From contig NC_092575.1 in the NCBI RefSeq assembly GCF_037975245.1, forward strand, positions 8,205,331 through 8,269,330: a DNA stretch of 64,000 nt, given 5' to 3'. The DNA comes from Apostichopus japonicus. Taxonomy: Eukaryota. Shown in pieces: positions 1-64,000 of this stretch. The translations under genes were made by a program, and so were the position numbers. Under the pieces are notes generated by a model. The model did no database searches. It saw nothing but the letters and a program-made list of their open reading frames with translations, and had not been told where the DNA came from. Each line of letters begins with the position of its first letter. Positions within the stretch are counted from its first letter, which is position 1.

Positions 1-1285
1 TGTATCACTGCATAGTAATTTCACTTCCATTTCTACTGTACATTTTAGTAATGGGATGTGATTAAATAGTTGAATTGTGACTGGTATCGTACCGTACATG
101 TTTACCCACATGCTGTACAAAATATGCACATGAACATTAGGGATGTGAACAAATAACAAAAGTTGTATGTCTATCACATTGGCAGATAGACGTCGTTTAA
201 TTGTGGAAGAGGATGCTACTAGCGAAGTGGTTAAGAAAGTCTATCCTTGGCTATTTGAAGATGAAGAGGTACTGTATTAATATGTCTTTGTAGATATTAT
301 TTATTATACAGTAGTCTGCGTAAAAGTAAAATTCAATCTTGTGGTTTCAAAAGTTATGGACATTTGAATATATTCACTTTATGCCCGCCACTTGTTCGAA
401 CCACGACTTTGTTTTTCAAAAATCAATTCAAGACAGTGTTGCGCTAAGCAGCGCGATTGCAGGATTCCCACACTTTTTTTGCTGATACCGCTATTGGGAA
501 TTTGTAGGGGGGATGTTCCCCCTTAAAAAGAAAACCACTTTGTTTTATTCTGAGCTAGAGCCCGATCTATACCTTTATCAGCAAGATCACTCCGCAAAAC
601 CTCATGTCCTCATCCCAAGACTTGGGGAGCCTACTGCTCCTACATTGACCAGCTACAGTAGTCTCTCTCTACTTCTTTACCAATTCGCATCTTCCATCCC
701 TTTCGACATGTCTAAACCATCTCAATCTACGTCTCTGAACATAATCCCGAATATGTGTTAGTCCTAAGCGATCTCTTAACTTCTCAGGTGAATTTACCAT
801 ATGTACTGTATAATCTAATTGATCTCATTTAACCATAGATACTACTTGAATTAAAGCGACTTGAAGGAAAGACGACAATGGCACAGTTGCTTGGTGAAGG
901 GCTTTCCAAGTATGGAGATGCCATAATCCGCTGCACTTTGAAGATGAAGCATCCCACTGTCATAGATACATCCATGGAGAAGGACGAGGGTGCCCGTTAA
1001 GGTACATTAGTAACAATTCAATCTGTAATTCACTATTCAAGTGATCATCACCCAGGTGTGTGCTGGGTCTTCAAAATGGACTACGAGCAAAGTCTGAGGC
1101 AGGGGTGGATGCAAAATATGTCTTGGTAAGGGGGTACAGTATAACCATTCAGATGTATGGTAGTGAAAAATAAACACCTTCATTAGACATTAACGTTTGT
1201 CGTCTTGCATCATACAGTCTGAGGAAAATAGGGCGCATCCGTACATACTCAGACTGTGGTAGCACTAAAAGGCTAGTGCACGCAT

Positions 1286-1636
1286 TTGTCTCTTCACATC
1301 TTGACTCTTGCAACAGACTCATTTATGGACTGCCAAATAAGCTCCAGCGTTGTACGAGCTGCCAGGTTGGTTACCTTATCTAGGAAGTGTGAACACATAA
1401 CCCCCATCCTTGTAAATCTCCACTGGTTACAAGTGAAGAAGCGTATCATGTGTAAGTTAATGCTTTTGACCTACAAAATATTAAATAAACTTGCTCCATA
1501 CTATCTATGTAAACTTCTCAATATCAATGAACCGGTACATATTCTCAGGTCAAATGCTGCTACAACACTTATTGTACAAATGTCAGCACCATTACTTACG
1601 GTGAGAGTTCTTTTTTCAGCAGCTGCTAAACTCTGA
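1286..1636 (+). mobile_element. Repeat-derived ORF fragment. Its conserved tail motif ...HITPILVNLHWLQVKKRI..KLMLLTYKILNKLAPYYL...LRS..AT.L.V is the kind seen in interspersed-repeat-encoded ORFs of aquatic deuterostome genomes. The transposable-element class is not determined.
   Basis: 116-aa ORF whose motif order (ITPIL-LHWLPV-RI-FK-LLL-YK-L-LAP-YL ... LRS...L.VP) matches a widespread repeat-encoded protein tail. A perfect palindrome (tgatttaaatcagtg / cactgatttaaatca) follows at 1735-1790. No start context or splice support. Confidence 0.3.
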
Positions 1637-3056
1637 AACCAACTACCACCACATGTTTGAAATGCTAAATCTATATGTAAATTTAGGACCTTGTTAAGAC
1701 TTACTAGCAGAGGGTTGTGTGATTTTAAATTATGCTGATTTAAATCAGTGGTTTTTTTTAAATCACTGATTTAAATCACTTTTCTAATTCTTGGCAGGAA
1801 AAGTTGAATCTGTGGTCAGCATATTCTCTGAAATCAAGCAGTTCCTTATAAAATAGAGTCTCAATCAAGTATCAAAGCAATTTCAGTAAATCTGGGGGGG
1901 GGGGGGTTGTATTTTCAGGGAGAAAAATCCTTGTCACATACACCGGTATGGCATGAGGCCTATCATGCTAAAACAAATTGAACAATTCTAGAAATTGCCT
2001 GCTAGAATCCCCTCAGAGTTCAGTTAAGTTCAGTAGAATAAGGATCAGGATGGACCCTGTGAAAGACCCTGTACCACAGATAACCCAGACTGCCAGATAT
2101 GATCATGGATGAACACAATCAAGTGCTCAGATGATAACGAGACAGGCTGTGTATTGACGGTAGATTGCATAAATTATGGCTGTGAAGTACTTCATTTGGT
2201 ACAAACAAGTGTCTGTGTTCAACAAAGGGAAATTGGTACAGTATCATGGGCCCCTTAGTGGAGGGGATATAGGGCCTAATTTTGAAATTATATTCAAGAC
2301 TGTTGACTTCCCTTGATTGTCCCGAAATCAAATTAAATCATTGGGCTGACTGCTCGTATGTGATATGGGTGGGTATAGATGTTTTTGGAAGATTTAGGTA
2401 ACATTTGAGAGGAAATTGAACTTTTGATTATTGCAAAATTTATTTGATTATTAAAAAAAAAATTAAAAAATCAACTCTGAATTAGCATTTATATTTGCAA
2501 TATGGGTAATGTTTTGTATAATTATATTTTTTCTGTGTGCAGTGCATTGCAGCATTGTGGTCTTGGACGGAATGCCCTATATAAAAACGTTTTATTATTA
2601 TTAAGGTTATTATAACATGTTTGAAGTTATGGATATGGATATAGAATGTCTATTCCAATTTCCAAAAATATATTGTTCAATATGCAAATCCATGGGTGGA
2701 AGTAGGTGGTATGTGACAACTTGCCCCCACTTCCCCCTATATGCCTATATGTATTATAGGCTACACGATATGCAGTTTGATCCATTTATATGATGCAATG
2801 TTACATTGTTACAAGCTGAGTATATGGAAATCTAGTCTACTTACTCTACTTTGGAAACAAGAGGCATTTCAATTTATCACTGTCTGCATATTCTCAAATA
2901 ATATCTTCCTTGTTCAACTTTCACACTAGTTCATGCTCTGTTGCCAGCTGAATCCTGAGGTTCAAATTTTCATGTGTCAATCTGCTTGCTAGTCTGCTCT
3001 CTATTATCTTCATTTTACTGAAGACCTCAGAATATGGTATATGGTTGTTAATTCAG

Positions 3057-3090
3057 GGAAAACATGTTCTCGGACTTCAGGAATCTGTAG
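3057..3090 (+). CDS. Candidate short internal coding exon (34 nt, ends in phase 1) of an unidentified + strand gene
   Basis: Acceptor ...ttgttaattcag|gg and donor ctgtag|gtatca. Only one frame is open (GKHVLGLQESV + 1 nt), and it leaves exactly the 1 nt needed to complete the first codon of the exon at 3653. Confidence 0.2.
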
Positions 3091-3652
3091 GTATCAATGA
3101 AACCTATCTGCTTTGGGTCCAAGATACGAGTTTGACAACTGATACATATTCTTGACAAATGGAGCAACTCTTTCAATACAATCTCAGTATTTGATATTTT
3201 TCCATTAATGTTTCTATATTTTGCTTCAAATGTTCCTTATCAGTTATCATTGTCTTGAATCCCTCAAGCTGAAACAATGACATGGATGCAATCATTTTTT
3301 ATGGCCCATGCCAGTAGGGGCCCACGACAAATAACTGAACAATTGGCTTAACTTAAAGATGCTTGCTTGGGTTGAGCTCATACTTGATATTACTTAGCTA
3401 AGTAGCCTAGACCTTATCAAATGATACAAATATCTTTGCTGAAAATAAGACCTGTGATGTATTTAGTACTCTACTTTAATATTGTCACCTAAGCAATTTA
3501 TCGAGCATTGAGTATTGCTCTCCGGACTGCAGATGAGTGAATCTGTGATATTTTTGTCCTATCGATGTTACCAAATATGACATAATATCACTCTTCTGAA
3601 ATGTCATGATGTAATGAGTGCTTTAACATTCTGTTGTTGATTTTTCTTTTAG

Positions 3653-3741
3653 AGTCTAGAATGCATGCAGCAATTCTGTCAGTTCCGACTCTACTGAATG
3701 AGAAGTTGGGTGCTATGATTGTATTTGCAGATGAGGATAGT
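3653..3741 (+). CDS. Candidate penultimate coding exon of an unidentified + strand gene (..SRMHAAILSVPTLLNEKLGAMIVFADEDS)
   Basis: Strong acceptor (tgttgttgatttttcttttag|ag) and strong donor (gatagt|gtaagtacc). A single open frame begins with 2 nt and ends in phase 0, matching the phase-0 start of the exon at 4963. Confidence 0.35.
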
Positions 3742-3837
3742 GTAAGTACCCAATGTATTATTTAAATCAACAGTATGTAAACTATGGGTCAAGGCCATCA
3801 GAGGTGGTCTGATATTGTATGTTACAGTGTCGAGGGT

Positions 3838-4262
3838 TCATCATGATAGTGCCCTGGTAGTGTTTCCTTTGGGGTATTCAGCAATTTTAGGTCTGATGCC
3901 ATATGGGCTATTTCAGGAAATAACTCAAAATTAATATTTTCCTACAGATTTTATGGTCACAATGCTTAGAGTTTAATTGTCACGATAGTGTTTTGGTAGT
4001 GCTCCTTTGGGGTGTTTGGAATTTTAGGCCAAAGGTCATGTATGGGCCATATGGGCCATTTTGAACTCCTGAACTCCGCCTGAAATCACACAAAATGTTT
4101 CTTTTCCTATGAATTCTATGGTGCAGTGTTGAGCATTTTTCACAGTGGTACTTAGGTAGTGCCTCCTTTGGGTTTTTAGGATTTGGGGGCCTAAGTCACC
4201 TGTAGACCATATGGGCCAATTTATGAAATCACTCAAAATGATACTTTTCATACAAATTTGCC
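3838..4262. repeat. Tandem repeat of about 140 bp, roughly 3 copies (ggtagtg.tcctttgggg...ttttaggcc...catatgggcca.tt..gaaat.actcaaaat)
   Basis: Three consecutive units are visibly alignable by eye. The array is flanked by poly-T/poly-G tracts at 4290-4340. Confidence 0.6.
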
Positions 4263-4962
4263 CTAAAATTGGTTTAGCCCTAACATTTGTTGGGGCATCT
4301 TTTTTTTTTGGGGGGGGGGGGCATTTTTTGGCATCCTTATTTCTGGGGGGCCTTGAAATATTTGGGCCCTGAAAACCTTCTGTCTGCAACAAAGGCCCGC
4401 ACATCTGATCATTATTCCCTAACTAAATATCACATGTATGACCTGGGAGTGTTCATAGCTGTAAATATAGTAAGGGCATCATCACAAAGGTAGAATAGAC
4501 TAGTATGTATGTGATAACTGGAACAGAATGTTGGACAGATTTCAATCTGTAGTTGCTGTAACCATAACCCAACGTGGATTTCCTGATCAGCCCCAAGTGT
4601 ATTAAAATCATCTAGTGGAATGAATCCCTACCATGATGTAATTAGCTGTAACAAGATGTCATAACTCATGGCAAATATTCATTTCTCTCTAAAATACACG
4701 GAACCAGTGCACCATTTAGCTTTGTTGTTTCATTTATTCTATTATTTATATCATCAAAAATAGTATTACTTGTAGTGAATACGATGTACTGTAAATTGAT
4801 TTGAAAAAATATTTAAGAAATTATTTATTTTGATTCCTTCGTTGGTGGAGTATATTTGTTTGTTGGTCACTCATGGCCATCATGGTGGATCAGCCACCCC
4901 TCCCATTTTCTGAAACTGGAAAGCGCTGTATATTGAATACATATACCTTAATATCTTTGCAG

Positions 4963-5160
4963 GTTACAGACTTGTCAGACGTGCCAGTTTATATCCAGGT
5001 GACAGAGGATGAAGGTGTTCCAGAGTACACTGTGATAGTGGAAACCTTGCAAGTAGCTACTTTGAAAAGTTTGTTCGCAGCCATGTGCAATTATTTGGCA
5101 GTGTTCTATGTCCTAAATATGGCATATGAGCCTTTGCTGAAGAAAACCCTTCAGTTTTAA
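4963..5160 (+). CDS. Candidate terminal coding exon (VTDLSDVPVYIQVTEDEGVPEYTVIVETLQ...KKTLQF*) with a downstream polyA signal
   Basis: Acceptor ccttaatatctttgcag|gtt. The open frame runs to TAA at 5158-5160. AATAAA at 5211-5216 lies about 50 nt past the stop. Phase-compatible with the exon at 3653-3741. Product not recognised. Confidence 0.35.
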   Translation, partial: VTDLSDVPVYIQVTEDEGVPEYTVIVETLQVATLKSLFAAMCNYLAVFYVLNMAYEPLLKKTLQF

Positions 5161-5789
5161 AAAAAAACATTTTGAATGTTGATGATACTACACCGGCAGA
5201 TAAATCAGTCAATAAAATTCTGGAGAAACTAAACATGCAAATCACTAAAAATTGATGGCCTAATTACTGCTCCAGGCACCTACCATTTTTTGTACAGTTT
5301 TTTTGGCTCAAACTGTCATCACATTTATAACATAGAATACTGCCTATCAATTGCACTAGCATATATGAGTCAAAATAGGCTAAGGTGTTATAAAACTGTA
5401 ACTAACTTGCAAATAATAAGTCATTGAAAATTTTTTCATTATCATTTGAGCTGTTGCGTGTGTTTTGACTTACAAAATGTTGTTATTTTTGGTTACGATG
5501 CCGAAGGCCGAGTAACCTATGTGATCAAGTTGGCGTGTGTGAGGGTGCGTTTGTTTTGCTATCTGACCGAGGACTTGAACAAACCAATTTCAGGTCCTCG
5601 GTTGTGATTTCTAAAGAATCACCACGTCCTCGGAAGAATTCTATTGTATGGGGTATTGTTAATGTTACGGTACGTGGATTTGAACAATGGAAAATACAAT
5701 GGGGTCCTCGGTCTGAACGAAACACAAACATGTATGCGTGTGTGTGTGTGATGTGACAGCTTGCTCGTAAACACAATATCTCAACAACG

Positions 5790-7330
5790 ACACATTGGAT
5801 CAATGTCATATTGGACTGGTGATGTGTGGATGGTCCCTATTGTTTTTGTTCTCCATCACATGAATATTAATAAGTGGGCAGGGCTTAAAGTAAAATTCTT
5901 AAAATGTCAATATCTTCGCAACGGTATGTCCGATCTGCTTCATACTTGGTATGGTGATGTAAGTGGTTCATTGTCACATGACAATGGAATTTCATCTAAT
6001 TAATATTCATGAGTAGGTGGGGCTTAATCCTTAATTGCTAGAAATAGCTTGTAAACCTGAAATCTTAGAAATTAAATGTTGAATTACTGTCATTTTGAAC
6101 TGGTACATGCTCCATGATTAGTAGATGTTCCCTATTGTTTTTGTTGTTCATGACATGAATATTAATGAGTAGGCAGCAGTTAAAGTGAAATTCTTAAAAT
6201 GTCAATAACTTTGCAACGGTATAACCGATCATCTCCATACTTTGTTGATTGGTGGTGGATAATAATAGTTACATTTTCATATGAAAATAACATGTAACCT
6301 CATTAATATTCATGTGTTTGTTGGCCATATAGCATTTGTTGTACCTCATTCCTAAACTCCTGTCATTCGTCACGTTTGACATGTTTTCCTGGTTCCTGGG
6401 AGCTTGCTGATCTTATCTATATTTGTTTTGCTTTATAAAACCATGAAATTGGCTAGCCAGGCCATTAAAGGAGTAGTCCAGTGACAAATTACACTGGACT
6501 GAAAAAAGTAACCTTTGCAATTAAGTTGGCATATGTGTATGTTGTGATGAGTTGGCATGTTTGTATGTTTTGATCAAGTTTGCGTGTGGGTATGTGTATA
6601 TGTATGTTGCATAAATAGCTGGCTCAGACAATTAAAGGGATAGTCTATAGTGAAAATAGTAAATGAACTTAATAATCTGGTATTACTGTACATGTACCTA
6701 TAGAGTATAGGGAAATCTTATGTGAGTGGGGTAGATTAATGTGTTGGTAGTAAGGTGTGAAACTGGTAAAATCTGATGGGTGTCAGGTGGGGGGGGGGGT
6801 TGTCAGATGAGTAGGGTGATGTTGGGATCAGGGTTGTAGGATGGTAGGTGAGGCTGCAGGTGGTATGATGGTAAGGGTTCCGCTCTGGGTTGGGGATATG
6901 GGTTGTGTCGTATGATCCCCATGTGTTTGTCTGGAGAGGGGGTGTGGGGTGGTGAAATGCCTAGAGTCAACTATATCACTTTTTTCAACTTTATATGTAC
7001 ATCAATAAAGGCATTAATTTTTGGTTTTGTTTACGATAGCCAGGTAATCTACAGTTTAGCATGTTTGCAAGTGTATGTATAATCTTAAAAACAATATATT
7101 TAATTACCCTAAATGTATTGAATAACTTGTAGATATGCTACATTATCATTACATGGACCTCATTGTTTTTGTTGTCCAGTACATGAATATGTGGGTGGGG
7201 CTTGTAATCAAATTCTTAAAATGTCGATATTTTTTCAAATATATGTCTGATCACCTTCATACTTGGTAGGTTGGTACAGTAGTGCCACATGAAACTGAAA
7301 TTTCATTTATATTCATGAGTGCACTGACAA
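5790..7330. repeat. Dispersed repeat of about 200 bp in three direct copies (5790-6010, 6120-6310, 7150-7320)
   Basis: Shared blocks: ccctattgtttttgtt.tccatcacatgaatattaatgagt.ggcag..ttaaagt.aaattcttaaaatgtcaata.ctt.gcaacggtat..ccgatc..ct.catacttggt. The copies are separated by a G/T-rich low-complexity tract (6780-6960). Confidence 0.55.
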
Positions 7331-7607
7331 CTTTATGTCTGATCAGCTTCAGTTTGGTTTCAGTTGTCTGGCAATAAGTACAATACAGGTATATAACAAT
7401 AACAAATTCTGACTTATCTTATTTCATAAACTCTCATCGGCATCAGAACCACTAAACCTTTGGGTTTTCTGGTTCTTCAATTACTGATGAAATCAGACAC
7501 TCTTTTGTACTTACTATTGAGGTGAAGCATATGTAGTGTTTAAGAGAAAATATAAAATGTGATTCCAAATTAATACAGAAATTCTTGCTTTCTTTTTTTC
7601 ATGTGAG

Positions 7608-7745
7608 AGGGCTTGATGGTCTAGCAGTGGTTAAGGCCCAATCAGGTATTATATCCAAGAATTGTTCCCACCAGTTAGCTCAACAGACAGCTTTGTACCT
7701 ATAAGGGAGTTGTCGCAGGTTCGAATCTGTGGTGGGTCATATAAA
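7608..7745 (+). mobile_element. tRNA-derived SINE-like head. It carries pol III A-box and B-box motifs but is not a genuine tRNA.
   Basis: gggcttgatggtctagcagtggttaaggc contains an A-box-like TRGCNNAGTGG. gtcgcaggttcgaatctgtggtggg contains the B-box GGTTCGAATC. At about 135 nt with internal insertions it is too long for a cloverleaf tRNA. Confidence 0.45.
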
Positions 7746-7774
7746 ACTAGTATAGAAAAACTACTTTTATCCAT

Positions 7775-8215
7775 GGGCAAGACTAACTGGATTAGTCAAG
7801 TGACTGCTGGGCTAATCATTTAGGTCGCTTGACAAAAGCCTGGTCGATAGAGCATTGTTGAAAGACTAGCAAAAACTGGTCATGTGACTAATTGAATAAG
7901 TCAATTGACATCTTGACTAATCGTTTAGGTCGCTTGACTAAAGCCTGGTCGATAGAGGCATAATTGAATGACTAGTAAAAACTGGTCATGTGACTAATTG
8001 AATTAGTCAACTGACATCTTGACTAATCGTTTAGGTCGCTTGACTAAAGCCTGGTCGATAGAGGCATAATTGAATGACTAGTAAAAACTGGTCATGTGAC
8101 CAGGTTTACTTAGTCATATGACCAGAACTATTTGGTCACTGGACCAAAAGTTAGTCAAGTGACTAGAATTAATTGGTCGATAGAAGCATTGTCTGGACTA
8201 ATGTACTCTAGTCAT
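7775..8215. repeat. Tandem repeat of about 120 bp, roughly 3.5 copies (actaatcgtttaggtcgcttgactaaagcctggtcgatagaggcataattgaatgactagtaaaaactggtcatgtgactaattgaat.agtcaa.tgacatcttg)
   Basis: Near-identical consecutive units start immediately 3' of the SINE-like head. This may be the element's body or tail. Confidence 0.6.
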
Positions 8216-11200
8216 CTTGACTAGATTATGTTTACAGTGTACCAATTGAGTTGCTGCCTCAGTGGTGAGCATTTTGTTGATGATATTTGCGACCTGTGGA
8301 CTCATTGTCATACCAAAGTTGAACATAACCCCCGGGTATCTAACAGAGTTTGTTTGGACGGGAACATCCACACCAGCAACAGCCACAGACGGCAAATGGC
8401 TCCAATCCACTATAACCTCGTTTTGTCTGCATTGAGTTTAAGAAAGATGTACAAAAGCTTGTTTACAAGGTTTTTCCATGTTGCAGCTGGTGACATTTGA
8501 CCTTGCCCAATATAACGACAGCTGCCAACTAACTAAGGGAAAAGTTCATGCACTCATGTAGGCTGAGTGAGTTACGGTATCGTATTAACGAGCCAATTCG
8601 TCATGAACAATTCGTCATGCGCAGACATACGCAATCACCATCACATAGATTCTTTATGAATTAGGCGAATAATAAACAAAAGTCGAAAACATAAAGTTGA
8701 AAATTCGAGAAACAAGTCGAAATTTTGATATGAGCCAATATATCAGCCAATAGATAAAATTTTAAGAATTATAATAGTACTAATTGCATTTCCAAAGAGA
8801 AGTTGTGAGAAAAAAAGTGAGAAATCCACGGAGATTTAAAAAACATGAAAAGATAAAAGTTGGTTTTCACTATAGGTCCCATTTGAGCCACAGAAGCATC
8901 TACAAAAATACTCAAGTTCTTCTGATTAATATCCACAAAGCCCACCAGCTTCTGCTCATCCATCTTTGACGCCACTGCTTTATCATTTAACTCCGCTTGC
9001 AAGGGCCGATCCAGGATTTAAACCATAGTGACAACACTTCAAGTATAGTGATTTGATTAATTTCACGTTTTGACGTAAAAGAAAAAAAATTGTTGAAACT
9101 ATTTTCATTTATTAACAAAATGACCAATACACTCATATTTGAGTAGTGAACACAGCCTAGAATGTGATAAATTTCTATAGCATTAATTGGTTCTTAAATT
9201 GTCATAACAATGCAGACTAGTCAAGTTACGTTTCAAATAATTAAGACAAAGACTGTCAATGTGATTAAATTGGACATTATGATGTGGAGCAGCGTATATG
9301 CCACAAATATTTAGTAGGATATAAAGTTATATTAGTAGCCTAGCCTACTACTTTATTACATATGGTGAAAGAAGCTTCATCCATTCTAATGATACCATAG
9401 GTTTGAATAAGTTGCACTTACTAGTTCCGGCGAAATAACAGGATTGTAAAAAGTTCACCTTAGTTTTAACATTGCCGTTTTTGTGTTCCCAATAAATTCA
9501 AACTTTGATCTATATTGACCCAAGATGACTTTTGACCCCTGCATAACTTGACACGGTCTTTGTTCTCACTGAAAGAGATGCACATATTAAGTGTGAACAT
9601 CGTCCATGCGTCAATTTTGGACTTTTCAAGCCTACAAGGTTTCGGAATTTGACTTCTCCCTCCTGACCTTTGCTATTCGCAAAAACAATGCGGCTTTTAA
9701 ACGCACTGTGATGGATGTCTTTACCAATTTGAAGGTCATTCAAGTTTAACTTGCCTGCCTAAGGCAAGAAACAACTCGGGGAGGGAGGGATTGTCCCGGG
9801 CTCGTTGAACTAAATCTCCATGGAAGGGGGCCTCAGAAGAAAGACGTGAAATGGTCATATTAAGGCATATTTAGGCAATAAACAAGGCCTACACGCAAGT
9901 TTTAATGACGTCTTTTAACTTTATACCCCACAACAGATAATTGTCCGAAGTATTCGAGTCATAAATCTAGACTAGCACCTTTGGCGCTATACAATATTTT
10001 TGGATGCAACTTGTGACTGTAAAATTCTCTAACAACTTATGGCCGTTCGCCCCTGCAATTGTGTCCAAGAATTTGTACCATTGTACTTAATAGAGCGTCA
10101 CCAACTTGGTAAGATTTGAGTAAGATCAATTCACCATGAAAGCATACACCATCATCAGAAAGCCAGTTGGCTCTGTGATTAACCTGTGAGCTAATCCACG
10201 AGCCATTTTTTCACCATTAGAGACTGAAAACTGACAGGAACGTAGAAGCGCAGTTTAAAGCATGAATATGAACTCTACAAGCAATTTCATTTCCTGGATG
10301 ACTGTAGCCTAATGATCTATATTGCCCCTTCACAAAACTTCACTTGACCAGACTACGTTAAAGGCATTGAAGACTCGCCCCAAACCGCGTTCGGCCAGCT
10401 GAAAAAGTTAACTTTACGTTGCTTGCAAGTGACGTTTTGCTCGTGTCGCTACAAAATGCAGACAGTAATGAAACGTGAAACCGTGTTACCTTTAGCTGAA
10501 CCTGAGATGTCCATCGCTGTATCGTTTATACATTGTGCTGAAAACTGTCCTGGTGAAATATTTGGTCTGATGGGACATGTTCATGTCTTGTAACAAAAGT
10601 GAACTTGAAGCTAATGGAAGTGATGTCATAGATGTACACTGACAAAGTTGTTTTTATTTATAATCGTTATCAAATTTCCCTAAACAATTTGGACCCTTTG
10701 ACAACATGAATACCCCCTAGAATATAGGTATACGTAACTTCAACATACAATATTTTGCTGTCATTATGCAACTTTGACATCACACCTGTCTGCTTCACAT
10801 TAGCTTTTGGAGCAACCTGTGCAAGGTAGGAACACCATCCTCTTTCTTCATGTTATGATTTCTTTGTGACGATTTCCACTGGAGGGATAAAACTTCCTTT
10901 TCTTGGGCGGAAGGGTCGGGAAGGGGAGTTGGAAGATTGATAATATGCCTACTCTTTCAGGTTTGTTCTCAATGGTAGATCAAAATGGTTCTCAAAGCAG
11001 AAGGGGTCCAACAGTGTTGTCAGTTAGTCATTGTCAAAGAGCAGGAACTTAACACCTGCAGAGGAATATGGGTTAGGGACAAGACTGGCAATCAACAAAG
11101 ATCATCATTGAACATTCAACATGTTACAGTTAGCCTTGCTGCAATTTATGGTCAAGAAAAATGAAATAACAATCCATTTTTAAGGTTAACAAAATGCAAA

Positions 11201-11537
11201 TGTAATAACTGTTATATAAATGTACATTGATTATGTTGGTAATATACATTAGCTGGTAAAAACAAAATATGAAGCTGAAAGTTGCATCTGAAGAAATGAA
11301 TACAAGAGCGATTAACAACAGGGAGCATCAATTTCATGGGTGTAAATCCAGTGCTAAAGGAAAATAGAGTACAAGCATGTGGCCATCTACCATCTGACAT
11401 TTCACACCAACAGCGCCCAACATCATCTTCTCCCATCAGTAACTTGTGTAATTTGGTATTGGTCATGTTCCTGTTGTTATAGGATGTTCCTTGATAGCAC
11501 CAAAGAAATACTGCAAAACCAAATGTTATGATTGGCC

Positions 11538-11807
11538 TTAACCAGACTTGAACAGCAAGACTGCAACCTGCCCGAGGTAAAAGTAAATAAAGTGTTTCGT
11601 TTCATGGGTCACATAGCTTCCAAAATTGCGGCCAACAATACAGTGCCATGTTGGGCTGTATTTCTTGTCAAATTCCTTCTTGATAGATGCTGCAATGTCC
11701 TTTTCAATGTTGAATTTCTCCATTGCTTGATTGGAACAATCAATGGCATCTTGTTGCATCTCTTCCGTCATGTCAGCATTCTTGACAACAGCTTTCCTTT
11801 CAGACAT
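11538..11807 (-). CDS. DYNLL: Dynein light chain LC8-type (DYNLL1/DYNLL2 ortholog), a complete 89-aa CDS within a single exon
   Basis: The minus-strand ORF translates to [89 protein letters not shown]. It matches human DYNLL1 in length and is about 90% identical. A likely acceptor (tttttactcag|gaag) sits 24 nt upstream of the ATG, on the + strand at about 11832-11836. Confidence 0.9.
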
Positions 11808-13433
11808 TCTTGAAGCGAGGTTATTTTCTTCCTGAGTAAAAAGGAAAGATTTTAAGGTTATGTAGTGCTCAGTAGCCTAAGTTGTAATAAAGCATGAATG
11901 TGTTGTAACTAGGATAAAAATTTAAAGTTACATGAACCACCAATATTGTGCCATACAGCTAGCTGTTACCTTACCATGTCCCTATCTATATATGCCATCA
12001 CATCCAATCAGAGCATAATAGTGTTAACATTTTGTGCAGCAGTTTAAGTCACTTAACTTTCAGTGTACAAAACTGCTATACATCTTTGCACTTGAAGAGC
12101 AATTTGTCCACGTTGCTCTGCGGTACCGGATAAATAATGCCCTGCCAACAGAACAGAACGACCAAAATACTGTAATGATAGGCCACTCAGACTTTTGTTT
12201 GCATCATAAAAGCAACTTTGATTGTCAATAGAAGTGAACGTTACACACACTGATGCACAAGTTATGGCAAAGAGTCGCACAACAATTTTAGTTATCCACA
12301 TTGCTCATGAAATGATCCAGTACCCTCAGGAAAAAAAATGAAAACGAAAAACCACCCTGTATTCTGTAGGAAGGTGTCTTTTTCAAACCTAATTTAACAA
12401 AGCAATTTACAAGGGGTATATGGGGAATCATTTGCCAATCTGCCATTTTGGACAACTCCACTGGATAGGAAATCCAACAGGATGATGCATAGGCTAGGTG
12501 CACCTTTTTTGTATTTAATTAATCCTCAGTTTTGAGTAGCAAGTGGCAATGCAAAATGCTAATTTGATATCACACGAGTACCAAAACAAATACTTCACTC
12601 AAAGAAAAGTCTCAATGCCAACCGATTTCTCTTCTTTGTGAGGCCATCATTGAAAATTCATATATATTCACATATTTACACCAAGGACTTTATATGTATC
12701 CTATTTTAACATTTCCTGTTTAGAATATAGCATTTTGACCAAACTCCAAACAATGGGGGAAAAATCTACTTGATTATAAAGCCAGACTTTTCAAGATATG
12801 AACTGCAAATGCTGCAGAGTTGTGGTCAAATGCCTAAAACAATTCAAAAAATATGCAATGTTACATGTAAACCAAGAAAGACACATTACTTGTGACTGGA
12901 TTCGGAATACCATGACTAATGTGTCCACTTTTGTATAGCCTATGCACTTTTAGCCAACTGCACTATCCATACACTTGTAATTTCCTTTAAAAAAATTTAA
13001 AAAATCAGTTTCAGAAATTGAAATTCATCCATGGCTTGGGAAATGATTTATTTGATATTCCTAGGCAATTGCAAGCCTCCGCAAGGCGAAACTCATCCAG
13101 AATAAGACTGTCATTCTTTGTGCTTTGACCTAGCCTACCTATCGACAGAAATTCGTTCCAATCATTCCTGTACTAGCGTCAAGATAATCAGAAAACATTT
13201 TGAACCCATGGTCAATCATAGGATTAATTCCAAACAGCATTGAGTTTCTGCAATTTTTTTGGGACGACAATGTTGGTTCGTTATACATACCCATGCAGCT
13301 ACTGTAGCCTATACTCACCGTTTAGGATGAAAAGCTAGGTCTACCTAATGTTAGGCCTAGATAGGGTAAACACTACAGATGGAAAATATGTGGCCTATGA
13401 ACATTAGGATTCACACGTGAAGTCGTAACTCAC

Positions 13434-13730
13434 CAAAATAAAACGGTCAAATTTCGTTGTTGGAACACAGATGGGTCTTCAGATTCAGACACGGGTTCAA
13501 CACGTCAGGTTTGCTGCAATTACGAACAGTAAATGGTTGTATCGTTAAGCATAACAGGCAATAAGTACTGATACAGGGGATCTGTCATGTACAAAATTAT
13601 AGAAAATACTTGATTGTGATTGGATCATTATTTGCATTTTTTAGTAGGTTATAACGCTTCGGCCATCGTGCTAAGCGTTCGAGCGGTAAGATTTGTGATT
13701 GGTTAAAGTTGCGCAAGGTACAGTAGCTTA
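13434..13730 (-). promoter_or_regulatory. Candidate non-coding first exon and CCAAT-box promoter for the minus-strand DYNLL gene
   Basis: The minus strand shows a consensus donor ...ccgttttattttg|gtgagt (+13428-13433 = actcac). Upstream at 13590-13710 there are two ATTGG (reverse CCAAT) boxes (ttgtgattggatcatt, ttgtgattggttaaag) in GC-richer sequence. The inference rests on geometry only. Confidence 0.25.
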
Positions 13731-13949
13731 TAACAAAGCTTTCCTGACAACCAGAACCCTGGTAACAGTGTATACGTTACTATGCATTTTGTTAGAGCGC
13801 GAAGTTTGTGCTCACGTCAATAAATAAAATAGCATTTACCATCCCGTCTAGTCTGCATGGTAACTGGTACAGGTATACAAGTTTGGTATTCGAGCCAATG
13901 AAGGCTAGGGTGAGGAAGGGAGGGGTTAGGGAAGGGTAGCTTTTCTGCA

Positions 13950-14350
13950 ATAGTACCAGTGGCGTAGGAAGGTACTTTTGAGTGGGGGGGGGGCTGAAGA
14001 CTGATGGCCGGCCTGGGGGAGGGGCATAAGGGGAGGGGGTGTCCCCTCCCCTTTGGAATTTTTTTGCATTTCCAGGTGGCCTCAGATGCAATTTGGTGCA
14101 ATATAGCACACTTCAACTCCCACTCCATTTTGTAAAGAATTTTGCATTTTCACCTGGCCTTAAATGCAATTTGGTGCTCCAAATGAGATTTTTTTCTCAT
14201 TTGGAAATGAAAAAGGGGATTTCTGACTTGCGGAGCGGGGGGGGGGGGGCGGAATGATACTTCCGCCCCCCATATTTTTCACTGGGGGAGGCTGGCGCCC
14301 CCCCCCCAGCCCCCCCCCCCCCGGTTCCTACGCCCTTGAATAGTACAGAT
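13950..14350. repeat. Fragments of a G/C-homopolymer hairpin repeat family (cagtggcgtaggaagg...GGGGGGGGGG; ggggagggggtgtcccctcccc; ...ccccccggttcctacgcccttg). An internal ~65-bp tandem duplication lies at 14040-14200.
   Basis: The same motifs recur at 25770-27000, 60040-61600, 62590-62870 and 63240-63340. Confidence 0.5.
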
Positions 14351-14756
14351 CAGTGTAACTGATGGGTGAGGATAGCAAATGGAGGGACGGGGAATGAGAC
14401 ACAGGTAAATTGGAAATATTGTCCTTCAAAATGGATCAGCTATCAGTTGGCCTAAAAGAAGTCCAATTTTACCCATGCATGCAGTACGCGTGGTGACGAA
14501 CAGGCAGTCAACTTCTCACGATTTCGTCAAATTCAATCCATGTGCATCCACTGTAAAAGGACCTTAACAGAGATCTGTACAAATACAAAACAAGCTATAG
14601 TTTAGTGACTTTTTTTTAGAACACGGAGTGCATTGGCCTAGTAACGCCACTGATTGTCTATCCGATTTGGCCGGTAATTTCCGCTTGGCAGATGAATCCG
14701 GCTTGCAACGAACGAGAGTGTACTTTTGGCAAGCCGTTTGAACATTTCCCTCCCAA

Positions 14757-15065
14757 TTCCACTTAAGTGGAATACATTTTCACTTAAGTGGAATTGAATT
14801 TAACTTAAGTGGAATACATTTCACAATTGCCTCCACGTTAGTGGAATACATTTTGCCAATTTTACTTAAGTGAAATAGAATTTCGCTTGAGCAGAATGCA
14901 ATTCCACTTAAGTGAAATGGAATTTCACTTAAGCGAAATAGAATTGAGCTTAAGTGAAACATGGTGACCAGTTCATGAATTTAGCTTAAATGGAATTTAA
15001 TTTAACTTAAGTGAAATTGAATTCCACTTAAGTGAAATGCATTCCATGCACTTAAATGAATTCCA
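14757..15065. repeat. Satellite-like tandem array of about 20-22 bp, roughly 14 units (cacttaagtggaat.(a/g)aatt(t))
   Basis: Consecutive units cacttaagtggaatacattt / aacttaagtggaatacattt / cacttaagtgaaatggaattt and so on, with unit-to-unit variation. Confidence 0.7.
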
Positions 15066-16194
15066 CTTCGTTAAAAGCGGCTTGCCATATATCACTGCAG
15101 GCCATTCGGCAAAGCAAAAAAAAAAACACAATGGGATATAATGAAGCCCCTATTGGCGAAGACCTCGCAAACTGTAGCATTTTGAGATAATACTTGCTCA
15201 TTTGTTTACGCCCATGCTCGCAATACGTTAAATGAAATATTTAAAATACTCAATGAAATATCAGCATGAAAGTAAATCATCAACCTATAACTCACAATTA
15301 CCTGCAAGAGAGATATGTTATAACAAGAACACATGAACACATTCTCATTCTCTTATAAGCCTGCCATTGCTGCTTTGCTCAAGGATTGCATTATACTTGC
15401 AACGTAAAGGTGGTACTTATAATAATAGCTGACCAATCTCTTGATTTGTAGCTCTATGATTTTAGTTATTAACATGCGGACCGTTACGTGAATTACAACC
15501 GCTTACTTGTAGGGGAGAGGGATGCTATCTCGAAAAAGTGCGTCACTATATATATTTAGCTTCCCCTCTGTCCTCACATGAATGAATATAAAGATATGAT
15601 ATTGTTTATTTGATTGGTGGAACGGGGGTGGGGGGGGGGGGTTGTAATTGAGTGGTCCACACCTACTCCCGAACCCTCCCTTGACGTGACGCCTCTACGC
15701 ATATAGGCTAATCCCAGTGTTTGTTTCATTACAGTATCATCAAATGATGACGGCATCGCCCGGCGAATGTATTACAATTCTATATAAAAGTTTGGTATAC
15801 TGAAATGTCACTTTGACAGCAGATATAGAAAACATCCCTCATTAGACTATCCCCAGCCTCTCACAATCTTTTCTCCCCACATTCGCAGGTCTGCCCTCCT
15901 GGTCCCCCTTCCTTCCTTTCACCTCTGTAACTATATAACCGGGAGCTCCAATTGTTATACTCCTCAGAATGTTTCTCCACAACCAATAATCCTCTCATCA
16001 CTCCTTCCTTTCCATCTTCCTCTCCTTTGTTGTGCCTACTTTGCCTCTATTCATTGCTCATTTGTGGAATTAAACTGTCCGCCTGTGTCTCTTAATGAAT
16101 TCTTACTCTGTTTTGTTTTACACTGTTAACATCTGAATAAAGATTCGTCTGGGATCAAGAAGTCCCTCTTTCTTGTACATATGAAAATTAAAAT

Positions 16195-16198
<4 letters not shown>

Positions 16199-16274
<76 letters not shown>

Positions 16275-18250
16275 GTGCGTATCCAGGGGGGGGGCGTTGG
16301 GGGCGCGCGCCCCCTGGGTAAGGAAAAGAGGAGAGAAAAAAAGAGAAGAAACAAGGGAAAAGGAGGGGGGAAAAAGAAAAGGAGGAGAGGAAGGAAGGGA
16401 AAAGAAAAAGAAAAAAGAGAGAAAAAGGAAAAAAGGAAGGAGTAGAAGATAGCCAAGACCTCGGGAAGAGAAAGAGGAACAGTCATAGTTAAAGCGCTGA
16501 TCACTATTATATACACAGGGTAGCCAGTGACAGATCAAGGATTACGGAGGGGGGTGTGCGCCTCACCCTACCCCTTACACCGACAACTCCATTTTTGACG
16601 TTTCCATTTTTCCTCTCTCACTAATGTATCTATATAAATACTATATATATGGTCTATCATAACGCGTGTGTGTGTGTATGGACGCCTTAAACAATTGTAC
16701 AATTGTGCTATATGGAACCAACTGTGGCTGGTCTTGAACTCGACCGAGTCGTCGGGGTACATGACGCATTTCGGGAAGGGGGCGAACGCCCCCCCCCCCC
16801 CCGAGCAAATTTTCTTTATGACATCGCTAGTAATTTCAAAATAGACATTGCTTAGATGCAACTTTCAAGGCCTGGGAAGTGTCATTTCCAGCGATCTGGG
16901 AGGCATTTTCGGCCAAAATTTTGCTTGTACGCTTCGCGCCAACTCATGGTGGCGCTTCGCTTAGATAGTTTGCCTACAGGCTTCGCCCCTCCCTTGGCAA
17001 TTACTCGCTACACGCCTGTTCGAATTTTTAAAGCAAAGAGCAGATATAACATCATATCAGTGAGCATTGAAATGCATGTTCCACGATGAACAGCCTCAAA
17101 AACTGTCTATGTGTGTAGTTAAAGGCGTAGGAGCCCAATTGGATTTGGGGGCTGTAATGACTTGCCCGAAAAAAAGCCAAAATTTTTCGCGCGCGGAGCG
17201 CGCGTTCAACATATCGATGCCAATATCATATAAGCAAGCATCGGTCATTACAGTGCATAGCATCGTGCACCTTATGGTCCGTGAAAGTTCCACAGTATAC
17301 CGCTGGATGCTAACAACCAAATGTCTTATGTAGATGGAGAAAAATCATACAGATCCATTTATGTCAAAACTCTCTTTTACAAAGGTAATGTCGGCCAAGC
17401 TTACAACTTTATTTTAATTACCAAGGAGATCATTTTTAAGCTATTCATTGCTATTTATTTTTCTTTCAGTAGGTGCCCGAAAAAGATGGGGAAAAATTTG
17501 GTTGAGGGGGGGGGGAGGGGGGCTGCAGCCACCGCCTCCTACGGGACCTACGTCTATGTGTGTAGTGTTCGGTTTCGATATACCTCATATCGGAAATATC
17601 GGCTATTTTTCATTTCCTTCAACCAAGTTTTATAATAGCCGTTATAAGAGGTTGCAATATTTCTACACCAATAAATTAACTGTGTCGGAATTTTCCAAAA
17701 TTTCCTCACCAACATTCTTCATCATACTTTCCTCTACTCGTGCAACTTTGACCTGTCTGTTAGGGGTTCAAGGAGGTTTTTCTATATTGCTTGTCCATAG
17801 ACTGAATTTTGTGCAACATTATGGGTATGTTTTCAAGTGATTTTATTCACGAGAAATTTGAATTTTCAAATTCTCAACAAATAATCGGCTTAAAACCTTG
17901 AAAAGTGGGGCTTTCGGATATTGTGGGCCGTGACGTAGAATCACCTACAAAAGCAATCATCCATAGGACATGCAATCAGGTCGAACATGATGTGTGACTG
18001 GTGACAATCTGCAAAAAGGTTATGGATGGAAAAAACTTTTGGGAAACACTTGGTTCTCAGGCAAAAGTGTACATCTGGTTGGTCATTTCAAGCCCGAGAA
18101 GTGCTATTTCCGGTGATCTGGGGGGTATCAAAACCAGAAATTTTCTTGTACGCTGCGCGCCAACTGATGGTGGCGCTCCGCTTAGATAGTAATTCGCGCC
18201 CCCCGGGTTAGAAAATCCTGGATACGCGCCTGATATATATATATATAAAC
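16199..18250. mobile_element. Composite element of about 2 kb, bounded by inverted repeats (AT)n-CAGGTGCGTATCCAGG-Gn ... Cn-CCTGGATACGCGCCTG-(AT)n. It contains two copies of the GCGCCACCATCGGTTGGCGC hairpin sub-repeat.
   Basis: Left end at 16199-16310: (AT)~32, caggtgcgtatccaggggggggg and the perfect palindrome GGGGGCGCGCGCCCCC. Right end at 18190-18250: gcgccccccgggttagaaaatcctggatacgcgcctg followed by (AT)7. Inside lie a 140-bp poly-purine tract (16315-16460) and sub-repeat copies at 16868-16990 and 18035-18200. Confidence 0.45.
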
Positions 18251-18254
18251 GTTT

Positions 18255-19290
18255 ACTTATTAAGAGAAGACGAATCACATCATTCCATGAAAACAAAAAC
18301 TGTTAAATATTTGACTGCATTGAAACACTATAGTGGAACTATGTGTTGTTTGTGGACCAAAGACAGGCAGTGTCCTTCAAAAGAAAAGCAGGACAACTTG
18401 ATCAGATAACTAAGATTTGATTGAAATATTGCTGATTGTTATCCACTCTTCACATATTTTGTGTACAGTTAACTTATCGATTGTGTTTATATCAGTTTTA
18501 ATTTTAGTTCACCTGTAACCCATAAATATTAAAACTATGATCTGTGAACTGCGGTTATTTTTCAGGGTATTGTTAGCACCCCAAAACATGATCACGATTC
18601 CACCACGCAATTACTTTATCTGTATCAGACTCTGAGATTTTCCCAGGACCCATTTCCTCTTTATCCAGGGGAGAATTTAAAGCAGGTATAAGAATTAACT
18701 TAGATTTGGTGGAATAAGTTTCTTGATTACCGTACTACATCTAGTTAAAGTCTGTAAAGTGGTTTTGTTCGTTTCACTAAATGTCTCTAATGGGTGTTAA
18801 CTGGGTATGTTGGAAGCTTTCATCTCCATAAAGCTTTAGCAATGTCTCTCAAAATTTCAACAAAACTGTATATAAGTTCATCACCCTTCTGGGCATTGCC
18901 TATATAGACTTGCCCTATTTAATGGCCAATTTTACTTTTTTGAAGCTTTTACTGTAAGCTTTACTACGACCAAAGCAATTTAACCTTCATTCACAGACTT
19001 TAATGAAGTTACGCAGTTGGTTATCATTTATTGCTGTAAATCTCTCATTCCGTAGGAAATAACTCTACTGAAAGTTGTGCCTGCCAACTCAGCACTGCGT
19101 CTGCGTGCTATTCTTGACTTTGAAGATGCGAAGAAGGTCCAGGGACTTATATTACACTCCCAGGAAGGAGGTCATTGTTGATATATATATATATATGCCA
19201 GAGGAACCCTGATCAAACCAAACCAGGCCATCAAACTTAGGGCCCGCAAAGAGACCAAGGGCTCCCGGTTCCGCCCACTGGTGCATGACA
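18255..19290 (+). pseudogene. Decayed partial paralog of MVP. It comprises the promoter-proximal 270-bp unit, the 3' end of intron 1 with exon 2 (internal ~100-bp deletion), and exon 3 (internal deletion replaced by (AT)n).
   Basis: 18255-18440 aligns to 28277-28440. 18445-18700 aligns to 30270-30620, with the acceptor and exon-2 ends conserved but the middle missing. 19030-19275 aligns to 30740-30975, with 19190-19200 (AT)n in place of about 60 nt of exon 3. The reading frame is destroyed. Confidence 0.75.
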
Positions 19291-21378
19291 CCTCTACGCA
19301 TAAAGTCAAACAATAACAGCAGATATTACAGGGAACATGTTTCATATCAGATTGTACTATGTGGTAACTCTTTGATACACAATTTGTCGTTTGTAAAGTT
19401 CAAATTTATGCACGTCAATGATTTCTGTCTCGAAATAGAGTCAATATCCCTTTCGAAAATGGTGAACGTTCGACCCTAGTTATAGGACTTTAAAATGTTG
19501 TTACAATTTTGAATTTCATGTAACTTTAAAATATTAATAAATTAAAATTTGCTTCACCGTTGAGTGTGTGTGGGGGAGGGGGTGGGTAGGACGCCCCCCC
19601 ATTTTCCCGTGATGTGCACTTCATGCATATACGTTTTTACACTATCAAAATGTTCCCAACTGTTCTCCCTACTCACTGGCCCCCATCATCACTTTGGAAT
19701 TTCTGGTGCCCCCACTGGAAAAGGGACACAATCATACTCGGGGTGTCCTATAACTTGTGAAGGTTTTGTAAGCCAGTCTGACATATGAATTAACTGGAAA
19801 GGGAAGTTTGCATGCACTGAAGAATTATACATGTCGTACCGTGTACTGTATAGCACAAGGAAAGCTGGAAGATAAGATTAAATTTAGACTTCAAAAATAA
19901 CAGAACACTCTTGTATTTCTATGGTCTAAGTGTAAGAAATGCTTTCTACTGTATGCGATTAAGTTAGGGACTCGATAAGGATAAAACTACCGTATTGTTC
20001 TGACATGGCAATAATTATCATAAATGATGTATATATAGTGCCCATCCATTAGCATTTTTTGAAAACATGGATTATTTGGATCAGTGACACCAATAAAACA
20101 TGTTTTTTGCGTCGCAAGTACAATTTAAAGCAAAAAAAAAGTAAAAACAAATTGTACAATTTACACACATTACGTTGCAACGGCTTGATATGTACGGAGC
20201 AGCAGAATTGACACCATATTATTAACTTATATACATTACAAAACACTGAAAATCTCAAAATAACCGTTTTCAAATTAAGTATTTCTTGTAAAAACTTGTC
20301 ATAACTTGACAAGTCGTAATTAATACAGATTTTTTTTTTTGAAGAGAGGAAAAAGAACAGTTTAAGACGTTATTGCGCTTCCGTATTTACCTTGTTTGGA
20401 AGAAAATAGTTGCACCATTCAACGCAATGAGGAAGTTATGTATCAACCCTCTTAATAATGAATTCTACATTTACAAATTTATATTTTGTTTTTTAATTTA
20501 GCTAAAAATATCAATGAAACATTAAACGTAATTTTTTGATGCTTTTGGGGGTATTTTACTTATTAAATGTCTTAATGTTTCTGTTTTACTGGACGAATGT
20601 AGTTATGAGCAGCTACCATATTTTAGGAAAATAGGGGTTAGTATTTGTTGACGACGTAGTGATGAGAGACAAAAATAAACATTACGTGTTTCTTACACCC
20701 TAGCAAAGCCCTGTATTGAATCAGCTCCGTCGAGTGTGATATCCAGAATCAATACAGTCGTATCCGGAACAGGTCGTGTAGATGTATGTCTGATGCACTG
20801 GTGAGCTTCGAATTGGTTACCTTCTGTAAGTATGAATAAGCTATTAATACTGTTGGATAGACACATCTTTGCATATTTCTAGGCTAGGCCTAGGTATTGT
20901 AATATATACGATCATATACTTCCTTCGTCCTTCCTTAAAGAAAAAACACTTACTGTAGGTTTGGCCTAGCCTAGTATTATTACAAGTGTACACAGGCCAG
21001 GATACCCATAGCACTTACGTTAGGGCTTGGTATGCAAAGTAATGGTTCATTGGTCATATGACACAAGCAGAATTATGAAGTACTTCCTCAGAGTTAGACT
21101 GTATAGCTGATACTGATAGTCATAGAAAGTTACACCACAAAATGTAATAATTGACGCAAAATGTCATCTTAAACCAGATATGTAATAACATTCGCCACAA
21201 AATGCAATCTTAACAGCAAATATAATAACTATTTTGACGCAACATGTAATTATCCTTTAACGAGGTACACAATACCTTCTTGATGCAAAATGTAATCAAA
21301 ATTTAAAGAGAAATTTAATAATGCAAATTGTAATTACTTTTGTTCATGTCATACTTGGAAATACTTTTATGGATAGAT

Positions 21379-23078
21379 GTCATAAGTAGTGTTCAACCGA
21401 TTATGCATAACAGAAAATACCGATTACCGATTATTTTTTCCATAATCGTACCGATTCCGATTATTTGAAAATGAGAAAATATCCCGTATATACGAAATCG
21501 GCAATAAAGTTTGACAGAAACAATAATTGTTGTGATTTTCCCCTGTTTCCTTTTGCTTCGTTGTTATACAAGGCTCTAATGTATGTATGTACCAAATTAC
21601 CTCTGGAGTTTCTCGGAAAGAAAAAAAAAGTGTTTTTTTTTTAAATTTCCAAAATACGGAAATATGACATCCTACCTAGTCAGTACTGTGCTAAGCGAAT
21701 GGCCTAACCACCTCGACGTGAATGTCACCTGCTAATGGCTTGAAATGGGCTAAGAATAGTTACTCAAAATATCCATCTCAAAAAGTATCTCAGACAAACC
21801 ATCCATCTTCAATCTTTACCAAAGTGTAAATTTTAATTACATGTTGCCTTCATTCCGACATTATTTTCTACTTATTTTCAGTATTATACTGTTTATGAAC
21901 AAATAGAAATGTTACGAACTTCAAGTTAAACATACCTATTCGTTACCTATTTAACTCGGAGAAGGTTTAATTAGAAAATGTAAGCTTAGGCCAATCAAAC
22001 TGAAAAGCAAATTGTACCATCGTAACTTGTTTAAAATTACTCTAAAATGTAATACCAGATTGATGTAAAGAAATAATAACAACTAGAAACTACTCCAATA
22101 TAACATTCCCTCTGTAAGATATATCACTTACAGTACCTTCCAAACAAATGCCGATTTCCAGCAAATTGAAAGTTTGCTACGCATTTTTTTTTTTTGCAAA
22201 CCGATGGTTAGGCTACATTTCTCATTGACTTAGTGTGGTTGTTAGGCTAACATGTGGTCGAAGATTGCAGTTTCCGTGGATATTTTTATTTGCGACACAA
22301 CTAGAGCGAATTAACAGATGGCAAGGTTAGATTTCCATGCAGTTGACTTAGTGTGAAGTAAGACTACCATGTGGTCGGAGATTTGTGAGGATTTTAGGTT
22401 ATTTTCGCTGATACTGAAATTGCTTCGTGCACGCCGTAATTTTCCACGGTAACTTCCCGGGGATTGTGCGCGACCCTACCGCACTGCTTCAAATTTGATG
22501 CGGCATGTGAAAACTGTTTGCGCGATTCGCGCTGCAACTGCAATTCCTAGCTAAAGCAAACGCATGTCACAATTAATTTTACACAGACACCTGATATAAC
22601 GAGGGCGATTTTCTTATATTTCTTTTTCACACTCGTAATTGTGCTTTAGGAGGGCTTTTTAGCACATCGCTCCCGCTTATTTCCGACCCTGTCAAGCACA
22701 TTCGTTAATTCGCGAAATTGGTATTGCTGCTATGCCTACTGTGCCAAGAAATTTGAAGTCACTAACCACGAGGGAAGCAAAATCGGCGACCCCGGCAGCG
22801 TAAATTGATGAAAGTATACACTGTGAAAGACGTATATAGAGGGTGTCTTATTTTAATATTTCGTAGTAAAAGAACAAACCTAATACATAAGTTGATATTT
22901 TCAACTTCCATATGTTTTTGAATAATGATATTTTCACCTTCCATATGTTTTTGAATAATCGGTATGAAATAACTGGTATTCCACGTAATTTTTACCGATT
23001 CCGATTATGTTCCGATTATGCAATATTCGTACCGATTCCGATTCCGATTAGGTTAATCGGTTGAACACTAGTCATAAG
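21379..23078. mobile_element. Non-autonomous hAT-like DNA transposon, about 1.68 kb. It has 17-bp perfect TIRs (TAGTGTTCAACCGATTA), an 8-bp target-site duplication (GTCATAAG) and subterminal CCGATT repeats.
   Basis: Left: gtcataag|tagtgttcaaccgatta (21379-21403). Right: taatcggttgaacacta|gtcataag (23054-23078). The TIR starts with the hAT-type YARNG (TAGTG). Subterminal ccgattaccgatta / ccgattccgatta repeats occur at both ends. No transposase ORF is present internally. Confidence 0.7.
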
Positions 23079-24917
23079 TCACCAGATCAGTTTTGTTGGA
23101 ACAATAAAACACAGAATTAAGGGCGATTTTGCATTCACAACTGGCAATGGTAAAACCAATCTTGATGGCATTGGTAATCTGGTATACACTGTTTATTATC
23201 AAAGGTAGGGGTTGAATCCACCACAGGCTCATATATTTAGGGCTCAAAATTTAACGGCCGTCTGATCACCCAAGACGGCTAAATTCATATCGGATAACCT
23301 AACACCCTGCTTAGGTTGTCCGACCGATGACTAGTTGATTTGCTGTATTTGTTCAACACTTCAAACAAAACTTGGAAAATCCCTATTCTTTCAAATAAAA
23401 ATCTGCCCCAAAAAAGTGATAGTAGCTTGTTGGTATCGCCCTCCATATATATAATCGTACACTTTAGCTGTATGCACACCCCTTCGTCTATGTTGCTACA
23501 ATGTATGTGCTGTATACCTTGGGCTTGCCCTCTGTCTCTTGAAATGATTCTGCAACCCAACATGATCAATCATGAACAGTGTTATACACCACATAAAATG
23601 TCTATAACTCTACACAGTTCTGTCCAAGATTTTCCATCTCCGTAAGATTAATCACTAAGAGTAAGACTTAAGCCTCAGGCCAAATAGACTAGGCCTGGGT
23701 TGCCTAACGTTTCGGTACTCACCTACAAGGCCAAATCAATACATTGTAGTATTACTAAATGCACGCCACTTTTAAAGCCCTAGTGGCCCAGATTTTGTTG
23801 CTTTAAACTGTGGGGATACCTCAGTTCTGTTAAAGAGCCGAAAAGTAAACGACAAAAATTTCAGGAGAGCAAAACACAATATGAACAACTGGAACCAGCA
23901 GGCCCAACGTATATGCAAACCAACCAATCTACAAATGGAACAAGAGAACAGCATGATAGGCCTCTCTAAACAGACACAATAAGGCCTAAATCATTAAACC
24001 AACTGAATATACCAAACTTGAATGAATAAATGAAAAATTGTCACATCAACCATTTACATTGTTTGTTATTTTTTGGTGCTTTTATTTGGACAACCAAAAA
24101 ATACATTGAACAACTAAATATGAAGGCAAAGTGAAAAAGTTGTACATAATTTTCTGTGGGCCCTTTTTTCTGTGGATCTGTGAGCCTTTTCAACTTGAAT
24201 CCCCTGTGACTGTTGATGATAGAGACTGCCTTTGTTTATCTTAATCTTAAGGGCATTGTACAGTCGTTTAAATAATTCACTTTTATTTTGGAGAACTTTG
24301 TGATCCATGAGGGTTTTTCGAGTTTGAAACTGGGCCCTATGACATTGGCTACCAATATAGAAAGTTGGGACCATCAGAAAATTACTTTTAGAGAAAATTG
24401 TTTTGTTTATGACATCACAGAAATGAACAAAGTTATATGGTATATATGCACAGATCAATATTTGGCCAATTCTACTTTGTTATGCAGCAATATAATCTCA
24501 CATTTCTTGTCCTGATTCAAAATAGGCTATTCGGCAAGGAATCACAACCCAACTTTGCTTTCTGGTTTGTTACATTATTAGCTGTATTACATTGTCTGTA
24601 GTTATTTCATGATCAGTCACAATACCTGCTCCATGTAAAACCTTGCGGGAACCCTTTTAGCCCCATAGATAGTACACTTCTCTGGTTACAACAGTTGTAT
24701 TTATGTTAATTCCAGTTAATAATCAGAGCTCACATTGTATGGGGTTATTTCATTTCTTGTTAATTCTTTTATTGCATTTCATAAAAAGTTATGACATACA
24801 GTACTCTAACTCCTTAAAGGATTATTACATTTTGCGGCGAAAGTTATTACAGTTTGCGTCAATTATTACATTTTGCGGCATAACAGTCATGGACCAGTGA
24901 GACCGAACGGAAGTACT

Positions 24918-25045
24918 CACTACTCAAGTCATCATGAATACTAGTTACTATAGTTACATGATATACTAGTTACTATAGTTACATGATACTAGTTACAGGT
25001 ACTATAGTTACATGATATACTAGTTACTCTACAAGTTACTGCATG
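24918..25045. repeat. Tandem repeat of about 27 bp, roughly 4 units (tactagttactatagttacatgata)
   Basis: Direct consecutive units are visible. Confidence 0.6.
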
Positions 25046-25769
25046 TAGTAGCCTAGCTGTAGTTAGTACTCATATACAATATCCCCAGTCGCAAAGCCAG
25101 AAAGATTCTTAGATCTGAGAACTTCAGTTAGAATGTACATGTAGTCTAGCAGAATGACATAGTACTCATATTTGTGGATGTGTGTCAGGCAACTGGTATC
25201 TGGTGTTTTATTAGGCTAGATTGTCTATACTTCAATTCTGGTTAACCAAAATATATATGTCCTTTTAAAGTTTAAGTGAGGTTTTAGTGAGGGGAACACT
25301 GACATGGTAAATTTACTACGAAATGGTGCAACTACACTGTGATTGTAACCTTCACGACAAACCTAAGGCCACCTTACTGTGCTACTTGTCATTGAGACAA
25401 CCTGTTAGGAAACTTTAGTCTCGAACGATAGGACAACCATTACAAATCACTTCTGGGCATGCTTTCCTTAATTATTCTCATGTATATTCATTTTCGCAAT
25501 GAAAATGTGAATGTTCTTTCACTTTGATGCTAGAAATTAGAATGATGTAAAACCTGCACATTTATAAGTACTATTAAGTTACTGTATGGCTTAATGCTAG
25601 GTTGCCTTGATGGTTCATCATGAATTTACAGGTATTTTTTGAAAATACAATTATTCATAGCCACAGAGTTTGTACTTCAATTGTAATCTGCATACTTTCA
25701 TCAGTTGCACATAGTGTGAACCTGTAATATTAATTTATTATGGTGAAGGCGTGGTGTAGTGGTGAGAGT

Positions 25770-27290
25770 GTCCCCAGCGACGTAGCCAGGAATTTGAAAG
25801 GGGGGGAGCACTTTTTGCGATTGATATGGATTTTCAAAGTTGTAGGCACGACTATCTGAGCGGAGCCCCACCATCGGTTGGCGCAGAGCGTACAAGAAAA
25901 TTTTTGGTTTACAAACCCCCCGGATGGCAGGAAACAGCCCTTCCCGAATGTTCATTCTGGTTCCCTGGCCTGTTGCTAACTTGTGAATCCTCATTCAATA
26001 TCACTTTTAAACCGGAAAAACAAACGAGTTAAAATAGTACGTAATTCAATAATACATAATGTATTAAAATTAGCAAGGTACACAAGGGCGGCGAAGCACT
26101 TTTAATCTGGAGAGGGCACCGGCGTCAAAGGGCACTTTGCAGAAATTCTATTGGACTGATGCAGCCTGATATTTAGTACCCTTTATAAATCTTATTGTAT
26201 TATCTTATTTGCGTATACACATCACTCCATCACCCTCCCCCCCCCCCCCCCCCGTCTTAGTAGTCTTACTTTTCAACTTCTGATACTTGTAGATATAAAG
26301 ATAGGCCAGAAATGTCTTTGATACAACCATAGCCAGTAATTGTCTTTGATAAAACTGTAGCTAGTAACTGTTTATCGAAAAGGCTGTTTTGGAACTTGGA
26401 ACGCCGATCGTGACAACAACAGGCAACAAAGTGCTGCAGCTCTATACATATAAAGTCTGTTAATCAACGATAGGCTTATTTGACTGTGGAATGTTCTCAA
26501 CTGAAATTTTATCTGCGTAAACGGGTTCTTAAGTAGATGTTAAAAAACTGACAAGATCGTATCCTAGTCTTTTTCGGCGGGTAGAGTATTGAATGAAACG
26601 GCACGTGATATGAATGACAGCCTAGATGACAGAAGAATAGGTCACCTACTGTAATTTAGCCATTATCTTGCTATGTTCATTTCAATAGTTTTTCCTGTCT
26701 AGACTCTTAAACTCGTCCAGCAAGCTTATGGATTTGAATTATGGGTGTATTAATAAAAAAGATAACTTGGCCAAAAAAAGTGTAGGCCCGGGCCTACAGT
26801 GCTTCATACTGGCTACGCCCCTGATAGTTCTAAATTAGGATTAGATCTCTTACTGAAATATCGCTGACCTAATAAGGTGATTAAGAGTACAAGTTTTATG
26901 TAGAAAAAAGGCACATTTTTAACCTGAGGAAAAGTGGGGGGGGGCACTTGCCCCCTGTGCCCCCCGGTTCCGCCGCCCTTGAAGGTACATGTACAGAGTA
27001 GTCTTACTTTTCAACTTCTGATACTTGTAGATGCAAAGATAGTCCAGAAATGTCTTTGATACAACTGTAGCTAGTAAATGTTTAAGTTAGCCTAATAAGA
27101 GAAGGCGAGAGCTATCCGACGATTGCCATCTGATGCAAATTTCTCAAGTGTTTTCTCAACTGAAATATTATCTGCGTAAACGGGTTCTAAACTACATGTT
27201 AAAAAACTGACAAGATCGGATCCTATAGTCTTTTTCGGCGGGTAGAGTGTTGAATGAAACTATTGTGCTACATACTGGCTACGCCCTAAT
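25770..27290. mobile_element. Composite MITE-like repeat. It is built from ends such as cagcgacgtagccagg...Gn and ...ctggctacgcc, internal TIRs CAAGGGCGGCGAAGCAC ... GGTTCCGCCGCCCTTG (26080-26990), one copy of the GCGCCACC..GGTTGGCGC sub-repeat (25840-26000) and a duplicated ~270-bp block (26230-26600 and 26990-27260).
   Basis: Extensive block-wise similarity to 60040-61600. The TIR pair at 26080-26100 and 26955-26985 is reverse-complementary. Poly-G/poly-C tracts sit at the block junctions. Confidence 0.5.
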
Positions 27291-28269
27291 CATATGATAT
27301 CATTATCAGCAGATTTTGTTTCCTGTTTAAATTCTTTTACATGTTCTTTTACATAATATATCAGAAATACAAACATAGTGCTCTTTTACAAGTTTTCCAG
27401 TAGGATGATTCTTGTTTATTGTCCAATGTCTGGACTTTAATACATTTGACGAACTTAACTGATGGACAATATAAACTTTCATATTTTGTAATACAGCCAG
27501 AAATGCAGTGGCCTAAAAACAAATATCGTTATCGCAGTGTATTAGCAGTGTAATAATTATTTATAGGAAGTGCGTATCACTTACGATTGCTAGCTTAGCT
27601 TTATAACATGCTGTTCGTGCGAAAACTTAGGACGACTCATTGAACGAACGTTGTCGACGTTGTTGTGCATACAGTTCGTGACATTCCATAGAGTGCGGTT
27701 AGGTAGGCAATATGTATTTTATTACGCAGTGGCCAACTGTAGGCTTGTAATTGGCTATAAGCTAAAGTTAGCTAATTGCATCTGCCAAACTAAGTAAGTA
27801 GTTGAATCAGTAGGCGTGAATGTTACTACGATTACAATCAAGTTAACGGAGCTGACGAGTATTCAAGATCAAAAGAGCACTGACAAAATACCATGCTAAA
27901 AAAACGACAGTTTAAAAAAAAAAAAAAATAGACACTGAAAGGGGGGAGCTGTTGCTCCCCCTGCTCCCCCCCTGGCTACGTCCCTGAGTGTCCCTGACCC
28001 ATAACCTCCAAGTTCCTTGTTCAAAACCTCACCAGGAACCATACAGTATACCATATAACCTTTTCAAACATTGTTTCTGTGCAATGTTGTTGAGTGAGGT
28101 CCTATGTGGGTTGGGAATTAAAGGTTTCACAAATTGGGAAATGGGGTTTAGTTGTCAGCTGTTTCAAAAGAAAATTGTTCAATAAGGCTGAACTGTAGTG
28201 ATGATGCCTTCAGTGCCTTCAGATGTCTTCAGGATAGGGTTTCCATTAAGCATCTGGCTTCCTAATCTG

Positions 28270-28870
28270 TGGGGAATACTATTACTTATTAAGAAAATGA
28301 ATCATATCATTCCACAATTCATTCTGTAACAAAAATTGTTAAAAATTGAACAGCATGAACAGGCAGTGTCCTTCATAGTAATAATATCAAAATCAGATTT
28401 GATTGAAATATTGAGCTGATTGTTACCCATTTAAATAGCCTGAGAAATTACTTATCAAGCTATGTCTGTTATGATTGTATGTTTATTAAGAGCAGACTAA
28501 GTGAGGATGATGCCAAAAAAAATGATAGATTATTCAGTACATACAAATCCAAAACTGATCTGTCATATTACAAATTCATATCATTCCATAATAACAAAAA
28601 ATTGTTAAATATTTATGAACAGGCATTGTCCTTCATAGGAAAAGTAGAACCACTGGATCAGATAACTAAGATTTGATTGAAATATTGAGCTGATTGTAAT
28701 CCATTGGAATAGCCTCAGAAATGACTTATCTAGCTCTGTTACGATTGTATGTTTATAATCTAGACTAAGTGAGAATGGAACCAAAAAATGATAGATTATT
28801 CAGTACATACAAATCCAAAACTGATCTGTCAATCATACAAATTGGTCAATTTACAAATATGTATTTTTCA
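28270..28870 (+). repeat. Tandem duplication of a ~270-bp unit (about 2.3 copies) immediately upstream of the first coding exon of MVP. A further copy heads the MVP pseudo-paralog at 18255.
   Basis: Unit: tcatatcattcca...caggcagtgtccttcata...gatttgattgaaatattgagctgattgt...agactaagtgag.atg..ccaaaaaa.tgatagattattcagtacatacaaatccaaaactgatctgtca. It repeats at 28270-28560, 28560-28830 and partially at 28760-28870. Confidence 0.65.
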
Positions 28871-28926
28871 ATTTGCTTTTCTTTCAGACTTTGACGGATA
28901 ATCAGTAAATTCTTGCTAAGATCAAA

Positions 28927-29081
28927 ATGAGTCGAGGATCAAGAGGGGAACAGAATGGGCAGTCGAATGATTCTATTTTTAGAATTCCGCCTTATTACTA
29001 TGTTCATGTACTGAACCACAATACCAATGTAACCAAGGTCGAGGTAGGCCCCCAAACCTACATCAGACAGGACCATGAAAG
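28927..29081 (+). CDS. MVP: Major vault protein, coding exon 1 ([51 protein letters not shown] + 2 nt). The exon probably begins at 28888, after the acceptor ctttcag.
   Basis: Matches the human MVP N-terminus [35 protein letters not shown]. Donor gaaag|gtaagg at 29082. Confidence 0.85.
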
Positions 29082-29699
29082 GTAAGGAATATTCTTTGAT
29101 CCACAGCATTCTTATACCTGATGTCTAGTAATCATCGTAATCTGGTGAACATATTAATTCCCTACCCTGTAATTCAATGATTCAGATTTCCACTTTAGCC
29201 AAATTCATTGTTTCTCCATATAAGCAACACAAGCACCTCTACAAGACTGGTTTCTTAAAGCACCCTACATGGTTCCCTATTACAGAGAACTGACAACACT
29301 GTGGGCCAAAGACAAGTTGCATGCAGGCCGGCCAAACTTAGATATTTCATCCTTTAATGAATTCCAAATTTCCACGTATTCCAGCCAGTCTTTGATACAT
29401 GATTCATATTGTTTCCTTCATTTTTTGTAGCTTTCAAAACCTCTATGCAATTACTCTTAAAATAAAATTGCTATCAAATATACCAAAGTCAGTCAGATTT
29501 CATTCATAGCACCCATGGTTTCCCTAAAGTCCACCAAAGACCCCAAATGAAAATGTACAAATCATGTTTTCGTTATGTTGTCATCCTGATAATTATTGTT
29601 AGCACCCATTTGTTAGTCACAAATAAAAGGAAGAAAGAAATATGCAATCAGTAACCACAATAAAAAAGAATTCTTAATAAAACAGAACATTAGAGAGCA

Positions 29700-30260
29700 G
29701 TAATGACTAGGGTGGTTCGGTATATCAATATACCAGGTATACCTGGTAATACCAGTAGGTATATCGGTATCTGTTTAAACTTATACCGGCTCACCCTAGT
29801 ATTGACTAGTGATTATTACTCACGTTTCCTGATAGCTTCCTGGAGTAGTACATCTTCACTATCACCTAGGATTGCTAAACCGATATACCGGTTTAATGGT
29901 CATTTGGTTCATACCCATACTGACGGTATTGAAAGCTGTCTTCAACGAATACACCGAAATACCAGGTGTATATATCCGAAACAACCTTGAATACCTGGTA
30001 AAAATAATACCTTATGAAAAATACCAACCCAGTTGCTTCAAAAGAAAAACAGAGATGGGAAAGTCGTAGTATTAATATCGCTAATCATTTGTAGGCTAGG
30101 CTAGTGTTCATTGTCACAGTTAAGGCTGGAAGTAGCGGTTCCGCAAAAATTTCCAGTTTACCCAGTAATTCGGTATTCGTCATCGGGTATACCGGTATCT
30201 GTGTTTGCTTATACCGATGCACCCTCCTATCACCTGCTAGTGCTGGTACCTGGTGTTTTC
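29700..30260. mobile_element. Palindromic MITE-like insertion in MVP intron 1
   Basis: Inverted repeat actagggtggttcggtata...ataccggctcaccctagt at 29705-29800, with the internal palindrome accaggtatacctggt. A related half-copy lies at 30110-30250 (ggtataccggtatctgt.t..cttataccg..caccct). Confidence 0.45.
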
Positions 30261-30382
30261 AGTTCTTCACATTTTTTTTGTTCAGTTAGCTTATCGATTG
30301 TGTGTATATCAGTATTAATGTTAGTTCACCTGTAACCCATAAATATATAAACTATGATCTGTAAACTGCGGTTATTTTTCAG

Positions 30383-30578
30383 GGTATTGTTTGCACCTCA
30401 AAACATGATCACGATTCCACCACGCAATTACTGTATCATTGAAAACCCAGCCCAACATGATGGAGATGGTAACGTTGTACTTGACCAGAATGGACAGGTT
30501 AAGCTTTATCATGCAGACTCAGAGATACGGTTTTCCCAGGACCCATTTCCTCTTTATCCAGGGGAGAATTTAAAGCAG
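30383..30578 (+). CDS. MVP: MVP coding exon 2 ([66 protein letters not shown])
   Basis: Acceptor ttatttttcag|g, donor aagcag|gtaaga. Aligns to human RVLFAPMRMVTVPPRHYC...DPFPLYPGE. Phase-consistent with exon 1. Confidence 0.9.
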
Positions 30579-30748
30579 GTAAGAATTAACTCAGATTTAG
30601 TGGAATAAGTTTCTTGATTACTCCACAAAGTCTGTAAAGTTGTTTTGTTCGTTTCCCTAAATGTCTCTGATGGATGTTACTGGACATGTTGAAAGCTTTT
30701 ATCCCCACACAGCTTCATTAATGATTCTCAAAATCTCTCATTCCCTAG

Positions 30749-31099
30749 GAAATAACTCCACTGAAAATTGTGCCTGCCAACTCAGCACTGCGTCTGCGTG
30801 CTATTCTTGACTTTGAAGATGAGCAAAAGCAAAAGTATGTGGCTGGTGATGAGTGGCTCTTTGAAGGTCCAGGGACTTACACTCCCAGGAAGGAGGTCAT
30901 TGTTGATGCAACGATTAGAGCAACAGTGATCAAACCAAACCAGGCCATCAAACTTCGGGCCCGCAAGGAGACCAAGGACCGTAGCGGTAGTGACAGAGTC
31001 ACTGGAGAGGAGTGGCTGGTTAAGAAAATTGGAGCATACCTTCCTGGAGCTTACGAAGAAGTTATTGGGGTTGTCAACGCTTACGTGCTGACAGATAAG
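30749..31099 (+). CDS. MVP: MVP coding exon 3 ([50 protein letters not shown]...[33 protein letters not shown])
   Basis: Acceptor ttccctag|ga, donor gataag|gtttgc. Strong identity to human DITPL...[19 protein letters not shown]...TGEEWLV. Confidence 0.92.
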
Positions 31100-31929
31100 G
31101 TTTGCTTTACATGTCACTGTTAAGTTCAAAAGATGTTCAGTTAGGTGTAGTTAGCTGACAAGCAAATCTGAGTTGGCAGACTGCAAAATTGTGGTATGAA
31201 GACCAACATAATTTAATGAATTATGCAACGACGTAACTGCATTTGCAGTACATTTAGTAGCTTGCTTTAAGCTTACAAGACTATTAACTGTAGATGGGTA
31301 ATTTATGAATTTTGTGGGAAGCTAACATCTCTGATACTGTGTAAAAGTAAGTGGGCCTGACATTTCGAACCTAGCAGGATCTTCTTCAGAGGCTGAATGA
31401 CAAGTAACAGAAACTACAAGGGACAAATTCAAATACAGAATGCAGACAGGTTAATGAGCAGGGTGAACACAAAAGAGGTTTGATGTAAGAGGATAAGTAG
31501 ACAAAGGATGGAGAGAAGAAAGAAACCAACAGGGTTAAGAGAGATAAAATCCTCTTACATCATCTTGGCAAAATTTATCCTGACAGAATGAGACAGTTAT
31601 TTTGTTGTTGTATATTAGTTGAAGGTTTAATCATTTGATTTTTTCATGCACATATAAGGCCTATCACTATATGCTTCTGTTGTGCCCAAGCAAATGTGTT
31701 GTCAGGGGTTATTATTATTAAGTATTGTGGGATCATGTAGAGGTATTTTAAGGTGCATGTTTCCATGGAGGACTGCAGGGATGCAAGTTTTCTGAGTGGA
31801 CAGATGTTGCCTCCCTTTGGGCTCAGCTTTTAAATTCCTAGTGACCGTACTGAGTGTAATATAATAACACAATGTACTTCACTCTCATGTAACCCTTTAC
31901 TTTGTTATTTCTGGAATAGGAGGCACTCC

Positions 31930-32055
31930 ACGTTAGAGCTACAAGAACATATGAAGATGATAAAAAGGAGTTGCGAAAGAATGGTGAAGAGTGGCTTATA
32001 ACAATGGAGGACACAGATGCACACATCCCTAATGTGCATGAAGAGGTAATGAAGA
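31930..32055 (+). CDS. MVP: MVP coding exon 4 ([42 protein letters not shown])
   Basis: Acceptor tttctggaatag|g, donor gaagag|gtaatg. Matches human TALHLRARRNF...[22 protein letters not shown]. Confidence 0.9.
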
Positions 32056-32978
32056 TGCATTAATTCAAGTCAGACCTTTCATTGATTAAAAAATTCATTT
32101 CAGGAAACACACAGTTACTACAAGTACGGTAAACTTGTGTATTGTACTACTTATATATAACTTAATTGGTTCGTGCTCACAAGTGAGTGTTACGTTGTTT
32201 GTCATCAATGTTTCAGTTTTTGAAAACAAAGTTCACTTTAATTTATCAATAATTTTATTACTCTTCAAATTAGTATTCCTGCTCATTGCAACTGACCTAA
32301 TACTGCAAAAGAATTCCCCTTAAGTGCAATTGCAATTATATCTATGGTGAATGGCTTTTCTGTGTCACTCACTGTCATAGGATTGACCTTTGCTCTTTTA
32401 AGTGGCTGAGAGGGTTTTCCACTCTCACTTATGACTGTCATCATTGTTCAGAAGGGTATTACCTTTGAAATGATCAAGTTATCTGGTATGATGTTCTGGT
32501 ACTGACTTCAGAACACATTTTCCTCAGATGATCTATGAATCAAGTGATTTCATATACAGCATAAACTTATAAGGCAAGGAATCACTAAGCCTGCTGGCAT
32601 TCTGGTTCCAAGAAACTTTATCTATAGGACCAAACTTTGTTCAATCCACATACCTCTGACTAGTGAGGACTCATAAGTTTATTCACATCTGATTTTTCCC
32701 CTCAAAATTTTTCTCAGAAACTGTTTGAAATTTTTATTTTACATTTAACAGTTATTTCTCCTTCATCAGATTAATACTTGCACTATAACACAAGGAAGTA
32801 TGTGTTCTGTTAATTCACAAAGAGACATTGGCACAAGTTTCCTGATTGAATCTTCGTAAGGGCTTATCTATTTGGCTACAGAAAACAAGTGTGCTTTGTA
32901 GAACAAACTTTAAACCATGAGATTAGATGCAAGTGTTTACTTTCTTTGTTTGTTGAAACTTTTGTTTTGTCTGTTTAG

Positions 32979-33089
32979 GTGGTTGGTGTGATCAAGATCA
33001 CAACTCTAACGAATCGTCAATACTGTGTTATTCTGGATCCTGTTGGACCTGAAGGAAAACCTCAGCTGGGTCAGAAGAAACTTGTCAAG
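32979..33089 (+). CDS. MVP: MVP coding exon 5 ([37 protein letters not shown])
   Basis: Acceptor gtctgtttag|gt, donor gtcaag|gttggt. Matches human [37 protein letters not shown]. Confidence 0.92.
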
Positions 33090-34173
33090 GTTGGTATTTA
33101 CTGCTAGTCGACCTCCTCCATAACAATGTTACTGTTTAACCTTCAGATGATAATTAATGTTCCTTTGTCTCCCAGCAGGTGTTTAAGCAGCATTTTTCAT
33201 TTGGCTGCCACTAACATCCATAGATTCCAGTTGAGTAAACTAAGACAATAAAGTACATTTATTCACCATATGAACCTTAGTTAGTTAGTGATCAATAACT
33301 TTTGACTTCTAAATTTCTGCATCACAGTCACTTGAAACTTAACTACAACTGTAAAATTAACTTTTTGTTGATTTTCTTAATTTTTTTTCCAAATTAATAT
33401 TTGACTGACATGAACCGTCATAAAGTTACCACTTCTACTGTTTAATATCTTATTAAAAGGTACATGAAGTTGTTTCTTCTGTCAATATTGGCATTTGAAA
33501 ATACTTGGAATATCCTTTGGGAAACTTTGACAAAAAAAGTCTTCAAAGGTGGTGTAAGACAGCCTTAAAACTGAGTCACCATTTTCCAAACACTGCCCTG
33601 ACAACCTTATGACAGCAGTGGTTACAAAGTAGCCACTACACAGTGTTTCATAGACTAGGCTACTGCCTAGGCCTATGAAAAATGTATTGAGAACAGTTTA
33701 TGTTTGGTGCTGTCATGAAGTTACCACCCCATGTAAAACTGTGACAACATTTTTTAAGGATATTCTTAGATATATTGTAAAAGTAACATGAGGAACTCTA
33801 GACACTTGTTTCACTCCATTGTGGCTTGTTAATGGTAATGAATATTTATACATAATACCAGTTCACATTAAGTGGTCTTTGGTCTAGTTCATATCACAAA
33901 TTGTATCAACTTATCACTCTGATAGCTGTAGAGAGTAATCCTCCTACTGTATGAATATAACAATTATGTTAATGGTCATGAATATGTATACATAATATCA
34001 GTTCACACTAACTGGTCTGTGGTCTAGTTCATATCATAAATTGTATCAACTTATCACTCTGATAGCTGTAGAAAGTATTTCTCCTACTGTATGTATTGAA
34101 CAGATAACATCTCATCAAAACTCAAAGTTTTCAACCAATTTCAGTTTTGCTTCTTTCTTTTCGTCTTGTATAG

Positions 34174-34299
34174 GGTGAGAAATCTTTCTTCCTCCAACCT
34201 GGAGAGAAACTGGAACAAGGAATCCAAGATGTGTACATCCTGGGAGAGGATGAGGGTCTCATCTTAAAATCACAGGAAGCCTTTAAAGATGACCAGGCA
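34174..34299 (+). CDS. MVP: MVP coding exon 6 ([42 protein letters not shown])
   Basis: Acceptor tcttgtatag|gg, donor caggca|gtaagc. Matches human [31 protein letters not shown]. Confidence 0.92.
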
Positions 34300-34765
34300 G
34301 TAAGCATATATTGTTTGCACTTTGTTGATTTTTGTAGGAATTAGTAGTAAGGCAGCCCTGGGACTATTGTTACAGATTCATTCCTCGCTGGAGTCAAAAG
34401 GAATCTATGTGATGGTGATGGCATTTGATTTTCAAAACATTAGAAAGGTCTGTTATATATCACAACAGACACATAACTATGGCTACAGGTCTCTCTTAGC
34501 ATATGCTACAATACCTAGCCTACTCTGCATGTCATAATTGCATTAGAGTATCGTGACTGAATGTTGCTATTAACCAGCTAGTTATACCATATGGGGTGAG
34601 AAGAAACAGCGTAAATGTTAGAAGAAAGCATTTCCAGGGATTCCAGTAGGAATTGGTTTATGTTTATTTTGTTTACTTTTCATAATACTTTGTACAGTAC
34701 TGACAAACCATAGTTAATTTTGACAGAGACCACGTTTATATAATAGGTGTGTTATTTGATCTTAG

Positions 34766-34918
34766 GCGGACAAGCAGCGGCAGCCTGGTGATAGATGGAT
34801 GATCCGAGGACCCAAGGAGTACGTACCACCAGTAGAAGTTGAGGTCATCCACAGGCGTAAGGCTATTCCCCTAGATGAGAATGAAGGCATCTACGTCAGG
34901 GATACAAAGTCCGGCAAG
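34766..34918 (+). CDS. MVP: MVP coding exon 7 ([51 protein letters not shown])
   Basis: Acceptor tttgatcttag|gc, donor ggcaag|gttagt. Matches human [45 protein letters not shown]. Confidence 0.92.
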
Positions 34919-35463
34919 GTTAGTTCTTGTAAAGGAAGCAATTAGTTAGGATGAAGTTTGATTCTTTGAAGTGATTGCAATCAATTTAATACTGTTGCAT
35001 GCTTACAAGTTTCTTTATTTCTTTTTAATTTTATTTATTTAGTCATTCCCAGTCAGTTACTCATCTGTGTCATGTTTAGCAGGTTAATGGTGATTTAGCT
35101 GTATGTAGTAGTTGTTATATCTACTAAAAACTATTTCATCTGTTAATTATTAGATGAAGATTTGACCACATAAGTCATGTTTGATCTTTATTCTTGTTAA
35201 TGGTGGTTACTTGTGAAGGTTCATAAGAAGTAAAATGGGTAACTATGTGGGCAGATTGTTATCAAGTTGCTGTGGTGAGTGATTTTGCTATACTTGTGCA
35301 CCCAATGCTTATTAAAGTTTGCAAAATCTCAAGAGAAATAATGATATAACCAGGAGAAAGTAGGAAGAAGTATTTATAGGGTAAGTTGATTGATGTTAAA
35401 GGTAGTTGGGACGGAGAGTGAAGTGAAAGTTGAATCAGAGTTGTTGATGTTTCATCTCTTCAG

Positions 35464-35699
35464 ATCCGAGCTGTGGCAGGCATCACCTACATGTTGAATC
35501 AAGACGAGGAGCTGTGGGCCAAAGAGCTCCCTCCAGCAGTGGAGAAACTCCTTCAGACCATGAGGGACCCTCTTGCAGATCGTAGTGACCGTAGTGGGAC
35601 CCCTGAGGTTAGAGTAAGGGAGAAGACCAGAGTTGTGACCTTCAGAGTGCCTCATAATGCAGCGGTCCAGATATACGATTACAAAGAGAAGAAAGCTAG
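35464..35699 (+). CDS. MVP: MVP coding exon 8 ([32 protein letters not shown]...[23 protein letters not shown] + 2 nt)
   Basis: Acceptor tctcttcag|at, donor gctag|gtgaat. Matches human [30 protein letters not shown]...[24 protein letters not shown]. Confidence 0.92.
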
Positions 35700-36305
35700 G
35701 TGAATATTTAATATCCCTTTAAGTATATGCAAATTATGTAAGTTTTAGGATAATATTGAATTCTATCTAGGCTCGACAATGAATTTTCAGGAAAATCAGT
35801 ACTTCTATCGTAGTGGAAAAGTTGCGGATGAAAGTTGATAGTGTTTGATTAAGAGCCACTGAAAGCTGATCTTGCAGCAAATGTTAGCATAGTCCACATT
35901 ATAAATATTTCCAAAGTTAATTCTTGAAAAGTTTTCATTCTTCTGGTTTGTGGTAGAAATTAAAGATGGTTTAGTTGAAGCTTTATCTCTTTGTAAGATA
36001 TTTATAGGAATACAGGTGATCAGTACTGCACCTAGATAAAGTAAAATAATCCAAAGCATTTTTTGGCAACACTCAACAGTGTGAACAGTCCTAAAGGTAT
36101 GGCAATAATGCAGAAGGTCAGAATGAAAGTACTATATAAACTATGAGGTTGCTAAAGGGCGGGGAAAAGACTGGTGACCAACAGTACTTTTCTCCATAAA
36201 ACAGTGTACTTCCACCAATATTTTGCATTCTTTGCTGCAACAGCTTCTCAGTTGATCTGCCCCCTCATGTTGTTACTGTTTTGTCAACATTTTTTTTTTT
36301 TTTAG

Positions 36306-36503
36306 AGTTGTCTTTGGTCCAGAGTTGGTGATGCTTGGACCAGATGAGCAATTCACCCAGCTGAGTCTTTCTGGGGGTAAACCCAAGAGACCAAATGTCA
36401 TCAAGTCACTGTGCCTTTTGCTAGGACCAGACTTTTGTACTGATATCATCACCATAGAAACAGCTGATCATGCAAGACTACAGCTGCAACTCTCATACAA
36501 CTG
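36306..36503 (+). CDS. MVP: MVP coding exon 9 ([66 protein letters not shown] + 2 nt)
   Basis: Acceptor (t)12ag|ag, donor caactg|gtaagt. Near-identical to human [29 protein letters not shown]...[32 protein letters not shown]. Confidence 0.93.
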
Positions 36504-37527
36504 GTAAGTATAATAAAGCACTTAACAAGGTAAATCAATGTCAATGATGTGTTGTCATAGGCACTAAAGTACATAGAGTTGTAACTAGTTTAAACTATCA
36601 TTGCACAGACATTTTGGGTTTTAAACAAGTTTGGACAATTTTATGTCCATCTGCTAATGATGTTTTAAACACTCAACATTGATCTAAATAGTGTTGATGA
36701 GATTACTGCCAGCAACTCGATGCATAATCCAGTTATTATGTGTACCTGTCAGAATAATCTTATAATCATATAACTACAAGGATAAATAGTGCATGTGGTT
36801 ATGCTTGGACATTGTCAATATCTAATATATTTTTTGATTGACTTCACTCTTGGCTGGAATGTTCTTGACAGAGAGGGGGAGGGAGTGAGGGGTGTCTCAC
36901 CCTCCCCAATAATTAGCTTGAAACTTCAATAGTTCGAAAATCGGTGGTCAAAACAATGACGGTTGGAAAAGTTTATCTATGCAACATCAATAATTTAAGC
37001 TGATCACACTCTTGACAAGATAATACTGAGTCGAATATCTAACTCTTTGTACAACCCATAGTAACGTTGAAAATACTTCAAACTAACTTTAAAATTGTCC
37101 GATTATGGCCAATTGGCATTCAATTTAGCATCTTAGTATTCCCAGTATAGCATATTTAAGGTACAAAGAATTGACAACCCACATGTGTTATGCTGCTGAA
37201 AATGTCAAACTTGTGGTATGGCAAAGTACGAATTGATGGCCAATTACAAATCCACCCAGTTGGAATATTAGGATACTACACCCCTCCACACCCCCCCCCC
37301 CCCACCCCCCTCAACCCAAGCACACAAGACCTGGGCCCTCTTTGATGCTGTTCATTGCATAAAGTGTTCATTCCTTTCTTACTGTGTACCCTTTAAATAA
37401 ATTGTTCAATATTAAAAATAGGTTTAGAAGAGAATTTTGAAATTAGGGAAGCATTACAAAACAAATTACTTTCCCAGCCAATGTGTTTGTTCACTTAAAT
37501 AGTTGCAAGCAAAATTGTATGATCATG

Positions 37528-37830
37528 GCTGTAGTAGTAGTAGTAGTAGTAGTAGTAATAGGCACAATGCTGGCCCTGGAAAACAGGTCAGTTAAATGCA
37601 AACACAGAACATGTCCCAGATACTGGCCCTGGAAAATAGGTCAGTTAAATGCAGTCACAGAACATGTCCCAGATACTGGCCCTGGAAAACAGGTCAGTTA
37701 AATGCAGTCACAGAACATGTCCCAGATACTGGCCCTGGAAAATAGGCCAGTTAAATGCAGTCACAGAACATGTCCCAGATACTGGCCCTGGAAAACAGGT
37801 CAGTTAAATGCAATCACAGAACATATGCCA
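37528..37830. repeat. (TAG)9 microsatellite followed by a 61-bp tandem repeat of about 4 units, in MVP intron 9
   Basis: gtagtagtagtagtagtagtagtagtaa, then ctggccctggaaaa(c/t)aggtcagttaaatgca.(a/t)cacagaacatgtcccagata repeated head to tail. Confidence 0.7.
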
Positions 37831-38059
37831 TGGGCTTCTAGACATGGTTCATAGCTTGAAGCATCTCTTCATGGAAGTGAGTGATTAAGGCTTCATTTTT
37901 TTACATCTATGGTTGTAGCATGGTATCATTGTATGGCTTTAGTGAAGTATTACTAACCCATGTGAAATGTAACCTTTGGAAATGAGTCAGAAGGTAATGG
38001 TCTTGGTGACTTCTGTGCATTGTTCAATTCTGGTTTCTTTTACGTTCATTAATTTTTAG

Positions 38060-38201
38060 GCATTTTGACATTAAGAAGAAGGATGATGAAGCAGGCACCA
38101 AACTCTTCAGTGTTCCTGATTTCATCGGTGATGCTTGTAAAGCCATCGCCTCTCGCATCAGAGGAGCTGTAGCTGGAGTTCAGTTTGATGACTTTCACAA
38201 G
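38060..38201 (+). CDS. MVP: MVP coding exon 10 ([48 protein letters not shown])
   Basis: Acceptor taatttttag|g, donor cacaag|gtttgt. Matches human [48 protein letters not shown]. Confidence 0.93.
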
Positions 38202-38830
38202 GTTTGTTCAATGTAGGATTCTGGGCAAGAAGGAATGCTGCATTCATACAAAGCAATCCTCAAGTTTTACAAAATAGTGGAAAAAGAAGACTCTAGGATT
38301 TCATAATGTTAATAATGAAGTTCAGCCAATAATATTTAATTTAACTTTAGTTTCATAATATTGAGAACTACAAGAAATTGAAAACTGTAATATGATGGCT
38401 AGATTTCCTCAGCACCGATCTTTACTTTAGATTTAGTTCATATACCAATATTGATGATTGAAAAGAAAATGTAGAATTCTTCAGTTTCTCATAGTTGGTA
38501 TATGGATTTAGTCTAAAGTAAAGATCTTTGCTACTTCAGCAAAATAGGTTAAATTTACAAGAGTCCTCCTTGATCATGAAATATATGACCACTGCAGTCA
38601 GTCCTAAGCAGCATGTAAGGATCATTAAGTATTGTCAACATCATCGTAGCAAACTAAGTAAGTCAATCTTACTTCGTCAGTGTCATAACTATTTCCTCAG
38701 TAGTAGTCATTCTTCATTGCTGCCCCCTTTTTTTATTTGTAAGCAACTTTGTTACCACCGTCACATCAGTCATAATATGATCTAAATTTTACCATCAACA
38801 ACATTACACACATATTCTCCCATTCTGTAG

Positions 38831-39042
38831 AATTCTGCCAAGATTATAAGGGCCTCTGTCTTTGGATTTGATGACAAGAAGAAGGTCCGGGAGAGTTTCT
38901 CATTCCCTCAGAACTTGCTGGTGATAACTAGCGTTGATATCCAGTCTGTTGAACCGGTGGACCAGAGGACCAGGGATTCTTTGATGAAATCTGTGCAGTT
39001 GGCCATTGAAATCACCACCAACTCTCAGGAAGCTGCTGCTAG
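38831..39042 (+). CDS. MVP: MVP coding exon 11 ([70 protein letters not shown] + 2 nt)
   Basis: Acceptor attctgtag|aa, donor gctag|gtgaga. Matches human NSARIIRTAVFGFE...[48 protein letters not shown]. Confidence 0.93.
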
Positions 39043-39350
39043 GTGAGAGGAAACACAGGATGGGAGGGTATGGGGTTGAAAGAGGAGGAGGTGAATGGGT
39101 TATAGCTTATCTCTGTTTCATTATCTCTATGTCATGTTGAATTCTTGTTACTATGTTTTAGACTGCATTCTGTGTGATGGTTTGTAATTCTTACAGGTGC
39201 TTTTATTTTGTGTAGCTGTTAAGTTGTGATTACATTGATAGGGCATTAACTACTCTCTGGAATGGTAGTAAATGAGTTTATCGTTTTCGTTTAAGAGATT
39301 TTCCTTACAAAACACATCTCAATTGCATTAATTTGATGTTGCTCTGACAG

Positions 39351-39594
39351 GCATGAAGCAGAACGCCTGGAACAAGAGGCCAAAGGTCGTCTGGAGCGTC
39401 AGAAGATTGTCGATGAGGCAGAAGCCGAGAAGGCTCGCAAGGAACTCCTGGAACTGCAGGCTTACAGTGCTGCTGTTGAGAGCACAGGTCAAGCCAAGGC
39501 TGAGGCCCAGTCTCGAGCAGAAGCCCAGAAAATTGACGGAGAGGCTGCCGTGGAGCAAGCTCGACTCAAGTCAGAGGCAGCAAAAATTGAAGCA
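39351..39594 (+). CDS. MVP: MVP coding exon 12 ([82 protein letters not shown])
   Basis: Acceptor gctctgacag|gc, donor gaagca|gtgagt. Matches human [66 protein letters not shown]. Confidence 0.92.
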
Positions 39595-40202
39595 GTGAGT
39601 TTATCTGTCATACTCAGAAGTGACTTCGCATCGACCTGTTATTAAGATGAAGTCCTTACAATGAATTATAACTGTTTATATTTAGCATGAACATTGCACA
39701 AAATATGTCAGTTTCTCACATTTCTATCAGCGCAGAGGATTAACAAATTTGTAATTTGTTTCAGAAGTGTCTTACCTCTCCAAACAGATCTCAGAAATTA
39801 GAGTAAGGCTACAGCTTTGGTAGTAGCTAACCTTCTTTTTGTTTAAACACATTATGCAAAGATATGAGGCAGGTCACCAAACATGGTTGAATAAGTATTC
39901 TAATATTTCATTGAGAGAAAATAATGAAAAAGGTATGTATCTGTTCAACCCAGATAAGAATTACGACGGAATATTGACAATTCTTAGAATTCAGTCTCCA
40001 TATCTTGAACCGTTTATGATTGAAATAATTCCATTAGGTTCATTTGTTCTGTCTTTTTAAGCTATACCAGCAGGTATAAATAGAAATTGCTTTGGATTGA
40101 GTGTTCTGGGATCAATGGGAAACAAACATGGTATTTCTCCAAAGTAGCTTAATATTACAAGGGTTCATACATTTTGAAAGGGTTCATTTTCTTTGACTTC
40201 AG

Positions 40203-40391
40203 GAGTCAGAGTTGGAACGGCTTACCAGAGCTAGAGAAGCTGAAATCAAATACATCAAGGATCAAAATGAGCTTGAAATAAGCAAGTCCAAGCAGCTGGC
40301 TGAAATTGAAACAGAGAAGTTTAAGAACACAGTGGCAGCAATTGGCTCGGATACCATCAGATCTATTGCAGTAGCTGGACCAGAGATGCAG
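40203..40391 (+). CDS. MVP: MVP coding exon 13 ([63 protein letters not shown])
   Basis: Acceptor ctttgacttcag|ga. The first donor is gatgcag|gtaaga at 40392. Matches human ...[37 protein letters not shown]. The donor is reiterated about 17 times in the downstream minisatellite. Confidence 0.88.
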
Positions 40392-41090
40392 GTAAGAGAC
40401 AAATGTGTGTTGGGTGGACCAGAGATGCAGGTAAGAGACAAATGTGTGTTGGGTGGACCAGAGATGCAGGTAAGAGACAAATGTGTGTTGGGTGGACCAG
40501 AGGGATTCAGGTAAGAGACAAATGTGTGTTGGGTGGACCAGAGATGCAGGTAAGAGACAAATGTGTGTTGGGTGGACCAGAGATGCAGGTAAGAGACAAA
40601 TGTGTGTTGGGTGGACTAGAGATGCAGGTAAGAGACAAATGTATGTTGGGTGGACCAGAGATGCAGGTAAGAGGCAAATGTGTGTTGGGTGGACCAGAGA
40701 TGCAGGTAAGAGACAAATGTGTGTTGGGTGGACCAGAGATGCAGGTAAGAGACAAATGTGTGTTGGGTGGACCAGAGGGATTCAGGTAAGAGACAAATGT
40801 GTGTTGGGTGGACCAGAGATGCAGGTAAGAGACAAATGTGTGTTGGGTGGACCAGAGATGCAGGTAAGAGACAAATGTGTGTTGGGTGGACTAGAGATGC
40901 AGGTAAGAGACAAATGTATGTTGGGTGGACCAGAGATGCAGGTAAGAGGCAAATGTGTGTTGGGTGGACCAGAGATGCAGGTAAGAGGCAAATGTGTGTT
41001 GGGTGGACCAGAGATGCAGGTAAGAGACAAATGTGTGTTGGGTGGACTAGAGATGCAGGTAAGAGGCAAATGTATGTTGGGTGTTTACAA
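40392..41090 (+). repeat. Minisatellite of about 17.7 units of 39/40 bp (gtaagagacaaatgtgtgttgggtggaccagagatgcag). Each unit duplicates the last 15 nt of MVP exon 13 plus the GTAAGA 5' splice site. It is organised into a roughly 275-bp higher-order repeat.
   Basis: Units 1 and 2 are exact 39-mers and are in frame. Variant units (ggaccagagggattcag 40-mers at 40502-40510 and 40777-40785; ggactagag; aaatgtatg; gtaagaggc) recur with a period of about 275 bp. The array occupies more than half of intron 13. Confidence 0.9.
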
Positions 41091-41670
41091 GTTTAAGGAT
41101 AAGTTGGTGTTGTGTGTAGATATGCAGATGAGATAGACAGGTAAACTTATGTGTGTTTATTGTACACGATACAACTTAAGGAAATGGTGGTACCAAATGG
41201 TGCTGTTTAGTAGAAAACAATTAACAAACATGGTGGCAGCAATAAGATCTGACACCTTCAGATGGTGGCAGCAAGTGGTGCTGACACCATCCAATTGATC
41301 ACAGTGGCAAGATTTGCAATTGTGAATAGGTTGCTTTTGTACTGCTCAAAGGTTGCAAATGCTAAAATGGGATACCTGAAACAAGATGGAAGTGTTCCTT
41401 GCTATTGTTTTGTAACTGTTTGTGTTTTATTGTATGTTGGTGATCGCTTGAAGATTGTTTGTGTTGTATAGGGAATGAATGATAAAGGTAACACTTCCTA
41501 ATGTCTTAGAAGGGAATGTTGACCTAACTGATGAGACCCTAACAATCAAATCACATGCAGGTAATGCTTCCATATCAAGACTGTCCATTAATGATTGGTT
41601 TGGTTTTTAGCATGAGTGTCAGCTTTGGTTCTGGTGAGTTCCTAACCTTAACTCGGTTTTTTTTTGTCAG

Positions 41671-41832
41671 GCTAAACTGCTTCAGTCACTTGGTATTCAG
41701 TCAACCCTGATTACTGATGGCACCAGTCCTATCAACTTGTTCAATACAGCTAATGGTTTGCTCGGGGCCTTGGAACCTCCGAAGAAACGATCTAAAGGTC
41801 ATAAAGACGATGACTCCAGCGATGATGAATAG
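41671..41832 (+). CDS. MVP: MVP terminal coding exon ([53 protein letters not shown])
   Basis: Acceptor cggttttttttttgtcag|gc. Matches human [35 protein letters not shown] stop at 41830-41832. A possible ATTAAA polyA signal lies near 42008. Confidence 0.92.
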
Positions 41833-43439
41833 GTTGGGTGTTTGGAGTAGTTTCTTTACATTCGTCTTTCGCTTAAATAGATAGTACAACATTTCTAGCA
41901 GTGTTAGCTATCAGGATATAATTTTGTTAAATGTCATAAGAAGATGTCATGCTAGAATATTCAGAAGTGGTTAATTCATTACTGCATTTAGACCTACTTC
42001 ATTATATTAAAAAACAGAAATCTTCTCATATTCTCTTTTGTTTTGGTGTCCTTGAAAAGGTAAGATTATTTTACAATTTAAAAGTATATTTAGTATGCAA
42101 AACCAGAATAATGTTCAAAGTATATCCCAGAAGGGAAAACATTCATTTAGAGGTTGCTCCTTAACAAGTTTGCATGAACACAAGTTTGCATGAACCATAG
42201 TTAAACTCATCAACAATATATTAAACTAGTACCTTATAGGTCAGAAATGCAATAATGTACAATATAAAGTGGACTAGCAGATTCAGGGCATGGTACATCG
42301 GTCATATTCAAGTGTAACAAGAAGGGATGCACCAATGGACGGTCATAGAAAATTAGATAATTCAAAGCATGTTTTTGCAAATGAAAATCTTGGGGCATTT
42401 CTTTCAAATTTATTTGTATTTCTAATAACAGTAAAGTATGTAAAAGTCTATGGTAATGGTAGTTTGTAGATTGCATCTGTTAGTAAGAATGTAACATTGG
42501 AGTCTCAGTTTGGCTTGGGGAGAGGATAAATGCAGGTGGATGAATTAGGTGAGGGAGTGGTAGCTTATCGAAGGGCAGGTTTCTTGTTAAATCCACCATG
42601 TCATGTGTTCCCATAAACTGTCTTGTGTTCTCATAAACTGTCTTGTGTTCCCATAAACTGTCTTGTGTCCCCATAAACTGTCATACATTTGAGACATGTA
42701 TGGTAATCTTTTAGCCAAGAATCATGTAGCTCATGTAATCAAAGCAACCATTTTAAAACATGGTCTCCATTAACTGTTAACTCTAGTATTCAGTATATCA
42801 AGGTAGCTGTGACTTATTTTACAGCTTTGTTATAATGAATGCTGTTCAAGTAAGCTATTAATGTTCATATACACAGAGTGTTTGTGTTATTAATTCAGTA
42901 TAGGCCAATATAGGATGTCTGCATTACACAGAAGTCAAAAGGCAGCCTTTGAGCAATTAAAGTGTCTTACTACAGGCTAGAGGCCTGTCTTGCTACTCTT
43001 ACATATACTTTAATCTATACAATGTTAATACTGTCAACCTTGTATTATATGCAAACCATCATATTTTAATTCATAAAACTTTACAGAGTTGAAGGTTGGC
43101 CAACGAATGATTTTGCTTTTCTATTAATCAATGAACAAACAAGTTTTCAGGACTATTCAATCATGTAGAGGTATTAAATCAAATGAATGATTGTAGGTCT
43201 TCACCAAGTTCAATAATCCTAAGGAAAAGGGAGAGACCTTGCATCTATACAATTTATAGTCTATTTTCTTCATAGAAGTTAAGAAGTCTCTATGTTAGTT
43301 GATGCTAGTTATTGCATTAAAATTCTTGTAGTATACTAATGTTTGTTGTCTGTTTTTAATCTACTTTGTCTACCTCTTTAGGTTCTTTCAGTTGGAAATT
43401 AGAAAAGATAAGTTATTGTATTCAGGTTACAAGCGCTTG

Positions 43440-43560
43440 AATTCTCTAGTCACTTAGATTACTATGTACAGCACATACTACATACAGTTTACTACATTCA
43501 GCACATACTACATACAGATTACTACATACAGCACATACTACATACAGATTACTACATACA
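43440..43560. repeat. Tandem repeat of about 30 bp, 3-4 units (tactacatacagcacatactacatacagat)
   Basis: Direct consecutive units in the MVP 3' flank. Confidence 0.6.
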
Positions 43561-43679
43561 GCATTTATCAGAGGTAACCAGAGTGAGGACCCTCCAATGG
43601 TTACTTGCCTTACAAGAAATTCTAATAGCGACCCCAATTTTCACCTTTATCATCTTGGCAAACCTCCAGTGGTGGATGT

Positions 43680-43810
43680 TATGGCCTGGGAAAGGGGTAT
43701 ACAGACAGGAGTCCCCCAACCTTTGGCCAGGGGAAGGGGTATGCAGACAGGAAGTACCCCCAACCTTTGGCCTGGGGAAGGGGTATGCAGACAGGAAGTA
43801 CCCCCAAGCT
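43680..43810. repeat. Tandem repeat of about 39-40 bp, 3 units (ggggaaggggtatgcagacaggaagtacccccaacctttggcc)
   Basis: Three near-identical consecutive units. Confidence 0.6.
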
Positions 43811-46800
43811 TTGTGTTTTTTCATCCACACTTCGGGTACATTCAGGGTACTATTTATGCACTGAAGCTAACTGTACAAGAGTGCTGGTATTTTACGGTCC
43901 TTTAGTTGCTCTGACTCCCACACCAAGAAAAAAACAACCACCCACCCAACACAACCACCCTTTATATTCACATCCCCATGGTTCACAAGTTGCCGTATTG
44001 TTTGATCGATTAGTTACCACTAATTGAAATTATTAGTTTGTTCCATGGGGTAATATTAAACAGAAGATTACCACTTCGTTTCAATCTTTATAAACAAAAT
44101 AACAGTAAAAAAAAAAACAAAGGCATTTTTATGTTTTATCATTATTGACAGTATAGTGATAAATTCTATTCCAATCAAAAAGCAATAATTTTTGCAAGCA
44201 TTTTCAAAGAAATAAAAAGAAAGGAACTTGCCTTTTTTCTTCAATATAGTTTTTATAAAGGCTGGATTTCTTGCAAAGAGACAATAAACTTTGGAAGTTG
44301 TTTCACTGAATACAAGAAACAGAATTCATGTAAAAATTTGAGAGAAAAAATGAATATTAAATTTGCTTCGTATCTAAATTCATTTTTGTATCAAACAATT
44401 TCAAAGGAAGTAGAACACACTTTAACTTCTGAGCATTTTTGGGTTCAAACACTTGCAAGAAACTGACCACAAAAACTTGAATTTGGTTGATATCAATCAA
44501 ATGTTAACAGAGAAGACCAATGCTTGTAATTTGCACTGAGGCTTGCAAATTGTTGGCTTATGTATCTGGCAAATAAAATGGGGCAGTATTCTTAAATCGC
44601 ACTTTACCATACCTAAATGAAAGTCGTATGACATGCTAACTTTTAACATAAAATCATAATTAAAAATGAATGTGCACCTCTGTTCAGATAACATCACTTG
44701 TAAAGATTTGCTGTATCAAGAGTCACATAGGAAATCAAAACTTTTTTTTTACAATTTTAATGTCATAGTAACACAAACATGTAAATATCAGTAAACACCA
44801 TAATTTGCAGGATAGAGCTGATACCCAAGAATCTGTGACGAGACATTACACAACAAGCTTATCCATTAAGATGAACAAAATTTTACATTTCACGCAACAG
44901 AACAAGCTACAAAGATGTATTATATATTCCCTGGGAGTGGTTTGCTATCCAGAGCACATACATGTTCCCACTGTAAACAAATTAAATCAGAACGGAAGCA
45001 GAACACCACTAAATTGTTGGCCAACAGCTTCAAAGCCAAACCTAGCATATTAACATCTATACATACAAACCACAGTTTAGGTATCTTTCTGTTGGAAAAA
45101 TACTTTGCTTAAGTATTTCAATTCTCATATCTGGGGATTCATTTTCCTTGTTTTTCCCTGTTTTTCTTAAAAACAATGCATACTCAAATTACAACTGAGT
45201 TCTCATGTTTATCAGTTAAGAGATATTCACATTACAAGGATATTCAGGGCATGCTGTTTGACTAAGCTACTTTCAATAGTTTGTTCTTTTACAATATTCT
45301 TTTAATAGCAATTTATAGGTGCATTTAGAGAGCTGCTCAATCTGAATACTGCATAAACTGAATTACACGAGCAGAAGAACCACAATTCACATGAGGAAAG
45401 CAGGTATCAAATTGCCAAAAAACTTGATCAAAACATATTCTCCAATGTAACTGTGCATTGCAACCCATCATACAGCTACTGGCCTTCTACATAGAGTCTG
45501 TGTATTACTATGATTAACACAATATTTCAGATTCTCTTCATTGATGGTATGCCTATCCAGTGACATCATATAACAACAAATCATAATTGATATCCATCCT
45601 TCTGCTGAGATCATTTTGTGTACCACCATCAGACCAATATCAATGGCCTCCCTGGCTACAATTGTTAGCCATTGTGATGTAACACTATCTTTCAAAATGC
45701 AACAGTTTGTGGTTGCACCATTGCAACATACTGAAGACTGGGGCATGAAGGATTGTTATAATGCTGTTTATGTTTATTACAGAACACATATTGGGGTTAT
45801 TAAAGAAATAGTAAGTTTCAATACATTGATCTACAACAGACAGGGTTATGCATAGGCTGAATGTAACACCTGCTCATCCAACAACAAATTACCCTGCTTG
45901 TAAAAAAAAAAAAATTAAGAAAAATAACAAAGGCAATGATTCAAACCAAATTACCACAAAACTAAAACAGAAAACTACTTGAAATAAGATGGGAAACGGG
46001 TCTACTTAATAGATATCAAATTGTTATTGCCAGCACCTGCTATGCTTGAAGATGGGATATCAACAACCTTCCAAATGTTAATACAAAGCTTGCTAAAAGA
46101 AGTGAAAGTAACGCTGTATATATTGCCTGCTGCCGGTAGAGATAATATTGGCAGAGGTAGGTAATTTACCATCAATAACTCATCACATAGAACTGTAATA
46201 AACTAACTATGGGATTGCCTTGAACCCAACGTTTGTACTGTATGGTACAAGATAAGACCATTAAATGTGCTTGTGATATCAAACTAGCACTCTTCACTAT
46301 GGTATTCCTTTAAAAGCAATCATGCCAGGAATTCAATTCACCTCATCACACCTAAGACATTTATTTTTAGTTAAAACTTCTCACAGGACTGATTTTAAGA
46401 AGTGAAGGCACCATTTCATCTCAATTATCTCCCAAAACTGACAAAAATAATCTTACCATCGCATCAACTGTCTGAAATCATAATCACTCTACGAAAAAAG
46501 GAAGCTTTAGAATGAGTAGAATAAGTCAAATTTACTTTAAAATGTTTCCTAAAAAAACACCACAAACTATTTTCATCGCAACAAGGACTTGAAATGTTTT
46601 ATTTAGGTTGCATTTCTGGAAAGCTTGAGAGGTTTGTCACTCACATAAAAGCATATACCAGTACATTGAATTTAAAATGATGCAATCTGCAAAATCTAAT
46701 ATTTACTGCCATTCTGGATTTTGTCTGCTTAATATAGCGTCGAATGTAGGTCTAACAGTTCAGCTGACGTATCTATACAGCTTGGAAACATACTGAATTG

Positions 46801-47399
46801 TCATTTTGAATATGTTTGGATATGTGCACAAATGTGGACATGTACACATTCAATAATGTACACCTTGTCCATCCAAGTTATGTTATCAATTTCAGATTCC
46901 AAATTTATAGCAACAATCTGTCTCATCTCCTTAAGTATCATTAACTTCATGAATTGTCATCATAGGCAGAGTTTTATGACCTTCAAGGTTCATAAATAGT
47001 ATTACACAAAAATAGATTGTAAGTTATGAGTGATTACATATTGAATGCAAATCATCTTCTCAGATTTGCTATTCAAATCCCACCTTTTGGGGAAATCTTG
47101 AGTAAAATGTCTGTGACTTGTTAGCTTCTTAAAGAAATGAATCTTGTGCAATCAAATTGCTAGACACTAGTTATATATTGGAGTTTCTGAATCTGGAAAC
47201 TCTTTGTGAATAATTTAAACTAACTGATCATCAGACCTGTACAATGATTCAGCCATCTTTTTGCAATATTTGATGTTCAGAGTTAAAGCACCATCTAAAA
47301 TTTCCTCCCAAGAAAATAGCAAGCAAATTGAGAAGGGTACGAAATTTGTTTGATAGAAACTCTAATAACACCAAGAACCCAATGTAGAGCTTCAAGTTT

Positions 47400-47945
47400 A
47401 CTCAAATATTACAAAATTCACCAAAGAGATATCACCCTTGAGAGCATTAATGAGAGTATGATCGACACTGAGTAGGTTAAGATAGAATAAGTTATTTTTA
47501 GCATCATCTTTCAGATCATTAATGAGAGTGTGATGGACACTGAGTAGGCTTGGTGAATTAAGATAGAATAATTAATACTAGCATCATCTTTTACATCATT
47601 AGTGAGAGTATGATGGACACTGAGTAGGTTAAAATAGAATAATTAATGCTAGCATCATCTTTCAGAGCATTAATGAGAGTATGATGGACACTGAATTGGC
47701 TTGGTTTTAATTAAGATAGAATAAGTTATTCTAGCATCATCTTTCAAATCATTAGTGAGAGTATGATGGACACTGAGTAGGTTAAAATAGAATAAGTTAT
47801 TCTAGCATCATCTTTCAGAGCATTAATGAGAGTATGATGGACACTGATTACTCTTGGTTTTAATTAAGATAGAATAAGTTATTCTAGCATCATCCTTCAG
47901 ATCATTAATGAGAATATGATGGACACAGAGTAGGCTTGGTGAATT
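47400..47945. repeat. Tandem repeat of about 90 bp, roughly 6 units (catcatctttcagatcattaatgagagtatgatggacactgagtaggcttggt.aattaagatagaataagttattctag)
   Basis: Six consecutive alignable units lie in the convergent intergenic region between MVP and the minus-strand gene. Confidence 0.7.
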
Positions 47946-48702
47946 TTTCAAGCAGGGATAAATTGATTTACACACATAAACATATGTTCAGAGACAATGC
48001 TCAACTAAGCAGTGAAAGGGAGGCCATATACCTACTGATAAATATTACTTTACCAGAACTCCTATTGATTACATATCATACTGAAACTTACTGAAGTGTC
48101 ATGAAGAATTAGCATATTAATTTCACATTTTTCATATTGCTTTGACTTGAAGAAGTGTAAGCATATTGTGTGCGATAAACAAACATATTGCTTTGATATT
48201 AGATATGTAATCTGAACACAAACCTCACCAAGCATCAGTATGCATAGAACAGTAGGTTTACATTGCAGATAATTGTACTTCTACATTCATACTAGTAAGG
48301 AATCAATACTGACATATGCAGAGCCATACACATCTGAACAGTGTACAATTCATACACTAGATAATGGTACTGCAATGAATTGATCCATCAGTAGCACCAC
48401 CTTTTAAGGTCTTACAAACACCATGTATTAAAGGTTTCATTGTGTCAATGAGGGTAGGGTACATTAATTTGAAAGACAAGATTAAAGCCAAAACTTAACA
48501 ACTTCCACATAGTTTCAAAAAAAAATGTTTGTAGCAAGTTTAAACCAATAAAAAAAAAAAATGTTGTTATAAGCCTTGAAAATAAAAACAAACTGTTGAA
48601 TGGTAATCAAACCTTGATAACCGAGCAATAGCAATTAAACTGACTCTACGTTGAAAAAGCAAAATGAGATTAAGAATGAATCAAAGCAGTCATGGAGGTG
48701 GT

Positions 48703-48767
48703 TCATTCAGAGACAATGAAGACACTGTCTGGGTCATCCTGACTTTGCTTCATAGTGGCTTCCCAAT
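48703..48767 (-). CDS. Candidate terminal coding exon of a minus-strand low-complexity protein gene (..DWEATMKQSQDDPDSVFIVSE*)
   Basis: Minus-strand acceptor tttgtctttcag|at. It starts with 2 nt, which complete the phase-1 end of the exon at 49507. The open frame runs to TGA (+48703-48705). The call rests on phase consistency only. Confidence 0.35.
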
Positions 48768-49506
48768 CTGAAAGACAAATGGCAAAAAATCTGATATGTA
48801 GCAAAACATTCAAATCTGAAAAAATAGAAGTGATATTGTACGCATTATGCAGAACTTTAAAGAACTTCTATGACGTTTACAACAGGGTTGTACAGGAAAT
48901 AAAAGGTGGTGAAATAATGGGCAGGACTTAACGAGAAACAACATCCATGTAATAATAGACATACGTGGGAATGTTGGGAAATAATGTAAAATAATGTTTA
49001 CTTTAGTTCTCCAATCTAGTATAAACCTTCTTTGCATTCCAGCATGATACTGTAGGTACAGTAGGCAGACGTTCTACACTGCAGCTACATGAAAGCTGTG
49101 CCGCAAACATCAATTCACTTTAAAAGTTCTGAAATTTTAAACAATTTCACTAAGTCACATTTCACCAGTCCATCTCCTGCTTTCCAGAAAAAAGTATAAC
49201 ATACCATCGACACTGGAAGTTTAATTTAGTTTTTGACATATAAAATGTTCCTTTCAATCTAAGCTGTCACAATTGAATTTAACAATTAACCTTCCTGTCA
49301 CTCCAACAATGCAGTGGTAGTGATGGAGTTTAGTAGTTCAATATTAAAGCCATTGAACATTTTGGAGGGTGGAATTACAAAAAGAATATTTTAAGGACAT
49401 ACAAATGACAAGGTGGTAATGTACTTGTTTTTGCAGCAAGGAGCTAAGGGAAAACAAGGAAAGGGTGGTTTACCTATCCTTTAAGGGATTAAGGAAGCAC
49501 TCTTAC

Positions 49507-51537
49507 CTTTGAGTAGCATCTCTGTTACTTCACTGAGGTTAAACATCTTTGTTTTCAAGCTAGTACTGCTTATATCAAGTTTTAACTTCTTACTTGACAA
49601 CAGCTTTATCTCCACAGTATTATCTGCAACTAAATCTCTTTCTGTCATGTCTTGTCCTTGCTTTGAATTGGCAACATGTCCCTGGTCTAATGCATGATTC
49701 CCGCTTTTGTTTGCTGCCTGTATCGTCTGTGCTTCGTCTGTTTCCGGATAATCGTTGATCAATGCACCTTGAACCACAACAGCAGTTGGCAGCTTAGTTT
49801 CTTTGCTTCTAGTGAATGACTCAGGTCGTCCGTATTCATCTAAGTCCAATATGCCATCCTCACTCACAATTAAGCTCCCAAACCAAATTGGGTTACTAAG
49901 AAGAACACCAGAATTTGAAGGCAGTGATTGGCCACTGGTAGTACCCGCTTCAAGTTTTTCTCTCTCTGTGTGAGCCACTTTGACTTTGCAGACTGTCTCA
50001 ACATCAAGAGTGGTACCTGCCTTTTGATTATGCAGAGATAAATTCAAGTTGTAACTTTCAGCTTTTGTTTGGCCAAACTCTATAGTTCCTATTTTACCAT
50101 CCTTTCCACATACATCCTGTGAACTAGACTTAACAGTATCTTTACCAGATAAATTGAATCCTTCTATTGTACTCTTCTCATTCTTCTGCACAGTCCTTAT
50201 ACTCTGGTCATCCCTTGTTGATGCTGTAGTTGTTGTTGTTGTATCATGAGTGGTACCCAGACTTTGCTTCACCCGTCCAGCATATGAGATTTTAGTGCAT
50301 TCAAGGTTTAGGTATTGCACAGATTTTGCGTGATGCTCTGAAGATCCTTGCCTCTTATTAGTACTGGAAGCTACATAAGAGGTCAAATTTGGAAAATTAA
50401 GATCAAACTTTCGAGTGGGACTGACTTCTAAATTCATAGCTGCAGATATGGAACTAGACGGGGGGACGTTGGTGGTCAATTCCTTTGATTCTTGTTGGCT
50501 AACAGTTCTATCAACTGTGTCACTTTTAAGATCACCGATGGAATTGATTTTTGGTTTGCTATTGCTTTGACTACTCAATGGTGCTGTAATTCCCTCAAGA
50601 TTATTAGACGGCTCCTTCTCTTCTTCTTCCTTCATTAATTGCACGTGGCCAGTCCCTTGGATGCTAGCTTTTAACCGGCTGGCGTATGACAACCCTCCTT
50701 GTTTCTTTTGTTCACAATTGTTCTCATCGCTCTCCAGAGAATCTCTTCTAGAGGATGCTGTTGTGGTGGTTGTTGTAGTACTGACTTGTTCTTCTGCCTC
50801 ATTCGTTCCCAGTCTCCTCCGACTGTTTGTATATTTACACATTTCTTTAGGAAGGCTACTAGACTTTCTCAAGTCCCAGGCAGAGTCTTTGCTTCGAGCA
50901 AAGTTAGAGTTAGGTGAATCATCCATATAAAAGTTTTTGGAAAAAGATCGCGGAAAACCAAAGTGACTAGCACCTTTCTCTTTGCGTCTGGATTTTCGAT
51001 ATTTGACAATGTTAAAGCCCCCGTGTTCTTCATCATTTTCGCCAGGGTCTGACATAGCGGCTCTACAGTCTGCTTCGCTTTCATCCTTGCCATAGTTGGT
51101 TGCATCATCTATAGCTCTATCTATAGCTCTCCGACGCAGTGATGCAAACACATCTTCTTCTAGCTCCTCCTCCTGCTGCTGCTCTTCATTTTCTTCATCT
51201 TTTGTGAGCTGCCTCAATCCTCCTATTTCATTTTCAGGAGCTGACCATTTCCTTCCTTCTGAAGATGTTTCCTCGTTTCCTTTTTTCTTTCTTGCTACAG
51301 GTTTGTTATTCTTAACAGGTTCAACTGCTTTGGTTCTATTACCTTTATTATCTTTTGAGTGTTTTGCTTTTTGCCCTGGGAAGACTTTGCCATCATTTTC
51401 ACCAGAGAGATTTTCTCGCTCAGAGCTGGACTCTGCTGATGTCTTTCTCTTGGTATTGGTGTCTGCTGATGAGGGTGCAGTCAGATCATTAGGAGATCTG
51501 GCTTCTTCTCCTTCAGTGGTGCTTTCAGTGCCATTGT
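49507..51537 (-). CDS. Large internal coding exon, about 2.03 kb, of a Ser/Thr/Glu/Lys-rich low-complexity (likely intrinsically disordered) protein
   Basis: A 693-codon open frame on the minus strand. Acceptor cctttttttccccatcttag|ac (+51538-51556). The consensus donor caaag|gtaaga (+49501-49506) leaves phase 1. Composition is heavily biased (poly-T, acidic and basic runs). No homolog recognised. Confidence 0.6.
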
Positions 51538-52919
51538 CTAAGATGGGGAAAAAAAGGTTCATACATCAATTTATAGTGCCACTAAAATACCATCTCAAGA
51601 TGACCACAAAAAGTCCACATAATGAAGAAATCTTTGCTGAAAACTACTGTTCTTTCATGTTAAGGCCAGCCTAACAACTGAAAACACTTTTGGCAATGTT
51701 GATGCTGAAGTGACTTTTGCAAAGTGACTTGCAATATCTATCATGGGTACAGTGAATAATTATCCAGTATCATATAGCAAAATGCTTATCAACAAAACAG
51801 GGTCAAATCAGGGAGTTGTTACATAACAACTCCCTGGTCAAATAGCAAGAAGAACATCATGCATAAATGTGTGAACTAGTGTAACCTTTATTAACCAAAC
51901 TTGAGATATTGCTGCTCATAACAATGCCCTCTTGCACATCATGGAAGCTAATACGCAACTTCCATACCATTATTTCCTAAGAGGAAGGTTTTCAAGAGGT
52001 TTTAGTTGAGCTACGCTTTGAACAGAAGTGACCCATGGTCACTTATCACACTTTCACATTACTTCAAACATGTACAGTAACCTGTTCCAAGCTTGCCCAA
52101 CATCCAGTAAGAAACAAGAATGGCAATTGGATTAATAGTAATGCCTTGCCAAATTTTTAATGAGAACATTCAACAGTGACACGGCACACAGGATTTTAAG
52201 TGTTGATCATCACAAGATTTGCAATGTCCTAGCAATAACACGGACATAACTATCAAGTTCATTCATGCTTTACATAAGACATGTGTGTTTCCAAGATTTG
52301 CAGATTTTGACATCTGTTTACCTTAAATGACCTTTGACCCTCACAGCAAGTGATAGGAAACTTGTACTCAGGAAGTTAATTCAGAGTTAAATATCAGTTT
52401 AACAAGGTTTAGAGAGTCTGATCTATTTTGACCTCAAATGACCTTTGACCTGCAATATCAACAAGGTTCGTAATCTCACTACTGTCGACAAGGAATCAAA
52501 ACACAAGCTGCAACTGATAGAATGCATCCACTACATTGGAATATACTCCAAATGCATCCATTGAGAAACAGACATTTGCTTGTGAGCAGACAAACAATCT
52601 TGATCAATTTCTGCTATCGATGGGTAATACTAGAACTGGCTATCATACCTAGGACAAGTGTGACTCTTCTCGTAGCCAACCCTTGAAAGTGAAGATTACA
52701 AATAGGGTGCAAAAACTGCCCAAGAGATACAGTACTTATTAGACTAAAAACATGCTTCAGTACTTATATTCTCTTTTACCTTACCCAAGTGTGTTTGTTT
52801 GTTGAGACAGGTAGGAAAGGAATAAAGCAAAAGTAACAAAATGGAAGATGAAATTGATTAAAAATAAGTCCCTTCTAAGCAGGAGTGGCAATAAGACATC
52901 ATAAATGCTGGCGGCATAC

Positions 52920-53925
52920 CTTGTTTAGTTTTTTTCTTCTTTTTTCTCTTCTTCTTTCTCGTACCATCACCAACACTGGAGTCATCCCTTGTCACTTTAT
53001 TTGAAGATGTCTCATGCAAGCTGCGGCAGGAACCATAGTTTGTTTGGAAACCATTATCAAAATGAAAAGATGGGCCTGTCGGAGACACTGCTGGACTGCT
53101 ATGAGCATACACATCCTCTAGCTCACGTTCTTTCTGTTGTGCTCCATGCCTCTTCAATGGCGATTTATTCCCCCTATCAGTTCTGAGCTGACCTAAGATA
53201 GGTGTGGCAGCATTGACCTCAAATTCTGTAACCTGGCTAGAATTGATGAGTTCAGGAGCAGGGCAGTTTTTGACGTCGGTACTTTTGGGTTTAAGTATAA
53301 GTGATGCAGACTTCTTCAATAGAATTTCAGGATGAATTGGACCAACATCTTCTGTACTCACTTTTGTTTCTGAATTATGTTTATTTGCTTTCTCTCTAAG
53401 CATATTAGTTTTCCCTTTCATTACATTGTTTGTTGTTTCCTTAGTTTTTGTCAGAGGACCAAACTGTATTCCATCATCAACCTCTTGTTGACCCTTTTGG
53501 CCAGCAACTCCACTGGCCTTACTCTCAGACATGGTGCTATCCGGTTTAGGTGCGTCTTCATCCACAATATATCTTTTCTGTGATTCAGAAAATTGACCTT
53601 TTGGCACATTGTTAGTTATGGTGTTTACTGCACCTAGGTCTGTTTCATGAGCCTGCGAAGCACTGTCATCTTTTTCATCTGTTTTCAACGTCATTGCTGG
53701 TGTAATTTGAGTGGACCCCAAATGTGGCGACAAGTTGTGGTTTCTATCTTTTGATCCAAACCCTTTTTCGTTTTTTTCTGGTGCGTCAAACGTACCATAA
53801 ACTCTGACATTATGAAAGACGTCCGATATGAGGTTTTGCCCAGCCTGTAGGTCAGCTCTTAGAGTTTCTAGGTCCACAGTAGATCTTTCTGAAAGTTCAC
53901 GTGCTCTTTCTTTGATTTCATCCAC
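52920..53925 (-). CDS. Upstream coding exon, about 1.0 kb, of the same minus-strand gene (VDEIKERARELSERSTVDLETLRADLQAGQN... then a disordered S/T/K-rich region ending GTRKKKRKKKKKTKQ)
   Basis: Acceptor tctcttattttctctatcaaag|gtg (+53926-53947), with phase-0 entry. Donor caag|gtatgc (+52914-52919) leaves phase 1, and the exon at 49507-51537 starts with the 2 nt completing that codon (g+ac = Asp). The poly-Lys tract is NLS-like. Confidence 0.55.
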
Positions 53926-56900
53926 CTTTGATAGAGAAAATAAGAGAAACATTTTTTGCAGGTAAACTCCAATGTGCTGGCTACAATGCTATTTTAATGA
54001 AAGTAGTGGCCTTACCTGAATTTGAGGTAAAGTTATTTCATTGATACATATAGTTATCTATCACATAATTAAGGAATTAATAATAATAATAATAATAAAT
54101 TATAACTAATAAATAATTATCAAATCTATTTGGTCTTCATTTCGAACTTCCAAAAAAGAAGTGTAAAGACCTTCCAAAGACAATCAAAACAACTGTAAAA
54201 ATGTTTCCTAGGAGTCTAGAACAGCAGACTAGCAACACTTAGAATATTTTTGCAATAATCTGAATATGATATTTTCACACCATTTTTACCAAATGTTGAA
54301 GAAACACTTTCAAGCAAATTGCATACATGTAGATTACACCAAACTGAGTTTCACAAAACTTCAAAATAATTTTGATTCACAAAGATCAAAATTTCAAAAC
54401 CATATATCTCAAATTATGTTCAGTAGAAAAAATGTCAAAGGGCTAATGATGCATTGCAAATTTCTCATTGTCTCTTCATGACATGTTTTACCAGCAAAGC
54501 AGGACACTAGTCTTAATACCACTCCATGGTTCTTGTACTGACAAAGGTGAATCCACTTGCAAAGTGTGAAGTTCTTCCAAGATTTGCTTTTTAAATTAGG
54601 CTTCAAGAGTTCACAATATTTCAGATTTTAACCTCTGTTGGCCTAAAATGAACTCTGACCATGTATTCACTAGATTCCTCTAAACACTATGGTGGATATA
54701 CATAAAGTTCAAACACCAGGTACTTTTCCTGAGTTTATTCAGGTTTCACAGATAAGGCATCACACATACAAACACATGTTGTGTTAAGCCCCACCACTCA
54801 TTAATATTCATGATGGAACCAAAAACAATAGGGCACATCTTCACATCATGGGGCATCTACCTACCAAGTATGACATTGTTTCAACTTGCGTTTGTTGAGA
54901 TATATTGTTTACAAGCTAGCCATCACATACACACTTTCATACACACATGCCAGCACAAATTCAAAGATTACCAATGTCAAAGGTAGCTTTCAATCCTAAA
55001 GTTGCCTAATTCTGTGTTTGTTTACACCTTCTACCCAATAGAAATCAGCCCAATTATGCAAAAATAAGAACAGTTCATATGTTGGCCATTGGGCTGTAAT
55101 GGGATTGTCATTTGAGCAACTTAGAGGCATGTTGCTGTTCAAAACATGGAATTCAGAAAGGTAGTTTTTTTAATTGTAACAGCATCCAAGTACTTTTCTG
55201 GTAAAGTTTCCTTATTTTCATGTCATAGTACTTGAAGGAAAAGTACAGTAGTGACAAAAAATTGTTTTCCTCATTTATAACATGACTGTTCCCAGACATG
55301 ACTTTTAAACTAGATTATTTCCCAAACGAAGTAAGGTTTTTCTTATCTGTTTGGGGTGTTGTTCTTCACAAAGATCTGTCATATAAGCTACAGATGATGG
55401 TTGGGTTTGCGTCTTCTTCAATTGTTTTCTTAGTCAGTCACCCCATACCGATTGAAATTCCAGAGAGTGTGATACAGTAAGTTTTATCCTCCTTGTTTTA
55501 TAGGAGATTAGTGTATGTCAGATGATTGGCTAGTTCATCCCATTTCTCAAAATTTGAGGTATTTATTGGCTACATGCCAGTGCAAAATTAATGTCGCTGT
55601 GGTATTGATTCAATGAAATTGCAAGTGGGAATTTGATTTTTAGCCAGTAAATTTTTATGCACTGGTTAGTTTTAGCAATTGGCTAAACTTGTGAAATTTT
55701 AGACATACGAAAATGAATTGAACTTTTCAACTCTCTAATCCTTTGTGTTACCCATCCCCCTTCTGTAGCCTATGCTAGGCCTACTAAACTACTGTAGACT
55801 AGGCCTAGTGTAGGTCAAGTCATGTCTAGCCTACAGTAAGGCAAGTGCACAGTACTGGGAATGGCTATTTTTTTCTGTAAAAATCTCCTTGGATTTGTGA
55901 TCCAACTCCATTCAAAAATGAATGGTTTTGGAAGATAATGATGGCAGAAGCTGCAAAACACAATTCACAAAAATTTGTCAATGTCACATGTCAAACAAGA
56001 AACTGATACACCATTTCTTGTGATTAAAATGGCACTTCCAGTTCAAACACAAGTAGTCAATAACTGACAAAATGACTGAACGTCGGTGAAATAACATACT
56101 GTTGGTGACTCAAGTTGTTGACTCACTCAATTCACATCAGTTTGTGAATTGCAACTTGACCTTTTAAAGTATTCATGACGTTCAGATGAATGGTATGACA
56201 AAGCTGAACATCTGCCTGTTGTTTGAACTAGGCGAATTATGCAAGTAACAATATTGCTTCAAAAGACCCTGGCACAATTTACACTTGCAGTAAACAATGC
56301 ATGATAGTGTGTATTAGAGGCTCTACAAGGACCTGCTGTGCCAGTTCTTTCTTAATCTTGTGTATTATTGTTATTAGGTTTTTCAACATAGCATTATCCA
56401 CGGTTAACGTGTACCACTTTGACTCCTTCACTTGAAGTCTGAGGTTTCTGATTGCAAACAAAAAATAAGCTAACAGAAAAGTTAGCAGTGGCTTAACAAT
56501 GGCTGCAGAAAATGGATGATTGTACCTACAGTATATCTATAGCCTTTCAGTGTCTTTTATTGATTATCATTAAAAACCTGCTGATATAACTGTGTAAATA
56601 CATGTATGATTTCCTACAGAAGCTTCACATACAGTATATTCACTGTATTGCACTTTGCATTATTGTTTCTTTTCTTTTGTTTTAGCTAATTTCTATTTGA
56701 CATTCCTGAACAGACTTTTACAAACATAAACCAAGTTATAGAACAGTTCTATTAAATAAAGTTTCCATTATAATTAATCACTGGTGGTTGGAATGGTTGA
56801 CAAAGTTAGAGATATTTGAAGTCATTTCTTCACTTTGATATGTAAATTGTTTTTCTGCCACGGAATAATTTATCCAGTATTGCATAGCAAAATTTGATGC

Positions 56901-59900
56901 AAAATGGGCAAATCACTATACATGTGCGAACATGTTATAGGTATAGTGGTGTTTGTTGCCCAGTAACAATAGTATTTGATAAGAGACAAAAATCAGACTT
57001 CAAAACTTCTACACAAAATTTGAACTCCGAGTACTATGTAGTACACCGCAAAGGTAAATAAAGGAAAATAGATGCATGATATTGAGAAAAGTGCACTGTA
57101 CGTGCATTTGTAATCTCTCTCCCCTACAAAATGGGTGATAAATATTTTTGAGACATTAAACATTCAATGTTACAGCACTTGACTGACGACTGGACTTTAA
57201 ACTTGGCCTCAAAGCCTTGACCCCAGGGACTTGAGACTTGATTCAAATGACTTATTGAAAGCACTGATATTACACGTTTCAGTCTGAAAACAATAACCTA
57301 ATCATATAACACTTCTTTATCACAGTTAGAACACCATGACTTAGTGTGGTCATTATTATATAGGCTAAGCACTTTCACCCAAATGCACTGGCCACACAAC
57401 TAGAGAAATTTCACACATTCCTCTGTGACTCCATCATCAAAACAGGAAAAAAATGCAGTTACAGGGAGTGTAATACTTTCATGGCTAGTAAAAAGCAACC
57501 TTAGTTTATATTCCTAGCCTAGGCCTACAGTAGGATAAAGATAAAGCTTTGATCTATAGATGGTAACTTTGGTCACATCGTTCTCATATTGTTGTGTATA
57601 GTTGGTAAACACTTCACCAATCGGATTATCTAAGTACCCATGAATGGTACCCATGTACCCAACGTACCCATGCCTAGGTCTGATTCGTGTCTTGTCTAGC
57701 AAGTGGTCCCTATTTCCTTCAAGTTCAACCTGTGAGTGTGAGTTTATGCTTAGATTGAGATATATGAATTAAACCTTAGAATGTAAAAAACTGCAACCAG
57801 AGGGAAGAAACCATAAAGACCACTTTGATAGTTTTTGGCAGGCATTTAAAACTAAGAGAACATTAAAATTAAAATTAAAAAAAAAATTAAAATTGCTACA
57901 ATAATGATTTATATGTGAAAGGGATATATGCCACATTTCCCCACCTACACGATTTGCCTTGTTCTCATTGTGTGCCGGTGAATAAGTCCTTTGTTGATAT
58001 CTTTTGCCAAATTGTAGCATGGTGGGCTCATAATTGACGCACTTAAGGATTTGATCAACGATGTCTATCAAGGAAAAATCCAAATCACTCAACTGTTTAT
58101 GTGTTTCATATGTGTAGTTCCTCAGAAATGTTATGATCTCAAAATATTTAAGGTTCTGTGCTTATGCACCGTACAATTGAGCAGAATTTGACCACAAAAT
58201 GTCTACCGTGTCAAGTTCTTTCATACCCCTAGGCCTAGGCCTAAATTGACACATTTGGCGATAAGCTAACTGTAGTGTAGGCCTTAGTATACATCCACTG
58301 ACTTTAGATGCTTTTTGCTATGCTCTGAGCATCTAAGCTAAGGTCCCAGAATGTAGTGTTATCATATTGAGGTAATGTTGGTTATTTTTTGGGTCTAAGA
58401 TTCCCAAATGCCCAAAAAATGTGCAGACCTGGGGGGAGGGTGTTAAAAGCTTAAAATACACCATAATTTGGTCAGCAAATAGCTGAAATGGATTCAAACT
58501 GACTGCAAAAAGTTTCGGTGGCCTGCTGTATCGTTGCTAGTATTAATTAAAGGTACTTAATTACTAGGGTGCGTCAATTATGAAGCCTTTACTATACAAG
58601 TGATCAGAATTGGGACCAATTACTTAGCTTACGCTAAGTTAGTTTGCACATAAATTTTAAGAGTAAATTAAAGTCTAACGTTTCTTGTGTTTGTATTGTT
58701 GGACCTGGCCTAGACTAGGCCTTAACCTGTGTGGTTTGACCTTGTGCTTAACCTAACACTACGACTACCAGACTACAGTAGCCTACGCTAGGCCTAGGCT
58801 AACCCTAGACGAGGTCCTAGGCTACAACACAGTTGACACAAACAGCCGAAACCGTTTGTTCATATTCCCACTTTTGTCTTGCCCAAATGAGGTGGAATAG
58901 AGCTATCGTAAATCTGCAAGAACTTCTCGGTGTCGTCTTCTTTCAGTGCTAATGCTAACGTTAGAGATACTGACAAAAGCTCACTTTCTTTGCAAGTTTG
59001 ATTGTTGTCACCGCCAGCAAACTCGCTGGCCATGATCATTTACCACTCATTCTTGTGCAAATTACACCATACCAAATACGTTATGTTACACACTTAATGT
59101 AGTGCAACGGTGTATGGTTTGAATATGCGCGTACATATGTCCAATATGTACTGCGTACGGTACATCATGTATGCCAACAGCGATTTTGTGTGCCTAGCTA
59201 GCCTAACCAGTACCAAATTTCGTAGCGTATGTGTGTAAATTCATATGCATGGCATGTAGGCTATACATATACATGTCACTACAAATTTCTGTAGTTGTTA
59301 TGGTCGAACACGCATGCGTAGAACTTGACGACGAAAACCTAAGTTGACGGAAAGCTGCTCAAATTTGTACCGGTTGCACAAACTTAGAGAAATCCACCTC
59401 AAATGAAGCACGAACAAACGGCCTGACGGTTCCGACAAATGAATGTGCCCAGGCCACATACCGTTTCGCTGATAAGGATGAGCATTGCAAATGAAAGGTC
59501 ACGTGAATGGAATGTTACCAGACGTCCAACAATATTATGCTGATCCAAATCAATCCCCTTTCTCAACCACCGCCCCCCCCCCCCTCCTCCCCCAAACTGT
59601 AGCCTACCTTTACTCTGCAGTTGTGCCGTTGATAATAAAACAGAGAGTTCCGCAGCTTATTACCCTAAGCGTAAGGTGATCATGAATATTAAAGGGGTTG
59701 TGCTGGGTTCAGTTGATGGCTTAAAATTATCTGCATCTTCAGGTCCAAACTACATCTCAAAGCATTTTGTTATAGTGAAGAATCGTATTTATCTCAATTG
59801 TTGACATTCTGACATTGCATCTGGCAACTACATGAAAGTGAAAATGTCATTATGGCAATTGTTCTCAAGACTGAGAAATTAACAACCAAGCAAAAGTTCC

Positions 59901-60039
59901 AATGTATACTCACATCTAAAGAGTATAAATCAGCAAGAATGTTATAATAGGAATTAGCAGAGCTTTTGAATAACCTCTGGCATGATGACTGCGTATATAG
60001 ACGGTGCATCAACTTTGATCCACTTACTGAAGTTCGAGG

Positions 60040-61600
60040 GTTGAGTCAGTTAACTGCAGTGGCGTAGCTAGGATTTTTTGAGTGGGGGGCCATGGGGGGG
60101 CTGTTCTTTCTTGTGGGGGGGCCGGGTTACTATCTGAGCGGAGCGCCACCTTGGTTGGCGCGGAGCGTACAGAGAAAATTTGAGATTTCAGCACCCCCCA
60201 GATCGCAGGAGATGGCACCTGTGAGGCAAAATAGCAACCAAAAAGATGTGCAACTTTGGTGACAGAAATGCAAAAAAAAAATTTTTCTCTTTCATGCTGA
60301 CTGGCCTTGCCAACTCAGCCAGACTTTTAACTTGAGTGAAGTTGGCATCAAAGGCGTACGGGACCATTTCAGTTTGGGGGGCAGAACTTTTTGTGCCCGA
60401 AAGTCCCGTAACACTATCTAAGCGGAGCGCCACCATCGGTTGGCGCGTAGCGAACAAGAAAATTTTTGGCACACAATGCCTCTCAGATTGCCGGAAACGG
60501 CACTTCTGAGGCCTTGCAAGTTGCATCTAAACATTCTTTATTTTATAATCTCACGTTTTAGAAATTTACAGTTCCCCAAAAATTTGGTAAATTAGAAGAA
60601 GAAAAAATGGTAACATCACTTTAAAGGGGGAAAATGGGACAGTATATTTTTTAAGCTGCTATATTTAGTTACCTTATTTATTATTTTAACACAGTACTCA
60701 GCTACCTCCAGAAAAAACATTGTTCAACGACACGTAGGCGGGATAATGTTGCTGTGTCGGGTGAGACTGCAATTTGTCTCACAAAAAAGTATAAAATATA
60801 ACAAAGAATATGATAAACCTGTACTTCTAGGCTTGTAGACACTCCCCCCCCCCACCATCCATGAAAAAGAAAATGTTTCTTTTATACACTCATGTCGGGG
60901 ATATCCAGGTCAAGGGCGGCGGAAGCACTTTTAATCTGGGGGGGGGGGGCACCGACATCAAAGGGCACTTTGCAGAAATTCGATTAGAATGATGCAGCGT
61001 TATATTCAGTACCCTTTATAACTCTTATTGTATTATCTTATTTGTGTATACACATCACTCCATCAACGTCCCCCCCCCACCCCCTCAAGGAAAATATGCA
61101 TACTAGCACTGCAATATCCAATGCGCAAATTGGGAAACAAGGAACAAGTTTTCTTTTGAGACAAAATGAGGTGAAATCATGCTAGTTGCTAACGTAGGAA
61201 TCTTCCGAATTAGTTTTAGTTTTTTTCTTGTTAATATCTTAACAAATTTTTTCCATTCGAAAATGCTTTGAGTTTGACTCACAGAAATTCGTTAAAAGTC
61301 ACGGGCTTAGCCAGGATTTGCAAAGTTGTATGCACGGCTATCTGAGCGGAGCGCCACCATCGGTTGGCGCGGAGCGTACTTTAAGAAAATTTTTGGTTTT
61401 ACAAACCCCTCAGACGGCCGGAAACGGCCTTTCCTGAGTGTTCATTCTGGTTCCCTGGCCTCTTGCTAACTTGAGGCACCTCAATTTTTATGTAGAAAAA
61501 AGGCACATTTCTAACCTGAGGAAAAGTGGGGGAGGGGCACGTGCCCCCTTTTTCCCCCCGGTTCCACCGCCCTTGGTTCAGGTATACACTTTACTAGTTA
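60040..61600. mobile_element. Second large copy of the composite MITE-like repeat family. It has ends cagtggcgtagctagg...Gn, two GCGCCACC..GGTTGGCGC sub-repeats (60100-60235, 60400-60530), TIRs GTCAAGGGCGGCGGAAGCAC (60920) ... GGTTCCACCGCCCTTG (61570) and an internal sub-repeat copy (61300-61480).
   Basis: Block-wise similarity to 25770-27000 (for example 60890-61090 matches 26070-26260, and 61490-61580 matches 26900-26985). Confidence 0.5.
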
Positions 61601-61756
61601 GAAGAAAAAAAATTGATCGTGCAAAAAGCGTGGTAGCCCAGATGAACTGCGCTTACGGTGGTGTTACACGGAAATATTCGGGCATCATGATGCTAAATAA
61701 AGAAAATCATGGAATTGTCGGGCAAAAATTTGAAAAAGATTCGGGCAAGCTACTGC

Positions 61757-61757
61757 A

Positions 61758-61853
<96 letters not shown>

Positions 61854-61880
61854 CATATACATATATATATATATATTTCC
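61757..61880. repeat. (TA)n / (TATACA)n compound microsatellite
   Basis: atatatat... with interspersed acatatacatatac units. A palindromic flank (gaaattcgggca ... tgcccgaatttc) lies at 61890-61990. Confidence 0.8.
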
Positions 61881-62529
61881 AGAGGACAAGAAATTCGGGC
61901 AAAAGTCCTGAAAAATTCGGGCAGCCTAAGAGGAGAAAATTTTTTTTTTTTCTCCTCTTAGGCTGCCCGAATTTTTCAGGACTTTTGCCCGAATTTCTTG
62001 TCCTCTGGAAATTTAGGGGGCTGTCTGCCCCCCCCCCCTGCACCCCCGCCTCGTACGCCTATGTTTGGCATCATTTGTTGTTTCAAGGTGTCAAGGCCTT
62101 TCTCCCAACTCAAACCCCTGTGGGCTACCGGTAGGTTTGCAGGAAATGCCCACATGTGGACTTAAATAGCATTAGAGGAAGGGGATGGAAGACTAACACG
62201 CATCGATGTTTCGGTAATGGTCCACATTGGTGGCTCGGTGCTAATTAGGCCATTTATTGGGTTTCTTGAGGCAGCTGTCATCAGAATCTGGGTTTTTGTG
62301 CCAATCGATGACCGATAACATGTATTGGTAGATATCGATATCGCGCAGCACATGCACAAGGTTCGTGGTGTATGGTCGCAACCGTCGCATCGACCATTGC
62401 CATGCCATGCTGTATGACCATTCTCATGATTACTACAGATATTGTATTATTCTTATTCTGCCAGATGCAAACGAGAAAATTGTGTAACTCTATTTCCCAA
62501 ATTATTGAACAAAAAATATTAGTGAATCC

Positions 62530-62880
62530 CACTGATGAGTTTTTTACAAGTTTTTTTTTACAATTTTTTTTTTTACAATTTTTCTTACCCCATTCCCAGT
62601 GGGGGGGCCAGTGGGGGGGCCAGCCGATTTCATGGGGGGGGGCCCGGCCCCCCAGGCCCCCCCGTAGCTACGCCACTGACGCTGACAGGAAAAGAAGCTG
62701 TTCATTACGGTATCATCCCTCGATCTGTAAATGCCTGCAAACACTGGCGTAGGAAGGTATTTTTGTCAGGGGGGGGGGCTGATGCATGATGGATTGTGAT
62801 CGCCGTCCTGGGGGAGGGGTCTTTAAAATTTCCAAAATTAAAGGGGAGGGGGTGTCCCCTTCCCCTTTTTGAAATTTTTT
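62530..62880. repeat. Fragments of the G/C-hairpin repeat family (reverse-orientation end ...gtagctacgccactg; hairpin ggggagggggtgtccccttcccc)
   Basis: 62590-62680 is the reverse complement of the cagtggcgtagc...Gn start motif. 62825-62865 matches 14020-14050. Confidence 0.45.
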
Positions 62881-64000
62881 GAACAATTAGAGGCCATCAG
62901 ATGCTGTTTAGTGCCAACAAATGTCTGAATTTGTAATAAATTTCTCATATTTCCTGATTTACTTTACTCATCTTGCGTGCAGTTGCCTGGCGTGTACGTG
63001 CTATACCGGTGATATGCATGAACTACGGAGTAGCGGCGATGGTGTATGTACTATGTCAGCACAGCACATTGGTCTGGACGAGGTTCGATCCCTGACTTAT
63101 TTTGACGGTATGCTGCAAACGCTAGTGAATTTCCGGCGAAGATAGTGATTCCCAATAATCGCAGTACTAAACAGTCTGAACAATGGTGAAAGACTACGTT
63201 CTGAATTTCAGAAAATAGTTCAAAAATGAAAGGTTTTTTTTACCCTCGACGACTGGGGCGGAAGCATACTTCCGCCCTATATGTTTTCAGGTGGGGTCTG
63301 TCGCCCAGCCCCCCCCCCCGCTTCCTACGCCCTTGCCTGCAAACCGGGGCGGCAGCCCATGCAGAAGAGAAGACCGTGTCATTGCTCGTCGAGGTATGCA
63401 AGCAGTGCGGTAAAGTGTACGTGCAACTAGAATCGAATTCTCTGAGAGAGATTCTGTGAAGTTGTATTCATTCGTCTTGATGTTCACTAATAGAGAAGAC
63501 TATTGAAGCCACAACTAACTGCGATTTCAAAAATGTTTTCTTTTGTTTTGTTTTTCAAAGCATTAGTCCTTTCATGCTTTGATGGCAGAACCAAAGGTAG
63601 TATCTGTTGCTTCATCTAGTCAGCATAAGTCGTTTGTTAGGACACGCCGTTCATGCTCGTTCTTGACTACAGCCATCTATCATGGATAACCTAGCGAGGA
63701 TAATTTTAATTTCAGTCATTTGTTCAACGTGTTGTAGCGGTAGTCTCGAAATTTTTCAAACTGCAGACATTTCAAGGTACAAGCGAGGTAAATTCTATTT
63801 TTTTTTTATCACATTAAACTGAAGATACATTTCTTTGGTTTGGGTATTTGGAAGAGACAATGCAACTATATAAATAGTATCCACAGGAAAGCCATTAATT
63901 AAAGAGACTTATATTGTGTGAACATTTCCATTCTTCGTTGAGTTTTCATATCGTTCATTTAAGTTTCTTTCACTTAAAATAAAAATAAAACCCAAATTAT

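What the first reader, a model, noticed from the sequence alone, without database searches (positions are those of the whole stretch)
18255..19290. Decayed MVP gene fragment about 10 kb upstream, sandwiched between transposable-element termini, suggesting TE-mediated gene-fragment capture
18255-18440 matches the 270-bp unit found immediately upstream of MVP. 18445-18700 matches the end of intron 1 plus exon 2 with a ~100-bp internal deletion. 19030-19275 matches exon 3, with an internal deletion filled by (AT)n. Exon 1 and most of intron 1 are absent. The left breakpoint (18252) coincides exactly with the right terminus of the composite TIR element at 16199-18250. At the right breakpoint the exon-3 homology switches abruptly to ...gctcccggttccgcccactgg, which resembles the MITE-family TIR ccccggttccgccgcccttg. 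This layout is what Pack-MULE or MITE-style transduction of host gene fragments produces, rather than a plain segmental duplication.
Basis: partly seen in the sequence, partly recalled or inferred. Interest (0 to 1): 0.6.

Follow-up and report, generated by a model that had tools for sequence, protein, structure and literature searches.

The report
Decayed MVP gene fragment beside transposons
About 10 kb upstream of the sea cucumber major vault protein (MVP) gene lies a dead 1-kb copy of part of that gene, probably pasted into a break-prone, transposon-derived spot during DNA repair; this is a known kind of event in animal genomes, not a new mobile element.

Summary
Window 18253-19260 (Apostichopus japonicus) is a decayed partial copy of the MVP 5' region. 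It comprises about 190 bp of the 270-bp upstream unit, then the last 119 bp of intron 1, exon 2, all of intron 2 and the first 229 bp of exon 3. Substitution-level identity is about 92-93%. The copy has stops and frameshifts, and changes fall on all codon positions. No exon 1 and no other MVP remnant exists elsewhere in the window.

The Pack-MULE/MITE reading is only partly supported. The left-hand element (16272-18232) is a complete, separate hAT-like element inserted into an (AT)n tract, and the fragment lies outside it. The right junction does carry a 12-nt exact match to the TIR of a hAT-like MITE family (TIR CAAGGGCGGCG, 8-bp TSD). That junction belongs to a 50-nt block (19259-19310) with a diverged sister copy at 15663-15711. 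No TIR pair or TSD brackets the fragment, and copy number could not be tested.

My best reading is one transposition-independent, repair-synthesis ("gap-filling") capture into a broken TE-derived site, followed by neutral decay. This corresponds to the single-copy animal Pack-TIRs of Tan et al. 2021. Low interest.

The parts
18253..18445 (+). Copy of the first ~190 bp of the 270-bp unit that is tandemly duplicated just upstream of MVP. It carries a 48-bp stretch absent from parental copy B.
   Evidence: 18363-18445 = 28619-28703 (88%). 18253-18320 = 28282-28356. 90.2% identity over 123 ungapped columns, K2P 0.105.
18447..18565 (+). Copy of the last 119 bp of MVP intron 1, acceptor site retained. 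It is joined to the upstream-unit copy at an imperfect 11-nt microhomology (frag TGTTATCCACT; unit TGTAATCCATT; intron TGTTTTCAGTT).
   Evidence: 91.6% identity, no gaps, K2P 0.089. (7/11 unit-vs-intron matches; p=0.012 for a random pair of parental positions).
18566..18685 (+). Pseudo-exon 2. It has 76 bp of deletions (38+33+5), a frameshift and a premature stop; the GT donor is retained.
   Evidence: 95.8% identity, K2P 0.043. The translation [19 protein letters not shown]... then falls out of frame.
18686..19055 (+). Copy of the whole of MVP intron 2 (170 bp in the parent) plus about 185 bp of extra sequence of unknown origin (about 18838-19023).
   Evidence: 90.4% identity over 166 columns, K2P 0.104. 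The extra piece has no match elsewhere in the window.
19056..19260 (+). Pseudo-exon 3, covering the first 229 of 362 nt of the parent exon. It has a 37-bp deletion, a 5-bp insertion, and (AT)7 at 19181-19196 replacing about 9 nt; it contains an in-frame stop.
   Evidence: 94.6% identity, K2P 0.056.
19261..19310 (+). TE-derived block B, directly abutting the MVP copy. It consists of a TIR-like motif (CCCGGTTCCGCC at 19264-19275; up to 19/25 matches to the E2' right end through 19281) followed by TGCA and TGACACCTCTACGCATAAAGTCAAA.
   Evidence: 12-mer; related to 15663-15711, 35/56 matches, core 21/25, and only 3 of 5000 random 53-mers score as well.
15663..15711 (+). Sister copy A of block B, in the same orientation (...CTCCCGAACCCTCCCTTG ACG TGACGCCTCTACGCATATAGGCTAA). 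About 50 nt upstream lie an inverted TIR-like motif (GGTGGAACGGGGG, 15616-15628) and a poly-G run, which is the layout of a mini-MITE.
16164..16195 (+). Candidate left piece of the disrupted second copy (25/34 matches to 15564-15596), lying directly left of the (AT)n. This is a weak hint only.
   Evidence: score 12, reached by 13.7% of shuffles, so not significant by itself; only its position is as predicted.
16199..16271 (.). (AT)36 microsatellite, the left part of the tract split by the E1 insertion. The right part is 18233-18250, followed by AAACG and then the fragment.
   Evidence: (AT)n of >=5 units occurs at only 3 places in the 64-kb window, and two of them touch the fragment.
16272..18232 (+). 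E1, a complete hAT-like non-autonomous element. Its TIRs are CAGGTGCGTATCCAGG / CCTGGATACGCGCCTG (15/16 complementary) and it has an internal 107-bp direct repeat (16863-16969 / 18086-18190). It is inserted in the (AT)n. The MVP fragment lies outside it.
   Evidence: A related copy in the 2017 assembly is not flanked by (AT)n.
28282..28843 (+). Parental tandem pair of the ~270-bp unit, immediately upstream of the MVP start codon (28927).
   Evidence: 28302-28576 vs 28576-28843, 77%.
30264..30977 (+). Parental segment that was copied: end of intron 1, exon 2, intron 2 and the 5' part of exon 3 of MVP.
26083..26981 (+). E2', the reference member of the hAT-like MITE family whose TIR matches the right junction. 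It has perfect 11-bp TIRs (CAAGGGCGGCG / CGCCGCCCTTG) and an 8-bp TSD (AAGGTACA).
   Evidence: A second member lies at 60911-61575 (TSD 6/8) and a further right end at 14338.

Best explanation
The feature is a non-mobile, non-processed pseudogene fragment.

Proposed sequence of events:
1. One DNA-level copying event took two non-adjacent pieces of the MVP 5' region. These were about 190 bp of the promoter-proximal repeat unit, and the stretch from 119 bp before exon 2 to 229 bp into exon 3, introns included.
2. The two pieces were joined at a short imperfect microhomology.
3. They were deposited 9.7 kb upstream in the same orientation.
4. The landing site was a break-prone, transposon-derived spot: the second copy of a ~150-nt local repeat that contains a mini-MITE with a poly-G/hairpin core. 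The core of that repeat was replaced by (AT)n plus the MVP filler. Only the mini-MITE's right TIR and its flank (19261-19310) remain recognisable.

The most likely mechanism is double-strand-break repair by synthesis with template switching. This is the transposition-independent 'gap filling' that generates single-copy Pack-TIRs in animals. Afterwards the copy decayed neutrally through deletions, a frameshift, stops and an internal (AT)n. A separate hAT-like element (E1) inserted into, or already sat in, the adjacent (AT)n.

Shown:
- the composition, order and orientation of the copied pieces
- their equal age
- the neutral decay
- the TE-related identity of the right junction
- the absence of a bracketing TIR pair or TSD

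Inferred:
- that a break in the TE-derived repeat initiated the event
- that copying was by repair synthesis
For: 1. Introns and upstream non-coding DNA are retained, so the event was DNA-level.
2. All non-coding pieces have the same distance (K2P 0.089-0.105). Exon pieces have about half that (0.043-0.056), as expected for one event followed by decay of only one copy in exons.
3. Polarised with Holothuria, 25 exon changes are on the fragment lineage (codon positions 11/11/3) against 5 on the parent. Stops and a frameshift are present.
4. The fragment is isolated. No exon 1 and no other MVP piece occurs anywhere else in the window.
5. The internal join shows 7/11 microhomology.
6. The right junction matches a hAT-like MITE TIR 12/12. 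That 12-mer (<=1 mismatch) otherwise occurs only at two true element ends in about 145 kb.
7. The junction block 19259-19310 has a sister copy at 15663-15711 (3/5000 random controls). MVP homology stops within 1-2 nt of where that block begins.
8. Two of the three (AT)n loci in the 64-kb window sit at this fragment's left edge and at one of its internal lesions.
9. The parent is 9-12 kb away on the same strand. This matches the cis bias (<15 kb), hAT predominance and breakpoint microhomology reported for animal single-copy Pack-TIRs (PMC8277862).
Against: 1. Only one side shows TE-derived sequence with statistical support. The predicted left piece (16164-16195) is not significant.
2. The sister blocks A and B are only about 63-84% identical, and neither recurs elsewhere in the sequence available. 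They may therefore be an old local duplication rather than a TE family.
3. The outermost 7 nt of the TIR are poorly conserved at the junction.
4. CACTGG at 19276-19281 can equally be read as parental MVP sequence.
5. The (AT)n could be an unrelated microsatellite.
6. A later deletion ending in a neighbouring element would produce the same right junction.
7. No empty-site allele or outgroup locus could be obtained.
Confidence: 0.5

Rival explanations
1. A plain small local segmental duplication of the MVP 5' region, by replication slippage or unequal exchange, with no transposon involvement. Under this reading the TE proximity is secondary. E1 inserted later into a nearby (AT)n. A later deletion, one of many in this decaying copy, happened to end in a neighbouring TE-derived block.
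For: The copy lies on the same strand, 10 kb away, with introns retained. It carries many independent deletions of 5-76 bp plus the loss of a 1.56-kb parental interval, so deletions are frequent here. TE termini are dense in the window, with at least 16 in 64 kb. No TIR pair or TSD is present.
Against: Both outer breakpoints lie within about 20 nt of rare features: a TE terminus or (AT)n on the left (about 1% by chance) and a family-specific 12-mer on the right (about 0.5%). MVP homology ends exactly where the A/B block begins. There is no trace of the sequence that the postulated deletion would have removed.
Confidence: 0.3
2. One reading: a mobile Pack-type (Pack-MULE/MITE-like) chimeric element captured the MVP fragment and transposed to this site.
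For: TE termini lie on both sides, and the right-hand motif is in right-terminus orientation with the fragment on the 'inside'. The hAT-like MITE family is real and has clean TIR/TSD members nearby.
Against: The left terminus belongs to a different, complete element and faces the wrong way. No CAAGGGCG-type left end occurs between 15 and 18.25 kb. No 8-bp TSD matches TGCATGAC. The TIR-like motif is followed by 28 nt that are also shared with the sister copy, so 19281 is not an insertion boundary. The junction sequence was not found in the only external collection that could be scanned (that collection is not expected to contain this genome).
Confidence: 0.05
3. The fragment is the last recognisable relic of a larger or complete tandem duplicate of MVP that has otherwise been deleted or overwritten by transposon insertions.
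For: The copy has tandem orientation and lies close to the parent. The region is TE-rich and deletion-prone.
Against: tblastn with the full A. japonicus MVP (word size 2, E<=50) and blastn (word size 7) of 27-42 kb against the rest of the window found nothing outside 18253-19260. Exon 1 is missing between two retained pieces that have a microhomology junction. Equal distances of all pieces fit a single compact event.
Confidence: 0.1

Closest known systems
Single-copy Pack-TIRs of animal genomes (Tan et al. 2021, Nat Commun 12:4280; PMC8277862)
   Same: A host gene fragment is copied at DNA level from a parent less than 15 kb away on the same chromosome. The associated element is hAT-type. Microhomology is present at a junction. 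The locus is apparently single-copy, with no sign of transposition. The inferred mechanism is gap filling at a break inside a resident TE.
   Different: Only one TE-derived flank is demonstrable. The copy comes from two non-adjacent parental segments and is 37% of the parental span, so it is older and more rearranged than their cut-offs allow. The flank is a two-copy local block rather than an annotated consensus TE.
Pack-MULEs of rice and other plant Pack-TYPE elements (own knowledge; PMC8903248 listed)
   Same: Gene fragments with introns are found next to TIR-element termini.
   Different: Pack-MULEs have both TIRs of one element, a 9-10-bp TSD, are often multicopy, and are usually unlinked to the parent. 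None of these features is seen here. No Mutator-like element is involved; the TSD of the local family is 8 bp (hAT-like).
Filler DNA / abortive gap repair at Ac/Ds and P-element sites (own knowledge; cited as background in PMC8277862)
   Same: Break repair copies nearby ectopic sequence, leaves a terminal TE remnant, and involves template switches at short homologies.
   Different: There is no evidence here that excision by a transposase made the break. An (AT)n tract or a poly-G hairpin could equally be the fragile site.
Non-processed (duplicated) pseudogene fragments from microhomology-mediated replication or repair (FoSTeS/MMBIR-type; own knowledge)
   Same: The copy is a patchwork of two nearby template segments in the original order. 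It has a microhomology junction, short unrelated insertions and retained introns, and it evolves neutrally.
   Different: Those models need no transposon. Here the right junction is TE-related beyond chance.

Membership tests
Pack-TIR (operational definition of Tan et al. 2021) | Internal non-TE sequence of 100-5000 bp with an unambiguous parental copy | tested here: met
   1008 bp (18253-19260). The unique parent is at 28282-28703 plus 30264-30977.
Pack-TIR (operational definition of Tan et al. 2021) | Flanked on both sides by pieces of the same TIR element, each covering >=10 bp of the consensus terminals | tested here: not met
   Right side: 12/12 match to TIR positions 8-19 and 19/25 overall, but the outermost 7 nt are poorly conserved. 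Left side: the neighbour is a different, complete element (E1) facing away. No CAAGGGCG-type left end is present. The candidate left piece is not significant.
Pack-TIR (operational definition of Tan et al. 2021) | >=90% identity to the parent and a length ratio of 80-120% | tested here: not met
   Identity is 92-93% in ungapped columns, so that part is met. The length ratio is 1008/2696 = 37% and the copy is made of two segments, so that part is not met.
Pack-TIR (operational definition of Tan et al. 2021) | Parental copy has no TE within 100 bp of its ends (control for segmental duplication) | tested here: met
   The nearest recognisable terminus upstream of 28282 is at 27986, 296 bp away. 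The right end lies inside exon 3.
Mobile Pack-type element (Pack-MULE-like transduplicate) | Target-site duplication flanking the whole chimera | tested here: not met
   The right flank is TGCATGAC. No matching 8-mer followed by a terminus occurs anywhere in 14-19.26 kb. The left flank is (AT)n.
Mobile Pack-type element (Pack-MULE-like transduplicate) | Additional copies of the same chimera elsewhere with different TSDs | not testable with these tools
   The rest of the A. japonicus genome is not searchable here. The junction gave 0 hits in metagenome contigs. The 2017 assembly contig diverges at 15549, before the fragment.
hAT-superfamily non-autonomous element (applies to the flanking MITEs, not to the fragment) | 8-bp TSD and short TIRs starting CA/TA | tested here: met
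   E2' (26083-26981) has TIR CAAGGGCGGCG, perfect over 11 bp, and TSD AAGGTACA 8/8. E3' (60911-61575) has a TSD matching 6/8. The superfamily assignment from TSD length rests on general knowledge; no transposase is present in the window.
Non-processed (duplicated) pseudogene fragment | Introns/non-coding parental DNA retained; reading frame disabled; neutral substitution pattern | tested here: met
   The end of intron 1 and all of intron 2 are retained. Stops and a frameshift are present. Fragment-lineage changes at codon positions 1/2/3 number 11/11/3. Exon distance is about half the intron distance.
Processed pseudogene / retrocopy | Introns removed, poly(A) tail | tested here: not met
   Introns are present and there is no poly(A) at 19260.
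Helitron gene capture | 5'-TC ... CTRR-3' ends with a 3' hairpin, inserted between A and T | tested here: not met
   By inspection, no 5'-TC follows the (AT)n (the sequence there is AAACGTTTAC) and there is no CTRR end at the right boundary of block B (GTCAAA).

The most novel reading that the evidence does not exclude
The TE-end-plus-MVP chimera is not a dead end. Either it is one member of a multicopy, mobilisable Pack-hAT family in a sea cucumber, or it is transcribed and yields antisense or small RNAs (or an upstream decoy promoter piece) that act on MVP. The fragment retains about 190 bp of the promoter-proximal unit and intact splice signals.
Probability: 0.07. Interest if true: 0.5.

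Novelty: new member of a known kind. Interest (0 to 1): 0.22.

Why it matters
The value is mainly as a worked example. It shows, in an echinoderm, the same signature that Tan et al. described for vertebrate and insect genomes: a short gene fragment copied in cis into a transposon-derived, break-prone site without transposition.

In practice, the fragment is a source of spurious MVP-like exons in gene prediction and of multi-mapping reads for MVP exons 2-3.

It also shows that the 17-kb DYNLL-MVP intergenic region is a hotspot of local rearrangement: tandem units, a two-copy TE-derived block, (AT)n tracts and nested MITEs.

Nothing suggests a function.

Tried and rejected
1. Homology beyond the flanking elements. 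BLAST of 12-24 kb against the window found none, so there is no hidden larger duplication. Sensitive protein and nucleotide searches confirmed this.
2. A bracketing TIR pair or TSD. None was found.
3. E2' as a second example of 'flank capture'. Its interior (26259-26823) matches its own right flank (26997-27286) at about 89-92%, but both end at another MITE's terminus. They are more simply two copies of that MITE, so I did not use this as support.
4. A second view of the locus. XP_071850069/70/71 are not in the gene-position index. The 2017 assembly's MVP contig starts in mid-gene. Its DYNLL contig matches 8240-15549 at 99.7% and then diverges completely. A Logan transcript proved to be from another species, at 83% identity. 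The Holothuria leucospilota locus has no upstream fragment, and its weak exon-1-like hit is noise.
5. A long collinear alignment of 15.4-16.2 kb against 19.2-20.2 kb with permissive gap costs scored no better than shuffles and was discarded. Only the 50-nt block survives strict scoring.
6. The predicted left TE piece was not significant.
7. (AT)n as a target preference of the E1 family was rejected, because the E1-like copy in the other assembly is not in (AT)n.
8. Known RNA families and tRNAs: none found in the window.
9. The metagenome scan for the TIR 19-mer returned mostly GC-rich bacterial chance hits.
10. Helitron and retrocopy readings were rejected by inspection.

Full report
**Organism and setting.** The window is from the sea cucumber Apostichopus japonicus. 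A near-full-length protein assembled from the exon hits is 98% identical to XP_071850070.1, 'major vault protein-like isoform X2'.
- MVP runs from the ATG at 28927 to about 41830 on the + strand.
- Exon 1 is 28927-29081, exon 2 is 30383-30578 and exon 3 is 30749-31110.
- The upstream neighbour is a single-exon dynein light chain LC8 gene on the - strand (11807-11541).
- The feature therefore lies in a roughly 17-kb divergent intergenic region. No transposase-sized ORF is nearby.

- 18447-18620 = 30264-30437 (92.5%, E=1e-69)
- 18626-18858 = 30514-30737
- 19038-19260 = 30731-30977
- 18363-18445 = 28619-28703 (88%)
- 18253-18320 = 28282-28356

The '270-bp unit' is a tandem pair at about 28282-28843, directly upstream of the MVP start.

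A global alignment shows that the copy is continuous from the last 119 bp of intron 1 through exon 2, the whole of intron 2 and the first 229 nt of exon 3. The lesions are:
- a 76-bp loss in exon 2
- about 185 bp of extra sequence in intron 2
- a 37-bp loss in exon 3
- replacement of about 9 nt in exon 3 by (AT)7

The parental interval 28704-30263 is absent. It holds the rest of the unit, exon 1 and most of intron 1. The two retained pieces meet at an imperfect 11-nt microhomology (7/11; p about 0.012 for a random pair of parental positions).

**It is a dead copy made in one event.**
- The pseudo-exons contain a frameshift and stops.
- With Holothuria leucospilota as outgroup, 25 exon differences arose on the fragment lineage, at codon positions 1/2/3 = 11/11/3. 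Five arose on the parent lineage.
- The three non-coding pieces have the same distance from the parent (K2P 0.105, 0.089, 0.104).
- The two exon pieces have about half that (0.043, 0.056). This is expected if all pieces were copied together and only the copy is free to change in exons.
- For scale, two A. japonicus assemblies differ by 3.8% in MVP introns and exons. The duplication is therefore old relative to polymorphism but far younger than the split from Holothuria, which has no such fragment.

**It is not the tip of a larger duplicate.** tblastn with the full MVP protein (word size 2, E up to 50) found nothing outside 18253-19260. Neither did blastn with 7-nt words of 27-42 kb against the rest of the window. 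BLAST of 12-24 kb shows that homology does not resume beyond the flanking elements.

**The left side.**
Its TIRs are CAGGTGCGTATCCAGG / CCTGGATACGCGCCTG.
- It is flanked on both sides by (AT)n (16199-16271 and 18233-18250). It is thus a complete element sitting in a microsatellite.
- The MVP copy starts 20 nt to the right of the element's right terminus, after (AT)n and AAACG. It therefore lies outside the element.
- A related copy of this element in the 2017 assembly is not in (AT)n, so the microsatellite is a property of this locus.
- (AT)n tracts of five or more units occur at only three places in the 64 kb. Two of them touch the fragment: its left edge and the exon-3 lesion. That is unlikely to be chance. 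It points to the microsatellite being either the fragile landing site or a by-product of the repair that built the copy.

**The right side.** MVP homology ends at ...GAGACCAAGG (19260) and is followed by GCTCCCGGTTCCGCCCACTGG.
- CCCGGTTCCGCC is identical to part of the right TIR of a MITE family. I could define this family cleanly in the window.
- E2' (26083-26981) has perfect 11-bp TIRs (CAAGGGCGGCG / CGCCGCCCTTG) and an 8-bp TSD (AAGGTACA).
- E3' (60911-61575) has a TSD matching 6/8. A further right end lies at 14338.
- An 8-bp TSD is the hAT hallmark (general knowledge).
- With at most 1 mismatch, the 12-mer occurs three times in about 145 kb of holothurian DNA: two true ends and this junction.
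- Exact terminus-derived 12-mers lie outside recognised elements at about three sites in the window. This gives roughly a 0.5% chance of one falling within 25 nt of an outer breakpoint.
- The motif is in right-terminus orientation, so the element body would lie where the MVP copy now is.

**A new point that changes the picture.** The 28 nt after the motif (TGCA TGACACCTCTACGCATAAAGTCAAA, to 19310) are not anonymous flank.
- The only other occurrence of that block in all the sequence held is at 15687-15711.
- There it again lies 3-4 nt after a TIR-like motif (CCCGAACCCTCCCTTG) in the same orientation.
- The two-part blocks 15663-15711 (A) and 19259-19310 (B) share 35/56 positions, with a core of 21/25. 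Only 3 of 5000 random 53-mers from the window align to B as well.
- Copy A is preceded by an inverted TIR-like motif and a poly-G run, the layout of a roughly 80-nt mini-MITE.
- Position 19281 is therefore not an insertion boundary of a mobile chimera. B is the right-hand remainder of a second, older copy of a TE-derived local repeat.
- MVP homology stops within 1-2 nt of where B begins.
- The matching left remainder would be expected just left of the (AT)n. A candidate does sit there (16164-16195 against 15564-15596, 25/34). It is not significant on its own, because 13.7% of shuffles score as well, so I count it only as a hint.

**Mechanism.** Tan et al. (PMC8277862) found 370 Pack-TIRs in 100 animal genomes.
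- 208 of them are associated with hAT elements.
- Most are single-copy, and 57% lie within 15 kb of the parent.
- Microhomology is present at breakpoints.
- They are explained by transposition-independent gap filling after a break inside a resident TE.

The present case shares several of these features: the cis distance (9-12 kb), the same-strand patchwork of nearby templates, the microhomology junction and the TE-derived right flank. It fails their operational definition on two counts. Only one flank is demonstrably TE-derived, and the copy is 37% of the parental span.

For a mobile Pack-type element the tests are negative. There is no paired TIR, no TSD, and no boundary at 19281.

My best-supported reading (about 0.5) is one repair-synthesis capture into a broken TE-derived/(AT)n site, followed by neutral decay. 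The main rival (about 0.3) is a TE-independent small duplication whose right end was later trimmed by a deletion into the neighbouring block. A relic of a larger tandem copy (about 0.1) and a truly mobile chimera (about 0.05) are less likely.

**What could not be done.** The rest of the genome is not searchable with these tools.
- The RefSeq proteins are not in the gene-position index.
- The 2017 assembly gives no view of the fragment. Its DYNLL contig is 99.7% identical over 8240-15549 and then diverges completely, and its MVP contig starts in mid-gene.
- The junction sequence has no hit in metagenome contigs.
- Copy number and empty-site alleles, the decisive tests, therefore remain open.

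**Verdict.** The feature is a new member of a known kind and of low general interest.

Noticed in passing
window 25775-27290: Nested MITEs. E2' (26083-26981; perfect TIR CAAGGGCGGCG, TSD AAGGTACA) is inserted into another MITE (left TIR CAGCGACGTAGCCAGG at 25775). E2' itself carries a copy (26259-26823) of the host MITE's right part (26997-27286, 89-92%). That copy begins at the same base, 7 bp from the TSD. This could be coincidence, a hotspot, or post-insertion copying of the flank.
   Followed up: partly
window 40376-41083 (MVP gene); L001 5514-5866: A 78-79-bp tandem array of about 9 copies at 94-98% identity, which reads in frame as ...[13 protein letters not shown]... The 2017 assembly has only about 4.5 copies. 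RefSeq lists MVP isoforms of 1035, 1022 and 866 aa. This looks like a copy-number-variable repeat spanning an exon end near the MVP C-terminus.
   Followed up: partly
window 15549/15550; L004 (MRZV01000292.1): The 2017 assembly is 99.7% identical to the window over 8240-15549. It then continues with at least 6.3 kb of unrelated sequence starting CACGGGAAAAAG. The switch is exactly at the ATATATAT that begins the TE-derived block A. This is either a large insertion polymorphism or a misjoin.
   Followed up: partly
window 16863-16969, 18086-18190, 25851-25946, 60116-60218, 60413-60544, 61338-61424; L002 971-1067 and 43148-43259: A subterminal module of about 100 nt (...CTATCTAAGCGGAGCGCCACCATC.GTTGGCGCG.AGCGTAC...) is shared by several hAT-like MITEs. 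It is also present in Holothuria leucospilota at 75-92% identity. That is unusually well conserved for a MITE interior across families of sea cucumbers. It has no Rfam or tRNA match.
   Followed up: partly
window 29700-30230 (MVP intron 1): A cluster of small TIR elements of another family (CTAGGGTGGTTCGGTATA ... TATACCGGCTCACCCTAG, with a second right end near 30228). They may post-date the duplication, which would make the parental interval missing from the fragment shorter than 1.56 kb.
   Followed up: no
window 61762-62015: The only other (AT)n/(ATAC)n cluster in the window lies 190 bp from the right end of MITE E3'. It is followed by a 144-nt, 93% self-complementary palindrome (61872-62015).
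   Followed up: no
window 35150-37037 vs L001 1-1945; window 8240-15549 vs L004: Divergence between the two A. japonicus assemblies is very uneven. It is 3.8% substitutions, plus many indels, inside MVP, but 0.3% on the DYNLL side. The 2017 MVP contig may be a divergent haplotig.
   Followed up: partly
L009 709-748 (Ga0066191_10052628): An environmental metagenome contig (44% GC) carries the same 19-nt terminus with a similar subterminal context (ggggcacatactcccagtgcccccggttccgccgcccttg). Related MITEs therefore exist in another, unidentified eukaryote.
   Followed up: no
window 28876-28926: The sequence just upstream of the MVP ATG (ttttctttcag|actttgacgg) looks like a splice acceptor. MVP may therefore have an upstream non-coding exon. 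If its promoter lies beyond 18 kb, the fragment would sit inside MVP's first intron. This could not be tested, because the only transcript retrieved was from another species.
   Followed up: partly

Follow-up and report, generated by a model that had tools for sequence, protein, structure and literature searches.

A 39-nt minisatellite reiterating the exon 13 splice donor of the major vault protein gene of Apostichopus japonicus: a probably silent intronic array

When a splice donor is followed by a long series of copies of itself, is the first copy still the one that is used, and is the array silent or does it change the product of the gene? This question is raised by the major vault protein (MVP) gene of the sea cucumber Apostichopus japonicus, which lies in the 64,000-nucleotide stretch of contig NC_092575.1 that was analysed as a whole (the window). 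A preliminary description of this DNA, made from the sequence alone, had reported at 40392-41090 a minisatellite that repeats the end of exon 13 and its 5' splice site about 17 times. TRF analysis places a 39-nt tandem array at essentially that location, 40376-41083 on the + strand, with 18.1 copies, 95% matches and a score of 1296.

The host gene was identified by tblastn with human MVP and a spliced model, which gave 14 coding exons between nucleotides 28927 and 41832 of the + strand and an intact ORF of 866 amino acids, 100% identical to the RefSeq isoform X3 (XP_071850071.1). The top full-length protein match was [quoted passage not shown], with 99% identity. The product is a full-length MVP with vault repeats, shoulder, cap-helix and cap-ring, and the domains of the representative of its protein cluster are PF01505, PF17794, PF17795, PF17796 and PF11978. 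Exon 13 (40203-40391, +) consists of 189 nt coding for E751 to Q813, which cover the closing part of the cap-helix and 16 residues at the start of the cap-ring. The exon has a phase-0 end; the earlier assignment of the array to MVP and to the donor of its 13th coding exon was therefore correct. Intron 13 (40392-41670, +) is 1279 nt long, 54% of which is array; its unique remainder (41084-41670) ends in the acceptor tttttttttgtcag. Exon 14 (41671-41832, +), the last coding exon, encodes the rest of the cap-ring and an acidic tail ending in SSDDE, followed by a TAG stop codon.

The C-terminal 177 residues align without gaps to residues 675-851 of rat and human MVP (E about 1e-66), and Q813|A814 corresponds to residues 818|819 of those proteins. 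The MVP cap-helix comprises residues 647-802 and is followed by the cap-ring, the sequence of which is highly conserved (PMC3595041). Judging by this alignment the exon 13/14 junction sits inside the cap-ring, 16 residues past the end of the cap-helix, and not just before a cap-helix tail encoded by exon 14, where the preliminary description had located a possible insertion. A literature search found no relevant report of a cloned A. japonicus MVP cDNA.

With every GTAAGAG taken as a cutting point, the array contains 18 CAG|GTAAGAG sites, at 40392, 40431, 40470, 40511 and so on to 41059, which delimit 17 full units and a 25-nt partial unit that merges into unique sequence at GGGTG|TTTACAAG; the estimate of about 17 reiterations was accurate. 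The repeat unit is composed of 16 exonic and 23 intronic nucleotides. The exonic part of the first one (40376-40391, +), where the array starts according to TRF, corresponds to the final 16 nt of exon 13, TGGACCAGAGATGCAG, which encode GPEMQ; a share of 15 nt had been claimed previously. The authentic donor of intron 13, GTAAGA, occupies nucleotides 40392-40397 (+). Counted from the donors, every unit opens with GT and closes with AG. The locus can thus be described as an intronic head-to-tail array of units within the range of about 10 to 100 bp, with a first monomer that spans the exon-intron boundary and with pseudo-donors that match the authentic donor over the splice consensus (18/18 sites read CAG|GTAAGAG). 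When the whole window was searched with the 39-mer allowing up to 3 mismatches, all 15 matches fell inside the array (0.00 expected from shuffles) and the rest of the window included none.

Five types of units were distinguished. Type A is the consensus, and type B, 41 nt long, ends in GGGATTCAG. The other three are point variants: CCA is changed to CTA in type C, GTG to ATG in type D, and GAC to GGC in type E, the units of which have a G at position -32. Units 1 and 2 (40392-40469, +) are exact 39-nt copies, as the preliminary description had it, but the variant units 3 (40470-40510, +) and 10 (40745-40785, +) are 41-nt B units, not 40 nt as claimed for the third unit. Unit 3 breaks the frame, and reading through it gives GPEGFR and then a TAA stop (40512-40514, +), which overlaps pseudo-donor 4. 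A look-up of the ORF that reads on from exon 13 found no record of it. The order of the unit types is AABAACD in block 1 (units 1-7, 40392-40666, +), EABAACD in block 2 (units 8-14, 40667-40941, +), and EEC plus the partial unit in a third, incomplete block (units 15-17, 40942-41083, +). TRF detected the corresponding 7-unit period of 275 nt (2.6 copies, 98% matches), and blocks 1 and 2 differ at only 1 of 275 positions. The higher-order periodicity proposed before is therefore real, and variant units recur in the same order in blocks 1 and 2; the third block is out of strict register with them.

Conservation of the exon end indicates which part of the array came first. GPEMQ at the end of exon 13 is conserved across animals. 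A related holothurian (L005), assembled from a public sequencing run, provided an intronless contig with the whole ORF and 95% amino-acid identity, in which the last 21 nt of exon 13 are identical and are joined straight to exon 14. Genomic contigs from three more distant animals (L001, L002 and L003) have an intron at the same position and in the same phase, about 100-230 nt long and free of repeats; GPEMQ and its codons are kept in all three, with nearly the same nucleotides, and the exon-ending nucleotides match in L003. Since the exon end is conserved in L005 and L003 and the introns found elsewhere are repeat-free, the exon end must be considered ancestral and the intronic copies derived from it. 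On this comparison of loci the array is lineage-specific. An exact 40-mer across the unit junction had 0 matches in metagenome contigs.

The array probably arose when a 39-bp segment, with 16 nt from the end of exon 13 and 23 nt from the start of intron 13, was duplicated in tandem, and it later grew as 7-unit (275-bp) blocks were copied through unequal exchange or gene conversion. The preliminary description had proposed replication slippage seeded on the exon/intron junction followed by unequal exchange of multi-unit blocks. Origin at the junction is supported by the conservation of the exon end in L005, and growth in 7-unit blocks by the near-identity of blocks 1 and 2; the block structure itself is observed, and slippage and exchange are the mechanisms that we infer from it. 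Derivation from a dispersed repeat or transposon was rejected, as the search of the window found the unit at no other site, and the 16 nt with which it opens are conserved coding sequence.

Copy number was compared between two assemblies, the older of which carries indel errors. Contig MRZV01002734.1 of the 2017 assembly GCA_002754855.1 is colinear with nucleotides 35150-44763 of the window at 90-98% identity. Its array begins at the same point and shares the 3' boundary, but includes 9.1 copies versus 18.1, lacks B units, and has a different set of variants with units of 37 and 40 nt. A second array in the gene, a 53-nt repeat in intron 9, also differs between the two assemblies (4.8 versus 6.0 copies). 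These data suggest that the array probably behaves as a VNTR in A. japonicus, so that the copy-number polymorphism anticipated earlier is likely; length variation is rated as no more than probable because of the indel errors in the 2017 assembly, in which an extra A in exon 13 truncates the gene model PIK33107.1, and the shorter array could be in part a collapsed assembly. The opposite possibility, that the array in the window, or its length and block structure, was mis-assembled from a shorter repeat, seems very improbable. The two assemblies do disagree on copy number and tandem repeats are prone to expansion or collapse, but both assemblies, which are independent, contain the array between shared 5' and 3' boundaries, its blocks in the window are clean and consistent, with 1 difference in 275 positions, and the discrepancy in the 53-nt array fits polymorphism as well as it fits error.

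The strength of the donors was estimated by U1 pairing. All 18 sites can form 8 contiguous pairs with the 5' end of U1 (-3 to +5) and a duplex of -11.0 kcal/mol, a value that ties with the best donors of the MVP gene, those of exons 2 and 9. The sequences around the sites are less uniform. Upstream, donor 1 is identical to donors 2 (40431) and 3 (40470) over 16 nt; downstream, donor 2 stays identical to donor 1 for 72 nt and donor 3 for 33 nt. The preliminary statement that at least 39 nt of context to either side fail to distinguish these three donors was consequently too strong. Twelve of the 18 donors have the full 16-nt upstream identity to the end of exon 13, the most downstream of them being donor 17; the identity is only 10 nt for donor 18 and only 3 nt for donors 4 and 11.

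The predicted products differ according to the donor. Donor 1 gives the canonical 866-amino-acid protein, and from donors 2 and 3 an in-frame gain of 13 and 26 residues, respectively, would result, as had been deduced before along with the read-through of unit 3. Use of donor 4 would lead to a frameshift and a stop in exon 14. With donors 5-18 the predicted reading frame meets the TAA at 40512-40514, located 35-544 nt before the last junction, and from donor 6 on this stop is at least 74 nt upstream of it. A stop codon more than 50-55 nt upstream of a junction marks a transcript for nonsense-mediated decay (NMD), and by this rule transcripts from donors 6-18 should be NMD targets. The junction with exon 14 would read GTGTTGGGTGGACCAGAGATGCAG|GCTAAACTG when a pseudo-donor is used and GCAGTAGCTGGACCAGAGATGCAG|GCTAAACTG when donor 1 is used; as signatures, GCAGTAGCTGGACCAGAGATGCAG joined to GCTAAACTGCTTCAG identifies donor 1 and GTTGGGTGGACCAGAGATGCAG joined to GCTAAACTGCTTCAG any pseudo-donor of type A, D or E.

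Two other properties of the array were considered and discarded. Masking of the pseudo-donors by RNA structure finds no support in the predicted fold of nucleotides 40340-40630, which is not better than that of shuffled sequences (z = -0.39). With respect to recursive splicing, AG|GTAAGA is present in every unit, but the polypyrimidine tract that precedes the AG|GTAAGT motif of recursive sites is missing: the 20 nt upstream of the AGs of the units are 35% pyrimidine with pyrimidine runs of 2-3; at the 13 real acceptors of the gene the pyrimidine share is 55-85% and the runs measure 4-14.

Our analysis favors, as the probable explanation, a silent non-coding intronic minisatellite, with donor 1 at 40392 normally used and canonical MVP made. 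By natural precedents donor 1 is expected to dominate, with a likelihood that we put as high or slightly higher. As a side effect, the array has left the real donor, which is near-consensus, with 17 perfect copies further downstream, and these pseudo-donors would remain silent or nearly so, as they do in the human genes arranged in this way; any use of donor 2 or 3 would add its 13 or 26 residues inside the cap-ring. Some considerations speak against applying the donor-1 rule here. The 18 sites are all as strong as the strongest donors of MVP; in vitro, the intron-proximal of two strong sites is preferred (PMC3413131); in F7, pseudo-sites mutated to the perfect consensus competed with the upstream site (PMC1557585); and the precedents are all mammalian while the host of this array is an echinoderm.

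The MVP protein cluster includes, besides X3 (866 amino acids) and a 254-amino-acid fragment, two longer RefSeq isoforms, X1 (XP_071850069.1; 1035 amino acids, or 866 plus 13x13) and X2 (XP_071850070.1; 1022 amino acids, or 866 plus 12x13), which read 13 and 12 units, respectively, as coding. The preliminary description mentioned neither these predicted isoforms, with 12 or 13 units read as protein, nor a known class to which the array belongs. Enumeration of models reproduced X1 and X2 exactly from the window only when the final donor was pseudo-donor 17 (41020-41025, +) and the B units were removed. The removed "introns" are of 41 nt (unit 3) and 80 nt in X1 and are two 80-nt blocks in X2. 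Their acceptors have the same poor composition as all the unit ends (35% pyrimidine, runs of 2-3, versus 55-85% and 4-14 at the 13 real acceptors), and the shortest authentic intron in the 14-exon model is 170 nt.

The array does not have the properties of a translated tandem repeat, in which the frame is kept and the repeat is conserved as protein. It is considered non-coding because units of 41 nt, two among the 17 full ones, introduce a stop, the three point variants (types C, D and E) each alter an amino acid when unit sequences are compared with their translations, and orthologs are devoid of the insert. None of the orthologs inspected has an insert at the exon 13/14 junction, and the other two holothurian MVPs recovered from public sequencing runs, L005 and P0122 (the latter as protein only), are canonical. 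X1 and X2 are thus most likely annotation artefacts. Reads of the canonical junction with a short left overhang would fit a 41020 to 41671 junction equally well, and unspliced RNA from alleles lacking B units, such as that of the 2017 assembly, would align with gaps of 41 or 80 nt; such gaps resemble GT-AG introns because each unit begins with GT and ends with AG. On the other hand, X1 and X2 may rest on real intron evidence.

If the two isoforms were real, 12-13 copies of a cysteine-containing 13-residue peptide would be inserted in the cap-ring by means of pseudo-donor 17 and 41- or 80-nt micro-introns, and vault caps would vary between individuals according to the VNTR allele. We regard this as very unlikely. 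The existence of both records, their exact reproduction from the window and the in vitro preference for intron-proximal sites, which would favor a late donor (PMC3413131), speak for it; the micro-introns, however, lack pyrimidine tracts at their acceptors and are far below the shortest real intron in length, B units are absent from the other allele, in which units of 37 and 40 nt occur, the point variants all change the amino acid, orthologs have no insert, and donor 17 is exactly the donor that ambiguous short-overhang reads would predict. The same in vitro preference (PMC3413131), together with 18 sites of equal U1 strength and the predicted positions of the stop codons, would also be consistent with a dosage effect, in which a meaningful share of transcripts uses pseudo-donors 5-18, meets the TAA at 40512 and, from donor 6 on, undergoes NMD, so that the length of the array sets the MVP output. 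An association of VNTR length with enzyme activity has been indicated for CBS (by the title of Lievers 2001, cited in PMC1557585). Against this effect, which appears improbable if slightly less so than the translation of the array, the downstream-most sites are unused in every natural precedent as these are summarized in PMC1557585, and the intactness and strong conservation of MVP make it unlikely that losing much of its product would be tolerated.

The constitutive use of donors 2 and 3 at a low steady level, generating minor isoforms with 13 or 26 additional residues, is the alternative with the best standing; it is compatible with a predominance of donor 1 and, though unlikely, deserves consideration. 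Both donors match donor 1 over the 9-nt consensus, the 16 nt upstream and the 72 or 33 nt downstream, both preserve the frame, and two of the five human cases use exactly the first two pseudo-sites, according to the work cited in PMC1557585. In F7, the case nearest in unit length (37 bp), identical pseudo-sites are never used, nor are they in LMNB2 and PDGFA, which have longer units; in addition, the database cluster, with its 866-, 1022- and 1035-amino-acid forms and the 254-amino-acid fragment, includes no form with 13 or 26 extra residues, and the cap-ring where they would be accommodated is highly conserved (PMC3595041). We retain the silent array with normal use of donor 1 as the preferred explanation.

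Knowledge of vaults or of splicing is unchanged by this array. Its chief scientific value lies elsewhere: a conserved gene with a single product, in a non-mammal, carries 18 identical near-consensus 5' splice sites at intervals of 39-41 nt, a natural construct with which the rule established with human F7, that the most upstream donor wins, could be tested outside mammals and for strong sites. The array is also a warning for annotation, as length polymorphism and reads with short overhangs can be converted by spliced aligners into introns that look canonical, an effect that probably explains the 1022- and 1035-amino-acid RefSeq isoforms of MVP.

The arrangement belongs to a class that is already known from F7, IFI6, CBS, LMNB2 and PDGFA, and the sea cucumber MVP is an added case. 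In F7 a 37-bp unit is present in 5-9 polymorphic repeats and only the authentic donor is used; in minigenes the pseudo-sites can function but are passed over in favor of the site furthest upstream, and only those with a perfect consensus competed (Borensztajn et al. 2006, PMC1557585). The MVP array resembles that of F7 in its first monomer spanning the exon-intron boundary, in its identical pseudo-donors and in the length of its unit (39 versus 37 bp). It differs in that 16 exonic nucleotides are shared instead of 4, in having 18 donors as compared to 5-9 repeats, and in donor strength: F7 has the weak donor TGG|gtgggt, with a consensus value of 74, whereas that of MVP is the near-consensus CAG|GTAAGA, which is the regime in which the F7 mutants competed. 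Furthermore, splicing was tested for F7, while the MVP array is known from sequence.

IFI6 (6-16) has 25 pseudo-sites at exon 2/intron 2, of which the first two are used in addition to the authentic donor (Turri et al. 1995, as cited in PMC1557585 and PMC4526556). Like MVP it has many reiterated donors, and its first two pseudo-sites give longer in-frame isoforms, the result that the preliminary description had foreseen for donors 2 and 3; unlike MVP, for which alternative forms are predicted only and the third unit breaks the frame, it has three mRNA species that have been demonstrated. The CBS array likewise spans an exon/intron border, that of exon 13 and intron 13, with a 31-bp unit in 15-20 polymorphic repeats and use of the authentic donor and two pseudo-sites (Yang 2000 and Lievers 2001, as cited in PMC1557585); its unit shifts the frame, whereas the 39-nt units of MVP hold it until the 41-nt variant is reached. 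In LMNB2 and PDGFA, the exon/intron junctions of which are reiterated in intronic repeats of 100 and 81 bp, respectively, use of the authentic donor only has been described (de Stanchina 1997 and Bonthron 1999, as cited in PMC1557585), and this is the behavior predicted for MVP, although the units of both are longer. In vitro, a pair of strong consensus 5' splice sites leads almost wholly to splicing at the intron-proximal (downstream) site (PMC3413131). With its 18 equally strong sites, the MVP array falls between the rule defined by F7 and this regime of strong sites in vitro.

Tandem repeats are abundant in the window, in which TRF returned 36 rows corresponding, by our own count, to about 23 distinct arrays per 64 kb. 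Within the gene for the major vault protein (MVP) they are found in introns 5, 9 and 13, and tandem array sequence is also present immediately 3' of the gene (positions 42599-43813, TRF). The intron 9 array is a 53-nt minisatellite identified by TRF as 4.8 copies at 37570-37824, and the same repeat is present as 6.0 copies in the 2017 A. japonicus assembly (nucleotides 2536-2870 of locus L004, on contig MRZV01002734.1). It is a second MVP array, in addition to the 39-nt array that begins in the end of exon 13, with a length that is unequal in the two assemblies. Because the genome is so rich in tandem repeats, it is not very improbable that an array should start inside the end of an exon by chance.

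The 39-nt array also generates long mechanical ORFs on both strands and in several frames between nucleotides 40212 and 41136. These include a 217-amino acid ORF on the plus strand (40483-41136) and ORFs of 72 to 95 amino acids on the minus strand. None of these ORFs is a gene; all are artefacts of the repeat, which gene callers of the type designed for prokaryotes would nevertheless call. The behavior of the word-indexed protein search depended on the query: the 1022-amino acid A. japonicus MVP was recovered when the full-length sequence was used, and it was missed when the query was a 210-amino acid fragment or the repeat region. All matches obtained with the 210-amino acid fragment were shorter than 370 amino acids.

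Exon 13 in the 2017 assembly reads GAGAAAGTTTAAG (approximately nucleotides 5450-5470 of L004) while the window reads GAGAAGTTTAAG. The one additional A in L004 shifts the reading frame of this exon, which accounts for the end of gene model PIK33107.1 at ...ETEKV. The extra A is probably a sequencing error.

About 10 kb 5' of MVP, on the plus strand, there is a partial and degraded copy of MVP exons 2 and 3 (18564-19259), first seen by tblastn with human MVP. It shows 56-89% identity to these exons at the protein level and includes an in-frame stop as well as internal deletions. This copy is probably an MVP pseudogene fragment that originated by local duplication. On the 3' side of MVP, the minus strand includes two open frames of 693 (49481-51562) and 364 (52858-53952) amino acids, both enriched in Ser, Thr, Glu and Lys, that look like large exons of one further gene. 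In L001, an animal contig of metagenome origin that bears an MVP ortholog, the next gene 3' of the ortholog codes for an INTS2 homolog (PF14750, nucleotides 4935-6918).

Follow-up and report, generated by a model that had tools for sequence, protein, structure and literature searches.

The window, a stretch of 64,000 nucleotides of the Apostichopus japonicus genome analysed at its full length, contains a complete coding sequence on its minus strand, with four coding exons between positions 59033 and 48703 and a product of 1,087 aa (hereafter the window protein, Table 1). The initial annotation had proposed coding exons 2 to 4, and its coordinates, intron phases and AG/GT signals all proved exact. 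The junctions of these three exons each carry a polypyrimidine tract, AG and GTA with phases 1/1, and the exons join into one 3,102-nt open frame of 1,033 codons plus TGA, in keeping with the length of at least 1,030 aa given initially; the peptide quoted with them, VDEIKERARELSERSTVDLETLRADLQ, is found in the translation. The gene was also correctly said to extend 5′ past 53925, with further exons to be sought beyond 54 kb: the missing coding exon 1, 5 kb upstream of exon 2, was located by tblastn with the N-terminus of the Holothuria leucospilota protein and then read, spliced and translated. An in-frame TAA (59040–59042) lies just 5′ of its ATG at 59033. An alternative ATG in a weak context occurs at 59037–59039. 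Across the four-exon model, splice sites are canonical and phases consistent. Exon 2 contains the remainder of an N-terminal helical domain, a long disordered stretch and a K-run. Neither AATAAA nor ATTAAA was found up to 800 nt from the stop, and the closest ATTAAA sites are inside a satellite.

Table 1. Coding exons, protein elements and one rejected reading frame in the window (aa, residues of the 1,087-aa product).
Feature	Position	Strand	Content
Coding exon 1	58872..59033	-	54 codons, MASEFAGGDNNQTCKESELLSVSLTLALALKEDDTEKFLQIYDSSIPPHLGKTK; ATG 59033-59031; phase-0 donor AAA|GTGGGA
Coding exon 2	52920..53925	-	aa 55-389 and first base of D390
Coding exon 3	49507..51537	-	2031 nt; aa 390-1066 and first base of D1067
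Last exon, coding part	48703..48767	-	DWEATMKQSQDDPDSVFIVSE; TGA at 48703-48705
N-terminal four-helix domain (predicted), part 1	58872..59006	-	aa 10-54; helices 10-31, 35-45, start of 52-66
N-terminal four-helix domain (predicted), part 2	53797..53925	-	aa 55-97; VDEIKERARELS, the stretch initially called coiled-coil-like
K-run	52921..52956	-	KKKRKKKKKTKQ, aa 378-389, then phase-1 intron and DNGTESTTEGEE
Second basic cluster	50975..51019	-	GFNIVKYRKSRRKEK, aa 563-577
LSYASRLKASI motif	50660..50692	-	aa 672-682; present in all family members
Second motif copy, SYAGRVKQSL	50258..50287	-	aa 807-816
Aromatic-FG motif	49859..49894	-	NPIWFGSLIVSE, aa 938-949; conserved in holothurians
C-terminal motif, first half	49508..49543	-	FNLSEVTEMLLK, aa 1055-1066; ends at phase-1 intron
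Antisense ORF (rejected)	51096..51674	+	192 aa; stop codons in H. leucospilota equivalent

The window gene has MVP (Pfam Vault, 7e-33) as its neighbour, in convergent orientation, as had been described initially with a repeat-filled spacer of about 6.7 kb. The last MVP exon ends with TAG at 41830–41832, and the stop-to-stop spacer is therefore 6,870 nt; it carries several tandem arrays.

The minus-strand gene is genuine and its coding sequence complete, with transcript support from another holothurian, in which a transcript contig (L007) reads LLR|DWE without an intron and is thus spliced across the exon 3/4 junction. A genomic contig of the same species (L001) is 99.1% identical to exon 3. 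Differences from the H. leucospilota orthologue at the three codon positions amount to 0.44/0.38/0.64, so that third positions are the most variable; dN/dS for this pair was not computable because synonymous sites were saturated. The approximately nine substitutions relative to a conspecific contig, five of them amino-acid-changing, and a 12-nt indel could be taken to indicate that there is no functional gene here, only chance ORFs, a pseudogene or an expressed antisense frame. However, the 1,087-codon frame is intact over four exons and is retained, with the same introns, in three other genomes, and with a spliced transcript known in a related species we regard such a reading as extremely improbable. 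The plus-strand ORF that the initial annotation had named as a possible expressed frame was rejected because its H. leucospilota equivalent contains stop codons (Table 1).

The initial description of a Ser/Thr/Lys/Glu-rich low-complexity protein with a K/R-rich tract is borne out by the composition (S 11.5%, K 9.5%, E 8.9%, T 8.6%) and by the K-run, a candidate NLS on its sequence. Disorder had been proposed as a check, and in the AlphaFold model 871 of the 1,087 residues (80%) have pLDDT <50, the ordered parts being a four-helix domain at aa 10–97 and a few short elements. The model also has a short helix at aa 674–683, at the LSYASRLKASI motif, predicted strands at aa 940–955, covering much of the aromatic-FG motif, and a C-terminal helix at aa 1057–1077 (pLDDT 85). 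The N-terminal domain has pLDDT 87–93 in the full-length model, and a domain-only model gives the same helices. The N-proximal stretch that had been called coiled-coil-like corresponds to helices 3–4 of this confidently predicted domain. A Foldseek search of the PDB with the domain model gave nothing at E<1. As modelled, the window protein is a mostly disordered Ser/Thr/Lys/Glu-rich scaffold with acidic serine clusters.

No homologue had been recognised initially, a statement that did not stand: homologues were found in H. leucospilota, another holothurian, the starfish Patiria miniata and the amphioxus Branchiostoma lanceolatum. A word-indexed homology search, flooded by low-complexity words, returned two matches only, and an exhaustive profile search was run besides; its relatives were confined to holothurians, a starfish, amphioxus and one metagenome contig (matches include P0003, P0004, Patiria XP_038058980.1 and Branchiostoma XP_066292381.1). 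The annotated H. leucospilota protein HOLleu_10653 (E 3.5e-141, aligned over 85% of the window protein) is the orthologue, with 40% identity end to end and three identical introns, whereas identity is 20% to LOC119730243 of P. miniata and 20% to Hypp371 (XP_066292381.1) of B. lanceolatum. Positions and phases of introns 1–3, including the phase-0 intron after exon 1, are identical across the window gene, H. leucospilota, Patiria and Branchiostoma, with one extra C-terminal intron in the amphioxus relative. Common to the family are the N-terminal domain (signature LA..L...D...F...YD...P......(V/L)..IK..AR.L), the K-run, the SYAS, YAGR and FGS motifs, the C-terminal motif and the order in which the motifs occur. 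The N-terminal four-helix domain is more widely conserved than any other part of these proteins, and matches in a profile search with this domain were limited to starfish first-exon fragments; the starfish version of the aromatic-FG motif is DITFGSVIV. Pfam returned no family at E≤1 for the window protein and none at E≤10 for the sequences P0002, P0005 and P0006, and a PDB sequence search with the family profile gave no match. On sequence, the window protein belongs to a small holothurian/starfish/amphioxus family.

Relatives are annotated as hypothetical or uncharacterised, and the amphioxus one as NOLC1-like. That RefSeq name (‘nucleolar and coiled-body phosphoprotein 1-like’), together with the alternating basic and acidic serine-rich tracts and the K-run, would suit a nucleolar phosphoprotein resembling Nopp140/NOLC1, a protein with an N-terminal LisH motif and a conserved SRP40-type C-terminal domain as hallmarks. 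However, Pfam assigns no family above cutoff, and no NOLC1-type domain, to any of the four full-length members, and there are no NOLC1-like proteins among the exhaustive profile-search matches. We attribute the name to compositional similarity, and an identity with NOLC1 appears very improbable.

A different relationship is suggested with NUFIP2 (82-FIP), a core stress-granule protein and vertebrate FMRP-binding adaptor whose partners are FMRP, Roquin, G3BP1 and GABARAP, and which to our knowledge has no recognised domains. The NUFIP2 comparison set comprised the best 120 of 411 matches, all vertebrate and each with PF15293, and 15 vertebrate sequences were used for whole-family comparison in hhalign. 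This comparison gave a single match, C-terminus to C-terminus (score 35.2, P 0.0048, probability only 7%), with the NUFIP2 motif SFDLRAAVxYHTKEMExIWNLQKQDPKRVITY matched at the extreme C-terminus of both families. None of 200 locally shuffled templates reached this score (maximum 27.1, mean 17.3, sd 2.8), and the reversed template scored 18.1; as an isolated block, the C-terminal motif gave a weaker match (P 0.04). The LSYASRLKASI block matched the invariant NUFIP2 ISYASKVKENL at a probability of 75% (P 2.6e-5), and the second copy, SYAGRVKQSL, matched the same place at P 0.004. The SYAS and C-terminal matches are colinear in the two families. The NUFIP2 core motif matched by LSYASRLKASI, ISYASKVKENLNK, makes approximately 11 residues recognisable in the 157-aa fragment (aa 255–411) that binds Roquin and FMRP (PMC5775257).

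Other comparisons gave no such signal. The Pfam model PF15293 found neither the window protein nor its three full-length relatives, even with permissive E-value limits, HMMER with the family profile against NUFIP2 was not significant, and a NUFIP2 profile run against the family with 2,000 decoys did not score it clearly above the shuffled decoys. The hhalign blocks of the K-run, NLS, RKSSS, WFGS and N-terminal domain were likewise not significant against NUFIP2. The best placement of the second basic cluster, on NUFIP2 ...ESGYTTPKKRKARRNSA, has a P of 0.6 and is therefore not evidence; a delta-NLS primer for NUFIP2 removes GYTTPKKRKARR (PMC9533235). The aromatic-FG motif occupies a place colinear with that of WGLSFINEP in NUFIP2, but the two are not aligned by hhalign; F511, the F of WGLSF in 695-aa NUFIP2 sequences, reportedly mediates G3BP1 binding (bioRxiv 10.1101/2025.11.30.691455). 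The N-terminal four-helix domain was missing from all 120 NUFIP2 sequences examined, and the invariant NUFIP2 stretch KEDSWTLFKPPPVFPVDNSSAKIVPK was not recognisable in the window family.

Gene structure bears on the same question. NUFIP2 of Labeo and Callorhinchus has three phase-1 introns (after the K-run and G; HTK|E; KQ|D), all of which occur at aligned positions in the amphioxus family member, while only the last is missing from the window gene and from its H. leucospilota and Patiria relatives. The intron in MLLK|DWE falls at exactly the aligned residue of YHTK|EME in NUFIP2 of the two fishes, and the next one gives amphioxus the same 33-nt penultimate micro-exon (EWEQTFKQCQE versus EMEYILNLQKQ in NUFIP2), followed by DP..V. 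In both families there is also a phase-1 intron after the K-run and G; in cartilaginous-fish NUFIP2 it stands in KKKKKKKKKAG|FEELNGDAGSEDE, at a place equivalent to the window K-run, where the block match is not significant. As to neighbouring genes, the amphioxus family gene is head-to-head with CDIPT; CDIPT was not found in the window, nor MVP within 10 kb of the H. leucospilota gene. Human MVP, CDIPT, SEZ6L2 and TAOK2 lie within the 16p11.2 CNV (PMC3484866, PMC11211608), and human NUFIP2 is found with SEZ6 and TAOK1 at 17q11.2 (PMC4886423). The MVP/CDIPT linkage is consistent with the chromosomal neighbourhood of NUFIP2, as one ancestral segment (PMC4886423, PMC3484866).

It could be argued that this is a lineage-restricted (ambulacrarian and cephalochordate) disordered protein unrelated to NUFIP2, with convergent SYASK(V/L)K and C-terminal motifs and with intron and synteny coincidences due to chance. 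The failure of Pfam and HMMER, the low whole-family hhalign probability, the non-significance of most block comparisons and the lack of a NUFIP2 counterpart for the best-conserved N-terminal domain all favour such a view. Yet there are two colinear motif matches, one of them at the extreme C-terminus of both families, the empirical null was never reached, intron position and phase are identical within an aligned motif, with the amphioxus micro-exon besides, and the MVP/CDIPT linkage fits; we therefore consider an unrelated protein unlikely, albeit with a chance that deserves to be taken seriously. The family is probably a very divergent invertebrate-deuterostome counterpart of vertebrate NUFIP2, related by remote homology, a degree of confidence set by the failure of Pfam PF15293 and plain HMMER to detect the relationship.

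Read jointly, these data make it reasonably likely that NUFIP2 is older than the vertebrates. An ancestral deuterostome gene that encoded both the four-helix domain at the N-terminus and an FGDF-like motif would have stood beside MVP and CDIPT before the vertebrate genome duplications, and vertebrates would have lost the domain and kept the copy on 17q11.2, the paralogue of 16p11.2. By analogy with NUFIP2, the window protein may function as a multivalent adaptor in cytoplasmic RNP granules, in which the SYAS region would serve as a short linear motif binding FMRP/FXR or Roquin, the aromatic-FG motif, a candidate G3BP NTF2L-binding site, would bind G3BP, the basic clusters would mediate shuttling, and the N-terminal domain, which vertebrate NUFIP2 does not have, would add a further interaction.

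We found no described invertebrate relatives of NUFIP2 in the literature. If the relationship is true, comparison over approximately 550 million years leaves four or five short conserved elements of the disordered NUFIP2 of about 700 aa, and two of them fall in regions to which partner binding has been mapped experimentally. NUFIP2 would also gain invertebrate models; its key residues would be those of the SYASK(V/L)K core, of the aromatic-G motif and of the C-terminal helix, and its ancestor would have had the N-terminal domain. For annotation, the assignment would replace ‘hypothetical protein’ and the misleading ‘NOLC1-like’ label. Apart from the evolutionary link, the locus is an ordinary gene, correctly predicted.

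Like the window family, NUFIP2 is a long, mostly disordered protein encoded by a small first, a giant middle and a tiny last coding exon. In both, a K-rich tract precedes G and a phase-1 intron, and both have an (I/L)SYAS(K/R)(V/L)K core. Further downstream each has a conserved aromatic hydrophobic motif, the two being colinear but not aligned by hhalign, and a C-terminal F(D/N)L...K|(E/D)(M/W)E...Q(D)P..V that a phase-1 intron interrupts at the same residue. In contrast to NUFIP2, the window protein is 1.6 times longer, fails the Pfam model, has an additional four-helix domain at its N-terminus as well as a disordered exon 2 of 335 aa, carries a duplicated SYA motif and has WFGS instead of WGLSF, and the last intron is missing in echinoderms. 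G3BP NTF2L-binding motifs of the FGDF type occur in alphavirus nsP3, USP10, Caprin-1 and UBAP2L. By eye, holothurian IWFGSLIV and starfish ITFGSVIV resemble (L/I)TFGDF, in that an aromatic residue precedes Gly in hydrophobic surroundings inside a disordered region; they differ in having Ser and Leu/Val instead of Asp and Phe, and in the weakly predicted beta strands that AlphaFold places there.

Spliced together, the three minus-strand exons predicted in the initial annotation give an open frame of 3102 nt that closes with TGA, with both introns in phase 1 exactly as predicted, a polypyrimidine tract and AG at all acceptors, and GTA donors at exons 2 and 3. Their product is rich in Ser (11.5%), Lys (9.5%), Glu (8.9%) and Thr (8.6%), as had been claimed; the quoted peptide, the T-runs and RKKKRKKKKKTKQ are all present in it. 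The gene had also been expected to continue 5' of 53925, and a tblastn search with the first 53 residues of P0002 (HOLleu_10653 of Holothuria leucospilota) located one additional exon, which begins with an ATG in good context (A at -3, G at +4) and has an in-frame TAA three codons 5' of it. The full CDS comprises 4 exons and 1087 codons. The earlier finding was right and is completed here; the gene is in itself an ordinary one.

Coordinates of the gene, of predicted elements of its product (aa) and of other features in the window (/, junction)
Feature	Position	Strand	Details
Exon 1	58872-59033	-	MASEFAGGDNNQ...IYDSSIPPHLGKTK; donor AAA/GTGGGA, phase 0
Exon 2	52920-53925	-	acceptor TCTATCAAAG/GTGGAT; donor AACAAG/GTATGC
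Exon 3	49507-51537	-	acceptor CCCCATCTTAG/ACAATG; donor TCAAAG/GTAAGA
Last exon	48703-48767	-	acceptor GTCTTTCAG/ATTGGG
Antisense ORF, rejected	51096-51674	+	
Four predicted helices	aa 10-31, 35-45, 52-66, 70-97		pLDDT about 90
Predicted acidic/basic helix	aa 505-536		
Predicted short helix	aa 674-683		
Predicted strands	aa 940-955, 1030-1044		
Predicted C-terminal helix	aa 1057-1077		pLDDT 85
MVP stop codon	41830-41832	+	TAG
MVP tandem repeat	40376-41083	+	39 bp, 18 copies
Satellite	47445-47934		153 bp (71/82-bp sub-period), ~3 copies; 770-1260 nt 3' of the stop
LC8 ORF	11538-11807	-	89 aa, intronless
RQ(P/L)MV ORF fragment	16856-17089	+	
RQ(P/L)MV ORF fragment	25701-25994	-	
RQ(P/L)MV ORF fragment	60188-60526	-	
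Microsatellite plus hairpin	61753-62015		
(AT)60 microsatellite	61757-61876		
Hairpin arms	61872-61939, 61948-62015		68 nt each, 99% complementary, 8-nt loop

The closest database relative is the annotated H. leucospilota protein (1101 aa, E 3.5e-141), which aligns end to end at 40% identity. All three introns are shared with its locus in both residue position and phase (K/V, phase 0; KP-G/DNG, phase 1; LLK/DWE, phase 1). Coding differences between the two genes at codon positions 1, 2 and 3 were 0.44, 0.38 and 0.64, with synonymous sites saturated. In another holothurian, a 1913-nt contig of run SRR32120647 (protein P0003, 51% identical) reads ...EVTEMLLRDWEATLKESRDFPESVCFAND* uninterrupted, and is therefore a spliced transcript using the homologous exon 3/4 junction. 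The plus-strand antisense ORF is open in the window, and its H. leucospilota equivalent carries stop codons. Because of the shared introns, the codon-position pattern, the spliced contig and this broken antisense ORF, we consider the gene model almost certainly correct. The gene is complete, conserved and spliced.

Convergence on the 3' end of the neighboring plus-strand gene, MVP (Pfam Vault, 7e-33), was borne out, with 6870 nt between the end of its last exon and the TGA of the window gene, and several tandem arrays are present in the spacer, which had been described as repeat-filled. No poly(A) hexamer was found within 800 nt of the window-gene stop, and the only ATTAAA hexamers near this 3' end (47864, 47711) sit inside a satellite. 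A tandem repeat also begins inside the next-to-last coding exon of MVP, at its 3' end (...AVAGPEMQ/gtaagag). Each unit duplicates the last 16 exon bases and the GT donor, so that CAGGTAAGAG occurs 18 times in tandem; because the reading frame stays open through the first few units, use of a downstream donor would add 13-aa repeats to MVP.

No homolog had been recognised from the sequence alone; database and profile searches revealed several. An exhaustive HMMER search of 1.84 billion representatives, the kind of sensitive search proposed earlier, matched only six proteins: the window protein (P0001), P0002, P0003, a 228-aa N-terminal fragment (P0004) from a 2518-nt JGI metagenome contig, Patiria miniata XP_038058980.1 ("uncharacterized LOC119730243", 1311 aa) and Branchiostoma lanceolatum XP_066292381.1 (760 aa; RefSeq "nucleolar and coiled-body phosphoprotein 1-like", BraLan Hypp371). 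A Pfam scan of the members found no domain. Every full-length member has the N-terminal domain, a K-run, the motifs (F/L/M)(S/T)YAS(K/R)(L/V)K, YAGR(V/L)K and FGS/PGS, and the C-terminal motif (F/Y)N..E(V/A)...(L/Y)(L/Y)..(W)(E/R)..T, and introns 1-3 of the starfish and amphioxus genes coincide in residue and phase with those of the window gene. The metagenome fragment carries the N-terminal domain without interruption at the phase-0 intron position, and its source organism may widen the range of the family.

The product is largely disordered, with conserved islands and an N-terminal helical domain. AlphaFold2, run on the six-sequence family alignment, gave pLDDT <50 for 871 of its 1087 residues; the helices and strands tabulated above are those predicted with full or partial confidence. 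The stretch previously called coiled-coil-like is predicted to be helical, as part of a four-helix N-terminal domain (a domain-only run gave the same result), for which Foldseek returned no PDB match below E=1. Conservation between the A. japonicus and H. leucospilota proteins is concentrated in short islands: FLQIYDSS; the K-run with DNGTESTTEGEE; SAESSSERENLSGE; DCRAAMSDPGEND; RKSSSLPKEMC...LGTNEAEE.STTTTTTTASSRRDSLESDEN; SYASRLK; SSQSNSKPKI; KFDLNFPNLT; YAGRVKQSL; NPIWFGSLIVSE; and EMLLKDWE. A Logan contig of run SRR23999949 is 99.1% identical across exon 3 and extends into both flanking introns, and is therefore genomic DNA of the same species. At this nucleotide identity it differs by five amino-acid changes in 677 codons and lacks 12 nt of 51100-51160, one RAID repeat copy in RRRAIDRAIDDA; the indel and the changes suggest relaxed constraint in the disordered part.

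The SYAS motif and the C-terminus resemble those of human NUFIP2. A human NUFIP2 sequence, used as bait only, retrieved 411 proteins (top match 96% identical), and the best 120 of the 411 were all vertebrate NUFIP2 with PF15293, the Pfam NUFIP2 model. Fifteen NUFIP2 sequences, from mammals to chimaera and teleosts, were aligned and compared with the family by hhalign. The single match paired the extreme C-termini, SLKTKMFNLSEVTEMLLKDWEATMKQSQDDPDSVFIV (family) and NDSWGSFDLRAAIVYHTKEMESVWNLQKQDPKRIITY (NUFIP2), with a score of 35.2 (P 0.0048, probability 7%), against a best-score mean of 17.3 (sd 2.8, maximum 27.1) for 200 templates column-shuffled in 30-column windows and 18.1 for the reversed template. 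The SYAS block matched the invariant NUFIP2 ISYASKVKENL (probability 75%, P 2.6e-5), as did the YAGR block (P 0.004); no significant hhalign match to NUFIP2 was obtained for the N-terminal block or for the K-run, NLS, RKSSS and WFGS blocks. Plain HMMER saw no relationship between family and NUFIP2, and PF15293 did not match the window protein or its relatives, which formally fall outside the Pfam family.

Gene structure provides evidence independent of sequence scores. NUFIP2 of Labeo rohita and Callorhinchus milii is interrupted by three phase-1 introns: after the K-run and G (chimaera KKKKKKKKKA-G/FEELNG), at YHTK/EME and at LQKQ/DP, the penultimate coding exon thus being 33 nt. The hhalign pairing places window K1066 with the K of NUFIP2 HTK and D1067 with the next E, and the last intron of the window gene interrupts codon D1067 between its first and second bases, identically to the NUFIP2 intron in the E codon. 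Both C-terminal introns are present in amphioxus (YLYR/EWEQTFKQCQE/DPTKV), where they delimit a 33-nt micro-exon of phase 1/1 ahead of DP..V, as in NUFIP2, and the family phase-1 intron after the K-run (H. leucospilota KNKP-G/DNGAESTTEGEE) parallels NUFIP2 intron 1. If the family is NUFIP2, loss of the last intron in echinoderms, and of the region encoded by invertebrate exons 1-2 in vertebrates, would be implied.

Gene neighborhood provides a third kind of evidence. The window gene adjoins MVP, and in amphioxus the family gene is arranged head-to-head with a gene for a 222-aa CDP-alcohol phosphatidyltransferase (5464-9634 and 10001-18934 of genomic sequence L008), whose exons are 33-58% identical to human CDIPT; the genes' spacing of only 367 bp suggests a shared bidirectional promoter. 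In humans, MVP, CDIPT, SEZ6L2, KCTD13, TAOK2 and ALDOA lie together within the 16p11.2 CNV (PMC3484866, PMC11211608), and NUFIP2 shares a 1.69-Mb interval of 17q11.2 with SEZ6 and TAOK1 (PMC4886423). The pairs SEZ6/SEZ6L2 and TAOK1/TAOK2 hint at paralogy of these segments, in which case an ancestral MVP-CDIPT-NUFIP2 neighborhood would explain the window, amphioxus and human arrangements.

Elsewhere in the window, an intact ORF encodes dynein light chain LC8 (Pfam Dynein_light, E 1.3e-42) and may represent either a retrocopy or a gene with a single exon. The peptide ...RQ(P/L)MV(A/G)LR(L/S)DS..., with G/P-rich neighbors, recurs in three ORF fragments that have no Pfam match; a single interspersed repeat family is probably their source, and one fragment lies about 1.2 kb upstream of the window gene's first exon. 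The near-perfect hairpin directly after the microsatellite is possibly a foldback or MITE-like element.

Overall, homology of the family to NUFIP2 appears likely, and the window gene is probably an invertebrate form of NUFIP2 that had escaped annotation and carries an additional N-terminal domain. This relationship goes undetected in standard domain searches and is backed by gene structure and synteny. NUFIP2 aa 255-411, a segment that includes ISYASKVKENL, can bind either Roquin or the FMRP N-terminus but not both at once (PMC5775257); NUFIP2 is a core stress-granule protein that directly binds G3BP1 and GABARAP (PMC9533235), and G3BP1 NTF2L binding requires F511 (bioRxiv 10.1101/2025.11.30.691455), the F of the invariant WGLSFINEP. 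Given this literature and the same order of SYAS motif, candidate aromatic-FG motif and C-terminal helix in the window protein, it would most likely be a multivalent adaptor of cytoplasmic RNP granules that shuttles between nucleus and cytoplasm; assignment of specific partners by analogy is more tentative. The aromatic-FG motif (IWFGSLIV in the window protein, ITFGSVIV in the starfish) is reminiscent of the FGDF class.
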